IMG/VR virus record: IMGVR_UViG_3300028027_000046
Strand: one strand, 5' to 3'
Length of the DNA stretch: 64,000 nucleotides
From: an uncultured virus (IMG/VR IMGVR_UViG_3300028027_000046)
Taxonomy: Duplodnaviria > Heunggongvirae > Uroviricota > Caudoviricetes
Position numbers and translations under genes: made by a program. The notes beneath the pieces are model-generated. The model was not told where the DNA came from and ran no database searches. It saw only the letters and a program-made list of their open reading frames with translations. Below, one piece after another: positions 1 to 64,000 of the stretch (within the stretch, counting starts at the first letter, position 1; every line of letters begins with the position of its first letter).

Positions 1-45
1 TAGTTCATAATAGAATCGATGAATTAGAAAATCAAATATCAGAAG

Positions 46-216
46 ATGAATAGTGAAATTAAAAACTGTGTTGGTGAAATAATTGATATGTTATGTAATA
101 GATCAGGATTCGATGATTGGTGGTTTAACCTTAACGATGAATTAGAAAAGGAAATCACAGACGAATTAGAAGAAATTGTTAAAAAACGATTTAATAAAAT
201 AAAAACATATGAATAG
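46..216 (+). CDS. small acidic hypothetical protein (56 aa, not in ORF track)
   Basis: ATG at 46, MNSEIKNCVGEIIDML..., overlaps the start of the next ORF. Confidence 0.6.
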   Translation: MNSEIKNCVGEIIDMLCNRSGFDDWWFNLNDELEKEITDELEEIVKKRFNKIKTYE

Positions 217-505
217 CGAAGAAATATCACGAGTGTTTGCTCGTATCGAAAGATTAAGGGATGAAGGTAAATTACCTCAAATCACCCCGGAAGACTATGA
301 AAACGAACCAACAGCACTAGCCTTCACACCATATGATGACGGATTTCACATATCCGAACCAAACGCCTATTACCGACGAGACGATTTATACCGAGCGTTT
401 GTAACTGGGTATAAAATGGGTCTATTAGAAATAGATGAATTACAGTTGGATGCTGAATTTATCATATTTAAAGAAAGATTAGATAGTGAGGACGAAGATA
501 TTTAA
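209..505 (+). CDS. early hypothetical protein
   Basis: ORF track; ends inside the next promoter. Confidence 0.7.
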   Translation: MNSEEISRVFARIERLRDEGKLPQITPEDYENEPTALAFTPYDDGFHISEPNAYYRRDDLYRAFVTGYKMGLLEIDELQLDAEFIIFKERLDSEDEDI

Positions 506-545
506 ATTCTAGTTCGTATATTCCCGATATAAATAAAGAGATATC

Positions 546-749
546 ATGACTGATAGAGCAAAACAAACATTACGAAACTATATTAATGATGTAGGTGGTA
601 TTGAATCATTTCCTAAAGGTAAAAGATTGACATACCTTAGAGCATGGGTCAGAATGTTAAATAGTTGGGAATTAACGGGATGTTATGATAAAATGGAATC
701 CTTTTATGATTTTACAATTAGTGACAAACCAATAATACCTATAAAATGA
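546..749 (+). CDS. early hypothetical protein
   Basis: downstream of promoter at 513. Confidence 0.7.
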   Translation: MTDRAKQTLRNYINDVGGIESFPKGKRLTYLRAWVRMLNSWELTGCYDKMESFYDFTISDKPIIPIK

Positions 750-754
750 TAGTT

Positions 755-955
755 ATGAAAACAGCAATAGAATGGTTACAGAGTCAATTTGAGAATACTG
801 ATGACACAGAATTAGTTTCTATGAACATTGAGGTTTGGTTTAAAATAGCCAAAGAAATGGAAAAGCAACAGATAATTAAAGCGAATGAAGAAAATATGAT
901 GTCATTCACCGATGGAGAACAATACTACAACGAAACCTTCAACAAAGGACAATGA
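755..955 (+). CDS. small phage protein of the KTA(I/V)EWL...AKEMEKQQI...EQYYNETF type
   Basis: motif recalled from Flavobacterium-phage hypothetical proteins; GTTATG start context. Confidence 0.7.
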   Translation: MKTAIEWLQSQFENTDDTELVSMNIEVWFKIAKEMEKQQIIKANEENMMSFTDGEQYYNETFNKGQ

Positions 956-1010
956 TTATTACAGACAAATTCGTATATTCCAGCATATTAATAATTAAAT
1001 AAATAAAATT

Positions 1011-1163
1011 ATGATACTATTTTTATTAAGAGTGATACTAACGATTGTTTGGATTCATACAATGTGTCCTATATGTGTGTTATTCTCATTATTATTATGG
1101 GATTTAGAATATATTAATAAAGGGGCTGAAATATTTGAGTTACTTTGGAATGTTAAAGATTAA
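1011..1163 (+). CDS. hydrophobic 50-aa membrane microprotein
   Basis: MILFLLRVILTIVWIHTMCPICVLFSLLLW...; own promoter at 970. Confidence 0.6.
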   Translation: MILFLLRVILTIVWIHTMCPICVLFSLLLWDLEYINKGAEIFELLWNVKD

Positions 1164-1168
1164 AGGTT

Positions 1169-1423
1169 ATGAAAAAAGATAAATTAACAGTATTTGTAGA
1201 TAGAATGAAACTATTAGGAATTGATGTTAAATTAGCAGGTAATTTTCCATGGATTTATATTAATTCAATTAATGGTAAACGAGTAACTGAAATATTCGAA
1301 GCAAATCATGGTTTTACAATTGCTTTTTTACCAATTAAAAATGATAAGGAAATAGAATTTACAGACATAACAGAAATCTTTAAATTAATAAGAAAGTATG
1401 TTACCGAGGACATAAAAAATTAA
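1169..1423 (+). CDS. early hypothetical protein
   Basis: AAAGGTTATG start context. Confidence 0.75.
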   Translation: MKKDKLTVFVDRMKLLGIDVKLAGNFPWIYINSINGKRVTEIFEANHGFTIAFLPIKNDKEIEFTDITEIFKLIRKYVTEDIKN

Positions 1424-1465
1424 ACACTCATTCGTATATTCCAGTATATTAAAAAATTAACAGTT

Positions 1466-1696
1466 ATGAAAACAATAGAAGAAATTAAATCAGATATTTT
1501 AGCATCATTAGGCCAACAAGACAATCCAGTTGGTATCCTATTAGAAGAATATTTAAAGAAGGTTATTACCGACATAGTTAGAGATAAATTAATAGATTTC
1601 CAAATATATTTAAATGATGAGGGATTAATTACAGGCCATGATTGGACATTTGAGGATAAGGCAAATGAGTATTTAGGAGCTGATCCTATTGAATAG
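1466..1696 (+). CDS. early hypothetical protein
   Basis: promoter at 1431. Confidence 0.7.
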   Translation: MKTIEEIKSDILASLGQQDNPVGILLEEYLKKVITDIVRDKLIDFQIYLNDEGLITGHDWTFEDKANEYLGADPIE

Positions 1697-1748
1697 GACA
1701 AAGATTATTACCGATGAATTCGTATATTTAAGTATAAAATTAAGAGAT

Positions 1749-2552
1749 ATGAAAAACATACACATACTCATAGCAAAAGAGGGGAGCCCAAGTAGATTAC
1801 ATATTAATGCTATTGGTAATTTGGGGCTGAACCCAGGTTTTACTCCAATAAACGATCCTTTAGCGTTATATATCACATCTGATGAAGAGATTAAAGATGG
1901 TGATTGGTGTTTGGATAAGTTTAATCAAAGATGGAAATTAAAAGATAAAAAACTAATAGCTTTTGATAGTAAAGGAATAAAAAGATTTTCAACAGATAAT
2001 GTTTTAGGGCATGAATGCAAAAAAATCATCATAACAACAGACCCAACTCTAATTGAAGATGGTGTTCAAGCTATAGATGATGAGTTCTTGAAATGGTTTG
2101 TTAAAAATCCTACTTGTGAGTTTGTTGAGGTTAAATCAGAGTGGAAGTTGTTAGGTAATGACTATGAACACAATGGATATGCAACATTAGTTTACAAAAT
2201 TATCATACCACAAGAAGAACCTAAACAAGAATCACATATTTGTAAATATTGTGATGCTGAAACTACTCAACCTGATGATGAATGTTATGCCAAACCTAAA
2301 CAAGAAACATTAGAAGAAGCAGCTGAAAAAGCGTTTCCTACTGATCCAGGTGTACCTATTGATTCTTTGAATAAATTAGAACTGATAAAGTATCTTAATA
2401 ATGCAAAGAAAAAGGAAGGTTTTATAGCAGGTGCTAAATGGCAAGCTGAAAGAATGTATAGTGAGGAAGAAGTTAAAGATATATTAATTAGAAGTAAATA
2501 TACTAATTATGACTCTATAGTGGAGTGGTTTGAACAATTTGAAAAGAAATAA
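1749..2552 (+). CDS. modular Bacteroidota-phage hypothetical protein (YITSDEEIK...KKIIITTD...KQETLEEAAE...GAKWQAERMYSEEEV)
   Basis: start moved to ATG 1749, downstream of promoter 1719; recognisable mosaic family with an inserted CxxC segment. Confidence 0.75.
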   Translation: MKNIHILIAKEGSPSRLHINAIGNLGLNPGFTPINDPLALYITSDEEIKDGDWCLDKFNQRWKLKDKKLIAFDSKGIKRFSTDNVLGHECKKIIITTDPTLIEDGVQAIDDEFLKWFVKNPTCEFVEVKSEWKLLGNDYEHNGYATLVYKIIIPQEEPKQESHICKYCDAETTQPDDECYAKPKQETLEEAAEKAFPTDPGVPIDSLNKLELIKYLNNAKKKEGFIAGAKWQAERMYSEEEVKDILIRSKYTNYDSIVEWFEQFEKK

Positions 2553-2860
2553 AGGACGTCTATTACCGATAAAATATTCGTATATTCCAGTATAAATAAA
2601 AAATAAAGGTTATGATAGGAAAAACAATTAGTGGAGTGACTATTAACAATGAGTTTATGGCATTCCAAATATTACATTCATTGTACAATGAATTAAGGTA
2701 TAGAGATAGAATTATTTATTTAAATTAGTTAGTTATGAGTTTAGACGAAATTTCATTAAAACTATTTGGTAAGTTTTTTGACGAATTAGATAGTAAACAA
2801 CAACAAGCCGCTTTAGATAAGTGGTATCAATCAAGATAAATTAAATTAAAAATAAAAGTT

Positions 2861-3205
2861 ATGACAAAGACATTAAACGTAGTAAAAAACAATACAATTG
2901 AAACACAATGGTTAACTATCAAATCTAAATTTGATGCCGGTAACTATAATTTAGATGAAATGGATCATTTAACATGTGACTTATTGGCTCAATTGGCTTA
3001 TTTAACCGTACAAGGTTATACTGAAATTGAAGGAACTCCTATTGACAAAACTAAGGAAAGAGTATGGCGTCTCATTGAACGTATGGGTTTACTTCCTGAG
3101 TATAAAGACGAAGACCTAGAAGAGGTATTGGAAATCAAAGACGACTGGGATTCATATGATGAGGAAGATACAGTAGAAATTAATGATGAAGAATTTTATA
3201 GATAA
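2861..3205 (+). CDS. early hypothetical protein with acidic C-terminus
   Basis: AAAAGTTATG start; ORF track. Confidence 0.75.
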   Translation: MTKTLNVVKNNTIETQWLTIKSKFDAGNYNLDEMDHLTCDLLAQLAYLTVQGYTEIEGTPIDKTKERVWRLIERMGLLPEYKDEDLEEVLEIKDDWDSYDEEDTVEINDEEFYR

Positions 3206-3265
3206 AAGGACGTTTATTACCGATAACCCATTCGTATATTCCAGCATATTAAAAAATTAAAAGAT

Positions 3266-3475
3266 ATGAGCAAGTTAGAAATTACAAAAAATGATAGAAA
3301 AGCACTTATGGTTACTTTAAACGATGCGTGGCATGAAGCACACGATTTCATCGAAGTAACAGAATGGAGCAATGGTGAGGGATGGGATATATCTATTAAC
3401 GAGAAACAATTCCAATTGCATTTCACCGAGTGGGACGTATTAAAAAAATTAATTAAAAAATTTGACAAATTATGA
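3266..3475 (+). CDS. early hypothetical protein
   Basis: promoter at 3231. Confidence 0.7.
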   Translation: MSKLEITKNDRKALMVTLNDAWHEAHDFIEVTEWSNGEGWDISINEKQFQLHFTEWDVLKKLIKKFDKL

Positions 3476-3602
3476 GAGAAATTTATAATGAATTTGGGGA
3501 AATAGGTGCACCTAGTATCTATGAAATAACAAAAATTATTTTTGATGGAGGACAATAGTTCTCCATTTTTTGTTCGTATATTCCAGTATAATTAAAAAAG
3601 TA

Positions 3603-3791
3603 ATGGAAACGCTAGTTAGAACATTAGGGAAAGTTAAACAAACACTATTTAACAATAACTTTAATCAAATAGTGGATGAATATAAACAAAAAGCAATTAG
3701 AATGGGTTATAAAGGTGAACTATTATTTAAAAAAGAACATAATAACATTATAATACTAGTTTCAATAGAGGATAAAAAGATCAATAAATAA
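3603..3791 (+). CDS. early hypothetical protein
   Basis: ATG 3603 lies downstream of promoter 3573; the track start lies within the promoter. Confidence 0.65.
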   Translation: METLVRTLGKVKQTLFNNNFNQIVDEYKQKAIRMGYKGELLFKKEHNNIIILVSIEDKKINK

Positions 3792-3829
3792 GTTCGTATA
3801 TTTAAGTATAAATTTAAAAAATAAAGGTT

Positions 3830-4255
3830 ATGAAAACAACATTAAGACAACAGTTAGAAGCATTTAATAATGGAATAATGCTAGATTCAGATGGAAGAAT
3901 TGATTCAGGATGTTTCAATTTTTATGACTGGTTTTGTAGTGATAAGGCCTTAGAAAATAAATCAATAAAGTTATTTAAACAAGTTAAAACATTTATTAAA
4001 CATCACCCTGAAATTAATTTAGATACTCACTATGTATTCTTTAAAAATAATTGTCCTATGATAGGTTCAACATATGATGATTTTAGAATATGCGACCTTG
4101 AAGAAGGAAATGTACAATACACAGTTACCCCTAGTAGAGTAATAAAACAAAGAGGTAGAGAAACAATACGAATGGCTGAAATGTGGGGTAGATCAAATAA
4201 TTTTAAACAACCTATAAAAGAGGCAAGTACTTTTACTCAATTATTTAAGGACTAA
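3830..4255 (+). CDS. early hypothetical protein (FYDWFC...YVFFKNNCP...YDDFRIC)
   Basis: promoter 3793; AAAGGTTATG. Confidence 0.8.
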   Translation: MKTTLRQQLEAFNNGIMLDSDGRIDSGCFNFYDWFCSDKALENKSIKLFKQVKTFIKHHPEINLDTHYVFFKNNCPMIGSTYDDFRICDLEEGNVQYTVTPSRVIKQRGRETIRMAEMWGRSNNFKQPIKEASTFTQLFKD

Positions 4256-4306
4256 GATTATTACCGATTAATTCGTATATTCCAGTATAATTAAAAAATT
4301 AAAGTT

Positions 4307-4492
4307 ATGATATCACAAGAAGCATTTGAGAGAATGGAAGGTTTAACTTCAATTAAGGACACTAATACATTAGTAAATGTCTTAGCAAGATTATCTAAGG
4401 ATTTATTCAAAGAGGGATTTGAAAAAGATGAAATAATAGAATACTTTCAAAAAGTAATTGATATGGAAGTAGATAGTGCTTTAGATAAATAG
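4307..4492 (+). CDS. early hypothetical protein
   Basis: promoter 4272. Confidence 0.7.
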   Translation: MISQEAFERMEGLTSIKDTNTLVNVLARLSKDLFKEGFEKDEIIEYFQKVIDMEVDSALDK

Positions 4493-4557
4493 AGATAGTG
4501 GACAAAAATAAATAAAAGCTCATTCGTATATTCAATCATATTTAAAAAATAAAGGTT

Positions 4558-4944
4558 ATGAAAAATTTTATTATTACATCGAAGGTACCATCAGTCAAAA
4601 CATTACAATACAATGTTGAAGCAAATTCATTAGTAGAGGCCATTGAATATGTGAAAAAGGGAGGGGGTTCATTTGAAGAAATAGGGGAAAGTATTGATTA
4701 CGATGCTGAATATGACTTCAGAGGATATGAAGATAAAGATGATGAAGTAGTAATACCAGCAGGAACAAAGGGTGTTTGGATTATGAAAGGTAGCACATAT
4801 CATTCAGCTCGATTTGGGGCTAATGTTGAAGTAGAATTTGATTACACAGGTGAAGATACTATTTCAGTTAAATGGTTAGATGATTTAGCTAATGGTCAAA
4901 TGAATGGAGGATATTTTTTCGATAATTTTATATTTGAAAAATAG
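4558..4944 (+). CDS. early hypothetical protein
   Basis: promoter 4523. Confidence 0.75.
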   Translation: MKNFIITSKVPSVKTLQYNVEANSLVEAIEYVKKGGGSFEEIGESIDYDAEYDFRGYEDKDDEVVIPAGTKGVWIMKGSTYHSARFGANVEVEFDYTGEDTISVKWLDDLANGQMNGGYFFDNFIFEK

Positions 4945-5353
4945 GACGATTATTACCGATAGATAATTCGTATATTTAAACATATTAAAAAATTAAAAAT
5001 AAAGGTTATGGAAAAGGTAGTTATGATTGATTGGTTAAAAATTATATCCGAGGATTTACAATTAAGAATAGATAATTCAGAGAAAATGTGGCAAGACAAA
5101 GAATCCCCTGCCAAAATCATCGGTTATTTACAAGCATCACTTGAGATGACTATGAATAAATTAAATAATTTAACTAAAAAATAAAGGTTATGATAACAAA
5201 AATATCAGGATTAACAAGTGACGGATACTTCTTAACATTTGAAATGTACCCTGTTAAGGGACTAGATCCATATGAATGTATATTTAATTTAAATTAGGAA
5301 GTTGATAATTAGTAGGAATTTCGTATATTTATTATAAATTAAAAACAAAAATC

Positions 5354-6025
5354 ATGAATAAAGAAACATTAAGAATGCAAATGTTGGCCGGTATTATTAC
5401 TGAAGGCCAGTATAAAGCTAAATTAGAAGAATCTTATTCAAAATTAAAATTCAACCAAGTTGAAAGAGGTAGAAAATATTTTGCTACTACTAATTTTGGA
5501 ATATTTAAAAAAGGAGATGAAGTATTTGTAGATACTGTTAGAAATTTAGGTACTGAAGTAGTACTAGAATTATCTAATAGTAAAGGAAAACATGATTCAA
5601 TTAAAGGTGATCTAGAAGATGAAGTAGAAGTATTTGACAATAACCCTTCATTAAGTGAAAATGGAGTTTCACCCATTATTATTAATGCCGATGACGCTAT
5701 TGAATTAGATTTCAGTGATCAAGATATGGTAACTTTCATATTTGACACCCCAGAGTATGATGAGGAAAATAAAGAATCATGGGCAGACTTAAGAGACTCA
5801 GTATCAGTTGATATAAGTGTTATTCAAAAATTCTTATATAATCAATCTAAAGATGAAATTACAATACCTGTATTTGATGGTATGGGAGTTATGAAATTAG
5901 ATAAAGATTATGCAGAATCCATCATGGATAGTTTTTATGGTAATTACCCCCATTTAGACCCTACAAATCCAGATTATGAGGGACCTGAGGGACCATTTGA
6001 ATTTGGGTTAAATGAAGATAATTAA
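5354..6025 (+). CDS. putative head-internal protein with scaffold-like N-terminal RMQMLAGII motif
   Basis: N-terminus resembles the scaffold C-terminus RMRKLAGLI; several (L/I)xE sites. Confidence 0.6.
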   Translation: MNKETLRMQMLAGIITEGQYKAKLEESYSKLKFNQVERGRKYFATTNFGIFKKGDEVFVDTVRNLGTEVVLELSNSKGKHDSIKGDLEDEVEVFDNNPSLSENGVSPIIINADDAIELDFSDQDMVTFIFDTPEYDEENKESWADLRDSVSVDISVIQKFLYNQSKDEITIPVFDGMGVMKLDKDYAESIMDSFYGNYPHLDPTNPDYEGPEGPFEFGLNEDN

Positions 6026-6036
6026 ATTTTAAAACG

Positions 6037-6061
6037 GAAGCGCTTTTTACAGAGCGCTTTC
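6037..6061 (+). terminator. hairpin overlapping an early promoter (probable terminator)
   Basis: GAAGCGCTTT-TTAC-AGAGCGCTTTC. Confidence 0.55.
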
Positions 6062-6099
6062 GTATATTTAAACATATTAATAAATTAAAAATTAAGGTT

Positions 6100-6312
6100 A
6101 TGGCAAATATGAGTTACTGTAGATTTCGAAACACATTAAGTGATTTTGAAGATTGTTTAGATGCTTTAGATAGTGGAAAAGCAATGTCTGATGACGAACA
6201 ACGAGCAGCATTTTGGCTAATACAAAAAGCAAGGGAATTGGTTGAACAATTCGAAGATTACTCTGATGAGGAAATTAGAGAACAATTAAAATCAGGGGAC
6301 GAAGATTATTAA
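6100..6312 (+). CDS. early hypothetical protein (MANMSYCRFRNT...)
   Basis: promoter 6059. Confidence 0.75.
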   Translation: MANMSYCRFRNTLSDFEDCLDALDSGKAMSDDEQRAAFWLIQKARELVEQFEDYSDEEIREQLKSGDEDY

Positions 6313-6368
6313 CAAATAATTCGTATATTCAAGTATAATAAAGAGATATAAATTTAAAAATTAAGGTT

Positions 6369-6635
6369 ATGAATAAGACAGAAAAACGTAAAGAAATTAC
6401 AAAACGATTCCTAACGTATATTACCGAGCAATTCCCACAATACGAAATTTGTGATGACGGAGATGGAGGTAGAATATATTTTTATCCTGAAAGTGGTAAG
6501 GGGGATGATTTAATAGAATATCACCGATCAAATGGTTTATGTACTTTTAATTGGGCTTGTGAGCAATCAAAACAAGATTGTTTAACAATGGAACAAAAGT
6601 TACATAGTATAGCTGTTGAAGTAGAGGCCATGTAA
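6369..6635 (+). CDS. early hypothetical protein
   Basis: promoter 6320. Confidence 0.7.
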   Translation: MNKTEKRKEITKRFLTYITEQFPQYEICDDGDGGRIYFYPESGKGDDLIEYHRSNGLCTFNWACEQSKQDCLTMEQKLHSIAVEVEAM

Positions 6636-6684
6636 ACTACAAAATTCATTCGTATATTTCAGTATAAATTTAAAAATAAAGGTT

Positions 6685-7047
6685 ATGAAAAATTTAAAAG
6701 CACTTACAAAGTTAAAATCAAAACACTGTTTTACAATTGATGATAATGGGTTCCTAACACCTGAGTATGTTGATCTTCATATACGAGTATTAAATGAGGA
6801 TGGAACTACTAAATATTATCAAATAAGTAGAGCATCTTATGGGACTAGAAATCATATGATTACTACCTATATAAAATACCCTGACTCAACTTTTTATTAT
6901 GGAAATGACGTAAGTAGACGTTGTAAATTGTATAATGATGCGGAATTTGATAAAAAATTAGATAAATTAGCTAAGGAATTGTCTAAACAAAATATCATAT
7001 TTCAAAATATTGTAGAAGAAGATTTATTAGAGGAACAAAATAATTAA
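6685..7047 (+). CDS. early hypothetical protein
   Basis: promoter 6649. Confidence 0.75.
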   Translation: MKNLKALTKLKSKHCFTIDDNGFLTPEYVDLHIRVLNEDGTTKYYQISRASYGTRNHMITTYIKYPDSTFYYGNDVSRRCKLYNDAEFDKKLDKLAKELSKQNIIFQNIVEEDLLEEQNN

Positions 7048-7577
7048 ACAATCATTCGTATATTTAGGTATAATTTAAAAATAAAGGTTATGAGCGAATT
7101 TGAAGAAAATAATCCGGAACAATTAAGACAATTCCTTAAAGAATTAAATGAATTAGTTGACAAATATCATCCTAACATTTACTTATTAGATAAAGTATTT
7201 GTAGGGTTATTTAAAATTGAAGTAGCAATATTAGATGAATTAAATAAATAAAAACTAATGATTTTGCATGTACCACTCCTGACCAACCTATCCTACGTAT
7301 ATGCCCCACAAAATAATACAAATATACAGTGGTGTGTAAAAATGTTAGTAAGGGTGTGGATAAGTGCGGTAAAACGCATTAAACAATGGTAACGTAGGAC
7401 GCCACGAAACGTATAAAATAAACAGTAAAATCCACCAAAGAAATACACTAAGATAAATGAGAGTTCTATAGTAGAGGACACAGGAGATATAAAAGAGAAT
7501 CGTATATTTCAGTATAAATAAGAGCAATTAAAACGATAAATGGTTTTACTTTAAGATAAACATTTAATAAATAAGTT

Positions 7578-7793
7578 ATGAAAAATAATAATAAGTTCTA
7601 CGAACCAAACATGAAACATGTTGAAACGGACATCAGTAAAAGCATATCAGAAAGGCTAGATAAAATGGAAAGCATGTTATTATATGGTATAAATAAGATG
7701 GAGGAAATTGATAGGAAATTGGATGATTTTATAAATAATATTAACATAAGAATGGTAGGGAAGACGGGAGAAGACATATTTAAAATATACTAA
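7578..7793 (+). CDS. small coiled-coil hypothetical protein
   Basis: promoter 7499; AAGTTATG. Confidence 0.6.
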   Translation: MKNNNKFYEPNMKHVETDISKSISERLDKMESMLLYGINKMEEIDRKLDDFINNINIRMVGKTGEDIFKIY

Positions 7794-8487
7794 AAAATGG
7801 ATAAAGACATAGTAGAGAACGGTGAGAATGATATGAATCATGACCCAATAGCACACCTTAGTGATGAGGAACTGGATATAATATTTAATCGACTGTTAAA
7901 GGATATTAAACCATAATTACGCTAAAGGGTAATTCTGAATGGAGGGAGATGATATAGATAAGTGAGAAGCGAAATAGAGATACTATAAGGACAGAACCAA
8001 AACAGATATAATCCAGTACGAAATAAAATACAAACCCAGGACATGGAAAAACCAAAAACCATCACAATCAAATTATATGATAAGGAGGAGAATGAGGTAA
8101 TGAATGAATTAGAGAGACTGGAAAACATTGTGTGGGATAGGGTGATAAATGAGGATGATGGTATGGAGGTCTATTACAGATGGATGATGAAAATGAGTAA
8201 TGAAGATTAACAAACGATTATTACAGACATGGGACGTCTATTACCGAATGATTATCACCAATAATAGGTAAATAATGTAGGGATGTGATGAAACGGAGGA
8301 CGAAGGTAGTATTTGCTAGTCAGTGGAGGACGGGGAGTGGCGAAAGGGGCGGGGTCTAACACATTTTCCGCGCGGAGGCACGTGTTTTTAAACATTTCCA
8401 AAAATATATACCCTACGCCAAAGGCCGTGGAAAACACACATAAATTTCGTATATTCCAGGTATAAAATTAATAAAAAAATATAAGTT

Positions 8488-8712
8488 ATGAGCACAAAAA
8501 CATTTAAAAAAGGCGACAGAGTATACAGCATCCTTAGCGGATGGGGAACGGTAGATAAATTTAAATTCCCCGGCGATTTCCCAATGACAGTTATGTTTGA
8601 TACTGGAAATACAGGAGAATACACTACCGACGGAAGGTTCTATTTCAATTCACCTCCTATATTATCATCTACTGAATATACTCTCTCAGGGTTTTCTCAG
8701 GAAATATGTTAG
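8488..8712 (+). CDS. small SH3/YorP-like hypothetical protein (FKKGDRV...GWGTV...YTTDGRF)
   Basis: promoter 8446; beta-barrel-like motif. Confidence 0.7.
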   Translation: MSTKTFKKGDRVYSILSGWGTVDKFKFPGDFPMTVMFDTGNTGEYTTDGRFYFNSPPILSSTEYTLSGFSQEIC

Positions 8713-8769
8713 AGAACGTGGAGGACACGTGAAACGTTCGTATATTCCAGTATAATAAAAATAAAATAT

Positions 8770-8845
8770 AGTCAGGTAAAAATGGTATCGGAATGAGCAG
8801 TCTAGAATGTATCACCGAGTGCAGGTTCGAGTCCTGTCCTGGCTA
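8770..8845 (+). ncRNA. tRNA-like RNA 1 (acceptor and T arm intact, D and anticodon arms non-canonical)
   Basis: AGTCAGG/CCTGGCT acceptor stem; GCAGG-TTCGAGT-CCTGT T arm; own promoter at 8737; followed by CAA. Confidence 0.7.
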
Positions 8846-8917
8846 CAATAAAACGATTATTACCGACGGAAGATCACAGACGATTATTACCGACGTCTAT
8901 TAACGATGGAAGAAATA

Positions 8918-9000
8918 AGTTAGGTAGTTTAACGGCTAAAACAATCCCATCCTCGAGGTGAAATAAGGGATGATTGCAGGTTCGATTCCTGCCCTAACAT
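8918..9000 (+). ncRNA. tRNA-like RNA 2 with 18-nt anticodon loop
   Basis: GTTAGG/CCTAAC acceptor, GTTT/AAAC D stem, ATCCC/GGGAT anticodon stem, GCAGG-TTCGATT-CCTGC T arm; followed by CAA. Confidence 0.75.
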
Positions 9001-9107
9001 CAATTAGCGTAGATAAGCGAAGTACACGCGCAGATTAACGCAGACAATACGATTATCACCGATTATGGTGATTATATAAGATACACTGCTTCATAACCAG
9101 TAATTTT

Positions 9108-9144
9108 CCTTTGATCCCCCCACTACGGGGGGTGAAAAGGTTTT
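9108..9144 (+). terminator. GC hairpin closing the RNA cluster
   Basis: CCTTT..CCCCCC-ACTAC-GGGGGG..AAAGG followed by TTTT. Confidence 0.55.
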
Positions 9145-9155
9145 ATAATTTTAAA

Positions 9156-9695
9156 ATGAAAACATGTAAATGTTGTGATATAGAAAAATCATTGGATGAA
9201 TTTTATAACACAAAAAAAAGTAAAGATGGTAAAGTAAATAAATGTAAATCTTGTTACATAGAAGGTAATAGGGGTAAATATTTAGATAAACGTAAACAAT
9301 ATTACATAAAAAATAAGGAAAAAATTGTTTCCCAAATAATGGAATGGAATAAATCAAAATACCAATCCGATCAACAATTTAAATTTTCTGGAAATTTAAG
9401 GACATTAATTAGAGAATCCTTTAAAAGAGCATTAAAAGGAAAATATAAGAAAAGTCAAAAAACAGAACAAATTCTAGGATGTACCATCGATGAATTCATC
9501 CATCATCTCCAATCCCAATTCGAATTAGGTATGACATTAGATAATCATGGACAAGGTCCGGGTTACTGGAATATAGATCATATCATCCCCATTTCATCAG
9601 CCAAGACAGAAGAAGAAATATATGAGTTAAATCACTACACAAACCTCCAACCATTGTGGTGGGAGGAAAACATGACTAAAGGTAGCAAAACTTAA
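9156..9695 (+). CDS. HNH endonuclease with N-terminal CxxC zinc finger (free-standing homing-type)
   Basis: CKCC..CKSC; WNIDHIIP...NHYTNLQPLWWEENMTK HNH motif; ATG 9156. Confidence 0.88.
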   Translation: MKTCKCCDIEKSLDEFYNTKKSKDGKVNKCKSCYIEGNRGKYLDKRKQYYIKNKEKIVSQIMEWNKSKYQSDQQFKFSGNLRTLIRESFKRALKGKYKKSQKTEQILGCTIDEFIHHLQSQFELGMTLDNHGQGPGYWNIDHIIPISSAKTEEEIYELNHYTNLQPLWWEENMTKGSKT

Positions 9696-9758
9696 TCTCA
9701 GGACACAAATATACAAACACTTATTCGTATATTCAAGCATAATTAAAAAATAAATGTT

Positions 9759-9851
9759 ATGAAAGATTCAATATATGGTTTAGCAGTAGGATTAGGATTA
9801 TATGTTATTGCTTTACATTTAATAGTTTTAATACTTAAAATAGTAGGATAA
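9759..9851 (+). CDS. 30-aa single-TM microprotein
   Basis: MKDSIYGLAVGLGLYVIALHLIVLILKIVG; own promoter 9724. Confidence 0.6.
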   Translation: MKDSIYGLAVGLGLYVIALHLIVLILKIVG

Positions 9852-9904
9852 AAATAATTAAAATATAGTTCGTATATTCCAGTATAATTAAAAAAATAAA
9901 GGTT

Positions 9905-10318
9905 ATGACAATTTACGGTGGAAATTTTAGAGAAAGTTATCAACACAACATCCCAACTGAAACAATAGGTAATGTTGATAAATTAAAACAATTACTCCCT
10001 CACACAATTAATTCTAGAGGGAAATTTAATGATAAAATCATCCAACATTTAGAATGGACTAAACAACATCAATATAATAATACATTTGTCCATTACCAAT
10101 ATCATATTGTAATGTTTGAAGGAGTAAAATACTTCATCCATCAACAACAATATTATAATCATAATTATTCAGATTATAGAAGTCCAGGGTTTACTGTTTT
10201 AAATGTAAGAGAAAATTATGGAAGTGAAAATGAAATTCATTTAGGGACATACATTGTTGAAACAAAAGCATTTTTAGATGATTTAAAACAATTACAAGTG
10301 TTGGACAGAGCAAGTTAA
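9905..10318 (+). CDS. early hypothetical protein
   Basis: promoter 9869. Confidence 0.75.
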   Translation: MTIYGGNFRESYQHNIPTETIGNVDKLKQLLPHTINSRGKFNDKIIQHLEWTKQHQYNNTFVHYQYHIVMFEGVKYFIHQQQYYNHNYSDYRSPGFTVLNVRENYGSENEIHLGTYIVETKAFLDDLKQLQVLDRAS

Positions 10319-10383
10319 AATATAATTCGTATATTCCAGTATAAATAAGAAAAGCAATATTAATAATTTAAAAATTTAAAGTT

Positions 10384-10812
10384 ATGGAAAGGTTAGGTTT
10401 AATTAAAAATTGTTTTAATGATGTTAAGGAAGAAATTAATGAATTAATTAAAGAAAATGGTAATGAAATGTATGAGGGGGTATTTGATGTAATTAATGAA
10501 TTAGAAAATGATGATGAATATTGGATTGAACTTATTAATGATTTAGTAGAAGACGAAGAAGATTTTATTGAGGGGACATTAAAGGATTGTGTTGATAGAG
10601 AATTAATGGAACGATTTGGGGAACAATTTAAAAATAATTTAATTAAATTAGGTTATAAATTTGATTATGATGAATATGTGTGGGATCTAACAGATAAATA
10701 TGATAAGAAAAATTTAACTTGTTATGGGGTAATTTGGGATTATTGGTATGATTTAGATACATGTATAAGGGAGAGTGTTGGAGATATATTTGAAAGTAAA
10801 CTAGAGGAATAA
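10384..10812 (+). CDS. very acidic early protein
   Basis: D/E-rich; promoter 10326. Confidence 0.75.
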   Translation: MERLGLIKNCFNDVKEEINELIKENGNEMYEGVFDVINELENDDEYWIELINDLVEDEEDFIEGTLKDCVDRELMERFGEQFKNNLIKLGYKFDYDEYVWDLTDKYDKKNLTCYGVIWDYWYDLDTCIRESVGDIFESKLEE

Positions 10813-10877
10813 AATGTTATAAATACAATTCGTATATTCCAGTATAAATAAAGATAATTAATTTAAAATTAAAGGTT

Positions 10878-11072
10878 ATGAAAAACGAAAAAACATTACG
10901 CAAAGAACAATTAGTAAAAGATTTATACTGGATTGAGAAAAAGAATAAGCATAACAAAGTGTGGGACAATAATGTTAAAATAGCATTTGAAGTGAGCTCA
11001 AGTTATTCATTTGAAGAGTTAGTAATTAAAAATACTCCAGCAGCGGAACAATTAGTAGTATTGTTCAAGTAG
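10878..11072 (+). CDS. early hypothetical protein
   Basis: promoter 10829. Confidence 0.7.
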   Translation: MKNEKTLRKEQLVKDLYWIEKKNKHNKVWDNNVKIAFEVSSSYSFEELVIKNTPAAEQLVVLFK

Positions 11073-11143
11073 GACGTAAAGATATAAAATTAAATTCGTA
11101 TATTTCAGCATATTAAAAAAATATAAATTAAAAAATAAAGGTT

Positions 11144-11539
11144 ATGAAAAAGCAAGCAACATTAGAAGTGACAGTTGAGAAAAAATCATTCAAAGGTATT
11201 AAAACTGGTAGAAAACCAAACCCTGAATCAAATCGTCAAAAACGTTTAGCTGAATTAAATGCTAAAATAGAGGCAGGTGTTACAATATCTAGAGGTAGAC
11301 CTGTTTCAGAGGACAGTGTTCGTCAGTTAAAATTGAAAGAGTTAGAGGCTAAACGTGCTAGTGGTGAGTTGAAATTGGGCAGGAGAGTAGATACATCCAG
11401 TGCTCGACAATTACGTTTAAAAGATTTAGAAGCAAGACGTGCAAGTGGAGAGTTGAAACGTGGGCGTCCATCTAAATCAAAAGATGTAGTTAATGATGTT
11501 AATTTAATTGATATGTTAAAAAATATGGAGGTCAAATGA
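11144..11539 (+). CDS. basic repeat protein with AT-hook-like GRP motifs (putative DNA-binding)
   Basis: about 3.5 repeats of ~28 aa: GRxxxxxSxRQxxLxxLxA. Confidence 0.75.
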   Translation: MKKQATLEVTVEKKSFKGIKTGRKPNPESNRQKRLAELNAKIEAGVTISRGRPVSEDSVRQLKLKELEAKRASGELKLGRRVDTSSARQLRLKDLEARRASGELKRGRPSKSKDVVNDVNLIDMLKNMEVK

Positions 11540-11831
11540 TCTCCATTTTTATTTCGTATATTCCAGTATAATTTAAACACGTAAAATCAATTCATATGAG
11601 CGCGTATCAATTCATCGAATTAAATAGTCAATACATACAGAACATAGACGGTTGCTTAACTGAATCCGCAAACATAACATTACTGGATATAAATGGTAAA
11701 ATGGTATTTTATTATTTTGAAAGTGGTGAATTAATAAATAGTAAAATGGGACACTAATTAGTTAGAGTTAATTCGTATATTTAAGTATAAGAAAGATAAA
11801 TATTAATTAATTAAATTAAAAACTAAAAGTT

Positions 11832-12068
11832 ATGAAGGACTTAAAATTAAAATTAGAAACAATTTTCGGAGAGGCAGTAGAAATTATTATTAGAAAAATA
11901 GAAGATGATTTCGACGGAGGAACAGAGTTAGTAATTAATAATTCTATCTTTATAACTGGGGAAGAGGATGAGTTTGAAGTATTTCATGAGGAGGACGATT
12001 TAAATTATTTTAATAAAGAATCTAAATTAATAGATTATATTAAAGAAAAATTAGAAGAGGCAATATAG
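11832..12068 (+). CDS. acidic early protein
   Basis: promoter 11772; followed by AGAGGC-AATATA-GCCTCT-TTT hairpin. Confidence 0.7.
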   Translation: MKDLKLKLETIFGEAVEIIIRKIEDDFDGGTELVINNSIFITGEEDEFEVFHEEDDLNYFNKESKLIDYIKEKLEEAI

Positions 12069-12153
12069 CCTCTTTTATATTTTAATAGAGTTAAGGACAT
12101 AAAGTAATAAAATTAAATTCGTATATTCCAGTATAATTAAAAAATTAAAAGTT

Positions 12154-12237
12154 ATGTTAGGTTCAGTTATTTATTTAGTAGTGTTAGTAGGGGTTTTAAG
12201 TGTAGTTAAATATTTTATATTTAAATTCTTAGATTAA
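12154..12237 (+). CDS. 27-aa single-TM microprotein
   Basis: MLGSVIYLVVLVGVLSVVKYFIFKFLD; own promoter 12118. Confidence 0.6.
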   Translation: MLGSVIYLVVLVGVLSVVKYFIFKFLD

Positions 12238-12318
12238 GGATAAAAATATTATATAGTTAATTCGTATATTTAAGTATAATAAGAAAATAAATATTAATTA
12301 AATTAAAAATTAAAGGTT

Positions 12319-12513
12319 ATGACAGTAAATGAGTTAATTAAATTATTAGAAAAAGTTAAGGATAAAGAAGTTGAAGTAATAATCCAAGGGATAGACCCTA
12401 CAGAATATGTTTATTATAATAACATTGAGAATTTAGGAATAGAAAAAGTATATTTAAGTGAGGACGATGATAAAAAAACTAAAGTGTTTATTATTGATGG
12501 GGGTGAATTTTAA
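12319..12513 (+). CDS. small phage protein (MTVNELIKLLE...)
   Basis: promoter 12261; common phage N-terminal pattern. Confidence 0.75.
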   Translation: MTVNELIKLLEKVKDKEVEVIIQGIDPTEYVYYNNIENLGIEKVYLSEDDDKKTKVFIIDGGEF

Positions 12514-12605
12514 TTTAAAAATATAATAATTAAAGGATTAAAATTAATAAAATTTAATTCGTATATTCAAGTATAAATAAGTTAAATAATTTAAAAATTA
12601 AAGTT

Positions 12606-12812
12606 ATGAAAAAGTTAGAAAAATTTATTAAATCAAATTTAAATGTATTTAATAATTTAGATGATAGTGAAGTAATTGAATATAGTGTAAATGATTTTGA
12701 TGATAAAATTATAGGTTATTTATTTAAACATGAAAGATTTGATTATAAAGATATATGTGTTTATCTAGTTAAAGATAAAAATGAAATATGGGTTGAAAAT
12801 ATGATGAGTTAA
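12606..12812 (+). CDS. early hypothetical protein
   Basis: promoter 12558. Confidence 0.7.
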   Translation: MKKLEKFIKSNLNVFNNLDDSEVIEYSVNDFDDKIIGYLFKHERFDYKDICVYLVKDKNEIWVENMMS

Positions 12813-12869
12813 AGGAATAAAATTAATAAAATTTAATTCGTATATTCAAGTATAAATAAGTTAAAACAT

Positions 12870-13073
12870 ATGGTTATGAAAGAGTTAAGTAAAACATTGT
12901 TCGATTTTGAATGTGAGATTAGTGGAGAAGATTTTGCACTGGAATGTAAAGATGATTTTAATGATATTAAAACATTAAAAGATGTGAAAGAATATTACTT
13001 AGTTGAACGTGGTTGGGATGGTGATGATAGTTTAGAAGATTTATTAATGGATTTTATTATAAGTTTAAAATAA
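12870..13073 (+). CDS. acidic early protein
   Basis: promoter 12837. Confidence 0.7.
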   Translation: MVMKELSKTLFDFECEISGEDFALECKDDFNDIKTLKDVKEYYLVERGWDGDDSLEDLLMDFIISLK

Positions 13074-13078
13074 AGGTT

Positions 13079-13330
13079 ATGAAAAAGTTAAGCGCAATCG
13101 AGAAATTAGAAGCAGTTAAATTAATAATGGAAACACTGGGTTATGAATTTGATAATATGACTGTAAATGAAGCATTTAGTATGTTTAATGTTATTAATGA
13201 TGCTGTTAAACCTAAACCAAAAAAAATCGAATGTGGCGAATGTGATGGTTGTGGAGAAATAATGTGGGGTGGAGGTGACTGGATGGAATGTACCCTATGT
13301 GAAGGCGCCGGAGAGATAATAGCGAAATAA
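13079..13330 (+). CDS. protein with DnaJ-type CxxCxGxG zinc finger
   Basis: CGECDGCG...CTLCEGAG. Confidence 0.75.
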   Translation: MKKLSAIEKLEAVKLIMETLGYEFDNMTVNEAFSMFNVINDAVKPKPKKIECGECDGCGEIMWGGGDWMECTLCEGAGEIIAK

Positions 13331-13608
13331 AATAATATAAACCCAGTACCTATGAAAATATAGCTCCCTTATCTCGTACCGCCGGCGTACTGGATGTGGT
13401 ATACGGTATGGTATATATATGGTATATCGCGTTATATCCCACGCGCGCAGGTGTCAATACGGCGCGGGGGTGGTGTGGGGCGTGAATTAGACGCCTTTAT
13501 AAATCGCAAACGATCCTTACCCATCGACATTGTATATCCTTATATATACAACATATTATCATTATCCATTTATACCCGATATTTCCGTACCACCCGGATA
13601 ACGAATAC

Positions 13609-13931
13609 ATCCCTTATCCCCTAATTTTATCATTATTTTTAACCCCAATTTAAATATACGGTTAATACTTCCACCCTCCAAATATTTTTTTCCGAAATAC
13701 CCATTTTGATGTAATATTACGAAATTTCAATCTCTTTTCTTTACAATTTTTTATTACGTCGACAAGATATATATTGATATAAATTATGGTTCCCCACCCC
13801 ATGTTATATCCAGTCACCCAACCTATATTCTCATCCGTTCCTATCACCCGTTTCCCATCCCTTATCCCCTATCTTTATTCCTATTTTCTCTCCCCAGTTT
13901 AAATATACAATACAAAATATAATACTCCAAG
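13609..13931 (-). promoter_or_regulatory. two minus-strand TTG-N20-TATATTTA promoters in an imperfect direct repeat
   Basis: reverse complements read TTG-gagggtggaagtattaaccg-TATATTTA and TTG-gagtattatattttgtattg-TATATTTA; both are followed by AGGGGATAAGGGATG. Confidence 0.65.
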
Positions 13932-14301
13932 TCTTCTTTTCCCTTTCCATATTTATACCCGAACAAAAACATTTTATTGTTTCCTTTAATAGTTCTTTTT
14001 AATTGTGATTATAAATTTAAAAAACAATTAAATGACAACCAAACTAAAAACCTTATTTTACTTTATGGTGTTAATCCATATTTTACAATATTGTGAAAGT
14101 AAACCATCCCAATTACCCCCTAACCCCACTAAAACATACTACCCAGATACCCTAAATCGTAAGGCTGGTAAAGTATATACTATTAGATATTTATAACCAT
14201 GATAAACATACTAAAATCCATTTTAATAATACTAGGTGGGGTAATTTCCCTATCATTATCCCCAGTATTATTAATACAAGAAATACTTAAAAAATAAATC
14301 C

Positions 14302-14652
14302 ATGACTAGTTATACTTCAGATCAACTAAATGGCAGTGGAAGTTACGCGCCTAATTTAACGAAAAATACCACTTACACATTCGTTATCGCAAATCCCATT
14401 TTCTTCACTTATCTCACGTTAGAATCGCCTAGAAACGCGAATGGGTATTATGATGAAACATCCAAAAAATCCATCTCCGGTTCATTTTCGAATTTCACCA
14501 ATGTAGTTAATGGTGTTTCTTCATCATTTTACCAAGCTGCTTTTTATTTAAATTCGGGTTCGAATTCATTTAAATTTACCCCTGCTGTTAATATATCCGG
14601 AGATGAATTAAACATACGAGGTACTGGTGGAATTACATTAACCATTAGTTAA
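14302..14652 (+). CDS. beta-rich S/G/T-rich putative virion protein
   Basis: composition resembles the structural genes. Confidence 0.6.
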   Translation: MTSYTSDQLNGSGSYAPNLTKNTTYTFVIANPIFFTYLTLESPRNANGYYDETSKKSISGSFSNFTNVVNGVSSSFYQAAFYLNSGSNSFKFTPAVNISGDELNIRGTGGITLTIS

Positions 14653-14711
14653 ATTTTATTTGGATTTTGGGGAGTAAATGTGTATATTTAAGTATATAAA
14701 TAATAAATATT

Positions 14712-14948
14712 ATGGATAAAATATATCAAAAAGGCAAGACGTTTACAACCCCGGACGGAACCATTGTTACCATGTTTGATGGTAAACTTCACAATTGGGA
14801 AGGACCAGCATTAATTCCACAAGGTGATGAAAAATTGGCTGAATATTACATTAATGGGGTTAAAATGACCCATCAAGATTGGAAAAAAGCGTTACGCGGG
14901 CGTGAAGGTTTACCTTGGTATAAAGGTGGAGCTACTGTTCGGTTCTAA
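14712..14948 (+). CDS. hypothetical protein with LHxxxGPA (MORN-like) repeat
   Basis: DGKLHNWEGPALI...EYYING. Confidence 0.7.
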   Translation: MDKIYQKGKTFTTPDGTIVTMFDGKLHNWEGPALIPQGDEKLAEYYINGVKMTHQDWKKALRGREGLPWYKGGATVRF

Positions 14949-14971
14949 AAATTTAATTAAAAATAAAGGTT

Positions 14972-15424
14972 ATGCGACATATTACAACAGAACAAGCTAG
15001 TAAATTTATATCCATTGAGGAAGATGGATATGCACATATGGAACCACACTATTTCACATCAACAGATGACATGGAGGGTTGGTCTAAAATTACCTATTAT
15101 ACTAATAAACCCAAACGTGAGTTTGCTGGGCAACATGGTGAGCAATTTGTTTATGTTTTAACTAACAAATATATGCCCGGTATAGTTAAAATTGGATTTA
15201 CATCACTTAACCCATATGATCGAGCTCATATCATATCCCAACATACTGGAATACCTGATGAATTTAGTATGGATTTTGCTTTTAGATGTGTGGATGGTAA
15301 AAAATTGGAAGGAATGGTACATAAATCACTTCATGAATACCGTATAAAGAAAAGACGTGAGTTTTTCAAAATGGAAGTGGATGATGCTATTAGTACTATT
15401 GTTTCAATTGGTAGTAACTGCTAA
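14972..15424 (+). CDS. T5orf172-domain (GIY-YIG superfamily) protein
   Basis: VYVLTN..MPGIVKIGFT...LE..VH..L..YRI..RREFF. Confidence 0.85.
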   Translation: MRHITTEQASKFISIEEDGYAHMEPHYFTSTDDMEGWSKITYYTNKPKREFAGQHGEQFVYVLTNKYMPGIVKIGFTSLNPYDRAHIISQHTGIPDEFSMDFAFRCVDGKKLEGMVHKSLHEYRIKKRREFFKMEVDDAISTIVSIGSNC

Positions 15425-15435
15425 TATTTATAGTC

Positions 15436-15861
15436 ATGAATTTAGAAGGAATATTTGGTATATTTTCGTTTTTTGATGAAAATGAACCTGACAAAAAAGT
15501 CGAGCAAGAAATTGAAGAATATACTTCAACCCCCCACTATAAAATTAAAATTTTCATTAAATTAATAACTAATGGAAAAGCATTCAAACAACAATTAATC
15601 CAGTTCTTCCAACAATCAAACGAATCACTAGACATGTCCAGTGTTGATTCAGCTGGGGAATTTATGATGTACTCTAGATCTTGGTATTGGATAAATCAGT
15701 GTGATTTAAATGATGATAAATGGCAAGAGTGTTTAAAAAACATACCCCATAAACAATTATTTGAATGTTTAGATTCATGTATCGAGTACTATTTATCTTT
15801 GGAAGAATATGAAAAGTGCGCGTTCCTTAAATCAATTAAGGAATTTTGTGAAAAAGCTTGA
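15436..15861 (+). CDS. hypothetical protein with C-terminal UVR-like helical motif
   Basis: IEYYLSLEEYEKCAFLK. Confidence 0.65.
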   Translation: MNLEGIFGIFSFFDENEPDKKVEQEIEEYTSTPHYKIKIFIKLITNGKAFKQQLIQFFQQSNESLDMSSVDSAGEFMMYSRSWYWINQCDLNDDKWQECLKNIPHKQLFECLDSCIEYYLSLEEYEKCAFLKSIKEFCEKA

Positions 15862-15911
15862 TATTTGAATATCCATTTCGTATATTGCACTTTAATTTAA
15901 AATAATTAGTT

Positions 15912-16685
15912 ATGAATTTATCACCTGAAGAAATAGTACAAAATTGGGAGACGTTATTGGGATATATTGAGAAATATATTGAGTCACCTAGAAAAGAAAA
16001 ATTGGTTGATTTTTACAATAAATTTGCTGAGCGCTTAATGTTAATGCCCGCTGCTCATAAAAAAGAATACCATAATGCATTCCCTGGAGGATATGTAGAA
16101 CATGTAATTAGAGTAATTGATTGTGCCCTAGATCAACATAAATTGTGGGGAAAACATGGTGCTGATGTATCTACATATACTGTTGAAGAATTAGTTTTTT
16201 CTGCCTTAAACCATGATTTAGGTAAATTAGGTGATGAAGATAATGAATCTTATATCCCACAAACCGACCAATGGAGAAAAGACAAATTGGGTGAGGATTA
16301 TATGTTTAATGAAAAATTAGCATTTGCATCTGTACCTGATAGAGGGTTATTTTTACTCCAATCCCACGGCATACAATATTCATTTAATGAAATGATCACA
16401 ATCCAGACTCACGATGGTTTATATGACGAAGGAAATAAAAAATATTTACTTTCATTTACACCAGGCCAAAAACCAAGAACATCATTACCTTACATAGTAC
16501 ATCAAGCTGATTTAATGGCTGCTCGTATTGAATTTGAAAGAGAATGGTTAGGTAAGTTAAAAGAAGGTAACCCAAAATCCACACCTAAAATCACCCCAAC
16601 CAACTCTAAAAAGGACAATGTAAGAAATAAAGCATTAGGTTCGATTAAGAGCGATAATTTAAAAAATTTACTAGATAATTTATAA
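15912..16685 (+). CDS. HD-domain metal-dependent phosphohydrolase
   Basis: YHNAFPGGYVEH...ALNHDLGK...HDG...HQAD. Confidence 0.88.
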   Translation: MNLSPEEIVQNWETLLGYIEKYIESPRKEKLVDFYNKFAERLMLMPAAHKKEYHNAFPGGYVEHVIRVIDCALDQHKLWGKHGADVSTYTVEELVFSALNHDLGKLGDEDNESYIPQTDQWRKDKLGEDYMFNEKLAFASVPDRGLFLLQSHGIQYSFNEMITIQTHDGLYDEGNKKYLLSFTPGQKPRTSLPYIVHQADLMAARIEFEREWLGKLKEGNPKSTPKITPTNSKKDNVRNKALGSIKSDNLKNLLDNL

Positions 16686-16687
16686 TT

Positions 16688-16969
16688 ATGATTTACGTAA
16701 TATTAACATGTGTATTTTCCGTTAGTACATTACTACTAGGTTTCACTACTTGGAACCTTTTAAAGAAACAAGAAAAATCTGAAGACATACTTGCAGGTTA
16801 CTTAGGATATTTAGATAAACTATCTCGTGTAATAGACGCATCTGATGTAAAAATTAAGGAATTAGACCAAATAGGTGCCTTTGCTAATGATGATGAAACG
16901 GGAATAATTTTTGAAGGTATAAAGCAAATACAAGAAATATTAAACGAGTTTTCTATAAAACAACAATAA
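16688..16969 (+). CDS. membrane-anchored hypothetical protein
   Basis: N-terminal TM helix. Confidence 0.65.
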   Translation: MIYVILTCVFSVSTLLLGFTTWNLLKKQEKSEDILAGYLGYLDKLSRVIDASDVKIKELDQIGAFANDDETGIIFEGIKQIQEILNEFSIKQQ

Positions 16970-16977
16970 AAACATTT

Positions 16978-17853
16978 ATGCCTAAAGTAGCCAAAAACAA
17001 AAATTATTTCACCCAGGAAACTGAAGATGCTATTATATTATATAATAAAACAGAAGATTATGCGGTTAGAGATAAGATATACCAAAAATTTATCCACTAT
17101 CCATTCTTCAAATTAACTCAAAATATAATTCATACTTTTAAGTTTTACAATACTGAAGTTGATAATTTAGAACATTTACAACACGAAATTGAAGTATTTC
17201 TTTTGGGTAAATTACATTTATATAACCATAGCCAGAATATACAAGATCGTTTGGTTAAGATTATTACTAAAGAATTTCAAGAAGAATACACGGGTGATTT
17301 TAAAAAATACGTAGGTGATGTAGATAAAATCACTCAACAACAAATTAATGATTTTCTTAGTACATTATCATTGTCTAAAGAATGTATGGAAAAATTATCA
17401 AAAATGACCCCACCAAAAGCGTATTCTTATTTTGGTACTATAGTTAAAAGATGGTGTATTATATATAATAACAAAACATATAATGCAAAAACAAACCAAA
17501 CACCTATAGATGAGTTAAACCAAGACCATAACCCATCATACACCCCAGATATATCCCCATCAGATGACAAGTTATTCATATTTATGGAATCATATATTGA
17601 ATATTTAGATTCAAACATTGAAAAATTATTCAATAAACAACAAGACAGAGAAATAGCTGATTCTATACTAGAATTATTCAGAAAACGAGATCAGATTGAT
17701 ATATTCAATAAAAAAGCCCTTTACATTTACATCCATGAAATGGTTCCTGAAGCAAAAACACCTCGTATTACTAAAATAGCTAATTCATTATATGATATAT
17801 TTAAACGTAATTATGTGTTTTATCTGGAAAATAGTTATATAAAATTTACCTAA
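16978..17853 (+). CDS. phage sigma factor, T4 gp55-like (late transcription)
   Basis: KNYFT...YPFFKLTQNIIHTFKF...KAYSYFGTI, resembling the region-2 AFAYFTQI motif; lies just before the late gene block. Confidence 0.65.
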   Translation: MPKVAKNKNYFTQETEDAIILYNKTEDYAVRDKIYQKFIHYPFFKLTQNIIHTFKFYNTEVDNLEHLQHEIEVFLLGKLHLYNHSQNIQDRLVKIITKEFQEEYTGDFKKYVGDVDKITQQQINDFLSTLSLSKECMEKLSKMTPPKAYSYFGTIVKRWCIIYNNKTYNAKTNQTPIDELNQDHNPSYTPDISPSDDKLFIFMESYIEYLDSNIEKLFNKQQDREIADSILELFRKRDQIDIFNKKALYIYIHEMVPEAKTPRITKIANSLYDIFKRNYVFYLENSYIKFT

Positions 17854-17876
17854 CCCATATTTATACGTAAAAACAC

Positions 17877-18215
17877 ATGGGAAATTTAGATGCTAATATA
17901 TTTGGAAAGAAAAAATTCTCCGATATACTCCAAGAAATATATAATAATCAAAAACAAAAAGCCGTTCAAATATCAGCATTAATAAGTGAATTAAAACCAC
18001 TTATAAATGATATAGGGGATGCTACATTAATAGTTCCATTGATTAAAGAATATATGGAATTAGGCCTTAAAAACGATGAACAATTAATCAAAATGGCTAC
18101 CATCATTCAACGTGCTGTAGGTACTGGTAAATCTGAGGATGAAGGATTTGGTATGACTGAAGATGAAAAAGCACAATTATTAGCCGAAGTAAAAAACTTC
18201 CAACCTAAACAATAA
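17877..18215 (+). CDS. helical protein, possibly small terminase subunit
   Basis: size and helical pattern only; late motif upstream. Confidence 0.3.
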   Translation: MGNLDANIFGKKKFSDILQEIYNNQKQKAVQISALISELKPLINDIGDATLIVPLIKEYMELGLKNDEQLIKMATIIQRAVGTGKSEDEGFGMTEDEKAQLLAEVKNFQPKQ

Positions 18216-19393
18216 TGAGTTACAGTAAATTTGGATTTTCCAATCTTGTTAAATCCAATTCCCCTCTTACTAGACAACAAACCCCAAACTCATACTCTGA
18301 AACCATAACGGCTCAGGTAACCAAAGTTATTACCTCTGATAATCCTGACCCAATAGTTAATGGTGGGATAACTTATTCAAAAGTAGGAACTATACTATGT
18401 ACTGCAATCACCCAAAATGTTATTGGGAGTCAATACATAGCAACACCTAAATCTACATCAACTATTAATATACCTGAAGTAGAGGAAATGGTAACTTTAT
18501 ATAAAGTACCGTCTCCAAACAGTAATGGAGGTATGTGGCTTTACGACCAACCCCATTCATTATATGATGGTAGTTCCATTAATAATAATAAATCAACGTT
18601 ACTTAATACTCCATTATCCCCATCTAATAATATTAAAGACTATAAAAAATCTGAATTAGGTATACCTACTCAACAAACCACCCCAACCCCAAAACAACAA
18701 ACATTTACCGAAGCAGAAATTAACCCTCTCACCCAAAATTCGGGAGACATAATTCGCTATGGTAGATATGGTCAAAGTTTACGATTTGGTAACAATGCTG
18801 GAAATCCTGTAACTATACTTAGAAATGGGCAAACTAAATCAAACGAGTCTGGTTTTGTACCCATCTCAGAGGACATTAAAAACGATTTAGCATCCCTATA
18901 TTTAACATCTAATCAAACAATAAAACTCAGTTTGGCTAATGAAAATTTCACATCTTATTCCACACCACCAATATCCCCTTCATCCTTTAATCTACCTCAG
19001 GTTATATTATGGTCGGATCGGGTAATCTTGAATGCGAAATCTGATAGTGTCTTAATCAGTGCAGCCAAGTCGGTGAGTTTATCATCTAATGAGAGTATCA
19101 ACGCGGATTCCCCATTAATTAATGTACATAGTAATGATATAAGAATTGGCCCAAACCCAACCTCAGCTACTGAACCAGCATTATTGGGAGACATCACCAT
19201 AGATCTTATTAAACAATTATGTTTTGCAGTTAAATCCATGGCTAATCTACTTGAAACATCCCAATTATTCCCGGGAGGTGCACCAGTCCCTGACGCCGCC
19301 GGAAATGTAATAGGTAACACGGCATCTAATGTGGTCCAGGGTATATTAGATAATTTAGATAAAACTAAATCCAAATACATCAAACTAAAATGA
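18215..19393 (+). CDS. baseplate hub/spike-related protein (gp5/GpV-like)
   Basis: PEVEEMV OB-fold-like motif, GD...GRYGQSLRF, beta-repeat region, EPALLGD. Confidence 0.6.
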   Translation: MSYSKFGFSNLVKSNSPLTRQQTPNSYSETITAQVTKVITSDNPDPIVNGGITYSKVGTILCTAITQNVIGSQYIATPKSTSTINIPEVEEMVTLYKVPSPNSNGGMWLYDQPHSLYDGSSINNNKSTLLNTPLSPSNNIKDYKKSELGIPTQQTTPTPKQQTFTEAEINPLTQNSGDIIRYGRYGQSLRFGNNAGNPVTILRNGQTKSNESGFVPISEDIKNDLASLYLTSNQTIKLSLANENFTSYSTPPISPSSFNLPQVILWSDRVILNAKSDSVLISAAKSVSLSSNESINADSPLINVHSNDIRIGPNPTSATEPALLGDITIDLIKQLCFAVKSMANLLETSQLFPGGAPVPDAAGNVIGNTASNVVQGILDNLDKTKSKYIKLK

Positions 19394-20541
19394 TATCAGG
19401 AATAGTCATAGATTCATCCACTAATAAACCATTGAAGGGCGTAAAATTAACGTCATCCAATAGTGATAGTCCAATTACATCAACTACAGATGTTAATGGT
19501 AAATTTACCATTAATGTTCCTTCATTCCCTAACAACATCACCATTTCATACGCTGGATATAATACTAAAGAGGTAAAACCATTTAAAGGTGATGGTGAAA
19601 TTAAAAATGATTTAGGTGTACAGCAATTAACCCCACTTAAACAAGATATATCTAGGGATTTACTTAATTCATCTCAAATGAGTTCATCACAAGTAGATTC
19701 ACTATTAAAATCTAAAAAAGACTCTAATTATTACACACAGAAACGGTTAAGTGGTACTGTTAAAGACATTAAATCTCAATTAATGCCTATAGCCATAGGA
19801 ATGGTTGCTGAATTTGGATTATCAAATATAAGTACATTAATTACTAAACCACAATCTGAAATTCAAAGATATGTAGATAATTCTACTTGTCCTACCCCTG
19901 ATACTTTAAATAAATTATTAAATACCAAAAACAAGTTATATAAAAAAATAAACAATATCTCAACTACCATAGATGTAACTACTAAAGCATTAGGTATAAC
20001 TACTGGTATATTGGGTGGATTAAATATAGCATTACAGGTTTTAAAAAATCTCCCTGTTCCTGTAGCCGTAGCCGGTGTAGGTATCCCTATGAATGTCATA
20101 ACCCAAGTTCAGAGTTCAATTAAAAAAATTGAAGGTACTATTAGTAAATTAAGTGCTGTAAGCGCGGGTTCATTAATGATATTAGTATCTATACGTCAAG
20201 TTCTAACCCAACTTATGCAATATTTAAGCTTATTAGATCTACTCATCCAACATTGTGCTCCAAACACACCACAATCACAAGAAACATTAAACCAAGCACT
20301 ACTGGATTTAACTAAAGAAGCAGAACAACAATCCGTAATAGTTCCACCCACCATAAATGGATTTACATTAACCATAGAAACTGAAATTACCGAAAAACCA
20401 TTAAAACGTAAACGAGCAATCGCCAAAAATAGAAGTGGTGTTAATCTTTTACAAGGAGAGTGGTCTTTCAGCTCAATTGATCAGATATTGATAGACGAAT
20501 TAACATTCTATATACAAACCAAAAATTTAAAAGCAGATTAA
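19390..20541 (+). CDS. virion protein with N-terminal carboxypeptidase-regulatory-like domain
   Basis: ISGIVIDSSTNKPLKGV...TTDVNGKFTI...ISYAGY. Confidence 0.7.
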   Translation: MISGIVIDSSTNKPLKGVKLTSSNSDSPITSTTDVNGKFTINVPSFPNNITISYAGYNTKEVKPFKGDGEIKNDLGVQQLTPLKQDISRDLLNSSQMSSSQVDSLLKSKKDSNYYTQKRLSGTVKDIKSQLMPIAIGMVAEFGLSNISTLITKPQSEIQRYVDNSTCPTPDTLNKLLNTKNKLYKKINNISTTIDVTTKALGITTGILGGLNIALQVLKNLPVPVAVAGVGIPMNVITQVQSSIKKIEGTISKLSAVSAGSLMILVSIRQVLTQLMQYLSLLDLLIQHCAPNTPQSQETLNQALLDLTKEAEQQSVIVPPTINGFTLTIETEITEKPLKRKRAIAKNRSGVNLLQGEWSFSSIDQILIDELTFYIQTKNLKAD

Positions 20542-20559
20542 TTTAATATTTATAAACAT

Positions 20560-20895
20560 ATGAAAACATCAGAACTTAAACAGTTAATTAAAGAAGCGGT
20601 ACGTGATGCTATACGTGACGAAATGAAGGATATACTTTTAGAAGCACTTAAAACACCTAAAACATCCATTCAAGAAACACAAACCACACAAACAGACTAT
20701 AAACCAACATTCACTCAACCTACATTTGATGCTAGAGAGAAATACGCTAATATATTAGGTGAAACAGCAATGAGTTTTACTAGCCGAGACATTAACCAAT
20801 TCAACCCATCTGCTGTAGGTGATCCTGTAAATGGTAACCTAGGTAACGGTGAATTAGGTATGGATCAAATTATGAATTTATTAAATGGTAAATAA
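20560..20895 (+). CDS. structural/assembly hypothetical protein
   Basis: ELKQLIKEAVRDAI leader; late motif at 20546. Confidence 0.65.
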   Translation: MKTSELKQLIKEAVRDAIRDEMKDILLEALKTPKTSIQETQTTQTDYKPTFTQPTFDAREKYANILGETAMSFTSRDINQFNPSAVGDPVNGNLGNGELGMDQIMNLLNGK

Positions 20896-21305
20896 TGGCA
20901 TTTGGACCGGTTCAAATACAACCTATTGATTTAGAAGAAAGTGTAGCTGTGGGGGTAAACCTCCCATTCAGCTCACCTTCTGTATTCTCATCTAATTATC
21001 AAACCAAAGACTCTACCAAAAATAACCTAATTAATTTTTTCCTAACCAACCCTGGAGAACGCCCATTAAACCCAACATTTGGTGGTGGGTTACGATCATT
21101 CCTATTTGAACAGATGGATAAAAATAACTTGGAATTCTTAAAAGAAGATATATCTGAAAAAACATCTAAGTATTTCCCTAATGTAAAAATAGAGGAACTA
21201 ACCGTAACTGGTAAACCTGATACTAATATTGTAAATGTGTCAATGACCTATTCAATATTAAATACTAATACAACTGATACCTTACAAATAACATTCAATG
21301 GATAA
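20895..21305 (+). CDS. baseplate wedge subunit, gp25/GpW-like
   Basis: NLINFFLTNPGERPLNPTFGGGLRSFLFE. Confidence 0.9.
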   Translation: MAFGPVQIQPIDLEESVAVGVNLPFSSPSVFSSNYQTKDSTKNNLINFFLTNPGERPLNPTFGGGLRSFLFEQMDKNNLEFLKEDISEKTSKYFPNVKIEELTVTGKPDTNIVNVSMTYSILNTNTTDTLQITFNG

Positions 21306-23133
21306 AGATATAAAATACATTAACCGAGACTTCTCAGACTTTAGACAGCGGTTAATAGAGTATACCAAAACATACTTCCCAAACACGTATAATGATTTTT
21401 CACCATCCTCACCGGGGATGATGTTTATGGAACAAGCTGCATATGTTGGTGATGTATTGAGTTTTTATTTAGATAATCAAATCCAAGAGAATTTCACCCA
21501 ATATGCCCAACAAACCAACAACATATACGAATTAGCATATATGTTTGGGTATAAACCAAAAACAACAACTGCAGCACAAACCACAATTGATTTTTATCAA
21601 CAAGTCCCATCCAAAGCAATAGGTGGTGGTAATGTAATACCGGATTATGATTACGCATTAACTGTTGGAGAAAATACCACTGTATCAGCTAATGGTGCAT
21701 CATTCATTATCCAAGATAAAATTGATTTCTCTACATCCAGCTCACAAGACCCAACTGAAGTATCAGTGTATCAAATAGCGGGTGGTGTACCTCAATATTA
21801 CTTATTAAAAAAATCACGTCACGCTATATCATCTACCATTAATACAACAACATTTTCATTTGGTGATTCACAACCATTCACCACAGTCAATATACCTTCA
21901 GCAAACATAATTAAAATACTGGATGTAATTGATTCAGATGGAAATGTGTGGTATGAAGTAGATCATTTAGGTCAAGAAATGGTAATTGACCCAATTAAAA
22001 ACACAAACATTAACGACCCAAATAGTGGCAAAGATGTTCCGTATTTAATGCGATTAAAAAAGGTACAGCGACGGTTCGCAACTAGATTCACATCAAACAC
22101 CAATTTACAATTACAATTTGGAACTGGTGATTCAAACAATATTGACGAAGAAATCACACCAAATGCCAATAACGTAGGAATGGGTTTACCTATTAAACAA
22201 ACTAAATTAACTTCAGCATATTCACCTACCAACTTCCTATGCACTGGAACTTATGGTATTTCACCATCAAATACTACATTAACTGTTCGTTATTTAACAG
22301 GTGGTGGTGTTTCATCAAATGTTGCCGCTAATACATTAACCAATGTTAATACGGCTAATGTTAAATTTAACCAATTTAATTTAAATCCAACTACTTCAAA
22401 TTACATATTTACATCATTAGCTTCAAATAACCCAATAGCTGCTAGTGGAGGTAAAGGAGGAGACACTATTGACGAAATACGCCAAAATACATTAATGTCA
22501 GTAGCGGCTCAACAACGTTCTGTTACTGCTGAAGACTATTTAATTCGCGCTTTAAATATGCCTTCTGATTTTGGTTCAGTATCTAAAGCATATATTGAGC
22601 AACCTAAACTAACTGACAACCAAGTATCTACTATTGAAACGCTTAACTTGTATGTATTAACCCAAAATGCACAAGGTCAATTAGATTACCCAACTGCAGT
22701 ATTAAAAAATAATTTACGCACATATCTATCACAATATAGAATGATTGGTGATAATATTGAAATTAGAGATGCATTCATAATTAATGTTGGTGTTAATTTC
22801 GAAATAATAGTTACACCCAACTCAAACAACAACGAAGTAATACTAAACTGCATATCATCAATCCAGGATTATTTCAACCGCGACAAGTGGCAAATCAATC
22901 AACCAATCATGATGCGTGACTTATATATACTTTTGGATAAAGTTAAAGGTGTACAAACGGTAAAATCCGTCACTATTGAAAACAAAGCAGGTACATCTTT
23001 AGGTTATTCTCCGTATGCATACGACATACTTGGTGCTACACAAAACAATGTAATATACCCATCCCTTGACCCAAGTATATTTGAATTAAGATACCCTCAA
23101 CAAGACATTAAAGGACGCGTTTCCCCTCTATAG
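21298..23133 (+). CDS. baseplate wedge protein, gp6/GpJ-like
   Basis: YINRDF...AYVGDVLSFYLD; LQFG; GG..GDTIDEIR; QQRSVTAEDY. Confidence 0.88.
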   Translation: MDKDIKYINRDFSDFRQRLIEYTKTYFPNTYNDFSPSSPGMMFMEQAAYVGDVLSFYLDNQIQENFTQYAQQTNNIYELAYMFGYKPKTTTAAQTTIDFYQQVPSKAIGGGNVIPDYDYALTVGENTTVSANGASFIIQDKIDFSTSSSQDPTEVSVYQIAGGVPQYYLLKKSRHAISSTINTTTFSFGDSQPFTTVNIPSANIIKILDVIDSDGNVWYEVDHLGQEMVIDPIKNTNINDPNSGKDVPYLMRLKKVQRRFATRFTSNTNLQLQFGTGDSNNIDEEITPNANNVGMGLPIKQTKLTSAYSPTNFLCTGTYGISPSNTTLTVRYLTGGGVSSNVAANTLTNVNTANVKFNQFNLNPTTSNYIFTSLASNNPIAASGGKGGDTIDEIRQNTLMSVAAQQRSVTAEDYLIRALNMPSDFGSVSKAYIEQPKLTDNQVSTIETLNLYVLTQNAQGQLDYPTAVLKNNLRTYLSQYRMIGDNIEIRDAFIINVGVNFEIIVTPNSNNNEVILNCISSIQDYFNRDKWQINQPIMMRDLYILLDKVKGVQTVKSVTIENKAGTSLGYSPYAYDILGATQNNVIYPSLDPSIFELRYPQQDIKGRVSPL

Positions 23134-23173
23134 CAAAATTATATATTGCCATATTTATAATAAAATAATATAA

Positions 23174-24271
23174 ATGGCCATATATAAAATATTCCCGTTA
23201 CAAGACACCACACTATATACTATCTATCCCACATCCAATACTGGGATAGATGCTATGTGTGAGGTATCTAATACTCTAGATATTTCAGGTACCCCACAAG
23301 TAGCACGTTATTTATCGTTATATGATGATACTGAAATAGCAGATGTTATTAATAACATTATAGGTAATGCTTCCCACTCAATATACCTACGCAATTTCAT
23401 ATCTACTGCTAAAGGAATAGGTACAGACATATCTCTTGATATTCGTCCTATTGCCCAAACATGGAACAACGGTACCGGATATTTTGGAGATTCACCTGAA
23501 GAAACAGATGGCGCGTCTTGGAATGTAGCTACATACAATACACCTTGGAATATGTCTGGGAGTATTGGTGGTTATTCATATACGGGATCAAATGCCGGAA
23601 CGGGTGGAGGTAATTGGTTTACCACCTCTAGTTTACACATAACACAATCATTTGGTTTGCGTTCACAAAAAGACCTTGAACTAAACGTTACACCAATTGT
23701 AAAATCATGGTACAATCAAACAATACCAAATAACGGTTTCATCACCAAATTATCCAGCTCATTCGAATTCAATGCAAACGTTGAACCATCATTAAAATAC
23801 TATAGTGTAGACACTAACACTATATACCCACCACACTTAGAATTCAGATGGAGAGACTACAAAACCATATTAACTGGATCAGCAACATCTAGTATAGTTA
23901 ATACTTCAGACATTAAAATATCATTAGCTGAAAACCCAACCACATTCCACCCAGAAAGCATCAATCGTTTCTATTTAAATGTAAGCCCATTATATCCAAC
24001 TCGTACATTCCAGACCAGTTCATATTTTACGGATTTACATTATTTACCAACGTCTTCATATTTTGCTATAAAAGACTTGGATACCAACGATTATGTTTGT
24101 ACATTCGATGAAACATATACGCAGATTAGTTCCGATGCAAAAGGTAATTATTTTACGGTGTATATGAGTGGTCTTGAACCTGAACGTTATTACCAAATAG
24201 TAATTAAATCAGAAATTAACGGTTCTACTGTATTATTTGACGACAATTATTATTTTAAAGTGATTAACTAA
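23174..24271 (+). CDS. virion structural protein (DNRLRE-like)
   Basis: DTTLY...WNNGTG...NVTPIVKSW...NNGF...YPPHLE. Confidence 0.7.
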   Translation: MAIYKIFPLQDTTLYTIYPTSNTGIDAMCEVSNTLDISGTPQVARYLSLYDDTEIADVINNIIGNASHSIYLRNFISTAKGIGTDISLDIRPIAQTWNNGTGYFGDSPEETDGASWNVATYNTPWNMSGSIGGYSYTGSNAGTGGGNWFTTSSLHITQSFGLRSQKDLELNVTPIVKSWYNQTIPNNGFITKLSSSFEFNANVEPSLKYYSVDTNTIYPPHLEFRWRDYKTILTGSATSSIVNTSDIKISLAENPTTFHPESINRFYLNVSPLYPTRTFQTSSYFTDLHYLPTSSYFAIKDLDTNDYVCTFDETYTQISSDAKGNYFTVYMSGLEPERYYQIVIKSEINGSTVLFDDNYYFKVIN

Positions 24272-24615
24272 TGAGTGAGAATGTTACATTTGCTAAACAA
24301 GTTTACAATAAAGGTCAATATTCAAAAGTAATTGACACTTCATTTAAACAGTTGGGCGTTAAAACCATCCAACAACAAATTGCTGCTAAACCAACAGTAG
24401 AGCAGTTATTTGAAATGTATAATGAATTATTCTACGAAATTCCGGAAACGGGAAACAATTCACATACTTACCTAATTGAGAAAAGTAGTGAATATGTTAA
24501 TTACGAACAAAATTTAGACGAAATAATAGCGTTACAAGCAGAAATAGCCCAATTACGTATGGATTTACTTGAATCCCAAAAACAAGTAACAGAGTTACAA
24601 ACACAAACAAAATAA
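24271..24615 (+). CDS. structural hypothetical protein with C-terminal coiled coil
   Basis: context and heptad pattern. Confidence 0.65.
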   Translation: MSENVTFAKQVYNKGQYSKVIDTSFKQLGVKTIQQQIAAKPTVEQLFEMYNELFYEIPETGNNSHTYLIEKSSEYVNYEQNLDEIIALQAEIAQLRMDLLESQKQVTELQTQTK

Positions 24616-24627
24616 TATTAGTTATTA

Positions 24628-27600
24628 ATGGCTACTGAAATAACCCAAATAGACACTACTGATTTTAATTTACAGTCATATCAAATAACAGATACTAATT
24701 TAATACCTACATTTGAGGTAAATACATCATTATCTGGTTCGAGTAATATTGAATTCTTTGTGTATGACAATAATAAAAATTTACTCTATACTGAATATAA
24801 TTTTAAAAATTATTCTGTATTGAATAACGGCCAATCAGCTGATACCAATACATTATCTCAAATTACATTCAACCCTGAAACAGATTTATCTAACCTTGGA
24901 TTTAATCAAGGCGAATTCATAGCGTATTATTCATTTTTGAATAAGCAAATTGGCTCAGATATTGAACCTTTATATATAGCTGAATTATCTTCAGACCGTA
25001 CCGAAATACGTTTAGACAGCACAACATTAACTGAAGCGGATATTGTTGAAAAAACAAATATGTTTATCAACGAGCGCGAATCTAGTTCATATTTCCTTGA
25101 CTTTCATTTAAATTTTGGGGACAACCAATATACTATAGCTAATAACATAGTATTAGACAATGAAGACCCAACCAACCCAACCATATTAATCAAATTATAT
25201 GAACCATTACCAGATTCATATGATTTAAACACTACGTTATGGGTTAACACAATAATTGAGGAACCAGTAGCATATAAGGTAGCATTTGAAGATGAGCCAA
25301 TCATATTTAGTGATACGGTATCAGTTAAAGGCCCTAATTTTAATTTAGACTTAAAAGACCAAGTAAATAATTCAACCGCAGAATTATCTTATGCCGACAT
25401 AATTGCTACCCCATTATCTAGCTCATTCAGTCAAATCAATAGTTTACTTGAATCCAAAGAAATCGACATAAACATCGACTACAATGATTTTAGTAAATTT
25501 GTTCATTTTAGCTCGGCCCAAACACGTTTGGAAAACTTTTATGCTAAAGTATCATTAATCGAACAATATTCAGCTTCCATTGCTGTACTTGATTCAACTA
25601 CATCATCCCAAACCGAAATAAGCAGCAGTAAAGCAACATACATTAGTAAAATAGACAACATCATCACCAATTTCGATGGTTATGATTATTTCTTATACTA
25701 TACTTCGGGTTCACATTCGTGGCCTAAAACTACATCTACATTACCATACGAATTAGCAAAAGTAAACAGCGTTGCCGTTTCAGATTGGTTCGGTAGTACT
25801 AACGAATACAGTAACGTATATGGTGGTGAAATTTTATCTGCATCATTGTATGACAATACAAACCCAGACAATTTATTTTACTCCATACCAGAATACCTAA
25901 GGGAAGATGACGCAAACCAACAATACGAATTATTCGTAAACATGGTTGGACAACATTACGACAACATCTGGGTATACTACAATGAAGTATCATCAAAATA
26001 CAATTCAGACAACCGTTTAGAGTACGGTATATCCAAAGATTTAGTTGCGGATGCTATTAAGGATTTCGGTGTTAAACTATACCAAAACAGTTTCACCAAT
26101 GACGATTTATTCACATCGTTCTTAGGTCTTACCCCAAACGGTAGTATATTTCCATTTCCAAATATTACCGGATCATTACCAACTCCATCCGGATTTGAAT
26201 ACGTTAACACACTTATATCAGCATCCAACGATAATGTTGCGTTAGACGACGTAAATAAATCGCTATATAAACGCATTTACCATAACTTACCATACCTGCT
26301 TAAATCTAAAGGAACACTACCTGGATTGCGCGCACTTATAACGTCGTATGGTATACCTGATACCGTATTAAGAATAAACGAATATGGTGGTAAAGACCGA
26401 GTAAACACAAACGACTGGGATTCATGGGAAAATGAATTTAACTATGCATTCTCAACTAGTGGTAGTAACTTTATATCGTCATCTTGGGATTTAAATACTG
26501 ACTGGAACGCAGCAGATAATGTACCATCAACATTAATGTTCCGCTTTAAAACAGATGGTTTACCCCATGGAAATATCCAGCGCTCACAAAGTGTATGGTA
26601 CGGCGATGGTGGAGCCGCACTTACATTAACATATACTGGATCTGCATATACATCTGCATCTTACAGCGGTTCAATTATTGACCCATACCACCAATACGCC
26701 ACATTAACATTTTACCCAAACACCAATAATAACACAGCAACAGCTAGTGTATACATGCCGTTCTTTGACGGTGAATGGTGGTCAGTAATGGTAAATAAAA
26801 CAGGTACTCAATTTGAGCTACAAGCCCAAAACAAACTACTTGGTGGTGGTAACAATACAGACACTATAGGTTTTAGTGCATCGGCATCCATAGACACAAC
26901 TGGATATAATTGGATATCAACCAATACATCATATTTTCCAGCAGCATTCTCAACTACTGATCCTACTGGATACGACATAATAGTATACGATGTTGGTATA
27001 TATGATGGTACAGGTGCATTAGCCGCAACATATTCACCATTCACCGGTTCATACCAAGAAATTCGATACTATTCAAATGCTGTGAGTAATGAAATATTCG
27101 CTAATTACACCATGAATCCGTATTCAATTGAGGGTAATACTACGAATGAATCACCAAATACACTTGCATTTAGAGCACCTGTAGGTGGTGAATTATATAT
27201 GTTGACATCATCTATTCACCCTAAAGTAGCAGGTAGTTGGAATACAACTCATTCATTTACTAACCATAGTAATTTTTATTTCGACTCAACCCCACATTTC
27301 GTACCAAATACCGAATATTTTTACTTTAACCAACCCGTAGCTGGTATTAAAAACGCGATATCGGATAAAATACGCGTGGAAAACAACGTACTTCCATCTG
27401 GTAATACGTTATCGCCATTCATGGCTTTAATGCAACAAACACACGCTAGTTCTAGCTACACACCAAACATAAACTATTTAGAGGTTGCATTTTCACCACA
27501 AAACGAATTAAACGACGACATTATATCGCAATTGGGTAATTTCAATATTGGTGAATATATTGGCGACCCTAGCTTACGCTCATCACCAAACCAAACATAC

Positions 27601-29679
27601 CCAGATTTGGACAGGTTACGTAATGAATATTTCGCAAAATACTTAACTAGATACAATTTAACCGATTTCATTCGACTAATCAAATTCTTCGACAATTCGT
27701 TATTCAAAATGATTCGTGATTTTGTACCGGCGCGTACTAGTTTAGCATCTGGTATTGTTGTAAAACAACATTTACTTGAGCGAAACAAATACGCACAACC
27801 ACAAATGACCCACACATTGCTAGAAATATCTGGTAGTGTGAAACCACAATGGAACGACTACGAAGACGGGCCGTTGGTTGGAGCCAGTGGTGGTACAGGT
27901 GGAATGCTTAACCAATCAACATTACCTTCACAATCATTCAATGAAGTAATATCTACGTTGTCTGGCTCAGTAATTAAGGTTCATTCTACACAAGATGAAC
28001 TATACAATGGTGAGTTAAATGGTTCAGCGATGATTGTAACTACCCAAAGTTTATCTGACCCATTAACAGATGAATACCCACTGCTAAACAATGCAATGGA
28101 TACTATATCCAACCCAGTGTATCAAAATGTGGATTATTCAACCAACGCTACATCCCCTGTAAACTTTGATTTACTCATAGCTGATTCAGCAAGTAAATCA
28201 AATAGTGATACTGATTTAGCAATTCCATCATATTTCCCATCCAAAGCATATACACTCCCTCGATATTATGGATGTAAATCAACCTCACAAAAAATAAACG
28301 AATGGACCCCAGGAGATGTAGGTAACATAGGTAAGACACCAACCGCACAATTACTTAAAACATCTATTGCATATTGTGATTCAGTTTTAAGTTTATCCCC
28401 AGAACATGAGGATGCATCCAAAATACACATTAAATATTTAATTAATGCTGATGGTACAGTTAGTGTACCCAACTCAACCCCAAACTCATTGCAAAACAAC
28501 CAAGGTACATTCATTACCGATGAAAACGTATTCATTAGTTCACGCAATGAGGGTATTAGTACCACTACTAGTATCGGTTCAAATCCTGATAAAGCATATC
28601 GAAAAATAATTCGTGGTGCATCTAGAATTGAACCTGTATTATATAATCAATCTGGATCTAAACCACCACAGTGGGTAGAAAATATTGACATACAAAACCA
28701 AATATCCCCAGCTGTTGGAAATCATGAAATGTCATTTTATTCTACTGGCTCCAGTGGAAATATAAATAGCAATGAAACCTATTTTTATTACTTACATACA
28801 TTACCTTCAGGCATAGACGAACTATTCTCATATAATATAACATCCAGTGTAGGTATAGTAAAACGCAGTAATGACAATGGTACAGATGGTGGGGTGAAGG
28901 TTGGTCTTTACATCCAAGAATATCTAGGTAGTGGTTCTAACCAATATACAGAACTTTCAGCTACATTTTTCCCCAACACCCTCTGGGATAATTCAACATC
29001 TGGTGGGTATTCTCCTGTAATTTCATATTTAGTTCCCCAAGAACAACTAGCATATCTGGCTAATAAAGACATTGCCATAGGAATACGTGGAACAAACGTC
29101 ACAGACCCAGGATATGGTGTAGATGAAGATGATTGGAGATTAATATACCGTAGCTCAGAAACCCATCAATACCCAACCCCCGGTTCCCAACCGGCAATAC
29201 AAGTACCATCCAATATATGGGTATCAGCATCATTTGGATCAAATGCTATATATACTACACAATCATTTATGGTTAGTTCATATAAATCCAACTTAATTAC
29301 ACCAACGTGGTATATGAAAGATATACCTAACTCAGGGTATGATACCATATTAACTGAATGGGGAGTAAAACGTGGGGATATATTTAGATTTGAAGGTGAC
29401 GAGAAAAAATCATTCATGGTTAATTATGTGACCACTGAATCCGTGAATAACACTGGTTCAATTATGGTATACCTTAACAACCAGGTACCATCAAGCCTTA
29501 ACATCAACCACTATTCACTTGTCCGCTATGTAGATGATGCTAGCCAGATAATAATTGAAGGTTTCCGCCCAAATAACTCATCAGCTCCATATATAATCAA
29601 ACCTGAATTTGTAGTCCCTGAACTAGATAAAGACATTGACGCATTTATCATGGATCTTACGCAAAAAGGTTTGCTGTAG
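24628..29679 (+). CDS. large baseplate/tail protein (gp7/GpI-like core plus variable C-terminus)
   Basis: 1683 aa; YLLKSKGT..GLRALI..YG motif; position after gp6-like gene. Confidence 0.7.
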   Translation: MATEITQIDTTDFNLQSYQITDTNLIPTFEVNTSLSGSSNIEFFVYDNNKNLLYTEYNFKNYSVLNNGQSADTNTLSQITFNPETDLSNLGFNQGEFIAYYSFLNKQIGSDIEPLYIAELSSDRTEIRLDSTTLTEADIVEKTNMFINERESSSYFLDFHLNFGDNQYTIANNIVLDNEDPTNPTILIKLYEPLPDSYDLNTTLWVNTIIEEPVAYKVAFEDEPIIFSDTVSVKGPNFNLDLKDQVNNSTAELSYADIIATPLSSSFSQINSLLESKEIDINIDYNDFSKFVHFSSAQTRLENFYAKVSLIEQYSASIAVLDSTTSSQTEISSSKATYISKIDNIITNFDGYDYFLYYTSGSHSWPKTTSTLPYELAKVNSVAVSDWFGSTNEYSNVYGGEILSASLYDNTNPDNLFYSIPEYLREDDANQQYELFVNMVGQHYDNIWVYYNEVSSKYNSDNRLEYGISKDLVADAIKDFGVKLYQNSFTNDDLFTSFLGLTPNGSIFPFPNITGSLPTPSGFEYVNTLISASNDNVALDDVNKSLYKRIYHNLPYLLKSKGTLPGLRALITSYGIPDTVLRINEYGGKDRVNTNDWDSWENEFNYAFSTSGSNFISSSWDLNTDWNAADNVPSTLMFRFKTDGLPHGNIQRSQSVWYGDGGAALTLTYTGSAYTSASYSGSIIDPYHQYATLTFYPNTNNNTATASVYMPFFDGEWWSVMVNKTGTQFELQAQNKLLGGGNNTDTIGFSASASIDTTGYNWISTNTSYFPAAFSTTDPTGYDIIVYDVGIYDGTGALAATYSPFTGSYQEIRYYSNAVSNEIFANYTMNPYSIEGNTTNESPNTLAFRAPVGGELYMLTSSIHPKVAGSWNTTHSFTNHSNFYFDSTPHFVPNTEYFYFNQPVAGIKNAISDKIRVENNVLPSGNTLSPFMALMQQTHASSSYTPNINYLEVAFSPQNELNDDIISQLGNFNIGEYIGDPSLRSSPNQTYPDLDRLRNEYFAKYLTRYNLTDFIRLIKFFDNSLFKMIRDFVPARTSLASGIVVKQHLLERNKYAQPQMTHTLLEISGSVKPQWNDYEDGPLVGASGGTGGMLNQSTLPSQSFNEVISTLSGSVIKVHSTQDELYNGELNGSAMIVTTQSLSDPLTDEYPLLNNAMDTISNPVYQNVDYSTNATSPVNFDLLIADSASKSNSDTDLAIPSYFPSKAYTLPRYYGCKSTSQKINEWTPGDVGNIGKTPTAQLLKTSIAYCDSVLSLSPEHEDASKIHIKYLINADGTVSVPNSTPNSLQNNQGTFITDENVFISSRNEGISTTTSIGSNPDKAYRKIIRGASRIEPVLYNQSGSKPPQWVENIDIQNQISPAVGNHEMSFYSTGSSGNINSNETYFYYLHTLPSGIDELFSYNITSSVGIVKRSNDNGTDGGVKVGLYIQEYLGSGSNQYTELSATFFPNTLWDNSTSGGYSPVISYLVPQEQLAYLANKDIAIGIRGTNVTDPGYGVDEDDWRLIYRSSETHQYPTPGSQPAIQVPSNIWVSASFGSNAIYTTQSFMVSSYKSNLITPTWYMKDIPNSGYDTILTEWGVKRGDIFRFEGDEKKSFMVNYVTTESVNNTGSIMVYLNNQVPSSLNINHYSLVRYVDDASQIIIEGFRPNNSSAPYIIKPEFVVPELDKDIDAFIMDLTQKGLL

Positions 29680-29727
29680 TAATATTTATTCGTATATTGC
29701 ATAATTATAAACTAAAACACATATCAT

Positions 29728-30390
29728 ATGGGATATTTAGATCCTTCCGTACTAACCATAGATGCTATTCTTACCCGTAAAGGTAGAGAGGCACTAGCAA
29801 AAAACGACGGTTCATTCCGTATTACCCAATTCGCATTAGCCGATGACGAAATCGATTATACTTTGTATAACCCATCCCACCCATCTGGTTCTGCATTTTA
29901 TGGTGAAGCAATTGAAAACATGCCATTACTTGAGGCGTTTCCAATTGAAACACAAATCATGAAATACAAACTAGCAACACTACCTCGTGGTACAGCTAAA
30001 ATGCCTGTACTTAATTTAGGTTATTCATCTATATCGTTGCAGCAAGGTTCATCTTTATCTATATCACCACAAACATTAAACTATTTAGGAAACAACCAAA
30101 CATATGAAACTAGTGGATATTCAGCCACAATTTCAGATGTGCGTTTAATGAACACATATAATGGTGTTGGTATTAATACAGATGCAGCAAATGCTCAAAA
30201 CGCATCAGCAACAGTAACACTAGGTACAAATGTATCCAAAACAGTAATAGGTACACAAATCAATTTACGTGCAACTACTGTAAATACATTATTCGGTTCA
30301 AATACCCAATTAACCGGTACATTAACCGTTATAGGTTTAGACAGTGGTGCTCGTGTAACTATTCCAATTACAATTACTAAAACAGCATAA
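29728..30390 (+). CDS. virion structural protein
   Basis: DAILTRKGRE...ITQFALADDEIDY. Confidence 0.7.
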   Translation: MGYLDPSVLTIDAILTRKGREALAKNDGSFRITQFALADDEIDYTLYNPSHPSGSAFYGEAIENMPLLEAFPIETQIMKYKLATLPRGTAKMPVLNLGYSSISLQQGSSLSISPQTLNYLGNNQTYETSGYSATISDVRLMNTYNGVGINTDAANAQNASATVTLGTNVSKTVIGTQINLRATTVNTLFGSNTQLTGTLTVIGLDSGARVTIPITITKTA

Positions 30391-30392
30391 AC

Positions 30393-31409
30393 ATGGCATT
30401 TAAAAGATTAGACCCAGAAGATTTCGTAGTAAGTAGTGATTCAATTACGGGTCCAGTATGGTCAACAGGTTATTATACCTTAGATCCATTTTATTCATCC
30501 TCACAATTATCCCAATTTTCACCATATTATAACGTTGTAAATCCATACTACATGACCGCGTATCATGACTCTCACTCTATAGCTGAACCACAGTTTAGTG
30601 TTGCATACGGTGATGTTGATGGTAGTGGTAGTTTATTATATAATAATGTTGTAAATCATAATTCACCAACATCCACAATATATGGTCAATATCGTTCCAT
30701 GATATTAGAAGATGAAAATTCAAGTTTCATATTTGGGTCGGGTAATAATTCTGTAACTAGTTCAAATTTTTGGGCAGTATCAGTAGACCGCGCACGATAT
30801 AAAGAAGCGTTCTTCCCGGGTTCACTCCAACTTACGGTAGATGGAACTGGTGGTCAATCATTAAAATTGACAGATGATTCACAAACAACATTAACCACAC
30901 AATACCTAGGGTCTACCCGAGTATTCCAATTAATATCTGGATCTAACGGAGTTCCCCATGCTGGTAGCACCACCGGAGGGTATACTCCTGCATCTGGTTC
31001 ATATGGTTTAGTATTCCCTGATTTAGGCACTATTATACTCAACCCAGTAGCATTAAAAACTATTGGACTTGTTCCAAACCGAGCAAGTAATACTGACGCT
31101 AATAATAACAAAATATTATTTGAGGCATTAGGAGCATTCAAACTTAACTCGGAAGAAACAATTACCTCCGACTATGTGTTTGTGCGTGCTAGAAACAGTG
31201 AATTCAATTACTCAGCAAATAGTAGTTTCATTTCAGGATCAACCGGTGAAGTTATATACAACAATTTCATCAACCATCCACAAGTATATGTTACTACAGT
31301 AGGATTGTACAACGATTCAAATGAGTTATTGGCCGTAGCTAAACTATCCAAACCATTATTGAAAGATTTCACCAAAGAATCACTATTGCGAGTTAAACTT
31401 TCGTATTAA
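30393..31409 (+). CDS. tail/baseplate structural protein
   Basis: C-terminal YVTTVGLYND..ELLAVAKLSKP. Confidence 0.7.
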   Translation: MAFKRLDPEDFVVSSDSITGPVWSTGYYTLDPFYSSSQLSQFSPYYNVVNPYYMTAYHDSHSIAEPQFSVAYGDVDGSGSLLYNNVVNHNSPTSTIYGQYRSMILEDENSSFIFGSGNNSVTSSNFWAVSVDRARYKEAFFPGSLQLTVDGTGGQSLKLTDDSQTTLTTQYLGSTRVFQLISGSNGVPHAGSTTGGYTPASGSYGLVFPDLGTIILNPVALKTIGLVPNRASNTDANNNKILFEALGAFKLNSEETITSDYVFVRARNSEFNYSANSSFISGSTGEVIYNNFINHPQVYVTTVGLYNDSNELLAVAKLSKPLLKDFTKESLLRVKLSY

Positions 31410-32341
31410 TGAGTGTATTTAAACCATTTACCACATCTGACGTAGTTGTCTCCCCATTTGATGTAAACAAATCATTTACATTCAGTGGGGATGCTGCGTT
31501 ATTTGACGCTGGTATTGATCGTTACACAGGTAAAAACACTACCGAATCGTTATCCACTGGAGATATATACCCACAAGATCAACACCTGGTATACCGTTCA
31601 GTACAAGAACTATATTATTCTAACTATTTAAACGGAGTAGATGGCTCCCCTTTATCTACGGCTTCATTCAACCTTGACGGTACCATAACTGGTGAACCAT
31701 ATACACCAAACTACTACAACTATTTGGGTTCAACTTTACCCGCTAATCGTTATTTCCCGCAAGACTACAACGATGAAATTGTTGTAATATCTATCCCATC
31801 AAACTTATTTGGCGAATACATTGAGCCAAATACACTTACATTAACTTGCATCCACGGTTCAATATCCGATGACGGTAATGGTAATTTAATGTATGATGGG
31901 TCCAAAATGGGAGACGTCATTTACGAACACGGTATGATCATAATAACCAACGATGCATCAGACATGGGTGGATACGGAACGGGTATATATGGGACCTCAA
32001 GTTACGGTGTACTAAATACAACACCAACCGTACAAGACTTCATCGACTCACCAATTACCTGTTCATTCCAGAGTCATACAACCATATATGAAACCCAATA
32101 CAAATGTACTATCCGCCAAAACGAATTTTCATTTTCACAAAACCCATCATTAATTTCGGGTAGCTCAAACAGCGGTATAGTATCTGATTTCGCAACTGGT
32201 TCATATTTTAACCCATACATCACCACAGTTGGGCTATACAATAACGACAAAGAATTACTAGCAGTAGCCAAATTAGCACAACCATTACCGGTGTCTAGTG
32301 TAACGGATACAAACATCATCATTAATTTAGATATGTTTTGA
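31409..32341 (+). CDS. tail/baseplate structural protein, paralog of the preceding gene
   Basis: C-terminal YITTVGLYNN..ELLAVAKLAQP. Confidence 0.7.
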   Translation: MSVFKPFTTSDVVVSPFDVNKSFTFSGDAALFDAGIDRYTGKNTTESLSTGDIYPQDQHLVYRSVQELYYSNYLNGVDGSPLSTASFNLDGTITGEPYTPNYYNYLGSTLPANRYFPQDYNDEIVVISIPSNLFGEYIEPNTLTLTCIHGSISDDGNGNLMYDGSKMGDVIYEHGMIIITNDASDMGGYGTGIYGTSSYGVLNTTPTVQDFIDSPITCSFQSHTTIYETQYKCTIRQNEFSFSQNPSLISGSSNSGIVSDFATGSYFNPYITTVGLYNNDKELLAVAKLAQPLPVSSVTDTNIIINLDMF

Positions 32342-32362
32342 TATGTATAACTAAACATTTAT

Positions 32363-32803
32363 ATGTGGTTATACAACAACACTCCCATCAACACACTCGA
32401 AGACATACCTGAAGGTACATTCGGATTCATTTACATCACAACACACATCCCAACTGGTAAGCGATATTTAGGTAAAAAATCACTATATCACTCCACCAAC
32501 CAAAAACTAGGTAAAAAGGAACTAGCCGAACAACCCGTAACCCGTGGCCGCGCTAAAACCACCAAACTAGTAACCAAGGAATCGGATTGGAAAACATATT
32601 ACGGCTCCGCAGACTCCATCAAACTCGCAATCAAAAACAAGCAACACGACGAATTCACACGTGAAATAATCCATTTCGTACCAAACAAAAAACTACTCAC
32701 ATACTACGAAACTAAACACCAATTCATATATGGTGTATTGGAATCCAGCGACTGGCTAAACACCAACATACTCGCCAAGTTTTACTCAAAAGACTTTGCC
32801 TAG
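32363..32803 (+). CDS. GIY-YIG family endonuclease (short, Seg-like)
   Basis: GFIYITT....KRYLGKK...ESDWKTYYGS...E...N. Confidence 0.8.
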   Translation: MWLYNNTPINTLEDIPEGTFGFIYITTHIPTGKRYLGKKSLYHSTNQKLGKKELAEQPVTRGRAKTTKLVTKESDWKTYYGSADSIKLAIKNKQHDEFTREIIHFVPNKKLLTYYETKHQFIYGVLESSDWLNTNILAKFYSKDFA

Positions 32804-32830
32804 CCATACCCATTTCGTATATTTAACATT

Positions 32831-33760
32831 ATGGTAAATGAGTTATTAGTTAATTTAGTAAATTCGGTACTGGGACAAGGTAAACGTACATCGCGAGGTA
32901 ACATTGCATATCATTGCCCGTTATGTAACCACCCTAAACCGAAACTAGAAATACAATTACTCGAAAACGCAGACGGTAAACACAGATGGGCATGTTGGGC
33001 ATGTGGTGTTAAAGGTCAAACGGTGCGCAGTTTATTTAAGCAAATAAGCGTTTCACCGGAATATATGACCGAACTTAAGAAACACGTTAAATCAACGTAT
33101 TCTGAGCAGTCATCCACCACCCCATCCATATCCCTCGAGTTACCTAAAGAATACAAATCATTCATCGACAATAAATCCCGCGTAGCAAAACACGCATACC
33201 ACTATTTAAAATCCCGTGGTTTAACCCCACAGGACATACTTAAATACGGTATCGGGTATTGTGAAGGTGGTTTATACAACAATATGGTAATCATACCATC
33301 ATACGATAGTAATGGTAAACTTAATTACTTTACCGCACGATCATTTGAATACGAACCATACGTCAAATACCGTAACCCGATGGTATCGCGTGACATAATA
33401 GCATTTGAGATGTTCATTAACTGGGACTTACCCATCATTTTGTGTGAGGGTCCATTTGATGCTATTGCCATTAAACGCAACGTAGTACCATTACTGGGTA
33501 AAAACATACAACCACAACTAATGAAAAAGTTAGTTGAATCCCGCGTACAAAAAGTGTATATTGCACTAGACAATGACGCAATTAAGAAGGCAATTGAGTT
33601 CTGCGAAGAACTACTCAATATAGGCAAAGAAGTATATTTGGTCGAATTAAGTGGGAAAGACCCATCTGAACTCGGATTTGAGGTATTCACCAAATTAATA
33701 CAAACCACACAACCATTAACTCAATATAGATTAATGGAACGTAAACTACAACTCATATGA
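32831..33760 (+). CDS. DNA primase (zinc finger plus TOPRIM)
   Basis: CPLCNH...CWAC; LCEGPFDA; ALDND. Confidence 0.92.
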   Translation: MVNELLVNLVNSVLGQGKRTSRGNIAYHCPLCNHPKPKLEIQLLENADGKHRWACWACGVKGQTVRSLFKQISVSPEYMTELKKHVKSTYSEQSSTTPSISLELPKEYKSFIDNKSRVAKHAYHYLKSRGLTPQDILKYGIGYCEGGLYNNMVIIPSYDSNGKLNYFTARSFEYEPYVKYRNPMVSRDIIAFEMFINWDLPIILCEGPFDAIAIKRNVVPLLGKNIQPQLMKKLVESRVQKVYIALDNDAIKKAIEFCEELLNIGKEVYLVELSGKDPSELGFEVFTKLIQTTQPLTQYRLMERKLQLI

Positions 33761-34524
33761 GTAAAATTAAACGATCGTATAACCGCATTTTGGAAATATC
33801 CGACGATGCACAACAAATCACACTTCCCGATTCACGTTACTATCGCCGTAATGGACATTATTACCCGAGTATCACTTATGTATTAAATTCATACCCAAAA
33901 GGGCCACACTTTGAAAAATGGTTGAAACAAGTTGGATTTGCATCTGAATATATAGTTAAAAAAGCAGCGGAGGAAGGTACGCAAGTACACGAAATGGCCG
34001 AAGCATATTTAAATGGTGAAGAGTTACGTTTCCTTTCACCTACTGGACAACCACTATGCAATCCAGATGTATGGCAAATGTTGTTAAGATTTGTCGATTT
34101 TTGGGAAACACATAAACCAACACTAATTGAGGCCGAAGTACATTTATTTTCAGACGAATTGAAAGTAGCAGGTACATGCGATTTAATTATCGAATTGAAT
34201 GGTGAACGTTGGGTACTAGATTTAAAAACATCTAACCATTTACACACCACATACGATTTACAAACAGCCGTATATGCGCAATGCTACACGGAATGCTTCG
34301 AAAAACCAATAGATCGTTGTGGTGTATTGTGGTTAAAATCCAGTAAACGCAAACCAAACCCGGACAAATTACAGGGTAAAGGTTGGGAAATAGTTGAGTC
34401 AACTCGTACATTTGAGGAAAATATAGACATATTCAAAAATGTAAAACGCATATTTGACATTGAAAACCCAACACATAAACCGGCATTTACCGAATTTAGA
34501 ACAACAGTTAAACGTAAACTGTAA
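33757..34524 (+). CDS. PD-(D/E)XK exonuclease
   Basis: PSIT.VL, GTQVH, AGTCDLI, LDLKTS, LQTAVY. Confidence 0.88.
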   Translation: MSKIKRSYNRILEISDDAQQITLPDSRYYRRNGHYYPSITYVLNSYPKGPHFEKWLKQVGFASEYIVKKAAEEGTQVHEMAEAYLNGEELRFLSPTGQPLCNPDVWQMLLRFVDFWETHKPTLIEAEVHLFSDELKVAGTCDLIIELNGERWVLDLKTSNHLHTTYDLQTAVYAQCYTECFEKPIDRCGVLWLKSSKRKPNPDKLQGKGWEIVESTRTFEENIDIFKNVKRIFDIENPTHKPAFTEFRTTVKRKL

Positions 34525-34535
34525 TATGTATAGCC

Positions 34536-35291
34536 ATGATTAGTCTTGTACAATTACTTAAGGAAATACAAAATAAACCACACGCTATATTTTTAGCTGG
34601 ACCTGCTGGTAGTGGTAAGTCATATATGTCTCAACAATTAATTCCGTCATCATTGACCGTAATTAATTCGGATGACACGTATGAGGAAATGCTAAAAGCT
34701 AGTGGGTTGGGTATGAAGCAAAAAGACTTCACACCTGACCAACTATCGCAAGCAGCAAAAATGCAAGCACAGGCACGTAAAGTTACCCAAGATAAGCTAT
34801 CCCAATCCATCAAAAACATGCAAAACATAGTAATTGACGGAACAGGAGCAGCAACCAACCCAGTACTGAAGAAAAAACAGGAACTCGAGGCACTTGGATA
34901 TACAACATTAATGCTAATGATTTATGTTTCACCATTAACTTCACTTAAGCGCAATGCAGAACGTGACCGTAGCTTAATGCCTGGTATTGTGTTGCGAACA
35001 TGGCGCGATGTAAATCGCAATATAGACACATACGCGCGCGAATTTGGCGATAACTTTATATTAATAAACAACGACCCGAACGATGCAAATAAATCGTTCT
35101 CTACCACGTTACTTGAACCATATTTACTTGACCAAACCGCAACAGGTAAACCTAAAACACCGGAAGAGCAAGCAAAATCAGACGCAGACAAAGCACAGTT
35201 AAACCGTGATATAGAGCAAATGGTAAAAACATTACCAAAATTCGACACATTAGACAGTGCCAAACAAAAAATAAACACATTCATATCATGA
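34536..35291 (+). CDS. P-loop kinase (AAA_33/zeta-toxin-like) with short leader
   Basis: AGPAGSGKS, INSDD, IVIDGT, SLKRNAERDR lid. Confidence 0.85.
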   Translation: MISLVQLLKEIQNKPHAIFLAGPAGSGKSYMSQQLIPSSLTVINSDDTYEEMLKASGLGMKQKDFTPDQLSQAAKMQAQARKVTQDKLSQSIKNMQNIVIDGTGAATNPVLKKKQELEALGYTTLMLMIYVSPLTSLKRNAERDRSLMPGIVLRTWRDVNRNIDTYAREFGDNFILINNDPNDANKSFSTTLLEPYLLDQTATGKPKTPEEQAKSDADKAQLNRDIEQMVKTLPKFDTLDSAKQKINTFIS

Positions 35292-36274
35292 ACCAACTAG
35301 TACAATCCATTATTCAACCATTCACCGAAGCACAAATGAAATCAGTTGCGTTGGTTCCGGGTGGATACAAGCCACCAACATCAGGTCATTTTTACCTTGT
35401 AAACGAGATGGCTAAACGTAGCGAAATAAACGAGGTGATTGTACTAATTGGACATAAAGTACGTGATGGTATTACGGCTGAACAAAGTTTGGCGATATGG
35501 GAAATATACAAAAACCATTTACCATCAAATGTTAGCATTCGTATATCCGATGCTAATTCACCAATTCTGGACATACACAAAATAATTGGCGAAAACCCAC
35601 AAAACTTCTATTTCCCTGTGGTTGGTGTGCGTAGTGAAGCAGACCAAAACGATATTAAACGATTTGATTCACTTAGCAAAAAATACACTAACTTTAAAAC
35701 CATCGTATTGTCTGGTGACCCAGACATTAGTGGAACTAAAGCACGCCAAGCATTAATATCCGGTAACTATGAAGCATTCAAACACTATCTACCAGATGCG
35801 TTGAGTGATGCTGAAAAACAACAAGTGGTAGACATACTTAACCCACAAACCACAGTAACCGAAACAGAACAACCCACCGATTCACGCCAATTACTGTTAG
35901 GATACATCCAGTCATTAAACGAATATATGGTTAGTGAGGGAATGAACGTACAACCATTACCACGCGTAGAGATAATTGACAACGATACCAAAAACGCTAG
36001 TAATTTCTTCGGTAAAACCGCATACTACAATCCAGGTACAATCACTGTCACTTTATACACACTGGATAGACATCCAAAAGACGTGATGCGCTCTTATGCA
36101 CACGAAATGGTACATCACATCCAAAACTTGGAGGACCGTTTACCCCAAATATCCACCACTAATACAAACGAGGACGGTAAATTGGAAGAAATCGAACGCG
36201 AAGCATATGAACGCGGCAACATTACATTCCGAAAATGGACTGATTCAATTACAAACAAAAACGTGCCAAACTAA
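35288..36274 (+). CDS. HIGH-type (cytidylyltransferase-like) nucleotidyltransferase fused to a HExxH metallopeptidase-like domain
   Basis: PGGYKPPTSGHF and ISGTKAR; C-terminal YAHEMVHH...EREAY. Confidence 0.78.
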   Translation: MNQLVQSIIQPFTEAQMKSVALVPGGYKPPTSGHFYLVNEMAKRSEINEVIVLIGHKVRDGITAEQSLAIWEIYKNHLPSNVSIRISDANSPILDIHKIIGENPQNFYFPVVGVRSEADQNDIKRFDSLSKKYTNFKTIVLSGDPDISGTKARQALISGNYEAFKHYLPDALSDAEKQQVVDILNPQTTVTETEQPTDSRQLLLGYIQSLNEYMVSEGMNVQPLPRVEIIDNDTKNASNFFGKTAYYNPGTITVTLYTLDRHPKDVMRSYAHEMVHHIQNLEDRLPQISTTNTNEDGKLEEIEREAYERGNITFRKWTDSITNKNVPN

Positions 36275-36298
36275 ATCTGGGTACGTATATTCACAGTT

Positions 36299-36838
36299 AT
36301 GCAAACATTATTAGATTTATACAAGATCATTAGGGAAGAGGAACACCCAAAATACATCATATTTTGCGATATGGATGGCGTGTTAGTTGACTTCGACAAA
36401 GGATACTACCAATTAACAGGTAAACCAACCCACCACGCCGATGTACAAGTTAAGAAAGAATTTTGGCGTACATTCAATAACGCCATATCATCCCAAAACA
36501 CATCTGAATTCAAATACTGGTCTGAACTCGAGTGGATGTCGGACGGAAAACAACTGTGGAGTTACATCAAAAAATACAACCCATACATCCTAACCGCACC
36601 TACATTCAATCCAGAGTCAAAAGAAGGCAAATCGCTATGGGTCACTAAACATTTAGACAACGTACGTAAATTGTACTTCAAATCATCCTCCACCAAAGCT
36701 GACTATTCACGCAAAAACCGTATACTTATCGACGACAGAGCGACCACAATAGACGATTGGAATGCTCGTGGTGGTATAGGCATTCTACATGTAAGTACCC
36801 AAGACACAATAAAACAACTTAAACAACTCGGACTATAA
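36299..36838 (+). CDS. HAD-family 5'(3')-nucleotidase-like phosphatase
   Basis: FCDMDGVLVDF, ILTAP, GK..W, ILIDD, GGIGILH. Confidence 0.88.
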   Translation: MQTLLDLYKIIREEEHPKYIIFCDMDGVLVDFDKGYYQLTGKPTHHADVQVKKEFWRTFNNAISSQNTSEFKYWSELEWMSDGKQLWSYIKKYNPYILTAPTFNPESKEGKSLWVTKHLDNVRKLYFKSSSTKADYSRKNRILIDDRATTIDDWNARGGIGILHVSTQDTIKQLKQLGL

Positions 36839-37419
36839 TGTCAGTACTAAAAAAGCAATTCGCTGAACGTGACGTACAGCGTATCCGTAACCTAGTAAAA
36901 GGTAAAAGTGGTGAACGTACCACACACGGTATAGGTTATACTAAATCGGAAGAAGACCACGTTGAAGGTGACGTGTGGACAGAGGACGGGAAAAAATGGA
37001 CCATTCGCGACGGTATACGTGAGAACATCACCAAATTAGACAAATTCAAAAAAGTAGCTGTTCCGTTATTCTGCCCATCGTGTAAACAAGTAATGGACAA
37101 ACAACTGGATCCACACTACTACAAATCGTATGGCACGTGTTTAGACTGCCGTACTGAATTTGAAACCAAACTCAAACTGGAAGGCAAGTGGGACGACTAT
37201 GTGACCGAAGCATACAACCAAGAAATTGACGGATACATCAGCGACTACAAAGCATATATGCAAGATGCATTAGCCGAAAGTAATGAAGGATATATTACCG
37301 AAGCTGGTGACATCCAGAAATGGGTAGGCGGTATAGACAAGGACCGTGTTGCTCAATCCATGCAGGAATCAATCGAATATTTAAACAGTTTAAAACGTAA
37401 ACCAAATACCAATGAGTAA
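36838..37419 (+). CDS. zinc-finger hypothetical protein
   Basis: CPSC...CLDC. Confidence 0.7.
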   Translation: MSVLKKQFAERDVQRIRNLVKGKSGERTTHGIGYTKSEEDHVEGDVWTEDGKKWTIRDGIRENITKLDKFKKVAVPLFCPSCKQVMDKQLDPHYYKSYGTCLDCRTEFETKLKLEGKWDDYVTEAYNQEIDGYISDYKAYMQDALAESNEGYITEAGDIQKWVGGIDKDRVAQSMQESIEYLNSLKRKPNTNE

Positions 37420-37624
37420 ATTTGACGCACATAAATGGTTCAAGGCGCAGTACCTAATGGAATCACCACTTGAATTAACACTACCTGAAAAAATATATGG
37501 TCGTTTAGATTCGATACTAATGGATTTGGAAAACGTAAACGAAAACGAGGTACCATTTGATGCACAAGCATTGCGTGAACAGGTTACCCAAACATTAGCA
37601 GTACTTAAGCAAAACCGCAAATAA
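37412..37624 (+). CDS. small putative head-internal protein
   Basis: FDAHKWF...LMES leader. Confidence 0.55.
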   Translation: MSKFDAHKWFKAQYLMESPLELTLPEKIYGRLDSILMDLENVNENEVPFDAQALREQVTQTLAVLKQNRK

Positions 37625-37660
37625 CACATACTTATACATATTTATACTAAAACATATATA

Positions 37661-38164
37661 ATGAACGATAATTTTGACTTACGTAAATTTTTGGTGGAAA
37701 ATAAATCCATTGAAAATATGAACCCTGTTTTCCGCCAATTGAACGAGAACACAGAAAACACAACAACCGAAACTACAGAAACAACTGAAACTACAACTGC
37801 AATCACTGAAAATGCATTACGCGCTAAAATCCGCGAAATGGTATTAAACGAATTGGGTGGTGGTGAAAACGAATCAGAAATGATGGAGAACGAAGACGAG
37901 TTGTATGAGGCTAAAAAAGACAAAGAAGAAGAGCTACCTGCAGACGATGCTGAATTAGATCCAGACATGGCTATGGACGCAGAAATGGACGCTCCTGAAG
38001 ACGAATTAACTGCTGCTGCATCTGGTGCTACTGGTGATGCTAAAGAATTAATCAACCACTTGATGACGTCATTAGATACAGCTAAAGCAATGGGTAACGA
38101 AAAATTAACCACACAAATATTAAACACACTTAAATTCGCTATTGACCAATCAATGGCTCAGTAA
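37661..38164 (+). CDS. acidic putative prohead-core protein
   Basis: FDLRKFLVEN leader; many LxE sites; late motif. Confidence 0.6.
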   Translation: MNDNFDLRKFLVENKSIENMNPVFRQLNENTENTTTETTETTETTTAITENALRAKIREMVLNELGGGENESEMMENEDELYEAKKDKEEELPADDAELDPDMAMDAEMDAPEDELTAAASGATGDAKELINHLMTSLDTAKAMGNEKLTTQILNTLKFAIDQSMAQ

Positions 38165-38191
38165 TATATAAACAAACAAACAATAAAATCT

Positions 38192-38365
38192 ATGAACACA
38201 ACAGAAATCCTAGACGCGATAAACGCGGCTGTAGAAGTTTTAAACACAGAACACACAAAAACAACAAAAGTATCTCGCAACAGAGCACGTAGCGCAGCAA
38301 ACGACATCAAAAAATTAGCTGCTGACTTCAAACGTACATCTACTGCAGAAGACAAAGCAAACTAA
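38192..38365 (+). CDS. histone H1-like (Hc1-type) small basic protein (not in ORF track)
   Basis: KVSRNRARSAANDIKKLAADFKRTS resembles the Bacteroidota Hc1-family helix. Confidence 0.6.
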   Translation: MNTTEILDAINAAVEVLNTEHTKTTKVSRNRARSAANDIKKLAADFKRTSTAEDKAN

Positions 38366-38366
38366 A

Positions 38367-39038
38367 ATGCCATACAAACGAATCGGAAAAACTGTATACA
38401 AAAAGTTACCCAACGGAAAATTAAAATCCGTTGGTGTATCTGATTCTGTGGACTTAGCTAAAGCACATTTACGTGCACTATATGCTGCTGAAACAAATGA
38501 ATCATTAACCGAAGGCCTATCGCCCGAAGTATCCAAAAAAGCAGTAGCTATATTTAAATCCATGATTGCGGACAAACGCGATTCATTATTTAAACGATAT
38601 GGTGCTGATGCTGAGAAAGTGGCTTATGGTCACGCCATAGCAAAAGCCAAACAAATTAACGAAAAACAAACCATGCAACAAACAGACAAACTCCGTGAAA
38701 TGGTGCGAGCAGCATTATCCACACCCATGGACGAAATTAACTCAACCACATATATCAACGAACGTGAATCTGTAACCGAAGACGACTGGATGCAACCAGA
38801 CGACGAAAGCGACATGGCAAAATCCCAACTACACAATTTAATTAAAGACGCGCAACGTCTTGAATTCATGATTGCAGACGGTGAACAATTAGATGCATGG
38901 GTACAATCCAAACTAACCAAAGCACAAGACTATATTAATTCAGTACACAACTATTTAGGTGGTGAACAATCAACAAAAAAACACGTGGACATTGAATTAA
39001 CTGAGCGTATATTCAACCGCATTAAAAATCGAATGTAA
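38367..39038 (+). CDS. multi-module putative head protein
   Basis: MPYKR..KTVYKK module, KRYG..AEKVAY module, ESDMAKSQL...LDAWVQSKLT module, separated by xNE/xTE sites. Confidence 0.65.
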   Translation: MPYKRIGKTVYKKLPNGKLKSVGVSDSVDLAKAHLRALYAAETNESLTEGLSPEVSKKAVAIFKSMIADKRDSLFKRYGADAEKVAYGHAIAKAKQINEKQTMQQTDKLREMVRAALSTPMDEINSTTYINERESVTEDDWMQPDDESDMAKSQLHNLIKDAQRLEFMIADGEQLDAWVQSKLTKAQDYINSVHNYLGGEQSTKKHVDIELTERIFNRIKNRM

Positions 39039-39505
39039 TGACTAAAGATGAACTAAAAGCACGCATTCGCGAATTAGCAAAACAGGTATACAAAGCAAAA
39101 CAGCAAGATGTACTACCTGATGTTATCGAATACGATGAATTAACCAAATTCCCTGAACTTAAAGCGGTTTTGGTTGATTTATTGACTAACGAATACGACA
39201 ATTTTCTGTCATCAATTGACTGGGTTGCCCCACGTCCAACTACATTTCGCATTAATTTAAAAAACAACCAAGAATTTTACCTCATCTACGGCACACGTAG
39301 CTGGATAGCACAAATCGAAGGTAAACGCTACTATTTGGCCAACCTACCAGAAGAGGAACGCGCAGCTGAATCTATTGCTCGCATATTAAGATATGGTACT
39401 AAAGAGGAAGCAAGCGAAACCAACGACGGATTCGACAATTTCCCCGACGAAAAACCAGCAAAAGAAAAAACACCACCAACTGAACCTGAAACACCTGAAG
39501 CGTAA
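39038..39505 (+). CDS. hypothetical protein with ELKARIREL leader
   Basis: ORF track; coupled start/stop. Confidence 0.7.
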   Translation: MTKDELKARIRELAKQVYKAKQQDVLPDVIEYDELTKFPELKAVLVDLLTNEYDNFLSSIDWVAPRPTTFRINLKNNQEFYLIYGTRSWIAQIEGKRYYLANLPEEERAAESIARILRYGTKEEASETNDGFDNFPDEKPAKEKTPPTEPETPEA

Positions 39506-40488
39506 TGGACGTTATTGAAACATTTTTACATCGCATATCATATAAATTCCCTAAGGGCTACCCAGACATGAATAGCCCACAGGATGTTACGTTATTGAAC
39601 GAAATCATATCTAATTTAACTGAAGAAACACCTACATCTACTGGTGAAGACGCCAAATACGATAAATTAATTCGAGACACATTGGGTGTCAAAGAAGGAG
39701 AATCTATCCCAAAACCAAAAGGCACATATTCATTAAAAGGCGGTACATTCATGGAACAGGTAAGCCCTGGAGACATGAACGAATTCAACAAACTATACAA
39801 TACAGCACCACCTAAAGTTGGCGAAGAAGAAGGCGAAACAAAGGGTGTGGGTAATGGCGAAGTAGCATTATATTGGCTATACAAATATTCAGGAAGCGAC
39901 GTTAAAGTAGGTAGAGCTGGTGATGACCCAGATTTATTCATTAACGGTAAGGGCGTTGAGGTTAAAGCATATAAATCCCACACTGGTAAAATTGGTTTGG
40001 GACGATTTGGTACCGATAAAGACAATTTACAATTACTAAGCATCATATTTGGTATTAAATCATTGAGTGAAGCATTGGGTAGCATGGAAAAAGGCCCTGC
40101 TGTTAACCCAACCAACTTTAAAGGTACTGACCTAATACCAGCATTCGAACAAGTACTTGAACTTGAACGTATACCTGATTTAGACAGACTTGCATCACAA
40201 TACAATGTATTCGCTACTATTAAAGAAAACATAGACGCATTAAACAATACATTAAATAATCCCACCGAAGCTAAAGAAGGAGCTACGGCCATGGCTGCCA
40301 AAATGATTGAATCCAAACTAAGTAGAAAACCAGGTAACGAAAACTACTTAGCAAACGTATTGAAAAACGGCAGCATTAAATTCTTCTACATAGACTTTGA
40401 AAAATTCGAAACCAATGAAAACCTACTAGACAATTTCGCAGCAAAACAAAGCGCAATATATCTAGATTTCGGAAAAATATTTGGATAA
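39505..40488 (+). CDS. restriction-endonuclease-like PD-(D/E)XK protein
   Basis: GVGNGE...PDLFINGKGVEVK. Confidence 0.65.
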   Translation: MDVIETFLHRISYKFPKGYPDMNSPQDVTLLNEIISNLTEETPTSTGEDAKYDKLIRDTLGVKEGESIPKPKGTYSLKGGTFMEQVSPGDMNEFNKLYNTAPPKVGEEEGETKGVGNGEVALYWLYKYSGSDVKVGRAGDDPDLFINGKGVEVKAYKSHTGKIGLGRFGTDKDNLQLLSIIFGIKSLSEALGSMEKGPAVNPTNFKGTDLIPAFEQVLELERIPDLDRLASQYNVFATIKENIDALNNTLNNPTEAKEGATAMAAKMIESKLSRKPGNENYLANVLKNGSIKFFYIDFEKFETNENLLDNFAAKQSAIYLDFGKIFG

Positions 40489-40491
40489 ACC

Positions 40492-41613
40492 ATGAACAGA
40501 CTAGAAAAACTCATTCGCGAAGCACTATCCACACCACCATCCAAAGACAAATGCAATTGTGGATGCCACGACTGCGACAATGTTGGAAATCCAGGCGTAG
40601 TAATAAATGAGTCACTTAGTACACCAATAACAATGACGGAAAATCTGCGATATCACGTGGAAAATAAATTGCCACTCACAGAGAACACATTCCGTTATGG
40701 TTCAAAATCGTTCCTCGATTTATGGGCAGAGGCTCGCTACCTATACCTACGCGAAGCAATTCACGTAAACGATTTAGACAAAGAAATACTCGCTGAAACC
40801 AATTTAGGCGAATATGGTATGTTTGAAGGTAACCGTGTACCACTGGACATGCCTATGGAATATAAAAATCCATATGAACCAATACTAGAAGACATTCTGG
40901 TATATGGTAAAATATATGAATCCGTAAATATAGACAATTCATACAAACTGGACGATATTAAATCAAACGAGGTAGGGAATGAATTTATATTCACCGATAA
41001 ACACGGTATTAAACGTAAATTGTTATTTTTGTTGGGGAATAGCGTTAAACTGTTATGGTTTAACCCATCCACTCAAGAATGGACAACAGACGATATACCA
41101 CGCAAATACGAAGACGAGAAAGTAATGAACACATTTGGCATGCTGCTGGTTAAAGTAATATTACCAAAATATGGTTCATTCAATTTACAAGCGTTAAGTA
41201 TGGCTCGCTACCGTTTGTTTCGTGCATTAATATACAATAATCTAGATACATCCAAATACGAGATGGACTACGATGACGATACCAGAACAATCGATGTATA
41301 TAAAATAGAGAACATCAACGAGGCAGACAAAAAAGACCCACCAATTGGCAAACCAAAACGTGGTGGTTCAGGCGGTAAAAAATACTACGTGTATGTCCGC
41401 AACCCAAAAACTAAACGCGTTAAAAAGGTGTCATTTGGTGATGCTGGTGGACTTAAAGCCAAAATTAACAACCCAGAGGCACGTCGAGCATTCGCCAAAC
41501 GACATGATTGTGCCAATAAAAAAGACCGTACTAAAGCGTCATACTGGAGTTGTAACCTACCGAAGTATTCATCTTTGTTAGGTATAAAAAGTACTTTTAC
41601 CGGTTTTTGGTAA
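40492..41613 (+). CDS. multi-module protein with C-terminal basic domain (DUF6321-like)
   Basis: KKYYVYVRNP...KVSFGD...RRAFAKRHDC...YWSC. Confidence 0.7.
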   Translation: MNRLEKLIREALSTPPSKDKCNCGCHDCDNVGNPGVVINESLSTPITMTENLRYHVENKLPLTENTFRYGSKSFLDLWAEARYLYLREAIHVNDLDKEILAETNLGEYGMFEGNRVPLDMPMEYKNPYEPILEDILVYGKIYESVNIDNSYKLDDIKSNEVGNEFIFTDKHGIKRKLLFLLGNSVKLLWFNPSTQEWTTDDIPRKYEDEKVMNTFGMLLVKVILPKYGSFNLQALSMARYRLFRALIYNNLDTSKYEMDYDDDTRTIDVYKIENINEADKKDPPIGKPKRGGSGGKKYYVYVRNPKTKRVKKVSFGDAGGLKAKINNPEARRAFAKRHDCANKKDRTKASYWSCNLPKYSSLLGIKSTFTGFW

Positions 41614-41642
41614 ATCCAATATTTTATAATATGTATTATCGT

Positions 41643-42293
41643 ATGACAACGATAATTTATTATTTACATAGGGGGGATAAAACTCCATTTTATGTTGGAA
41701 AAACAAAAAACCACCCTAAAAAAAGAGAAAAATCTCACCAAAATAGACTAAATGATTCTACTATTATTTTAGAAATAATAGATTCTGTAGATGATTGGAG
41801 ATACTGGGAAAAACATTATATTAATTTATTTAAACATTTAGGTTATAATCTTATCAACCGAAATTCAGGAGGTGGGGGGCCAGAAATTGTTAAAGACTCT
41901 ACCAAACAAAAAATTAGTCAAGCTAACAAGGGAACCATTCACCCTATAGAAGGTAGATTATCTACTAGTAAGAAATTAACAGGTCGTAGATTGTCAAAAG
42001 AAACATGTATGAAGATATCCCAAAAGAAAAAAGGATCTACTACATCCAAAAAAGGAAAACCTGATGGACCCAAACCCGGGACCTCAGCAGCCCATAAAGG
42101 CAGGATCAGCCCCAATAAAGGTAATGGAAATTTAGTAGCTTTATATACAATAGAAGGAATATATGTAAAAACATACCCTAATTATACTTCTCTAGCTATA
42201 GACCTCAATATTAATCCCGAAACCGTAAGATGCCAATTAATAGGAAAAGCAAATACTATATGTAATAAACAATATAAAGCACAGTATGTATAA
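41643..42293 (+). mobile_element. free-standing GIY-YIG homing endonuclease (NUMOD3/NUMOD1-type tail)
   Basis: IYYL...FYVGKT, R..H, E..YI, N; STKQKIS/ETCMKIS repeats; composition differs from flanks. Confidence 0.85.
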
Positions 42294-42671
42294 ATGATGG
42301 ATAGACTACAACAACTCATACAAGAAGCACTTAAAAACAGACCAGGTCTGTGGGTAAACATTCACACTAAACGTGAACGTGGAGAAAAACCTGCACGTAA
42401 AGGCAGTAAAGCATATGCTACGGCCGTGAAAGCGGGTAAAGCAATCAACAAATTAAACGAAGAAACTACACCCAACCTACAATTCCCCGATGGTTTTCAA
42501 CCAGCAAAATCCGTCCCAAACGGTGGTGCTATGTGTGCTAATTGCGCTAAATGGAACAAATCAACACAATTGTGCGAAGGTCAATACTATATTGACTGGC
42601 ATGGAAACGGTGAAATACCAGCCAAACCAACAGAATATGTTTGTATTTGGTGGGTAGGCGAGCAAAAATAA
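42294..42671 (+). CDS. two-module protein with HiPIP-like Cys cluster
   Basis: PGLWVNIH..R module, then CANC-x8-C-x22-C-x-WW. Confidence 0.6.
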   Translation: MMDRLQQLIQEALKNRPGLWVNIHTKRERGEKPARKGSKAYATAVKAGKAINKLNEETTPNLQFPDGFQPAKSVPNGGAMCANCAKWNKSTQLCEGQYYIDWHGNGEIPAKPTEYVCIWWVGEQK

Positions 42672-42681
42672 ATCCACACAT

Positions 42682-42834
42682 ATGATTAAACTACTAGACC
42701 TGCTAAACGAAATAGTAACCGCTACACAAGTAATATGTGACAATTGTGGTCATTCATGGGATATTGTAGACGGCGGAGACGATTTATATATTTGCCATAA
42801 ATGTAATCACGACAATGCACCCGAACCACATTAA
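42682..42834 (+). CDS. 50-aa zinc-ribbon protein with IKLLDLLNE leader (not in ORF track)
   Basis: CDNCGHSW...CHKC. Confidence 0.7.
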   Translation: MIKLLDLLNEIVTATQVICDNCGHSWDIVDGGDDLYICHKCNHDNAPEPH

Positions 42835-42836
42835 AA

Positions 42837-43100
42837 ATGACCCCATACACCGACATAGAGACAACCGATACATATATTATTCGTGAATTCAACGAAAATA
42901 TAAACCCGATTGAACTAATGTGGCATATGGACAATGAATCACGCACCATCGAAATACTAGAGGACACAAATTGGCAAATTCAGTTGGACAATAACTTGCC
43001 TACCTCACTGAAAGAACATATATTTATACCTAAACACCACTATCACCGTTTAATTAAAGGTGATGGTACGTTACTACTAAAAATACATAAACATGAATAA
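42837..43100 (+). CDS. cupin-like small protein
   Basis: WHMD...IFIPKHHYHRLIKG. Confidence 0.65.
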   Translation: MTPYTDIETTDTYIIREFNENINPIELMWHMDNESRTIEILEDTNWQIQLDNNLPTSLKEHIFIPKHHYHRLIKGDGTLLLKIHKHE

Positions 43101-43776
43101 AACAGACATCCGTCGCATTATCAAAGAAGAAATATCCCGCGCCATAACTGAAAACAAACCTAAATTTAAACAAGGTGAGCATTTCAAATACATGGGTACT
43201 GATCACGAAGTAATCGACGACAATGGATTTATAGTTACAGCAATGACTAAAAATGGTAACCGAGTTAAGTTAAACCACAACCAACTTAAAGCCATTAACG
43301 AATCATATCCAACCACTAAATTACCAACACCTGGAACGTATAACGTTACATTCACTACAGAACGTAGATCGTCATTTGACGAGGTAGAACTTGACGTTAC
43401 CGAAAACGACATTGAGGATGCTCGCCGTAGAGGTAGTAATGGATATAATTTTTGGAGAGATATAATCCAGCCATACGCGCCATTCTTTACTAGTCAAGAC
43501 CGCATTAGTACAGTTGAAAAAGTAATCGAAAATAAAAAATCAACTAAATTAAACGAAGCATCCAATCCATTTTTAGATACAGAAGAAGGTGGATATATGA
43601 GAGAATATATTAATGATGTAGTTGAAGATAGTATGGGTGGACCTGAAGATTTAGATTTAGATTACCGTTCTGATTTTAATATAGCTTTTGATTTAGCACT
43701 AACTCGACTTCAACATGATCATCCTGAATTAGATTTCGATACTATTAAAGCCAATAAAGAAGCTTTTTGGCAATAA
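43093..43776 (+). CDS. multi-module putative head-internal protein
   Basis: IRRIIKEEI leader; ITE/INE/LNE module borders. Confidence 0.65.
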   Translation: MNKTDIRRIIKEEISRAITENKPKFKQGEHFKYMGTDHEVIDDNGFIVTAMTKNGNRVKLNHNQLKAINESYPTTKLPTPGTYNVTFTTERRSSFDEVELDVTENDIEDARRRGSNGYNFWRDIIQPYAPFFTSQDRISTVEKVIENKKSTKLNEASNPFLDTEEGGYMREYINDVVEDSMGGPEDLDLDYRSDFNIAFDLALTRLQHDHPELDFDTIKANKEAFWQ

Positions 43777-43786
43777 AATACATATA

Positions 43787-43870
43787 GACCGATTCATAGC
43801 CGGCCGATTTAATTAACTTATGGAAGCTGTGGCTCCTTATACGAAAGTATTTGGAGCCACCTTTTATTTT
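43787..43870 (+). ncRNA. putative pseudoknotted small RNA plus terminator
   Basis: GACCG/CGGCC stem; loop TTCATAG pairs with TTATGGA; GTGGCTCC/GGAGCCAC hairpin plus T-tract. Confidence 0.4.
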
Positions 43871-43897
43871 GCGTATATTTAAACATAAATAAAAGTT

Positions 43898-44371
43898 ATG
43901 AATATATTTTACATTGACGCTGACCCGAAACAGGCAGCACAACAACTTGCGGATTCCCATATCTGCAAAATGCAGATCGAAAGTGCACAAATGTGTAGCG
44001 TTGCCCATTGGGTAACCGGCTCAACTGCGCCATACAAACAATCCCACACCAATCACCCATCAACAAAATGGGTACGTTCATCAATCCACCACTACAGATG
44101 GACGATTCAACACGGTCTAGAGGTATGTGCTGAATTTGAAAAGCGCTACGGTAAGCGCCATAAAACACAAGATGTGCTGGAATGGTTACGCGACAATGAA
44201 CCGCGTTTACCTGACGTTGAATTCGTTGATCCTCCGCAATGTATGCCCGATCAATTCAAACAACAAGACACTATACAAGCATATCGTACATTCTATGTAC
44301 AAGATAAAGTTAAAATTAAACAATTAAAATGGAACAAACTAAACAATCAACCAACATGGATAAACGAATAG
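43898..44371 (+). CDS. pyrimidine-dimer DNA glycosylase/DenV-like family protein
   Basis: MNIFYID.DP..AA...DSHICKMQIESAQM...NHPSTKW...RYGKRH...PQCMPD...AYR.FY. Confidence 0.78.
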   Translation: MNIFYIDADPKQAAQQLADSHICKMQIESAQMCSVAHWVTGSTAPYKQSHTNHPSTKWVRSSIHHYRWTIQHGLEVCAEFEKRYGKRHKTQDVLEWLRDNEPRLPDVEFVDPPQCMPDQFKQQDTIQAYRTFYVQDKVKIKQLKWNKLNNQPTWINE

Positions 44372-45663
44372 TATACATTGGTGCAGGTGTATCCACACAG
44401 TACGCCGTATTACATCTACTTAAAAATGGGTATGATGCTACTAAAATTACCATTATTGATAAAGGAAAAGACATCCATACTCGACTACCCGAGGATGTTA
44501 TGACTGGAGCCGGTGGGTGCGGTACATGGAGTGACTTTAAGGTTATTCCATCATTCAACCAAGGAGGTATATTTTACCCACACTACTGTACTAACCAAGA
44601 ATATGCTGAACAATTATCCAAACAGCTATATGATTATATCGTAGAATACCATCCAGATGCATCTAAAATCATGTATACGGAACCAACGGATGAACCACAA
44701 TATATCAAGGATTCACCATTTGAGTTGCGTCAATCACCATGTTACCATTTAGGTACTGATTTTGGGCAACAACAAGTGAAAGCCATATTCGAGTACTTCG
44801 AGCAATGCGGTGTATATCAAATATATAATGCTGAAGTTACTAGCATAGACGCACAACACAATCGCGTTATGTTTGATACTCAATACGCTGGGGAAACTGT
44901 ACATAACTATACTGACTACGATATATTAATTGTTGGTACAGGTAAATCGGGAATGGACTTCTTGTCGGATTTAATTGAGCAATACGACTTAGACACTACA
45001 CCCAAACCAGCACAAATTGGTGTACGTTACGAAACAGACGGAAAATATTTTACCGAACTAAACAAAATAGCATACGATTTTAAACTATACAAGAAATTCG
45101 GCGACGACAGTGCCCGCTCATTCTGCACAAACAATTTCGCTGCATTCGTAGCTGAGGAAGAAACATACGGAATGAAATCATTCAACGGACACGCTCATAA
45201 AGACCCAGACAAATACAACGGCTTAACCAATTTCGGTATATTACTAGAGGCACGCGGAATCGAGGACCCATTTACATTCAGTAAACAATTAGTGGAATTC
45301 TTCCAAACCGAAGGCAAAGCAGCGTATTATTCACCTACAGACAGAACACCATCACAAACCGACCAAGGTGGATCTGTACCTGGATATAAAATTACGTTGG
45401 ATAAATTCAAGGAAGGGTTCGGTAAATATGCCGACTACATCATGGAATTTATATCCGATTTAAACACAACATTTGGTATTGACGACAACTATATATTCTA
45501 TTGCCCTGAAGTTAAATTCTTAACCAACGAAATCACCCTAAACAAACACGATTTATCGCTACCAAAATACCCAAACATACATTTGCAGGGAGATGCAGCT
45601 GGTGCTCGTGGAATATACATTTCAGCCCTACACGGAATATACATCGCAGATTCGTTAATTTAA
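44356..45663 (+). CDS. FAD-dependent oxidoreductase (COG2509-like)
   Basis: IGAG Rossmann motif, GAGGCGTWSD, IGVRYE, RSFCTN, PEVKF, GDAAGARG; start at MDKRIV. Confidence 0.88.
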   Translation: MDKRIVYIGAGVSTQYAVLHLLKNGYDATKITIIDKGKDIHTRLPEDVMTGAGGCGTWSDFKVIPSFNQGGIFYPHYCTNQEYAEQLSKQLYDYIVEYHPDASKIMYTEPTDEPQYIKDSPFELRQSPCYHLGTDFGQQQVKAIFEYFEQCGVYQIYNAEVTSIDAQHNRVMFDTQYAGETVHNYTDYDILIVGTGKSGMDFLSDLIEQYDLDTTPKPAQIGVRYETDGKYFTELNKIAYDFKLYKKFGDDSARSFCTNNFAAFVAEEETYGMKSFNGHAHKDPDKYNGLTNFGILLEARGIEDPFTFSKQLVEFFQTEGKAAYYSPTDRTPSQTDQGGSVPGYKITLDKFKEGFGKYADYIMEFISDLNTTFGIDDNYIFYCPEVKFLTNEITLNKHDLSLPKYPNIHLQGDAAGARGIYISALHGIYIADSLI

Positions 45664-45802
45664 CCATATTTATTGCCATAACCCCTCAATACTTACGTTA
45701 TGGAAAATGAATGGGAACAAGGCGATACTATCGAGTTCTAGTTAAACAGTATTTGGAGCCCCAATTGGGGCTTCATATATTCACATTAAAATAATAAGTT
45801 AT

Positions 45803-46345
45803 ATGGCTAAAATTGGTTTCACAGGAAGTGTATCTGTAGGTAAAACTACACTCGTAAACGCACTCAAACAACTACCTGAATTTGAAGGATATACATTCAC
45901 CACTGAACGCTCAAAATACTTACGTGATTTAGGTGTACCATTAAACACTGATTCGACAGTTAAGGGACAAATCATATTTGCTGCTGAACGTGCTAGTGAA
46001 TTAATGTGCCCAAACATTATTACTGACCGAACAATAATTGACGTAATAGCATTTACTGAATTATCCCGATCAATACCATTCTATCAAAAAGCAGATTTCC
46101 GCACACTAGCATATAATTTAATTTCGGAATATGACTATATATTCTATATATCACCTGATGGCGTAAACATCGAAGACAACGGTGTACGAACAATTGACCC
46201 AGTATACCGAACATCCATAGACAATGAAATTAAAAGCATATGTCGTAAACATGTAAGACAAATAAAAAACTACGCAGAATTGACGGGTTCCGTTGAGGAA
46301 AGGGTGCGCAAAGTTAAACAGACAGTATTCCCCACATATTTATAA
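45803..46345 (+). CDS. NadR-type/AAA_28 P-loop nucleoside/nucleotide kinase
   Basis: TGSVSVGKTT, TDRTIID, YDYIFY, EDNGVR. Confidence 0.82.
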   Translation: MAKIGFTGSVSVGKTTLVNALKQLPEFEGYTFTTERSKYLRDLGVPLNTDSTVKGQIIFAAERASELMCPNIITDRTIIDVIAFTELSRSIPFYQKADFRTLAYNLISEYDYIFYISPDGVNIEDNGVRTIDPVYRTSIDNEIKSICRKHVRQIKNYAELTGSVEERVRKVKQTVFPTYL

Positions 46346-46361
46346 TTAAAAATATATTCAA

Positions 46362-47342
46362 ATGAAGAAAAATTACTTAATGGAAATCATCCGCGAGGAA
46401 ATATCTAGTTACTTAGGCGAAAACGAGTCAATGTACGATTCACCACAAACACAACAGCGTGAAGTATACAGTATGTTGGATCAAGTAGAAAACTTAAAAA
46501 AGCTACGTGCTGACTTAGACGAGCAAATTGCACAATTAGAAGCTATTGCAAACACGTTTAACGTAAACGAAGATGCAGCAGCAAACAAAGCAGCAACTGA
46601 CGCTCAACGTATGGCTATTGATAAAAAAATCACCGCGTTGAATAAAACCAAACAAGAATTATCTAAACCGGGTGTTGCATTAGAAGAAGAGCAACTTGAT
46701 GAAGAAACGTTAAACGAAATGCCATTCATTGGTGGTGAGAAAGGTGCAGAATTATTCGCAGCAATTAAAACAGCATCTGAGAAATTAAAAGACAAATTCC
46801 CAGACGCAACAGCAAAAGACATTTCAAAAATCATATTAAGTAAAAAGAAACGCCCTGAACTTGCACCTGAAGTAGAGGACGCGTTAATGGCACAAGAAGA
46901 AAAATATGGTGATGACCCAAAATACACAGCTAATTTAGGTGGACCACAAACAGAAAAAGCAGTAGCTAAAGCATTGGGCGAATATGAGCCAGGACAACGT
47001 GGACGTAAAGCAACTGAAAAACCTGCAGTTGAACCAAAAGCAGCAAAAGCAAAAACAGCTCCTGCCGCTAAAGCAGAAAAATCTGCAGCCGAACCAACTA
47101 CCACTACTACTGAACCAGTAGACAAAGAAGACGCAGCAGCATTAAAAGCAGCAGCAAACGTTAAAGGTGGTGCATTAACAGCTGGTGAAAAATACGGTAA
47201 GTTAAAAGCATCGTTGGACACTAAAACAGCTGAACTTAAAGCATTGGCTGGTTCAACTGACATGGAAAAACGTAAAGCATTAACCGCTGAAAAAATGCGT
47301 ATTGAGGCTGCAATTGAAAAATTGAAACAAGTAAAAATGTAA
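46362..47342 (+). CDS. putative head-internal/core protein
   Basis: LMEIIREEI leader; A/K-rich tail; late motif. Confidence 0.6.
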   Translation: MKKNYLMEIIREEISSYLGENESMYDSPQTQQREVYSMLDQVENLKKLRADLDEQIAQLEAIANTFNVNEDAAANKAATDAQRMAIDKKITALNKTKQELSKPGVALEEEQLDEETLNEMPFIGGEKGAELFAAIKTASEKLKDKFPDATAKDISKIILSKKKRPELAPEVEDALMAQEEKYGDDPKYTANLGGPQTEKAVAKALGEYEPGQRGRKATEKPAVEPKAAKAKTAPAAKAEKSAAEPTTTTTEPVDKEDAAALKAAANVKGGALTAGEKYGKLKASLDTKTAELKALAGSTDMEKRKALTAEKMRIEAAIEKLKQVKM

Positions 47343-47348
47343 CAATAC

Positions 47349-47702
47349 ATGAACGACAGGGTAATCCATATTAATTTATCAACGGTAATACTATTATGTA
47401 TTACCCTTGTTGTTTTATTCATATCAACCAAATCATGCGGTTCAAACCCAACTGATTTAACCAATCAACAAACACAAATAGACAGTATATCTGGGGTTAT
47501 CAACCAACTACAGTTAAAGCAACACAAACTAGATGGCACTCTAATCCACCACACTCGAAACATCGACTCACTCAACCATGCCATCCTAAATACCCAGCAA
47601 CAAATATTAGACACACGCTCATATTATGACAATAAAATTAAGGATATTAACCGTTATACTTTTACTCAACTCTATAGTTTTTTCGCAAACCGATACAAAT
47701 AA
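47349..47702 (+). CDS. spanin-like membrane/lipoprotein with coiled coil
   Basis: N-terminal hydrophobic helix ending KSC, then coiled coil. Confidence 0.5.
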   Translation: MNDRVIHINLSTVILLCITLVVLFISTKSCGSNPTDLTNQQTQIDSISGVINQLQLKQHKLDGTLIHHTRNIDSLNHAILNTQQQILDTRSYYDNKIKDINRYTFTQLYSFFANRYK

Positions 47703-48054
47703 AATTTGTTTCCCGTACCCTACCGCAAAACGTATAGCTATTGATCTAGTTAAAGGCGATTCAGCCATGGCTGAATTGAAACATACTCATGTACTTGTAG
47801 AGCAATATAAACAATCCCTAGTTGAACGTGATAGTGTAATTGACACATACCGTACTAAAACAGCAACATATATTCAAGAAATATCGTTGCGTGATACTAC
47901 CATTTCACTTCAAAAATACATGGTATCTGAACTCAAATCGGATGTTGAAAAAGCAAACATCCAATTAGACATATACAAAACAACCACTAAATATTTATCC
48001 GTAGGTTTAGTTGGTACACTAGCGGTTATTTCATTTTTATTTTATTTAAAATAA
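47626..48054 (+). CDS. spanin-like partner (signal peptide, coiled coil, C-terminal TM)
   Basis: overlaps the previous ORF by 77 nt; hydrophobic at both ends. Confidence 0.5.
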   Translation: MTIKLRILTVILLLNSIVFSQTDTNKICFPYPTAKRIAIDLVKGDSAMAELKHTHVLVEQYKQSLVERDSVIDTYRTKTATYIQEISLRDTTISLQKYMVSELKSDVEKANIQLDIYKTTTKYLSVGLVGTLAVISFLFYLK

Positions 48055-48055
48055 C

Positions 48056-49636
48056 ATGCAAGACAATAAAAGTTTACGCCAAATAATAAAGGAGGAATAT
48101 ATCAAATGTGCATCGAGTCCTGCATATTTCATGAAGAAATATTGCTATATCCAGCACCCAAAACGCGGACGTATACAATTCCAACTATACCCATTCCAGG
48201 AAAAGGTACTTACCCTATTCCAAGAAAATCCATACTCAATTGTACTTAAATCAAGACAGTTAGGTATATCTACCCTAGCATCTGGATACTCAGTATGGTT
48301 AATGCTATTCCATCAAGACAAAAATATACTTTGTATTGCCACTAAACAGGACACTGCAAAGAACATCGTAACCAAGGTGAAATTCATGTACGACAATTTA
48401 CCTACCTGGCTACGCGAAAAAGACAAACCCATTGAGGACAATAAACTTACATTACGTCTTAACAACGGTTCACAAATTAAAGCAACCTCTGCATCATCCG
48501 ATGCTGGTCGATCCGAAGCAGTATCTTTGCTGCTAATTGACGAGGCTGCATTCATTAACAACATCGGCGAGATATGGGCATCAGCTCAACAAACCTTAGC
48601 AACTGGTGGGGGCTGCATCGCATTATCCACTCCATACGGTACAGGTAATTGGTTCCATCAAACATGGTTAGGCGCTGAAATGGGTGACAATTCATTCCTA
48701 CCCATCAAATTACCGTGGAGTGTTCACCCTGAACGAGACCAGTCATGGCGCGATAGACAAGATGCGGATTTAGGTCCACGAATGGCGGCACAGGAATGTG
48801 ATTGCGATTTCTCCACATCCGGTGACACTGTATTCACACCTGAGGACTTAGAGTTTTATTCCAAAACATATATCCGCGAACCACTAGAAAAACGTGGTGT
48901 CGACCAAAACCTGTGGATATGGGAACCAGCTGACTATTCCCGTAACTACATGGTAGCAGCTGACGTTGCCCGTGGTGATGGTAAGGATTTCTCCACATTC
49001 CATATATTTGACGTTGAAACATTCAAACAAGTGGGTGAATATAGAGGTCAGTTAACCACAACTGAATTCGGACATTTACTAGTTGGTATAGCAACCGAAT
49101 ACAACAATGCATTACTAGCTGTAGAGAACGCATCCATTGGTTGGTCAACCATCCAAACCATAATTGATCGTGGATATCCAAATTTATACTACACACCAAA
49201 GGGATCTGCAGTTAATTCATATTTCGACCCAGTAATGGATACAAGTAAAATGGTTGCTGGATTTAATTTAAATCAACAGAATCGCCCAGTAGCCATAGGA
49301 AAGTTCCAAGAAGCTATGAGGGAACGAAGTGCTGTCGTATATTCATCTAGGTTATTTGAGGAAATGAAGGTATTCGTTTGGAAAAATGGCCGCGCTGAGG
49401 CACAAACCGGATACAACGATGACCTAGTAATGGCATTTTCAATTGGTTGTTATTTAAGAGACACATCATTTAAAATGCGACAACAAGGAATGGACATGTC
49501 CCGAAGCATATTAAACAGCATAAACACAACCACAAACCCATATGCAGGTGGATACATGAACGGTTCAAACCAAAACCAATTTAGTATACCAAACCCATAC
49601 GGAAACGGTAGCGAGGACATATCCTGGCTACTTTAA
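48056..49636 (+). CDS. terL: terminase large subunit (T4 gp17-like)
   Basis: KSRQLGIST, LLLIDEAAF, STPYG, ADVARG, NDDLVMA. Confidence 0.96.
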   Translation: MQDNKSLRQIIKEEYIKCASSPAYFMKKYCYIQHPKRGRIQFQLYPFQEKVLTLFQENPYSIVLKSRQLGISTLASGYSVWLMLFHQDKNILCIATKQDTAKNIVTKVKFMYDNLPTWLREKDKPIEDNKLTLRLNNGSQIKATSASSDAGRSEAVSLLLIDEAAFINNIGEIWASAQQTLATGGGCIALSTPYGTGNWFHQTWLGAEMGDNSFLPIKLPWSVHPERDQSWRDRQDADLGPRMAAQECDCDFSTSGDTVFTPEDLEFYSKTYIREPLEKRGVDQNLWIWEPADYSRNYMVAADVARGDGKDFSTFHIFDVETFKQVGEYRGQLTTTEFGHLLVGIATEYNNALLAVENASIGWSTIQTIIDRGYPNLYYTPKGSAVNSYFDPVMDTSKMVAGFNLNQQNRPVAIGKFQEAMRERSAVVYSSRLFEEMKVFVWKNGRAEAQTGYNDDLVMAFSIGCYLRDTSFKMRQQGMDMSRSILNSINTTTNPYAGGYMNGSNQNQFSIPNPYGNGSEDISWLL

Positions 49637-49657
49637 TAAACATAATTAAAACTATAT

Positions 49658-51556
49658 ATGGCTAACACAAATTTACTACCCCGATTAAAACGATTATTTT
49701 CTACCGATGTCATCATCCGTAATGACGGCGGTGTAGGGTTAAAAGTAATGGACGTTAATAAAATCCAGCAATCCGGTAAATACGAAACCAATTCACTAGT
49801 GGATCGATTCAGTAGGATATGGACCAACACCCATACATCAATATATGGTTATCAAAGTAGTTTTAACTACCAAACATTGCGTCCTACATTGTACTCTGAG
49901 TACGATGCAATGGATACAGACGCTATCGTAGCATCAGCACTGGATATTATTGCGGATGAAAGTACATTAAAAAACGACATGGGCGAAATATTGCAGATCC
50001 GTAGCCCAGACGAAGACATACAAAAAATACTGTACAATTTATTCTACGACGTTTTAAACGTTGAATTTAATTTATGGCCATGGGTTAGAGGTATGTGCAA
50101 ATACGGTGACTTTTTCCTTAAACTAGAAATATCTGAAAAATTCGGTGTATACAACGTAATACCATTTAACGCATTCCACATTGAAAGACAAGACGGATAC
50201 GATTCAGACAACCCATCCGGAGTACGTTACAAATTCCAACCAGATGGCGTTTCCTCACCATCTAACTATGGCTACTACAATGTACCTAATTCAGCTAATC
50301 AAGCAAACGAGGTATATTTTGATAACTACGAAATGGCCCATTTCCGCCTATTAACCGATACTAACTTCTTACCTTACGGTAGATCGTATTTGGAACCAGG
50401 CCGTAAATTATTCAAGCAATATACAATGATGGAGGATGCTATGTTGATTCACCGTATTGTAAGAGCACCTGAAAAACGTATATTCTACATTAATGTAGGA
50501 AATATTGCTCCTGCCGAAGTGGAAAACTTCATGCAGAAGACCATTTCAAAAATGAAACGTACCCCGTACATTGACCAACAAACGGGTGACTACAACTTGA
50601 AATACAACATGCAAAACCTACTTGAGGACTTCTACATCCCAGTACGTGGTAATGACCAAGCAACAAAAATCGACACTACTAAAGGTTTAGACTATGCTGG
50701 AATAGAGGATGTATCGTACCTACGTGACAAATTATTTGCTGCGTTAAAGGTGCCGAAAGCATTCATGGGTTACGAGAAAGATTTAACTGGTAAAGCAACA
50801 TTAGCCGCTGAAGATATTCGTTTTGCACGTACAATTTCACGTATACAAAGCATCATGGTATCCGAATTAACTAAAATTGCTTTAGTACATTTATATTCAC
50901 AAGGGTATACTGACGAGAACTTAACCAATTTCGAATTATCATTAACCAACCCATCAATCATATTTGAACAAGAGAAAATCGCATTACTTAAGGAAAAAGT
51001 AGAGTTAGCTAATTCAATGATGGAGAATAAATTACTCCCATCTGATTTCATCTACGAACATATATTCCAGTTCAGTGAAGATAAATTTGATGAGTACAAA
51101 GACTTGATAATGCAAGATGCTAAGCGTAAATTCAGACTAGCACAAATTGAGAACGAAGGAAACGATCCACTTGAAACTGGCAAGTCATATGGTACACCAC
51201 ACGATTTAGCATCGTTATATGGTAGAGGTAGATATGAAGATACGCAACTACCTGATGGATACGACGAGAAAAATCCACTTGGACGCCCTGAAGAAAAAGT
51301 AACCAACCGCAATACACAAGACAGCCCATTTGGTAAAGATTTACTTGGCGCTATGGGTATGAAAAAAGACAACGACGAATCAGATTCAATTAAACCTACA
51401 TACAAAGGTGGATCTCCGTTAGCACTTGAATCAAAAAAGACACCAAAACGTAACGCTGATTTACTTAACCAAATCAACAAAAACAAAAAACGCATCATAT
51501 TCGAGTCGGATGTCAACGGGAATTCGCTACTAGATGAATCACAAATACGAGAGTAA
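49658..51556 (+). CDS. portal protein (T4 gp20-like)
   Basis: MEDAMLIHRIVRAPEKRIFYINVGN, LEDFYIP, LFAALKVPK. Confidence 0.95.
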   Translation: MANTNLLPRLKRLFSTDVIIRNDGGVGLKVMDVNKIQQSGKYETNSLVDRFSRIWTNTHTSIYGYQSSFNYQTLRPTLYSEYDAMDTDAIVASALDIIADESTLKNDMGEILQIRSPDEDIQKILYNLFYDVLNVEFNLWPWVRGMCKYGDFFLKLEISEKFGVYNVIPFNAFHIERQDGYDSDNPSGVRYKFQPDGVSSPSNYGYYNVPNSANQANEVYFDNYEMAHFRLLTDTNFLPYGRSYLEPGRKLFKQYTMMEDAMLIHRIVRAPEKRIFYINVGNIAPAEVENFMQKTISKMKRTPYIDQQTGDYNLKYNMQNLLEDFYIPVRGNDQATKIDTTKGLDYAGIEDVSYLRDKLFAALKVPKAFMGYEKDLTGKATLAAEDIRFARTISRIQSIMVSELTKIALVHLYSQGYTDENLTNFELSLTNPSIIFEQEKIALLKEKVELANSMMENKLLPSDFIYEHIFQFSEDKFDEYKDLIMQDAKRKFRLAQIENEGNDPLETGKSYGTPHDLASLYGRGRYEDTQLPDGYDEKNPLGRPEEKVTNRNTQDSPFGKDLLGAMGMKKDNDESDSIKPTYKGGSPLALESKKTPKRNADLLNQINKNKKRIIFESDVNGNSLLDESQIRE

Positions 51557-51596
51557 CACCTCTCCATATATTTATAATTAAACTAAACTATATAGA

Positions 51597-52460
51597 ATGA
51601 ATCTCATAAAACATTCGAAGTATAAAAATACGGGAATATTATTTGAACTATTGGTCCGTCAAATTACATCTGACACATTAGATGGTAAGGATTCACCAGT
51701 GAAAGGCCTACTAAAAAAATATTTCGTAAAAACCGAGTTAGGGCGTGAGTATAAACTATATGAAACGTTATTGAAAAAGACATCATTAACGGAAACCAAA
51801 GCAAATATAGTAGTAAATACATTAGCTGAGTCATCTACATCGTTAAATCGTGGTGCTATCAAACGCCAAAAATACAATTTAATTAAGGAAATCAAGGAAC
51901 ACTACGATTTAGAAAAATTCTTCAACCACAAATTACCTAACTACAAAGTATTTGCTGCATTCTACACATTACTAGAAACATATAATACACCACCATTATC
52001 AGTTGATCCTGAACAGATAATTAACAACAAAGTAACTATACTTGAACATTTAACGGCGGCACCAATTACTGAGAAAAAAGTAAAAGACGACGTAATGGAT
52101 GCGTTTATTGGTTCGGATAAAGATGTACGTTTATTAGCATATAGAATGTCATTGGATAAATTCAATAGTAAATACAACAATTTCGATTCCAACCAAAAAG
52201 CAGTACTTAAAGAATATATTAATTCAGTAGACAACAGTACACGTTTACGTGAATTTTACATTGACAAAACAAACGAAATCAAAACTCAACTAGTTGAAAT
52301 TAACCAACTTACTAAAAACCCAGTAACCAAAATCAAAATTGACGAAATAATCAATATGATTACTGTACCTAGTAAGACACACAAAATCAAAGACAACAAT
52401 ATAGTTGACCTGTTGCAATATTACGATTTAGTAAAAGAACTGGAACATGCTAACAGATAG
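51597..52460 (+). CDS. head-morphogenesis hypothetical protein
   Basis: KHSKYKNTGILFELLVRQ; between portal and protease. Confidence 0.65.
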   Translation: MNLIKHSKYKNTGILFELLVRQITSDTLDGKDSPVKGLLKKYFVKTELGREYKLYETLLKKTSLTETKANIVVNTLAESSTSLNRGAIKRQKYNLIKEIKEHYDLEKFFNHKLPNYKVFAAFYTLLETYNTPPLSVDPEQIINNKVTILEHLTAAPITEKKVKDDVMDAFIGSDKDVRLLAYRMSLDKFNSKYNNFDSNQKAVLKEYINSVDNSTRLREFYIDKTNEIKTQLVEINQLTKNPVTKIKIDEIINMITVPSKTHKIKDNNIVDLLQYYDLVKELEHANR

Positions 52461-52908
52461 AATACGCGAGATAGTTAAAGCTAAACTAAAAGAAACTAGT
52501 GCCACCTCACAGGGTGGTGCCTCATTTTCACCCGGTGCCGGTGAGCAATACGCTACACCTAAAGCATTTAACAAAAACAAAAACGCAAAAGGCGAAGCAA
52601 CTAAATACTACTACAAATTGGGATATAAGCCAGTACCGGATAAAATCAAGGGATCTGGTTTGGAAGTAAAACAGTTATTTGAAACTGAACCTATCAACGA
52701 AACCAGCGACTTCCAACGCGAGCGCATAGCTGCGTTCGACGACATAGAAACGCGTTTAAACGCGCTACATCCACTTGTATCCAACGCAAAAAATGAAACC
52801 GCAGAATACTACAATGAACATCCCGGATCATACGACATATATAAACCAACCGAAATGATTTTAAGTTACCTTAAAAACATTGAACAACTATTAACTGCAC
52901 CAAAATGA
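52447..52908 (+). CDS. putative prohead core protein
   Basis: IREIVKAKLKE leader; context. Confidence 0.6.
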   Translation: MLTDRIREIVKAKLKETSATSQGGASFSPGAGEQYATPKAFNKNKNAKGEATKYYYKLGYKPVPDKIKGSGLEVKQLFETEPINETSDFQRERIAAFDDIETRLNALHPLVSNAKNETAEYYNEHPGSYDIYKPTEMILSYLKNIEQLLTAPK

Positions 52909-54470
52909 AAAAAACACTACAAGACCAATACTTATTACTTAAGGAAGGAAAAGGACACAAAGGTGTATTCTTAACTGAAGCAAAACGTCAATTCCCAAAC
53001 CTTATCCCTGTTAATGCTGATGTTGAATTAACTACACGCATATTAAAAGACAAAAATGTCATTAGCGAAAATATAGTTGGTTTACAAGCAATCAACCAAA
53101 TGATTCCTACTAAAAAAGAGTCATTTGAAACTGCATTTGAATCGTTCTTGAAAGAAGCAAAGAAAAAAGAAGCGACTGACAAAGCCGAAGCAAAAACCGT
53201 ATCCAAATCCGTTGAAGACAAGCAAGAACACGCGCATGACAACGCAGACGAGAAAAACATCGACAACGTTATATTTGACCAAGTAATGATGGGTTACTAC
53301 GCGGAAATGAAAGACCCTAAAAACGCGGACAAAACAATGGAGGAATTAAAAGCCATTGTACTTAAAAACCTACAAAAAGATCCTATCCACTATACTAAAG
53401 AAGGACAATTCGGCGTTAAAGAATTAGGTTACACAACTGAACATCCAGGTTTAGGTACACCAAAAGAAGTAAAAGGAAAATATGCATCTGGCGGTATGGA
53501 ACCAGTTAAGTTAAATGAGTCAATGGATGAAGCATACCAAATGACTAATGTTAATGTTCACAATACAAAAACAGGAGGGAAAATATTCGTACCAGAAAAA
53601 TTACCAATATTACCAATAATCATTAAACGATTTGGTGAACATATGGTATTTGATGCTGCTAATAATATAATGTATATTTCTGCTATATTGTATAACAACC
53701 TAATAAAAGGATATGCAGATCAACCAGCAATTAAAAAACTAATAATGGACATACCACCAATGGTTAAACAATTGCTAAACAAAACACAAAACTATGGTAA
53801 ACCTAAAACGTTGGATGGTTATAAATTTAAACAATATTTCCCATTTGCGGGTGATGTAGAAATAGCTGAAGACGATAAATTCAATAAAGACGGTACTAAA
53901 AAATACTATTCAAAAGGTAATTACCTATTCCAAAACCTAAACAAACAAAACGCCCTAGAAGAAGATATGTCAATCAACGAATCAAAGTTACGCGGAATCA
54001 TTCGCTCAATCATCGCTGAAGAAATGAGCAAAACACCATTAAACGAAAATATCCACAAACGTTTAAAAGAAATTGACGGTGAAGTAGCAAACGAAGTAAT
54101 CCAGTCTAAACTTAACAAAGTACAGGAAGAAATCGAAAAACGTACAAACCAATTAAACATGATTGACGAGAACGAAGACTTGAAAGACTTAACAGACGGT
54201 AAGAAAATTAAAGCACTTCAGAAAGAAATCAAGTTACTAGAAAAAGCGAAAGCAAAACTTGAAAAATCCATGAAGGGCAAGAAAAAAGAAGTACTTGACG
54301 AAACTGAAAACGTAGACGAAGCATCACCAGAATACATGGCTGCTAAGCAAGACGCTGAAGATCGTTACAATGAAGGAGAAGATATCGACTCAATCATAGC
54401 TGACTACCCTCAATTCAAACGCGAATTATACAATGATATAATTGGTGGATTTGAAGGAATGGATTACTAA
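52905..54470 (+). CDS. multi-module putative prohead core/internal protein
   Basis: many (L/I)xE sites; NLQKDPIHYT module; coiled coil. Confidence 0.6.
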   Translation: MKKTLQDQYLLLKEGKGHKGVFLTEAKRQFPNLIPVNADVELTTRILKDKNVISENIVGLQAINQMIPTKKESFETAFESFLKEAKKKEATDKAEAKTVSKSVEDKQEHAHDNADEKNIDNVIFDQVMMGYYAEMKDPKNADKTMEELKAIVLKNLQKDPIHYTKEGQFGVKELGYTTEHPGLGTPKEVKGKYASGGMEPVKLNESMDEAYQMTNVNVHNTKTGGKIFVPEKLPILPIIIKRFGEHMVFDAANNIMYISAILYNNLIKGYADQPAIKKLIMDIPPMVKQLLNKTQNYGKPKTLDGYKFKQYFPFAGDVEIAEDDKFNKDGTKKYYSKGNYLFQNLNKQNALEEDMSINESKLRGIIRSIIAEEMSKTPLNENIHKRLKEIDGEVANEVIQSKLNKVQEEIEKRTNQLNMIDENEDLKDLTDGKKIKALQKEIKLLEKAKAKLEKSMKGKKKEVLDETENVDEASPEYMAAKQDAEDRYNEGEDIDSIIADYPQFKRELYNDIIGGFEGMDY

Positions 54471-54487
54471 AAAACACATTTATACCC

Positions 54488-55120
54488 ATGAACAAACAAT
54501 TATTAATTGAAACACGATACTTTAACCCATCACCTGTCCGTCTAGTAGAAGGGCAGGGAAATGGTGGTAATGTATTTGTAGAAGGTATATTAGCAACCGT
54601 TGAAGTAAAAAACGGAAACGGTCGTTATTACCCACGCGAGTTATGGGAACGTGAAATTGATAAATTCTCACAAAAAATCAACCAACGCTCAACTGAAACA
54701 TGTGGTGAATTAGACCACCCAGATTCACAAATCATTAACCTCCAAAATTCATCTCACGCCATACGTAAAATTTGGTGGGATGGTGATAAAATCATGGGAT
54801 TAATAGAGATATTCTCGGACATGGGTGAAAAAGGAACAAACGCAGGTCGTATAGCTGGAGCATTAGTTAAAAACGGACTGAATATTGGTGTATCATCTCG
54901 CGGCATGGGTTCACTTAAACAAGTAGGTGAAATCATGGAAGTACAAAACGACTTTGAACTATTGACATGGGACATAGTATCTAACCCATCCAACCCTAAC
55001 TCATGGATGACCCCAACATCACTAAATGAATCCAGAACTACTACACTGGATTCATATAACAAAGTTAATTCATTAATTACCGAAATAATGTGTGCTAAAG
55101 GCACATGCCCTATATTTTAA
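54488..55120 (+). CDS. prohead protease (T4 gp21-like)
   Basis: NGNGRYYP, GELDHP, GVSSRGMGSL, WDIVSNPS. Confidence 0.95.
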   Translation: MNKQLLIETRYFNPSPVRLVEGQGNGGNVFVEGILATVEVKNGNGRYYPRELWEREIDKFSQKINQRSTETCGELDHPDSQIINLQNSSHAIRKIWWDGDKIMGLIEIFSDMGEKGTNAGRIAGALVKNGLNIGVSSRGMGSLKQVGEIMEVQNDFELLTWDIVSNPSNPNSWMTPTSLNESRTTTLDSYNKVNSLITEIMCAKGTCPIF

Positions 55121-55152
55121 AAATATTTAAGATTGCAAACCGGTCAAAAATC

Positions 55153-55178
55153 GCTCCCTATTGTGGGGGCTTTTTTTG
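55153..55178 (+). terminator. intrinsic terminator
   Basis: GCTCCC-TATTGT-GGGGGC plus T7. Confidence 0.75.
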
Positions 55179-55321
55179 TCCTCTGCGACTTTAATTATCT
55201 CCATACATACGTATACTCCGAATATGCCATCCCCTCAATATATTATATGGCATCCAATTAATTTATATTCTATTACGTTTCAAATAAACGTACTTTCCCA
55301 ACAAAACATAATTTAGGAAAA

Positions 55322-56350
55322 ATGGCAACAAACAGAGACATGCTTGCAGAAGCAATCGCTGACGCTAAAGCAGTAAAAGACATGGCTATAGCTAACGCAA
55401 AAGCAGCTCTGGAAGAAGCATTCACACCTCAACTAAAATCTATGTTATCGTTAAAACTTCAAGAAATGGCTGACGAATATACGTCAGAAGAATCAGTAGA
55501 AGAAATGTACGATGAAGTAGAAGAAGGATTTGGTGAATTCGATACCCCTGAAAACACAGGATTCGGCGAAATGGGTAAAAAAGCCCTTGACGAAGAAGAT
55601 ATCGACTTAGAAGAGCTACTTGCAGAGATTGAATTAGAAGAAGAAATCGACGAAACTTTAAACGAAGCTGAAGAAGCTGGTGAATCTGAAGAAGAGGAAG
55701 CAGGTGAAGAAGAAGAGGAAGAAGGCGAGCCGATGAAATTAGAAGACATGACTGATGAAGATTTAAAAGCAATGATCGAAGACGTAATCGCGGATATGGT
55801 TAAAGCTGGAGAATTAGAAGCAGGACATGAAGAAGGTGAAGGTGAAGAAGGCGATGAAGAAATCGACATGGAAATGGACGGTGAAGAAGAAGACGTAGAC
55901 TTAGCTGAATTGTTACGCGAAATTGAAGAAGATACAGTTATGGAAACAACAGCAACAACTACAGAAACAACAACAGTAGACACTACAGCATTAACTACAG
56001 AATTAGAAAATGCATATACTACAATCAACACGTTACGTTCAGAACTAAACGAAATCAACTTACTAAACGCTAAGTTACTTTACACTAACAAAATATTCAA
56101 AGCTAAAACTTTGAACGAAGAACAAAAAGTAAAAGTGTTAAGTTCATTTGACAAAGCTACTACAGTTAAAGAAGTAAAATTGGTTTATTCAACTTTAAAC
56201 GAGGGATTAAAAGTTAAAAATACACCAATTCGCGAAAACTTAGGTAGAGCATCAAAAGCAACAAATACACCAGTTGTAAACACTAAACAGCCAATCGTAG
56301 AATCAAACGCAGTGTTTGACAGAATGCGTAAATTGGCTGGATTAATTTAA
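55322..56350 (+). CDS. prohead scaffold protein (gp22-like)
   Basis: highly acidic coiled coil between protease and MCP; C-terminal RMRKLAGLI. Confidence 0.85.
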   Translation: MATNRDMLAEAIADAKAVKDMAIANAKAALEEAFTPQLKSMLSLKLQEMADEYTSEESVEEMYDEVEEGFGEFDTPENTGFGEMGKKALDEEDIDLEELLAEIELEEEIDETLNEAEEAGESEEEEAGEEEEEEGEPMKLEDMTDEDLKAMIEDVIADMVKAGELEAGHEEGEGEEGDEEIDMEMDGEEEDVDLAELLREIEEDTVMETTATTTETTTVDTTALTTELENAYTTINTLRSELNEINLLNAKLLYTNKIFKAKTLNEEQKVKVLSSFDKATTVKEVKLVYSTLNEGLKVKNTPIRENLGRASKATNTPVVNTKQPIVESNAVFDRMRKLAGLI

Positions 56351-56370
56351 TTTAAACTTAAAACAAACAA

Positions 56371-58038
56371 ATGTCAACAATTAACGAATTATTAGAAAGC
56401 TCAGCTGCAGGTTGGAAAAACTTGCAAAGCGATGCAGCCAGAATGGCTACAAAATGGGGAAAAACAGGCCTATTAGAAGGTGTTAACTCAGAAATTGAGA
56501 AAAACAACATGGCAATGATCCTTGAAAACCAAGCTAAGCAATTAGTTATGGAATCTAACAACACAAACCAAGGTGGTGCTACATTTTCAGTAGGACAAGG
56601 CGAGCAATGGGCAGGAGTAGCTTTACCATTAGTACGTAAAGTATTCGGTTCTTTATCAACTAAAGAATTTATGTCTGTCCAACCAATGAACTTACCTTCA
56701 GGTCTAGTTTTCTTCTTGGATTTCGCATTCGGTCAAAACAAGAAATTGAATTTCGGACCAGCAGGTGATATCTACGGAACAGGTTCATTATACGGTGTTA
56801 CTAACCCAGGTGCTGCAAACGATCCAAATGGTGGTTTATACGGTGCTGGACGTTTTGGTTACACAATCAACCAATTCTCAGCATCTGCTACAACTACAGT
56901 TGCTACTGCATCTTGGGCGGACGTTAACTATGCTGCTGAATTGTCTGCATCTGTTGCTGCTGGAGCATATACGAAAGTATCTGTTGCTGCATCTGCATTA
57001 ACTCGTCCTGACTTGAAAGGTGTTAGAGCATTTACATTAGCTTCTGGATCAACTTTGACTCCAAACACAAACGCTAAAGTATTACCTCAATTCACTAAAA
57101 CAGACGGAACAAACGTATCATTCATCTATGTAGGTGCTGTTGCTTCTGCTGACGTTCCTGCTGCAGGTGCTGGAAACGTTGTATGGTACAACCAACAACC
57201 AGTTGATAACAACAGAGGTGATTTCGAAGATGCATCAGGTGCTGGATACGCAAACGCAGGATCTACAGCAGCTGATCAATTAGCTATCCCATCTATCGAT
57301 ATCAAATTGAAATCAGAAGCTATTGTTGCTAAAACACGTAAGTTAAAAGCACAATGGACTCCAGAGTTCGCACAAGATTTGAACGCTTACCAATCATTGG
57401 ATGCTGAAGCAGAATTAACATCAATCATGTCTGAGTACATCGCATTAGAAATCGATTTAGAAAACTTAGATATGTTGATCCAAGACGCTTCTGCAGCAGA
57501 TGAGTACTGGTCAGCAGTAAACAACAAGTCATTAAATTCAGCTAAAACTGGATATGATAACTTAGGTTTCTACAATACACAAGGACAATGGTTCCAAACT
57601 TTAGGAACTAAATTCCAAAAAGTATCTAACAAAATTCACCAAAAGACATTAAGAGGTGGTGCTAACTTCATGGTATGTTCTCCAGCTGTAGCAACAATCC
57701 TTGAGTCTATCCCAGGATTTGCTTCATCTTCTGATGGTGATGTAACTAAAGCAAGCTACGCTTTTGGTATCCAAAAAGCAGGTAACTTGAACAACCGTTA
57801 CACAGTATACAAAAACCCATATATGACTGAAAACGTTATCTTAATGGGATACAGAGGTGCTCAATTCTTGGAAACAGGAGCTGTATTTGCGCCTTACGTT
57901 CCATTAATCATGACGCCACTTGTATATGATCCTGAAACATTCACACCAAGAAAAGGTCTATTGACTCGCTACGCGAAAAAGATGATAAGACCGGAATTTT
58001 ATGGAAGAGTGTTTGTTTCTGACTTAGCAAGCATCTAA
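56371..58038 (+). CDS. major capsid protein (T4 gp23-like)
   Basis: VQPMNLPSGLVF, AKTRKLKAQWT.E.AQDL.AY, APYVPL, PRKGLLTRY. Confidence 0.97.
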   Translation: MSTINELLESSAAGWKNLQSDAARMATKWGKTGLLEGVNSEIEKNNMAMILENQAKQLVMESNNTNQGGATFSVGQGEQWAGVALPLVRKVFGSLSTKEFMSVQPMNLPSGLVFFLDFAFGQNKKLNFGPAGDIYGTGSLYGVTNPGAANDPNGGLYGAGRFGYTINQFSASATTTVATASWADVNYAAELSASVAAGAYTKVSVAASALTRPDLKGVRAFTLASGSTLTPNTNAKVLPQFTKTDGTNVSFIYVGAVASADVPAAGAGNVVWYNQQPVDNNRGDFEDASGAGYANAGSTAADQLAIPSIDIKLKSEAIVAKTRKLKAQWTPEFAQDLNAYQSLDAEAELTSIMSEYIALEIDLENLDMLIQDASAADEYWSAVNNKSLNSAKTGYDNLGFYNTQGQWFQTLGTKFQKVSNKIHQKTLRGGANFMVCSPAVATILESIPGFASSSDGDVTKASYAFGIQKAGNLNNRYTVYKNPYMTENVILMGYRGAQFLETGAVFAPYVPLIMTPLVYDPETFTPRKGLLTRYAKKMIRPEFYGRVFVSDLASI

Positions 58039-58069
58039 TCGCGCGTAAAATCGCAGATTTCACGCTAAA

Positions 58070-58100
58070 AAGGGCGCCGGTTTCGGCGCCCTTCTTTTTT
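58070..58100 (+). terminator. intrinsic terminator after MCP
   Basis: AAGGGCGCCG-GTTT-CGGCGCCCTT plus T-tract. Confidence 0.9.
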
Positions 58101-58203
58101 CCCATTACCCTTTACCCACACATATAATCACTTATTTTCCCCTTATGCTTGTCCCCCCTATGTTCCTTTAGTATATTTATACCGGAACATAAGGTACATT
58201 AAT

Positions 58204-59907
58204 ATGAAAAAAACAGGCATATATAAAATCACATCACCATCCAACAAAATATATATTGGTCAATCACTGGATATAGACAAACGTTGGTACCATTACCAAA
58301 ATTTACGTTGCAAAGGTCAACCACAACTGTACAATTCACTCATTCACCACGGTATAAACAACCATATATTTGAGATACTTGAGGAATGCAACCCAGACAT
58401 ACTGGATGAACGTGAAACACACCACAAACAAATCCACGTAGACATATATGGGTGGGATTTATCCATGTTTACCATGTTAAACGATGGTAAAGGTGGTAAC
58501 AAATCATCTACCACTAAACAGAAAATGTCCATTTCATCCATCAAAAACACACGTGCCGTAAATGTATACAAACTGGATGGTACATTCATAGCTAAATTTG
58601 ATTCACCATCACAAGCCAAAACCATATTATTCCCGGACATCAAAGACACCACAGGTGGTATTATCCAGTCATGCAACCAATCCAAACAAAAAACATTCCG
58701 CGGCTGTATATTCCAGTGGTCGGATGACGACAACATACAACAAATACTAACTGGGTTGCAAAACAATGTAAAAATCAAACAACAAACTGTATTGCAATAC
58801 GATTTGGAAGGTACATTCATTCGTGAATACCCAAATAGTTACTATGTCGAAAAAGAATACGCTAAACAAGGTATACGCATCAACTCCACCGACATTCGAG
58901 CATGTTGTAATGGCAAACAGAAAACATGTGGTGGATATAAGTGGACATACGGTACATCACTAATAGAGAACACCATCAAAGAATACGATTTAAACCACAT
59001 TGAAACACAAAAACACATACACAACCAATACAAACACGAATTAACCAAACACAAACCAAACATATTTAAATTAACAGCATATATATCCAGTCTATACACC
59101 GGAAATATATTACATAATTACCATAGCGAAATAGACATATACATGCCTGATTTGGGGTTGGGTATCAACGTAGTTGATTTAAAGGACAGCACGTTATATG
59201 AAAAAAACTATACCCGCAATTTATCCACCAAATATAACCAGTTAAACATTAAACTCATACAAATATTCTCGGACGAATTACTAAACAAAAAAGACATTGT
59301 GTATTCACGAATACAAAACGAACTAAAAGCAAATCCCACCACTATATTTGCTCGTAAATGTGAAATACGTGAGGTAGCACCCAACATTAAAAACACATTC
59401 CTCGACCAAAACCACATTCAGGGGCGTGACCAAGCATTCTACAAATACGGGCTATACTACCAGAACGAACTGGTATCCATAATGACATTCAGAAAACCAC
59501 GCACCGCAATAGGTAAAACAAACGTAAACAATGGCGACACCTGGGAACTTATTCGATTTTGCAACAAAAAATACACCAATGTAGTTGGTGCTGCCTCACG
59601 TTTACTTAAACATTTCATCCGTGAAGTAAACCCACAACATATATATTCATTTGCAGACAACAGATGGTCATCACCTGTAAATAATTTATATTTAACTTGT
59701 GGATTCACACATGTATCAACATCCCAGCATGGGTATTGGTATACTAAAGACTATATGAGCAGGGAACACCGATTCAATTACAATAAAGGTGCACTTAAGA
59801 AAATGGGTATGGACACTGACAGCCATACCGAAGTAGAATTAATGCGAAATATGGGTTACCACCGTGTATGGGATTGTGGTGTAACTAGATTTGAAATGGT
59901 ACTTTAA
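58204..59907 (+). mobile_element. chimeric homing endonuclease: GIY-YIG, 2 NUMOD1, Hef/Vsr-like and GNAT-like domains
   Basis: GIYKIT...IYIGQS; YKLDG.FI/QYDLEG.FI repeats; EIDIY..; FARKCEI...NHIQG...ELIRFC...VVGAASRL...ADNRWS...WDCG. Confidence 0.8.
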
Positions 59908-59956
59908 ATTTGGCTATCCACCAACCATTTAGTATATTTATACTAAAACAAGTTAT

Positions 59957-60652
59957 ATGACTGACTATAACCGTACTCCGGAAGCACAAGATGTATTCAA
60001 GGAAAAACGCAAACCTAAGGGACCCATTAAATTCAAAATGTCCCTTAATGAAGAACAAAAAGAAGCAAAAGACATCATCCTAAACACACCCGTAACATTA
60101 ATCAAGGGTATGGCTGGTAGTGGTAAAACATTATTAGCATGTCAGATAGCACTGGATTTGGTATTCCGTAAGGAAATGGAAAAACTAATCATCACCCGAC
60201 CTACCGTAGCAAAAGAGGACATTGGTTTCCTTCCTGGCGACTTGAAGGAAAAAATGGACCCGTGGTTAGCACCCATATACGCCAATCTATACATGTTGTA
60301 CGATAAGGAAAAAATCGACAAGTTAATTGCAGACGGCGTAATTGAAGTAGTACCATTTGCATTCATGCGAGGCCGCACATTCCCCAATTCATTCGTAATT
60401 GTAGACGAATGCCAGAACATCACCCACCCACAAACCGAAATGATTTTGGGCCGTTTGGGTAAAGGTGGAAAAATGGTATTTTGTGGCGATATATCCCAGG
60501 TAGATTTACGTTCCAAAAAAGAATCCGGTATATCATTCTTCAACCGCTTGGAAGAACGCACACCCACAGTTAAAGTGGTTACCCTTAAGAAAAACCACCG
60601 CCATGAGGCCGTAGAGGACATACTTAAAATATACGAAGAATTTCGTGATTAA
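59957..60652 (+). CDS. phoH: PhoH-family ATPase
   Basis: GMAGSGKT, IGFLPG, MRGRTF, IVDECQN, RLG, GD..QVD. Confidence 0.95.
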   Translation: MTDYNRTPEAQDVFKEKRKPKGPIKFKMSLNEEQKEAKDIILNTPVTLIKGMAGSGKTLLACQIALDLVFRKEMEKLIITRPTVAKEDIGFLPGDLKEKMDPWLAPIYANLYMLYDKEKIDKLIADGVIEVVPFAFMRGRTFPNSFVIVDECQNITHPQTEMILGRLGKGGKMVFCGDISQVDLRSKKESGISFFNRLEERTPTVKVVTLKKNHRHEAVEDILKIYEEFRD

Positions 60653-60686
60653 CCTGTTTACCCATATTTATACATAAACAAAATAC

Positions 60687-61937
60687 ATGCCCAATTTAAC
60701 ATTACGCTCAACCAAAGGAGCACCATTAACTCATGATGAACTAGACGGCAACTTTGAGTACTTTACGGGCTCAATTAACGCAATAAACGCGTCAACCGGT
60801 TCATTCCTAACTAGTGCTGCTACATCATCAATGAACATCTCAGATACATTGTATACTGTTAATACTGCACTAAGCGCTAGTGGGTCAACACAATCCACAA
60901 CTTCAGTGTGTTCGTATGGTGTAAACGTATTCGAATATGTTACATTAAGTAATATTGCTGCTAAATTACCTCAACCAGTAACTGGTAAAAGTGTAAAAAT
61001 AATTAACCTTGGAAATACATTATTAAAAGTGTATCCATCAAACGTGGGTGGTCAAATCAACAATTTACCAATCAACGAACCAGCAATCATCCCACCAGAT
61101 GGAAATTTATACGAATTCATTTGTATCAAAAATCCATTACCAGGAGCGTGGACATTCTCAACCCCAGCTACTGGGCAATACGATAGTGGTGAGATTAGTA
61201 TATCTATTGATTCATCAAACCCTAATTCAGTAGTAACTGCTATAAACTCTGAAAAATACGGTTATATCAGTGGAGGTGCTGGTGGTACAATGAACAATAA
61301 TTCAAAAAACAAACCACCCCAATGGTTACCTTCCGGCTTTGTCCTAGGTGAATATAATCCTGGTTTACTAGGCCTTTATTTCAGACCAGATACTCCATGG
61401 AATGGTATTAGTAAGGTCAAGGTATATACTAACCTTATACAAGCATACGATGAATATGGTGATGAAATATCTATGGGAGGTGATACTAGAATTCTAGCCG
61501 CTGGTAGATATGAGTATTATAGTCTAACAAACCCTACACAATTAGTGGGAAATAATGGAGGAGCAATATCCACCCAAATTATCGAATTATCCACAAACAA
61601 AACCATTGGTGGAACCCCAACAACAGGTAGTACAGAATATACATCAACAAATATAGGTGACCCAGGTACATTGTGGGGTGAATTCATAAAAGCAGAAACC
61701 ACATCATCATATTATGTAGGAGTTGATGCTGGTAGTATAGGTAATGAATACGAGGGCACATTTATAGGTAATAAATCACTAGGTACTGTGCCTTACCCAT
61801 TCACATCCCCAGTATCCCAAGGAACCCCAGTAGAATATTATTATTCATCGTATATTTCATTCCAGATGGATGTATTACCGTATGATAATGTAGGTACCAT
61901 AGATCTCAAATTCAGATTCGTAATCGAATATTATTAA
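60687..61937 (+). CDS. fibre/decoration-type virion protein
   Basis: LTLRSTKGAPLTHDELDGNF N-terminal anchor; S/G/T-rich. Confidence 0.65.
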   Translation: MPNLTLRSTKGAPLTHDELDGNFEYFTGSINAINASTGSFLTSAATSSMNISDTLYTVNTALSASGSTQSTTSVCSYGVNVFEYVTLSNIAAKLPQPVTGKSVKIINLGNTLLKVYPSNVGGQINNLPINEPAIIPPDGNLYEFICIKNPLPGAWTFSTPATGQYDSGEISISIDSSNPNSVVTAINSEKYGYISGGAGGTMNNNSKNKPPQWLPSGFVLGEYNPGLLGLYFRPDTPWNGISKVKVYTNLIQAYDEYGDEISMGGDTRILAAGRYEYYSLTNPTQLVGNNGGAISTQIIELSTNKTIGGTPTTGSTEYTSTNIGDPGTLWGEFIKAETTSSYYVGVDAGSIGNEYEGTFIGNKSLGTVPYPFTSPVSQGTPVEYYYSSYISFQMDVLPYDNVGTIDLKFRFVIEYY

Positions 61938-61943
61938 TAAAAT

Positions 61944-61969
61944 ATGGGCTCTTAACTGAGTCCATTTTT
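61944..61969 (+). terminator. intrinsic terminator
   Basis: ATGGGCTC-TTAACT-GAGTCCAT-TTTT. Confidence 0.65.
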
Positions 61970-61995
61970 GTCAATATTTATACACAAACAATAAA

Positions 61996-62442
61996 ATGGC
62001 ATCTACCTTAACACCCACTACATTCAAAATACACATCATTGAGGAGCAAATAGTAAGAAACAGCGTAAACAAAAACGAAATCACTTACACTATCCCAAAC
62101 GTAAGCAACGTTGACCACAGGATACTTACTTGCCCCGCTACAACTTCGGTTGATTTATTCAATTTAAATGGTGTGAATCCGGGAGCGGGTGTATTCCCAT
62201 CTAGTAGTTTAAAATACGCGCGTATATCTAATTTAGACGACGCAACATCTATCGCTATTACCGTTAGTGGATCAAAAGGTGGATATACACAAGAATTACT
62301 ACCTACCTCATCCATATTTATTGTTTCACCTAACATTACCTCAAGCATATTCTCGGGTTCATTCGGCGATACAATTCAATCCGTTTCGGCATATGCAATA
62401 ACAGGTAGAGCAGACATAGAGTATACACTAATTAACGCATAA
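61996..62442 (+). CDS. virion structural protein
   Basis: KYARISNLDD; late motif. Confidence 0.65.
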   Translation: MASTLTPTTFKIHIIEEQIVRNSVNKNEITYTIPNVSNVDHRILTCPATTSVDLFNLNGVNPGAGVFPSSSLKYARISNLDDATSIAITVSGSKGGYTQELLPTSSIFIVSPNITSSIFSGSFGDTIQSVSAYAITGRADIEYTLINA

Positions 62443-62446
62443 CGTC

Positions 62447-63598
62447 ATGAACATACCTATTTACGCGGGTTCATCATCATTCCAGCCAGGTAAAACACCA
62501 TTTGGCTTCTACGATGCTGACTTTCAATTTCAAACCGATTCAGACAAATTCACTACATTTGCTTCACGCAGATTGGGTTACCCAATCATGGAGGTAGAGT
62601 TGCAAGACTTAAACTTCTATGCTGCATTTGAGGAAGCAATCACCACATACGGAAACGAGTTATACGCATATCAAGTTGCTGAAAATTTGTTGTCATTTCA
62701 AGGCGCACCTACAACTATAAACCCAGGAAACAATGAATTGGTACAGGATAATTTGGCTGCTATGGTTCGCTTATCGAATCAGTACGGAACAGAGGCAGGC
62801 GTTGGTGGAACTATTGAATATCATACGGGTTCGATTGTACTTAATGGGGGTCAACAGACGTACGACTTAAACGAGTGGGCAGCTCAAAACGGTATTAGTA
62901 GCGCAATTGAAGTAAAACGTGTATTTTACGAAGCATCTCCGGCCATCACACGTTACTTTGACCCGTACGCAGGTACTGGTACTGGTATGATGCAAATGAT
63001 GGACAGTTTCGGTTGGGGTGGATATTCACCAGCAATTAACTTTTTGCTAATGCCTATGAATTACGATATTCAGAAAATACAGGCAATTGAGTTAAACGAC
63101 CAAATTCGTAAATCGCAATACACATTTGAATTGGTGAACAACAAATTGAAATTGTTCCCTATACCTAAAACATCATCCATCCAGATACTATACTTCCACT
63201 ACATACTAACTGACGACCGTAATCAACCATATGTTGATCGCAATGGTGCTAGTATAATTACTAACGTATCTAATGTACCATACAATAACCCAAACTATAC
63301 ACAAATCAATTCAATTGGTAGACAGTGGATATTTGAGTACGCATTAGCTATAGTTAAGGAAATACTTGGATACGTTAGAGGTAAATACTCAACCACACCA
63401 ATACCTGGATCCGAAGTAACATTAAACCAGGGCGATTTAATTACTGCAGCAACTGCAGAAAAAAACGCGTTAATTGAACGTTTGAGAGTATATTTAGACT
63501 CAACATCACGTACCAGTTTAATGGAGAAAAAAGCAAACGAAGCGAAATACCAAAACGACACAATAGCACAAGTACCAATGAACATATTTATTGGGTAA
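62447..63598 (+). CDS. neck protein (gp13-like)
   Basis: RRLGYPIMEVEL, WIFEYALA..KE.LG..RGKY, TLN. Confidence 0.85.
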   Translation: MNIPIYAGSSSFQPGKTPFGFYDADFQFQTDSDKFTTFASRRLGYPIMEVELQDLNFYAAFEEAITTYGNELYAYQVAENLLSFQGAPTTINPGNNELVQDNLAAMVRLSNQYGTEAGVGGTIEYHTGSIVLNGGQQTYDLNEWAAQNGISSAIEVKRVFYEASPAITRYFDPYAGTGTGMMQMMDSFGWGGYSPAINFLLMPMNYDIQKIQAIELNDQIRKSQYTFELVNNKLKLFPIPKTSSIQILYFHYILTDDRNQPYVDRNGASIITNVSNVPYNNPNYTQINSIGRQWIFEYALAIVKEILGYVRGKYSTTPIPGSEVTLNQGDLITAATAEKNALIERLRVYLDSTSRTSLMEKKANEAKYQNDTIAQVPMNIFIG

Positions 63599-63609
63599 TA
63601 TATTAAACA

Positions 63610-64000
63610 ATGGCAATTTTTGGCTCACAGAGAGACATATCATTCTTCAGACACATCAACCGCGAATTACTTTGGGATGTGGTTACACAACAATGTGCTG
63701 TGTATAAACTTAAACTAGACCAAACCAAAGTAAACATATATGGCGAGGCATCTGGAGACAAGTTTTATTTCGACCCGGTACTAATTAACGCGTTAATTCA
63801 ACGTGGTGAAAAAACACAATCCTCCGGCGATATAGGGGTAGATATGTCACGTGAGATGGAATTCCGTTTCTTCCGCGACGATTTAGTAGATGCTAAACTT
63901 GTACCTGAAGTTGGCGATATCATTCTATACCAAGAAAGTTACTTTGAAGTAGACAATGTAAACGACAATCAACTATTCGTAGGTAAAGACCCAGACTACC
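63610..64000 (+). CDS. neck/head-closure protein (gp14-like), truncated by window end
   Basis: MAIFGSQRD...NIYGEA...PEVGDII...YFEV; follows gp13-like gene. Confidence 0.75.
   Translation, partial: MAIFGSQRDISFFRHINRELLWDVVTQQCAVYKLKLDQTKVNIYGEASGDKFYFDPVLINALIQRGEKTQSSGDIGVDMSREMEFRFFRDDLVDAKLVPEVGDIILYQESYFEVDNVNDNQLFVGKDPDY

Follow-up and report, generated by a model that had tools for sequence, protein, structure and literature searches.

In phage T4, packaging and cutting have been shown for proteins that carry an N-terminal capsid-targeting sequence (CTS), in which residues 4 and 7 are described as needed for targeting and residues 8 and 10 for processing, and gp21 cleaves after L/I-x-E (PMC9026906). 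The T4 internal proteins IPII and IPIII begin with MKTYQEFIAE|A, and gp24 begins with MAKINELLRE|S. The cleavage motif of giant phages is S/A/G-x-E, without a hydrophobic residue at P3. In phiKZ, 201phi2-1 and SPN3US, a diverged homologue of gp21 processes many head-internal proteins after Glu, and giant-phage propeptides contain several cleavage sites (PMC9026906).

We investigated the N-termini of the 96 open reading frames (ORFs) of a 64,000-nucleotide window, meaning the whole stretch of DNA analyzed, from a distant T4-like phage with hosts of the Flavobacterium type (Table 1; ORFs are named by their first position). According to the original prediction, about a dozen unrelated proteins here begin with a similar leader ending in (L/I)xE. 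All ten N-termini quoted for it are present in the sequence, and eight fit the strict pattern [LIVMF]xx[LIVMF][LIVMF][KRQNTV]E, starting within the first 13 residues, whereas that of 39038 is weak and that of 39505 is not N-terminal. Both this pattern and the [LIVMF]NE word used below were defined post hoc, with the data already seen. The strict motif was found in 12 of the 96 ORFs, compared with 1.17 ± 1.08 (largest 6) in 2000 shuffles of residues 2–19, which preserve composition, and its density was 15.5-fold higher at N-terminal positions (12 of 1248) than at internal ones (11 of 17705). Additionally, a pattern-free count of words in six residue classes put "hydrophobic-hydrophobic-basic-acidic" at the top of the 82 four-letter words tested (13 occurrences within the first 20 residues vs 25 internal, p = 7.8e-7). 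Eight of the 12 strict carriers (34536, 36299, 37661, 40492, 42294, 42682, 43093 and 46362) lie in the 21-ORF block at 34.5–47.4 kb, close to the head genes (hypergeometric p = 4.3e-4). Four others were not on the original list: 20560 in the baseplate cluster, 5354 and 7090 in the early region, and TerL (48056). The immuto orthologue of 20560 retains the motif, and homologues of 5354 in immuto (see below) and contig L015 are located in the block upstream of TerL; the positions of 20560, 5354 and 7090 count against a CTS. The TerL helix LRQIIKEE was rejected as a look-alike, its Glu being present in just 14 of 74 related TerL (family consensus DLKQIIRQEY); its match means that a protein can come to resemble the motif even when no place inside the head is expected for it.

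Table 1. Features of the window, with the basis of each assignment and the N-terminal leader.
Feature	Coordinates	Strand	Basis or context	Leader
Early-region protein	5354..6025	+		RMQMLAGIITE
111-aa helical protein	20560..20895	+	Just upstream of gp25-like baseplate gene	MKTSELKQLIKE
Zeta-toxin/AAA_33-type P-loop kinase	34536..35291	+	Pfam PF06414, E 3.1e-12	
Two-domain protein: cytidylyl/adenylyl-transferase-like N-half, HExxH (HEMVHH) C-half	35288..36274	+	phrog_3041 cytidyltransferase, E 4.9e-11	
NT5C/HAD 5'(3')-deoxyribonucleotidase	36299..36838	+	Pfam PF06941, phrog_2643	
Very acidic low-complexity protein, pI 4.1	37661..38164	+		MNDNFDLRKFLVE, strict motif
Protein with ~60-residue "D.W.Q.K.TKA.DY" domain	38367..39038	+	BLASTP to L062	
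Small domain protein	39038..39505	+		MTKDELKARIRE, weak
Restriction-endonuclease-like (PD-(D/E)XK-type) protein	39505..40488	+	Alignment, AlphaFold2, fold matches	
CxCGCHxC-knuckle protein	40492..41613	+	phrog_7595	MNRLEKLIRE (register 4, 7, 8, 10)
Basic 125-aa protein, C-terminal Cys cluster	42294..42671	+		MMDRLQQLIQE
50-aa zinc ribbon	42682..42834	+		MIKLLDLLNE (register 4, 7, 8, 10)
Acidic 227-aa protein	43093..43776	+		MNKTDIRRIIKEE
Candidate internal head protein	46362..47342	+		MKKNYLMEIIREE
TerL (terminase large subunit)	48056..49636	+	Pfam, PHROGs	
S77 (T4 gp21-type) prohead protease	54488..55120	+	Pfam PF03420, E 2.9e-27, 95.9 bits vs cut-off 27	
Acidic scaffold, gp22 position, pI 4.05	55322..56350	+	N-terminus and position	
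gp23-type major capsid protein	56371..58038	+	Pfam PF07068, E 4.4e-71	

The motif is a trait of the phage lineage rather than of its host group. Flavobacterium phage immuto, the nearest cultured relative, has the strict motif in 16 of 228 ORFs, eight of them within the 22 ORFs immediately upstream of TerL (p = 1.6e-5). Among 80 related viral contigs, it occurs in 65 of 781 ORFs (8.0 ± 2.9 by shuffle), with carriers making up 43 of the 395 ORFs upstream of TerL versus 8 of the 295 downstream. Conversely, the strict motif was found in none of the ORFs of two Flavobacteriia phages outside the T4-like group (none of 68 in Flavobacterium phage 11b and none of the 94 in the first 50 kb of Cellulophaga phage phi38:1). 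Genes upstream of TerL turn over fast, their 395 ORFs forming 109 families with 77 singletons, against 40 families for the 295 downstream ORFs. Literature searches for this phage and its relatives yielded no proteomics of virions, no N-terminal sequencing and no expression data. In the window, immuto and the related contigs taken together, 73 leaders are borne by 39 unrelated body families. The leader is real, N-terminal and modular, has a four-position architecture shared with the T4 CTS and the gp24 propeptide, and co-occurs with an S77 protease.

The four fixed positions of the motif have the spacing of T4 CTS residues 4, 7, 8 and 10 (MKTYQEFIAE), and three carriers (34536, 40492 and 42682) are in the identical register. 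As in the CTS of IPI, IPII and IPIII and the propeptides of gp24 and Alt, the leader is N-terminal and 10–20 residues long, has hydrophobic residues at the equivalents of T4 positions 4, 7 and 8 and Glu at that of 10, and precedes unrelated, fast-changing bodies in a genome that also encodes an S77 protease. The two differ in frequency (about 12% of ORFs here vs 5 of 273 in T4, with the same pattern) and in the position of Glu, which here is mostly residue 12 (36 of 72 leaders, with residue 10 in 14), often with a second ..ALNE behind it. In the T4 sites read, Glu is followed by Ala, Ser or Thr; here the next residue is often Glu, Ile or Val, which counts against a CTS. Further differences are that the bodies here include folded enzymes and a nuclease-like protein, that the host belongs to Bacteroidota, and that packaging and cutting, shown for T4, are here predicted from genes. 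The T4 matches to the strict pattern are gp24, Alt and gp2, which are virion proteins per record annotation, together with DNA ligase and gp61.1 (MKTFKEFIKE). That of Alt needs an ATG one codon 5' of the annotated start, which also counts against a CTS; from the annotated start, MELITE retains just the hydrophobic-hydrophobic-x-E core. The likeness to the giant phages would lie in propeptide-bearing head or ejection proteins and a gp21-related protease cutting after Glu. However, what precedes Glu in those phages is worded in PMC9026906 as "a short sequence motif", the account given there includes no common short N-terminal address, and their cargo was identified by mass spectrometry, whereas here it is predicted from sequence.

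The N-termini of the head proteins of this phage also resemble cleaved N-termini of T4. The LLIE and INELLE N-termini are as originally described: MNKQLLIET of the protease (54488) resembles MNEPQLLIET of T4 gp21, and MSTINELLES of the capsid protein (56371) resembles MAKINELLRES of gp24. In addition, MATNRDMLAE|A of the scaffold resembles MLKEQLIAE|A of gp22. The protease bears NSLITE|IMCAK at its C-terminus, and the scaffold has two internal DL.ELL.E sites. Within the block, [LIVMF]NE occurs 20 times (4.9 ± 2.2 by shuffle), and tail genes show no excess of it (7 vs 6.1 by shuffle). A late-type promoter motif, ATATTTATA, occurs 14 times in the window, always on the + strand (5.4 ± 2.0 expected). 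The statement that several leader genes follow it is correct for 37661 (at 37638–37646), 46362 (at 46336–46344) and 20560, each with the motif 14–25 nt upstream, and for 43093, with the motif 65 nt upstream (43020–43028), but just 3–4 of the 12 carriers have such a promoter of their own and 8–9 do not, which counts against a CTS. Overall, the motif precedes 25 of 78 leader ORFs versus 150 of 915 other ORFs, and nearly all members of the three leader families adjoining TerL.

Among the block genes, the case for a CTS is strongest for 46362, the best candidate for an internal head protein. Its sequence runs from an acidic variable segment (residues 1–119, pI 4.5) through an invariant LNE119 junction to a basic body rich in Ala and Lys (pI 9.3), and the sole invariant columns in a 17-sequence alignment of the family are M1, K2, L6, E8, I9, R11, E12, E13, E119, K161 and G183. 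The leader is present in 17 of 18 members and the late-type motif in 13 of 18; in three members, the leader leads directly into LNE|IPDFGG. Next come 37661, 43093, 40492, 42294, 42682 and 39505. The M.NFDL+KFLVENK leader, as on 37661, heads four otherwise unrelated immuto proteins, and leaders are retained by the 43093 orthologues in L008 and L016 and by the zinc-ribbon orthologue in L008. Behind the leader of 40492 come the CxCGCHxC knuckle and two conserved domains, one in the middle and a basic one at the C-terminus (KPKRGG...YWSC); among eight aligned orthologues, the leader is kept in five, degenerate in one and absent in two, which start at the Cys cluster. The leader of 39505 is a 40-residue, two-helix segment ending in LLNE33/NLTE40, with the motif LLNEIISNLTE at residues 30–40. 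PD143, E152 and K154 of this protein are invariant in a 30-sequence alignment, and the top fold matches, all modest, are MspI (Z 5.9), HinP1I (5.4) and I-Ssp6803I (5.0). Its AlphaFold2 model (pLDDT 84.3) has helices at residues 3–10 and 25–39 and a body from residue 47, and residues 40–46, directly after LTE40, are predicted to be disordered, which counts for a CTS. Short homologues have the motif at residues 31–37 in 49 of 69 cases, and the N-terminus is swapped among homologues.

The adjacent 39038 and 38367 have related fusions elsewhere. The leader of 39038 (ELKARIRE) has Arg at a hydrophobic position; the immuto homologue has the helix at an internal position (SELKEIMLE|A at residue 677), and metagenomic forms of about 470 aa have it at the N-terminus (MSLNILKNLIKE) and are fusions with the 39505 body, with an N-terminal motif in 44 of 46 long forms. 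No strict leader was found on 38367, whose domain recurs in the head cluster of L062 (ORF 14378–15601; BLASTP E 1e-7), between a portal-adjacent gene and the protease; in immuto, this domain and the 39038 homologue are fused in one 841-aa protein.

Loading of enzymes into the head was the overstated part of the original prediction: the modular T4-like leader stands, but the N-terminus of the kinase 34536 may be native and 35288 has no strict leader. The case for a CTS is weakest for the kinase. Its N-terminus, MISLVQLLKE (L4, L7, L8, E10), has the T4 CTS register and the strict motif, but since residues 4–146 align with residues 23–161 of zeta toxin 1gvn, this "leader" may be a native helix. 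The nucleotidyltransferase/peptidase 35288 begins with MNQLVQSIIQPFTE and has two [LIVMF]NE sites inside its N-half and a third (SLNE|Y, residue 210) before its C-half; residues 206–325 match residues 577–696 of a 907-aa immuto protein annotated NadR. The deoxyribonucleotidase 36299 has an 18-residue N-terminal extension, MQTLLDLYKIIREEEHPK, with PF06941 beginning at residue 19 (profile position 2). Among the homologues listed, an extension of 13–26 residues is present in 120 of 120, in most reading MPNLLDLYE|AIKPKY, and the strict motif in 28 of 120, which counts against a CTS. The same is true of the obvious cytoplasmic roles of carrier enzymes such as this dNMP phosphatase, and of the lack of a leader on the conserved enzymes 45803 and 44329 of the same block.

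We put at about an even chance the explanation that the leader is a T4-type CTS and propeptide, multiplied in this phage lineage. The leader, with the consensus MKK(S/T)xL(K/R)x(I/L)(I/L)(K/R)E(E/A)(I/L) and often a second ..AL(N)E eight residues on, would be an N-terminal amphipathic helix of 10–20 residues that binds the prohead core during head building. Its two outer hydrophobics, corresponding to T4 CTS positions 4 and 7, would serve targeting, and the inner hydrophobic and Glu would form an (L/I)-x-E site after which the protease 54488 cuts, freeing the body inside the head. Extra hydrophobic-Asn-Glu sites between domains may allow the protease to cut multi-domain precursors, and the leader proteins would be present in the virion and injected. 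The capsid-cargo reading is thus plausible but unproven, as the motif matches the T4 spacing, an S77 protease is encoded and the N-termini of the head proteins are T4-like.

Alternatively, the helix could be a general docking or oligomerisation peptide without a capsid link, gathering enzymes and small proteins at a cytoplasmic hub (such as a complex for replication or nucleotide metabolism, or a target in the host), and its likeness to a CTS could be convergence on a simple amphipathic helix. Several carriers are indeed nucleotide-metabolism enzymes (the kinase and the dNMP phosphatase), 20560 is encoded in the baseplate cluster, a look-alike helix is conserved in TerL, the helix of the kinase can be aligned with a native segment of zeta toxin, and an extension in every listed NT5C homologue is expected of a structural element. 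We regard such a peptide as unlikely. It leaves unexplained the invariant Glu, the hydrophobic residue two before it and the conserved LNE junction in the otherwise hypervariable 46362 family, the [LIVMF]NE enrichment in the block, and the loss of the leader in some 40492 orthologues. Nor does it explain why the protease, scaffold and capsid protein of the lineage have the same type of N-terminus, or why the most conserved leader families have late-type promoters and adjoin TerL.

It is also conceivable, but distinctly improbable, that the leaders are cut propeptides confined to assembly proteins. On this view, the carriers would be prohead core or scaffold-like factors, broken down and expelled as the head matures, and therefore no enzyme cargo would reach the next host. 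T4 offers a parallel in its core proteins gp22, gp67 and gp68, described as cut to fragments that mostly leave the head (PMC9026906). Acidic, low-complexity sequence like that of the scaffold makes up 37661 and residues 1–119 of 46362, and the 38367 domain is common to a head-cluster gene of L062, which also counts for a CTS. However, the dNMP phosphatase, the restriction-endonuclease-like protein, the zinc ribbon and the basic 46362 body are folded and unlikely scaffolds, and the fast turnover upstream of TerL is more in keeping with accessory cargo than with essential assembly components. Finally, we give hardly any credence to a functionless peptide produced incidentally at the level of DNA or translation, whether from conserved 5' gene ends serving as recombination cassettes, much as T4 internal-protein loci exchange via conserved flanks, or from A+T-rich codons favoured after the start: the block is hypervariable and the leader codons too are fairly conserved within the 46362 family, but 12 carriers were observed where the composition-keeping shuffle yields 1.2, no carrier was found in two A+T-rich Flavobacteriia phages, what leaders of different families have in common is a residue pattern and not residues, synonymous codons vary at L7, I9, I10, R11 and I14 within one family, and in immuto the motif is also found internally, where two domains of a protein meet.

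Returning to a multiplied T4-type CTS, anti-defence or host takeover as the purpose of the cargo is conjecture. The leader matches the T4 head-loading tag position for position, and capsid packing of many proteins is therefore probable; by analogy with T4, this phage probably packs a large, changeable set of proteins into its capsid.

We scanned the first residues of the 96 ORFs called in the window (named by start coordinate) for an N-terminal helix of the form [LIVMF]xx[LIVMF][LIVMF][KRQNTV]E, here termed the leader or strict motif, with positions counted back from its Glu (P1). The motif started within the first 13 residues in 12 of the 96 ORFs, versus 1.17 ± 1.08 carriers when residues 2-19 were shuffled (largest 6 in 2000), and was 15.5 times denser at N-termini than at protein-internal positions. 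Because this pattern was composed with the data already in view, we additionally counted four-letter words in a six-class alphabet; of the 82 tested, "hydrophobic-hydrophobic-basic-acidic" was the most enriched, with 13 occurrences among the first 20 residues versus 25 internal ones (p = 7.8e-7). A corresponding test on related contigs was set aside, since repeated orthologues (e.g., the large terminase subunit, TerL) dominate it. The block of 21 ORFs at 34.5-47.4 kb, upstream of terL, contained 8 of the 12 carriers (p = 4.3e-4). The N-terminal leaders noticed in the original prediction are confirmed and extend to a whole lineage: eight of its ten N-termini fit the motif (34536, 36299, 37661, 40492, 42294, 42682, 43093, and 46362), whereas 39038 (ELKARIRE) is weak and LLNEIISNLTE of 39505 lies at residues 30-40. 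Four further carriers (20560, 5354, 7090, and TerL) were absent from that list. The word [LIVMF]NE, likewise chosen post hoc, occurred 20 times in the block versus 4.9 ± 2.2 after shuffling (largest 11 of 500), with a mild excess in the head region (13 versus 6.4) and none in the tail genes of the window (7 versus 6.1).

All credible genes of the window lie on the plus strand, and Pfam and PHROGs annotation points to a distant T4-like myophage. The nearest cultured relative is Flavobacterium phage vB_FspM_immuto (immuto; 160 kb; host Flavobacterium sp. LMO8), the two capsid proteins sharing 60% identity, followed by a Microcystis phage, uncultured giant phages, and Rhodothermus phage RM378. 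The genome carrying the leaders also encodes a gp21-type (S77) prohead protease: ORF 54488 matched PF03420 with 95.9 bits (cut-off 27; E = 2.9e-27; profile positions 42-197 of 198) and phrog_207 with E = 9.5e-51.

Features of the window assigned by profile searches
Feature	Position	Strand	Basis
gp25- and gp6-like baseplate genes	20895-23133	+	Pfam/PHROGs
Primase	32831	+	Pfam/PHROGs
PD-(D/E)XK exonuclease	33757	+	Pfam/PHROGs
Zeta/AAA_33-type kinase	34536	+	Pfam
NT5C dNMP phosphatase	36299	+	Pfam domain from residue 19
Terminase large subunit TerL	48056	+	Pfam/PHROGs
gp20-type portal	49658	+	Pfam/PHROGs
S77 (T4 gp21) prohead protease	54488-55120	+	PF03420, phrog_207
Acidic scaffold	55322	+	Pfam/PHROGs
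gp23-type capsid protein	56371	+	Pfam/PHROGs

Proteins encoded between portal and protease have in common the motif E(E/I)STTGGG.G..F.PG.G.QYATP.AF (TSATSQGGASFSPGAG at 52447-52908 of the window); it also occurs in the related contig L062 (14378-15601) and in the head clusters of L075, L076, and L078, and its bearers probably belong to the prohead core. Some relatives have this motif fused with a domain seen in block ORF 38367, and 38367 has a domain of approximately 60 residues in common with the L062 gene lying between the portal-adjacent gene and the protease (E = 1e-7). Separately, the tail or baseplate cluster encodes a 1683-residue protein (24628-29679) with no Pfam or PHROGs match; over its first ~600 residues, it shares 39% identity with an immuto protein of 1265 residues.

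The leader was also found outside the window. In the whole immuto genome, 16 of 228 ORFs carried it, 8 of them among the 22 ORFs directly upstream of terL (p = 1.6e-5), and the [LIVMF]NE excess was again confined to the block (13 versus 6.3). Candidate leader-family proteins of immuto are encoded by the ORFs at 102294, 103366, 103806, 111184, 112261, 113188, 117631, and 118632. Among 80 related viral contigs collected with a TerL query, 65 of 781 ORFs had the motif (8.0 ± 2.9 shuffled), with 43 of 395 ORFs upstream of terL versus 8 of 295 downstream; four of those eight were the protease itself. A tblastn search of 50,697 phage records with the first 35 residues of 37661 retrieved immuto phages only, at E of about 9, the query being too short.

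The 1105 proteins of the window, immuto, and the contigs were trimmed of their first 25 residues and then clustered. With TerL and the protease left out, 73 leaders fell on 39 body families. Their consensus was MKK(S/T)xL(K/R)x(I/L)(I/L)(K/R)E(E/A)(I/L)..AL(N)E, and the Glu lay at residue 10-13 in 60 of 72 distinct leaders (residue 12 in 36, residue 10 in 14). The region upstream of terL turns over fast (395 ORFs in 109 families, versus 295 ORFs in 40 families downstream). The same leader is attached to unrelated, fast-changing bodies. Of eight aligned orthologues in the 40492 family, five had the leader, one had a degenerate form, and two had the Cys cluster at their very start. The 39505 family includes 69 homologues of about 330 residues with a two-helix N-terminus, which ended in the motif at residues 31-37 in 49; in 46 further homologues of about 470 residues, its place is taken by a leader (MSLNILKNLIKE) followed by a 39038-like domain and then an acidic linker. 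Immuto encodes its homologues of 38367 and 39038 within a single protein of 841 residues, where the start helix of 39038 is internal (SELKEIMLE/A, the slash being placed after the Glu) and seven (L/M/V)NE sites separate the domains. We also observed a conserved basic domain at the C-terminus of 40492 (41320-41613; KPKRGG..KKYYVYV...VSFG....AKI..P.AR.AF..RH.C....D..KA.YWSC.LP; phrog_7595), common to 27 proteins with varied N-terminal parts.

The leaders resemble the capsid targeting sequence (CTS) of T4, where such peptides span 10-19 residues at the extreme N-terminus. Excerpts of PMC9026906 state that gp21 of T4 cleaves after L/I-x-E, that the first 10 residues of IPIII are enough for packaging, and that CTS residues 4 and 7 are the main determinants of targeting, residues 8 and 10 those of processing. 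These positions (i, i+3, i+4, i+6) are exactly the four fixed motif positions here. MISLVQLLKE, MNRLEKLIRE, and MIKLLDLLNE of the window are in the T4 register. P7, equivalent to Y4 of T4, is L, I, V, F, or M here and P4, equivalent to F7, is I, L, F, or V, both by construction; within that choice, Leu was strongly preferred at P7 (58 of 72 distinct leaders). P3 was I, L, or V in 71 of 72 and P1 was Glu, which predicts an (L/I)-x-E cleavage site. In the T4 record, IPII and IPIII begin MKTYQEFIAE/A, IPI begins MKTFKEFTSTTTPVSTITE/A, and gp24, gp21, and gp22 begin MAKINELLRE/S, MNEPQLLIET, and MLKEQLIAE/A. Since the protease (MNKQLLIET), scaffold (MATNRDMLAE/A), and capsid protein (MSTINELLES) of the window resemble gp21, gp22, and gp24 at their N-termini, the comparison suggests that the cutting rule is conserved between T4 and this phage. 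The residue after Glu is often Glu, Ile, or Val in the leaders, unlike the T4 sites compared, a difference that counts against the cargo reading.

In T4 itself, the strict pattern occurred in 5 of 273 ORFs (gp24, Alt, gp2, gp61.1, and DNA ligase), where Alt matches only from an ATG one codon upstream of the annotated start, and IPII and IPIII would match only with Tyr allowed at the first position. According to the T4 record, gp24, Alt, and gp2 are virion proteins; in T4, the pattern is thus fairly specific for head proteins, yet rare (1.8% of ORFs), and is about seven times more frequent in the window. A looser pattern, with any residue before Glu and Tyr at the first position, was rejected, as its 23 T4 matches were mostly non-head (9.6 shuffled). 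The hypothetical 54-aa gp61.1 (L087 = NC_000866, 18966-19130, minus strand) starts MKTFKEFIKE, nearly the CTS of IPI (MKTFKEF...) and of IPII/IPIII, and ends this stretch in I-K-E; it may be an unrecognised head-targeted T4 protein.

Among the bodies behind the leaders, 46362 is the best single case. Its gene lies directly upstream of terL, behind ATATTTATA. In an alignment of 17 sequences, the only invariant columns were M1, K2, L6, E8, I9, R11, E12, and E13 of the leader region, E119 at an LNE junction, K161, and G183; in three members, the leader directly joins LNE/IPDFGG. Residues 1-119 are acidic (pI 4.5) and the remainder is basic and Ala/Lys-rich (pI 9.3). Such a layout would be expected of an internal, DNA-associated protein from which a propeptide is clipped. 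Complex prediction of the scaffold with residues 1-40 of 46362 scored 0.00 in both runs, which were made without controls, and is neutral on binding. The NT5C phosphatase keeps an extension of 13-26 residues in 120 of the 120 homologues listed, most of which read MPNLLDLYE/AIKPKY, with the strict motif in 28; a PDB sequence search with 36299 gave no match. The nuclease label given to 39505 in the original prediction is plausible but not secure, because the PD...ExK residues (P142, D143, E152, and K154) are invariant in 30 sequences while fold matches are modest and Foldseek with the model returned nothing significant (E <= 0.001). AlphaFold2 (pLDDT 84.3) places helices at 3-10 and 25-39, disorder at 40-46, and a body from residue 47; the best VIA-align matches were the restriction endonucleases MspI (Z 5.9, rmsd 5.5 over 163 residues) and HinP1I (Z 5.4), followed by I-Ssp6803I (Z 5.0), and none reached the Z of about 8 from which trust is advised. 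Pfam gave no match to 39505.

The element ATATTTATA occurred at 14 sites (13949-61982), all on the plus strand, versus 5.4 ± 2.0 expected on both strands, mostly at a distance of 14-25 nt from the start codon that follows; the genes concerned encode baseplate, head, and neck proteins, PhoH, and a homing endonuclease. The element recalls the T4 motif TATAAATA and, judged by the structural genes it precedes (head, neck, and baseplate), is a candidate late promoter that may mark late genes. It precedes the carriers 20560, 37661, and 46362 and lies 65 nt ahead of 43093, i.e., ahead of three to four of the 12 window carriers. Across all sequences, it stood ahead of 25 of 78 leader ORFs versus 150 of 915 others, and ahead of nearly all members of three terL-adjacent leader families (24/24, 13/18, and 3/3).

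The first ~14 kb of the window (1-15000) have a G+C content of 0.27-0.29 versus about 0.37 and about 40 small ORFs, and a near-identical element of ~20 nt, TAAATTTAAAAATAAAGGTT, abuts the ATG of most of these and resembles a repeated cassette for early promotion or for starting translation. This early region holds a single tRNA-Arg (anticodon TCG, 8918-9001), besides which Rfam found nothing in the window. Four genes are of homing-endonuclease type (32363-32803, 41607-42293, 58204-59907, and 14972-15424): one SegE-like GIY-YIG, two GIY-YIG (one with NUMOD3, the other with NUMOD1 and a long C-terminal region that matches HNH/homing-endonuclease PHROGs), and one T5orf172. One lies between the capsid gene and phoH, and one within the leader block.

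We regard an expanded T4-type targeting-and-clipping signal as the best explanation of the leader, with confidence evenly divided for and against it. A more far-reaching reading, which we hold to be less likely than not, is that this aquatic lineage of T4-like Bacteroidota phages made the T4 CTS a general address system. The products of approximately one gene in ten, spread over at least 39 unrelated families, would enter the prohead, be cut there by the S77 protease, and accompany the DNA on injection. The payload would consist of hypervariable effectors in a far larger set than that of T4, including a P-loop kinase, a dNMP phosphatase, a restriction-endonuclease-like protein, zinc ribbons, and a histone-like basic protein, and the phage could reshuffle it quickly by fusing, splitting, and exchanging leaders at hydrophobic-x-Glu junctions. 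That enzymes are injected for counter-defence, as the original prediction supposed, is a further and weaker step.

We weighed TerL as genuine cargo but discarded it, as only 14 of 74 related TerL proteins have the motif Glu and 60 lack it (consensus DLKQIIRQEY); its N-terminal helix is read as a conserved look-alike. This amphipathic helix, DLKQIIRQEYLKC (48056-48110 in the window; L007-L086), has the hydrophobic spacing of the leader.

Several observations count against cargo. The first residues of kinase 34536 align with native zeta toxin residues, 20560 lies among baseplate genes and 5354 and 7090 among early genes, the conserved block enzymes 45803 and 44329 have no leader, and the majority of carriers have no late-type promoter to themselves. 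A docking helix with no link to the capsid would suit the kinase and 20560 but leaves unexplained the invariant Glu and LNE junction of the 46362 family and the [LIVMF]NE enrichment of the block; we consider this explanation unlikely. Propeptides of assembly-only core proteins would suit the acidic first 119 residues of 46362 and sit less easily with folded bodies such as the dNMP phosphatase; we judge them less probable still. A DNA- or translation-level by-product is highly improbable, as the non-T4-like Flavobacteriia phages 11b (0 of 68 ORFs) and phi38:1 (0 of 94, first 50 kb) had no motif, which is therefore not general to A+T-rich phages of this host group.

Literature searches yielded no usable virion proteomics for immuto, Mel-JY01, or RM378, nor anything usable on T4-like propeptides, and searches joining the capsid targeting sequence with marine, cyanophage, or Flavobacterium found no earlier description for this lineage, an absence that is not proof. 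The T4 loading and clipping mechanism is already known; its expansion in this lineage would be the new part, and the T4 internal-protein system would then be one small case of a widespread, expandable mechanism. The cultured relative immuto makes the claim directly testable, and, if it holds, foreign proteins could be packed into Bacteroidota phage capsids by means of a short portable tag. If the leader is truly a loading-and-clipping tag, a simple sequence rule would reveal which proteins of these abundant aquatic phages are carried into the cell before gene expression, and the proteins entering first are where first-strike counter-defence and host-takeover functions are expected.
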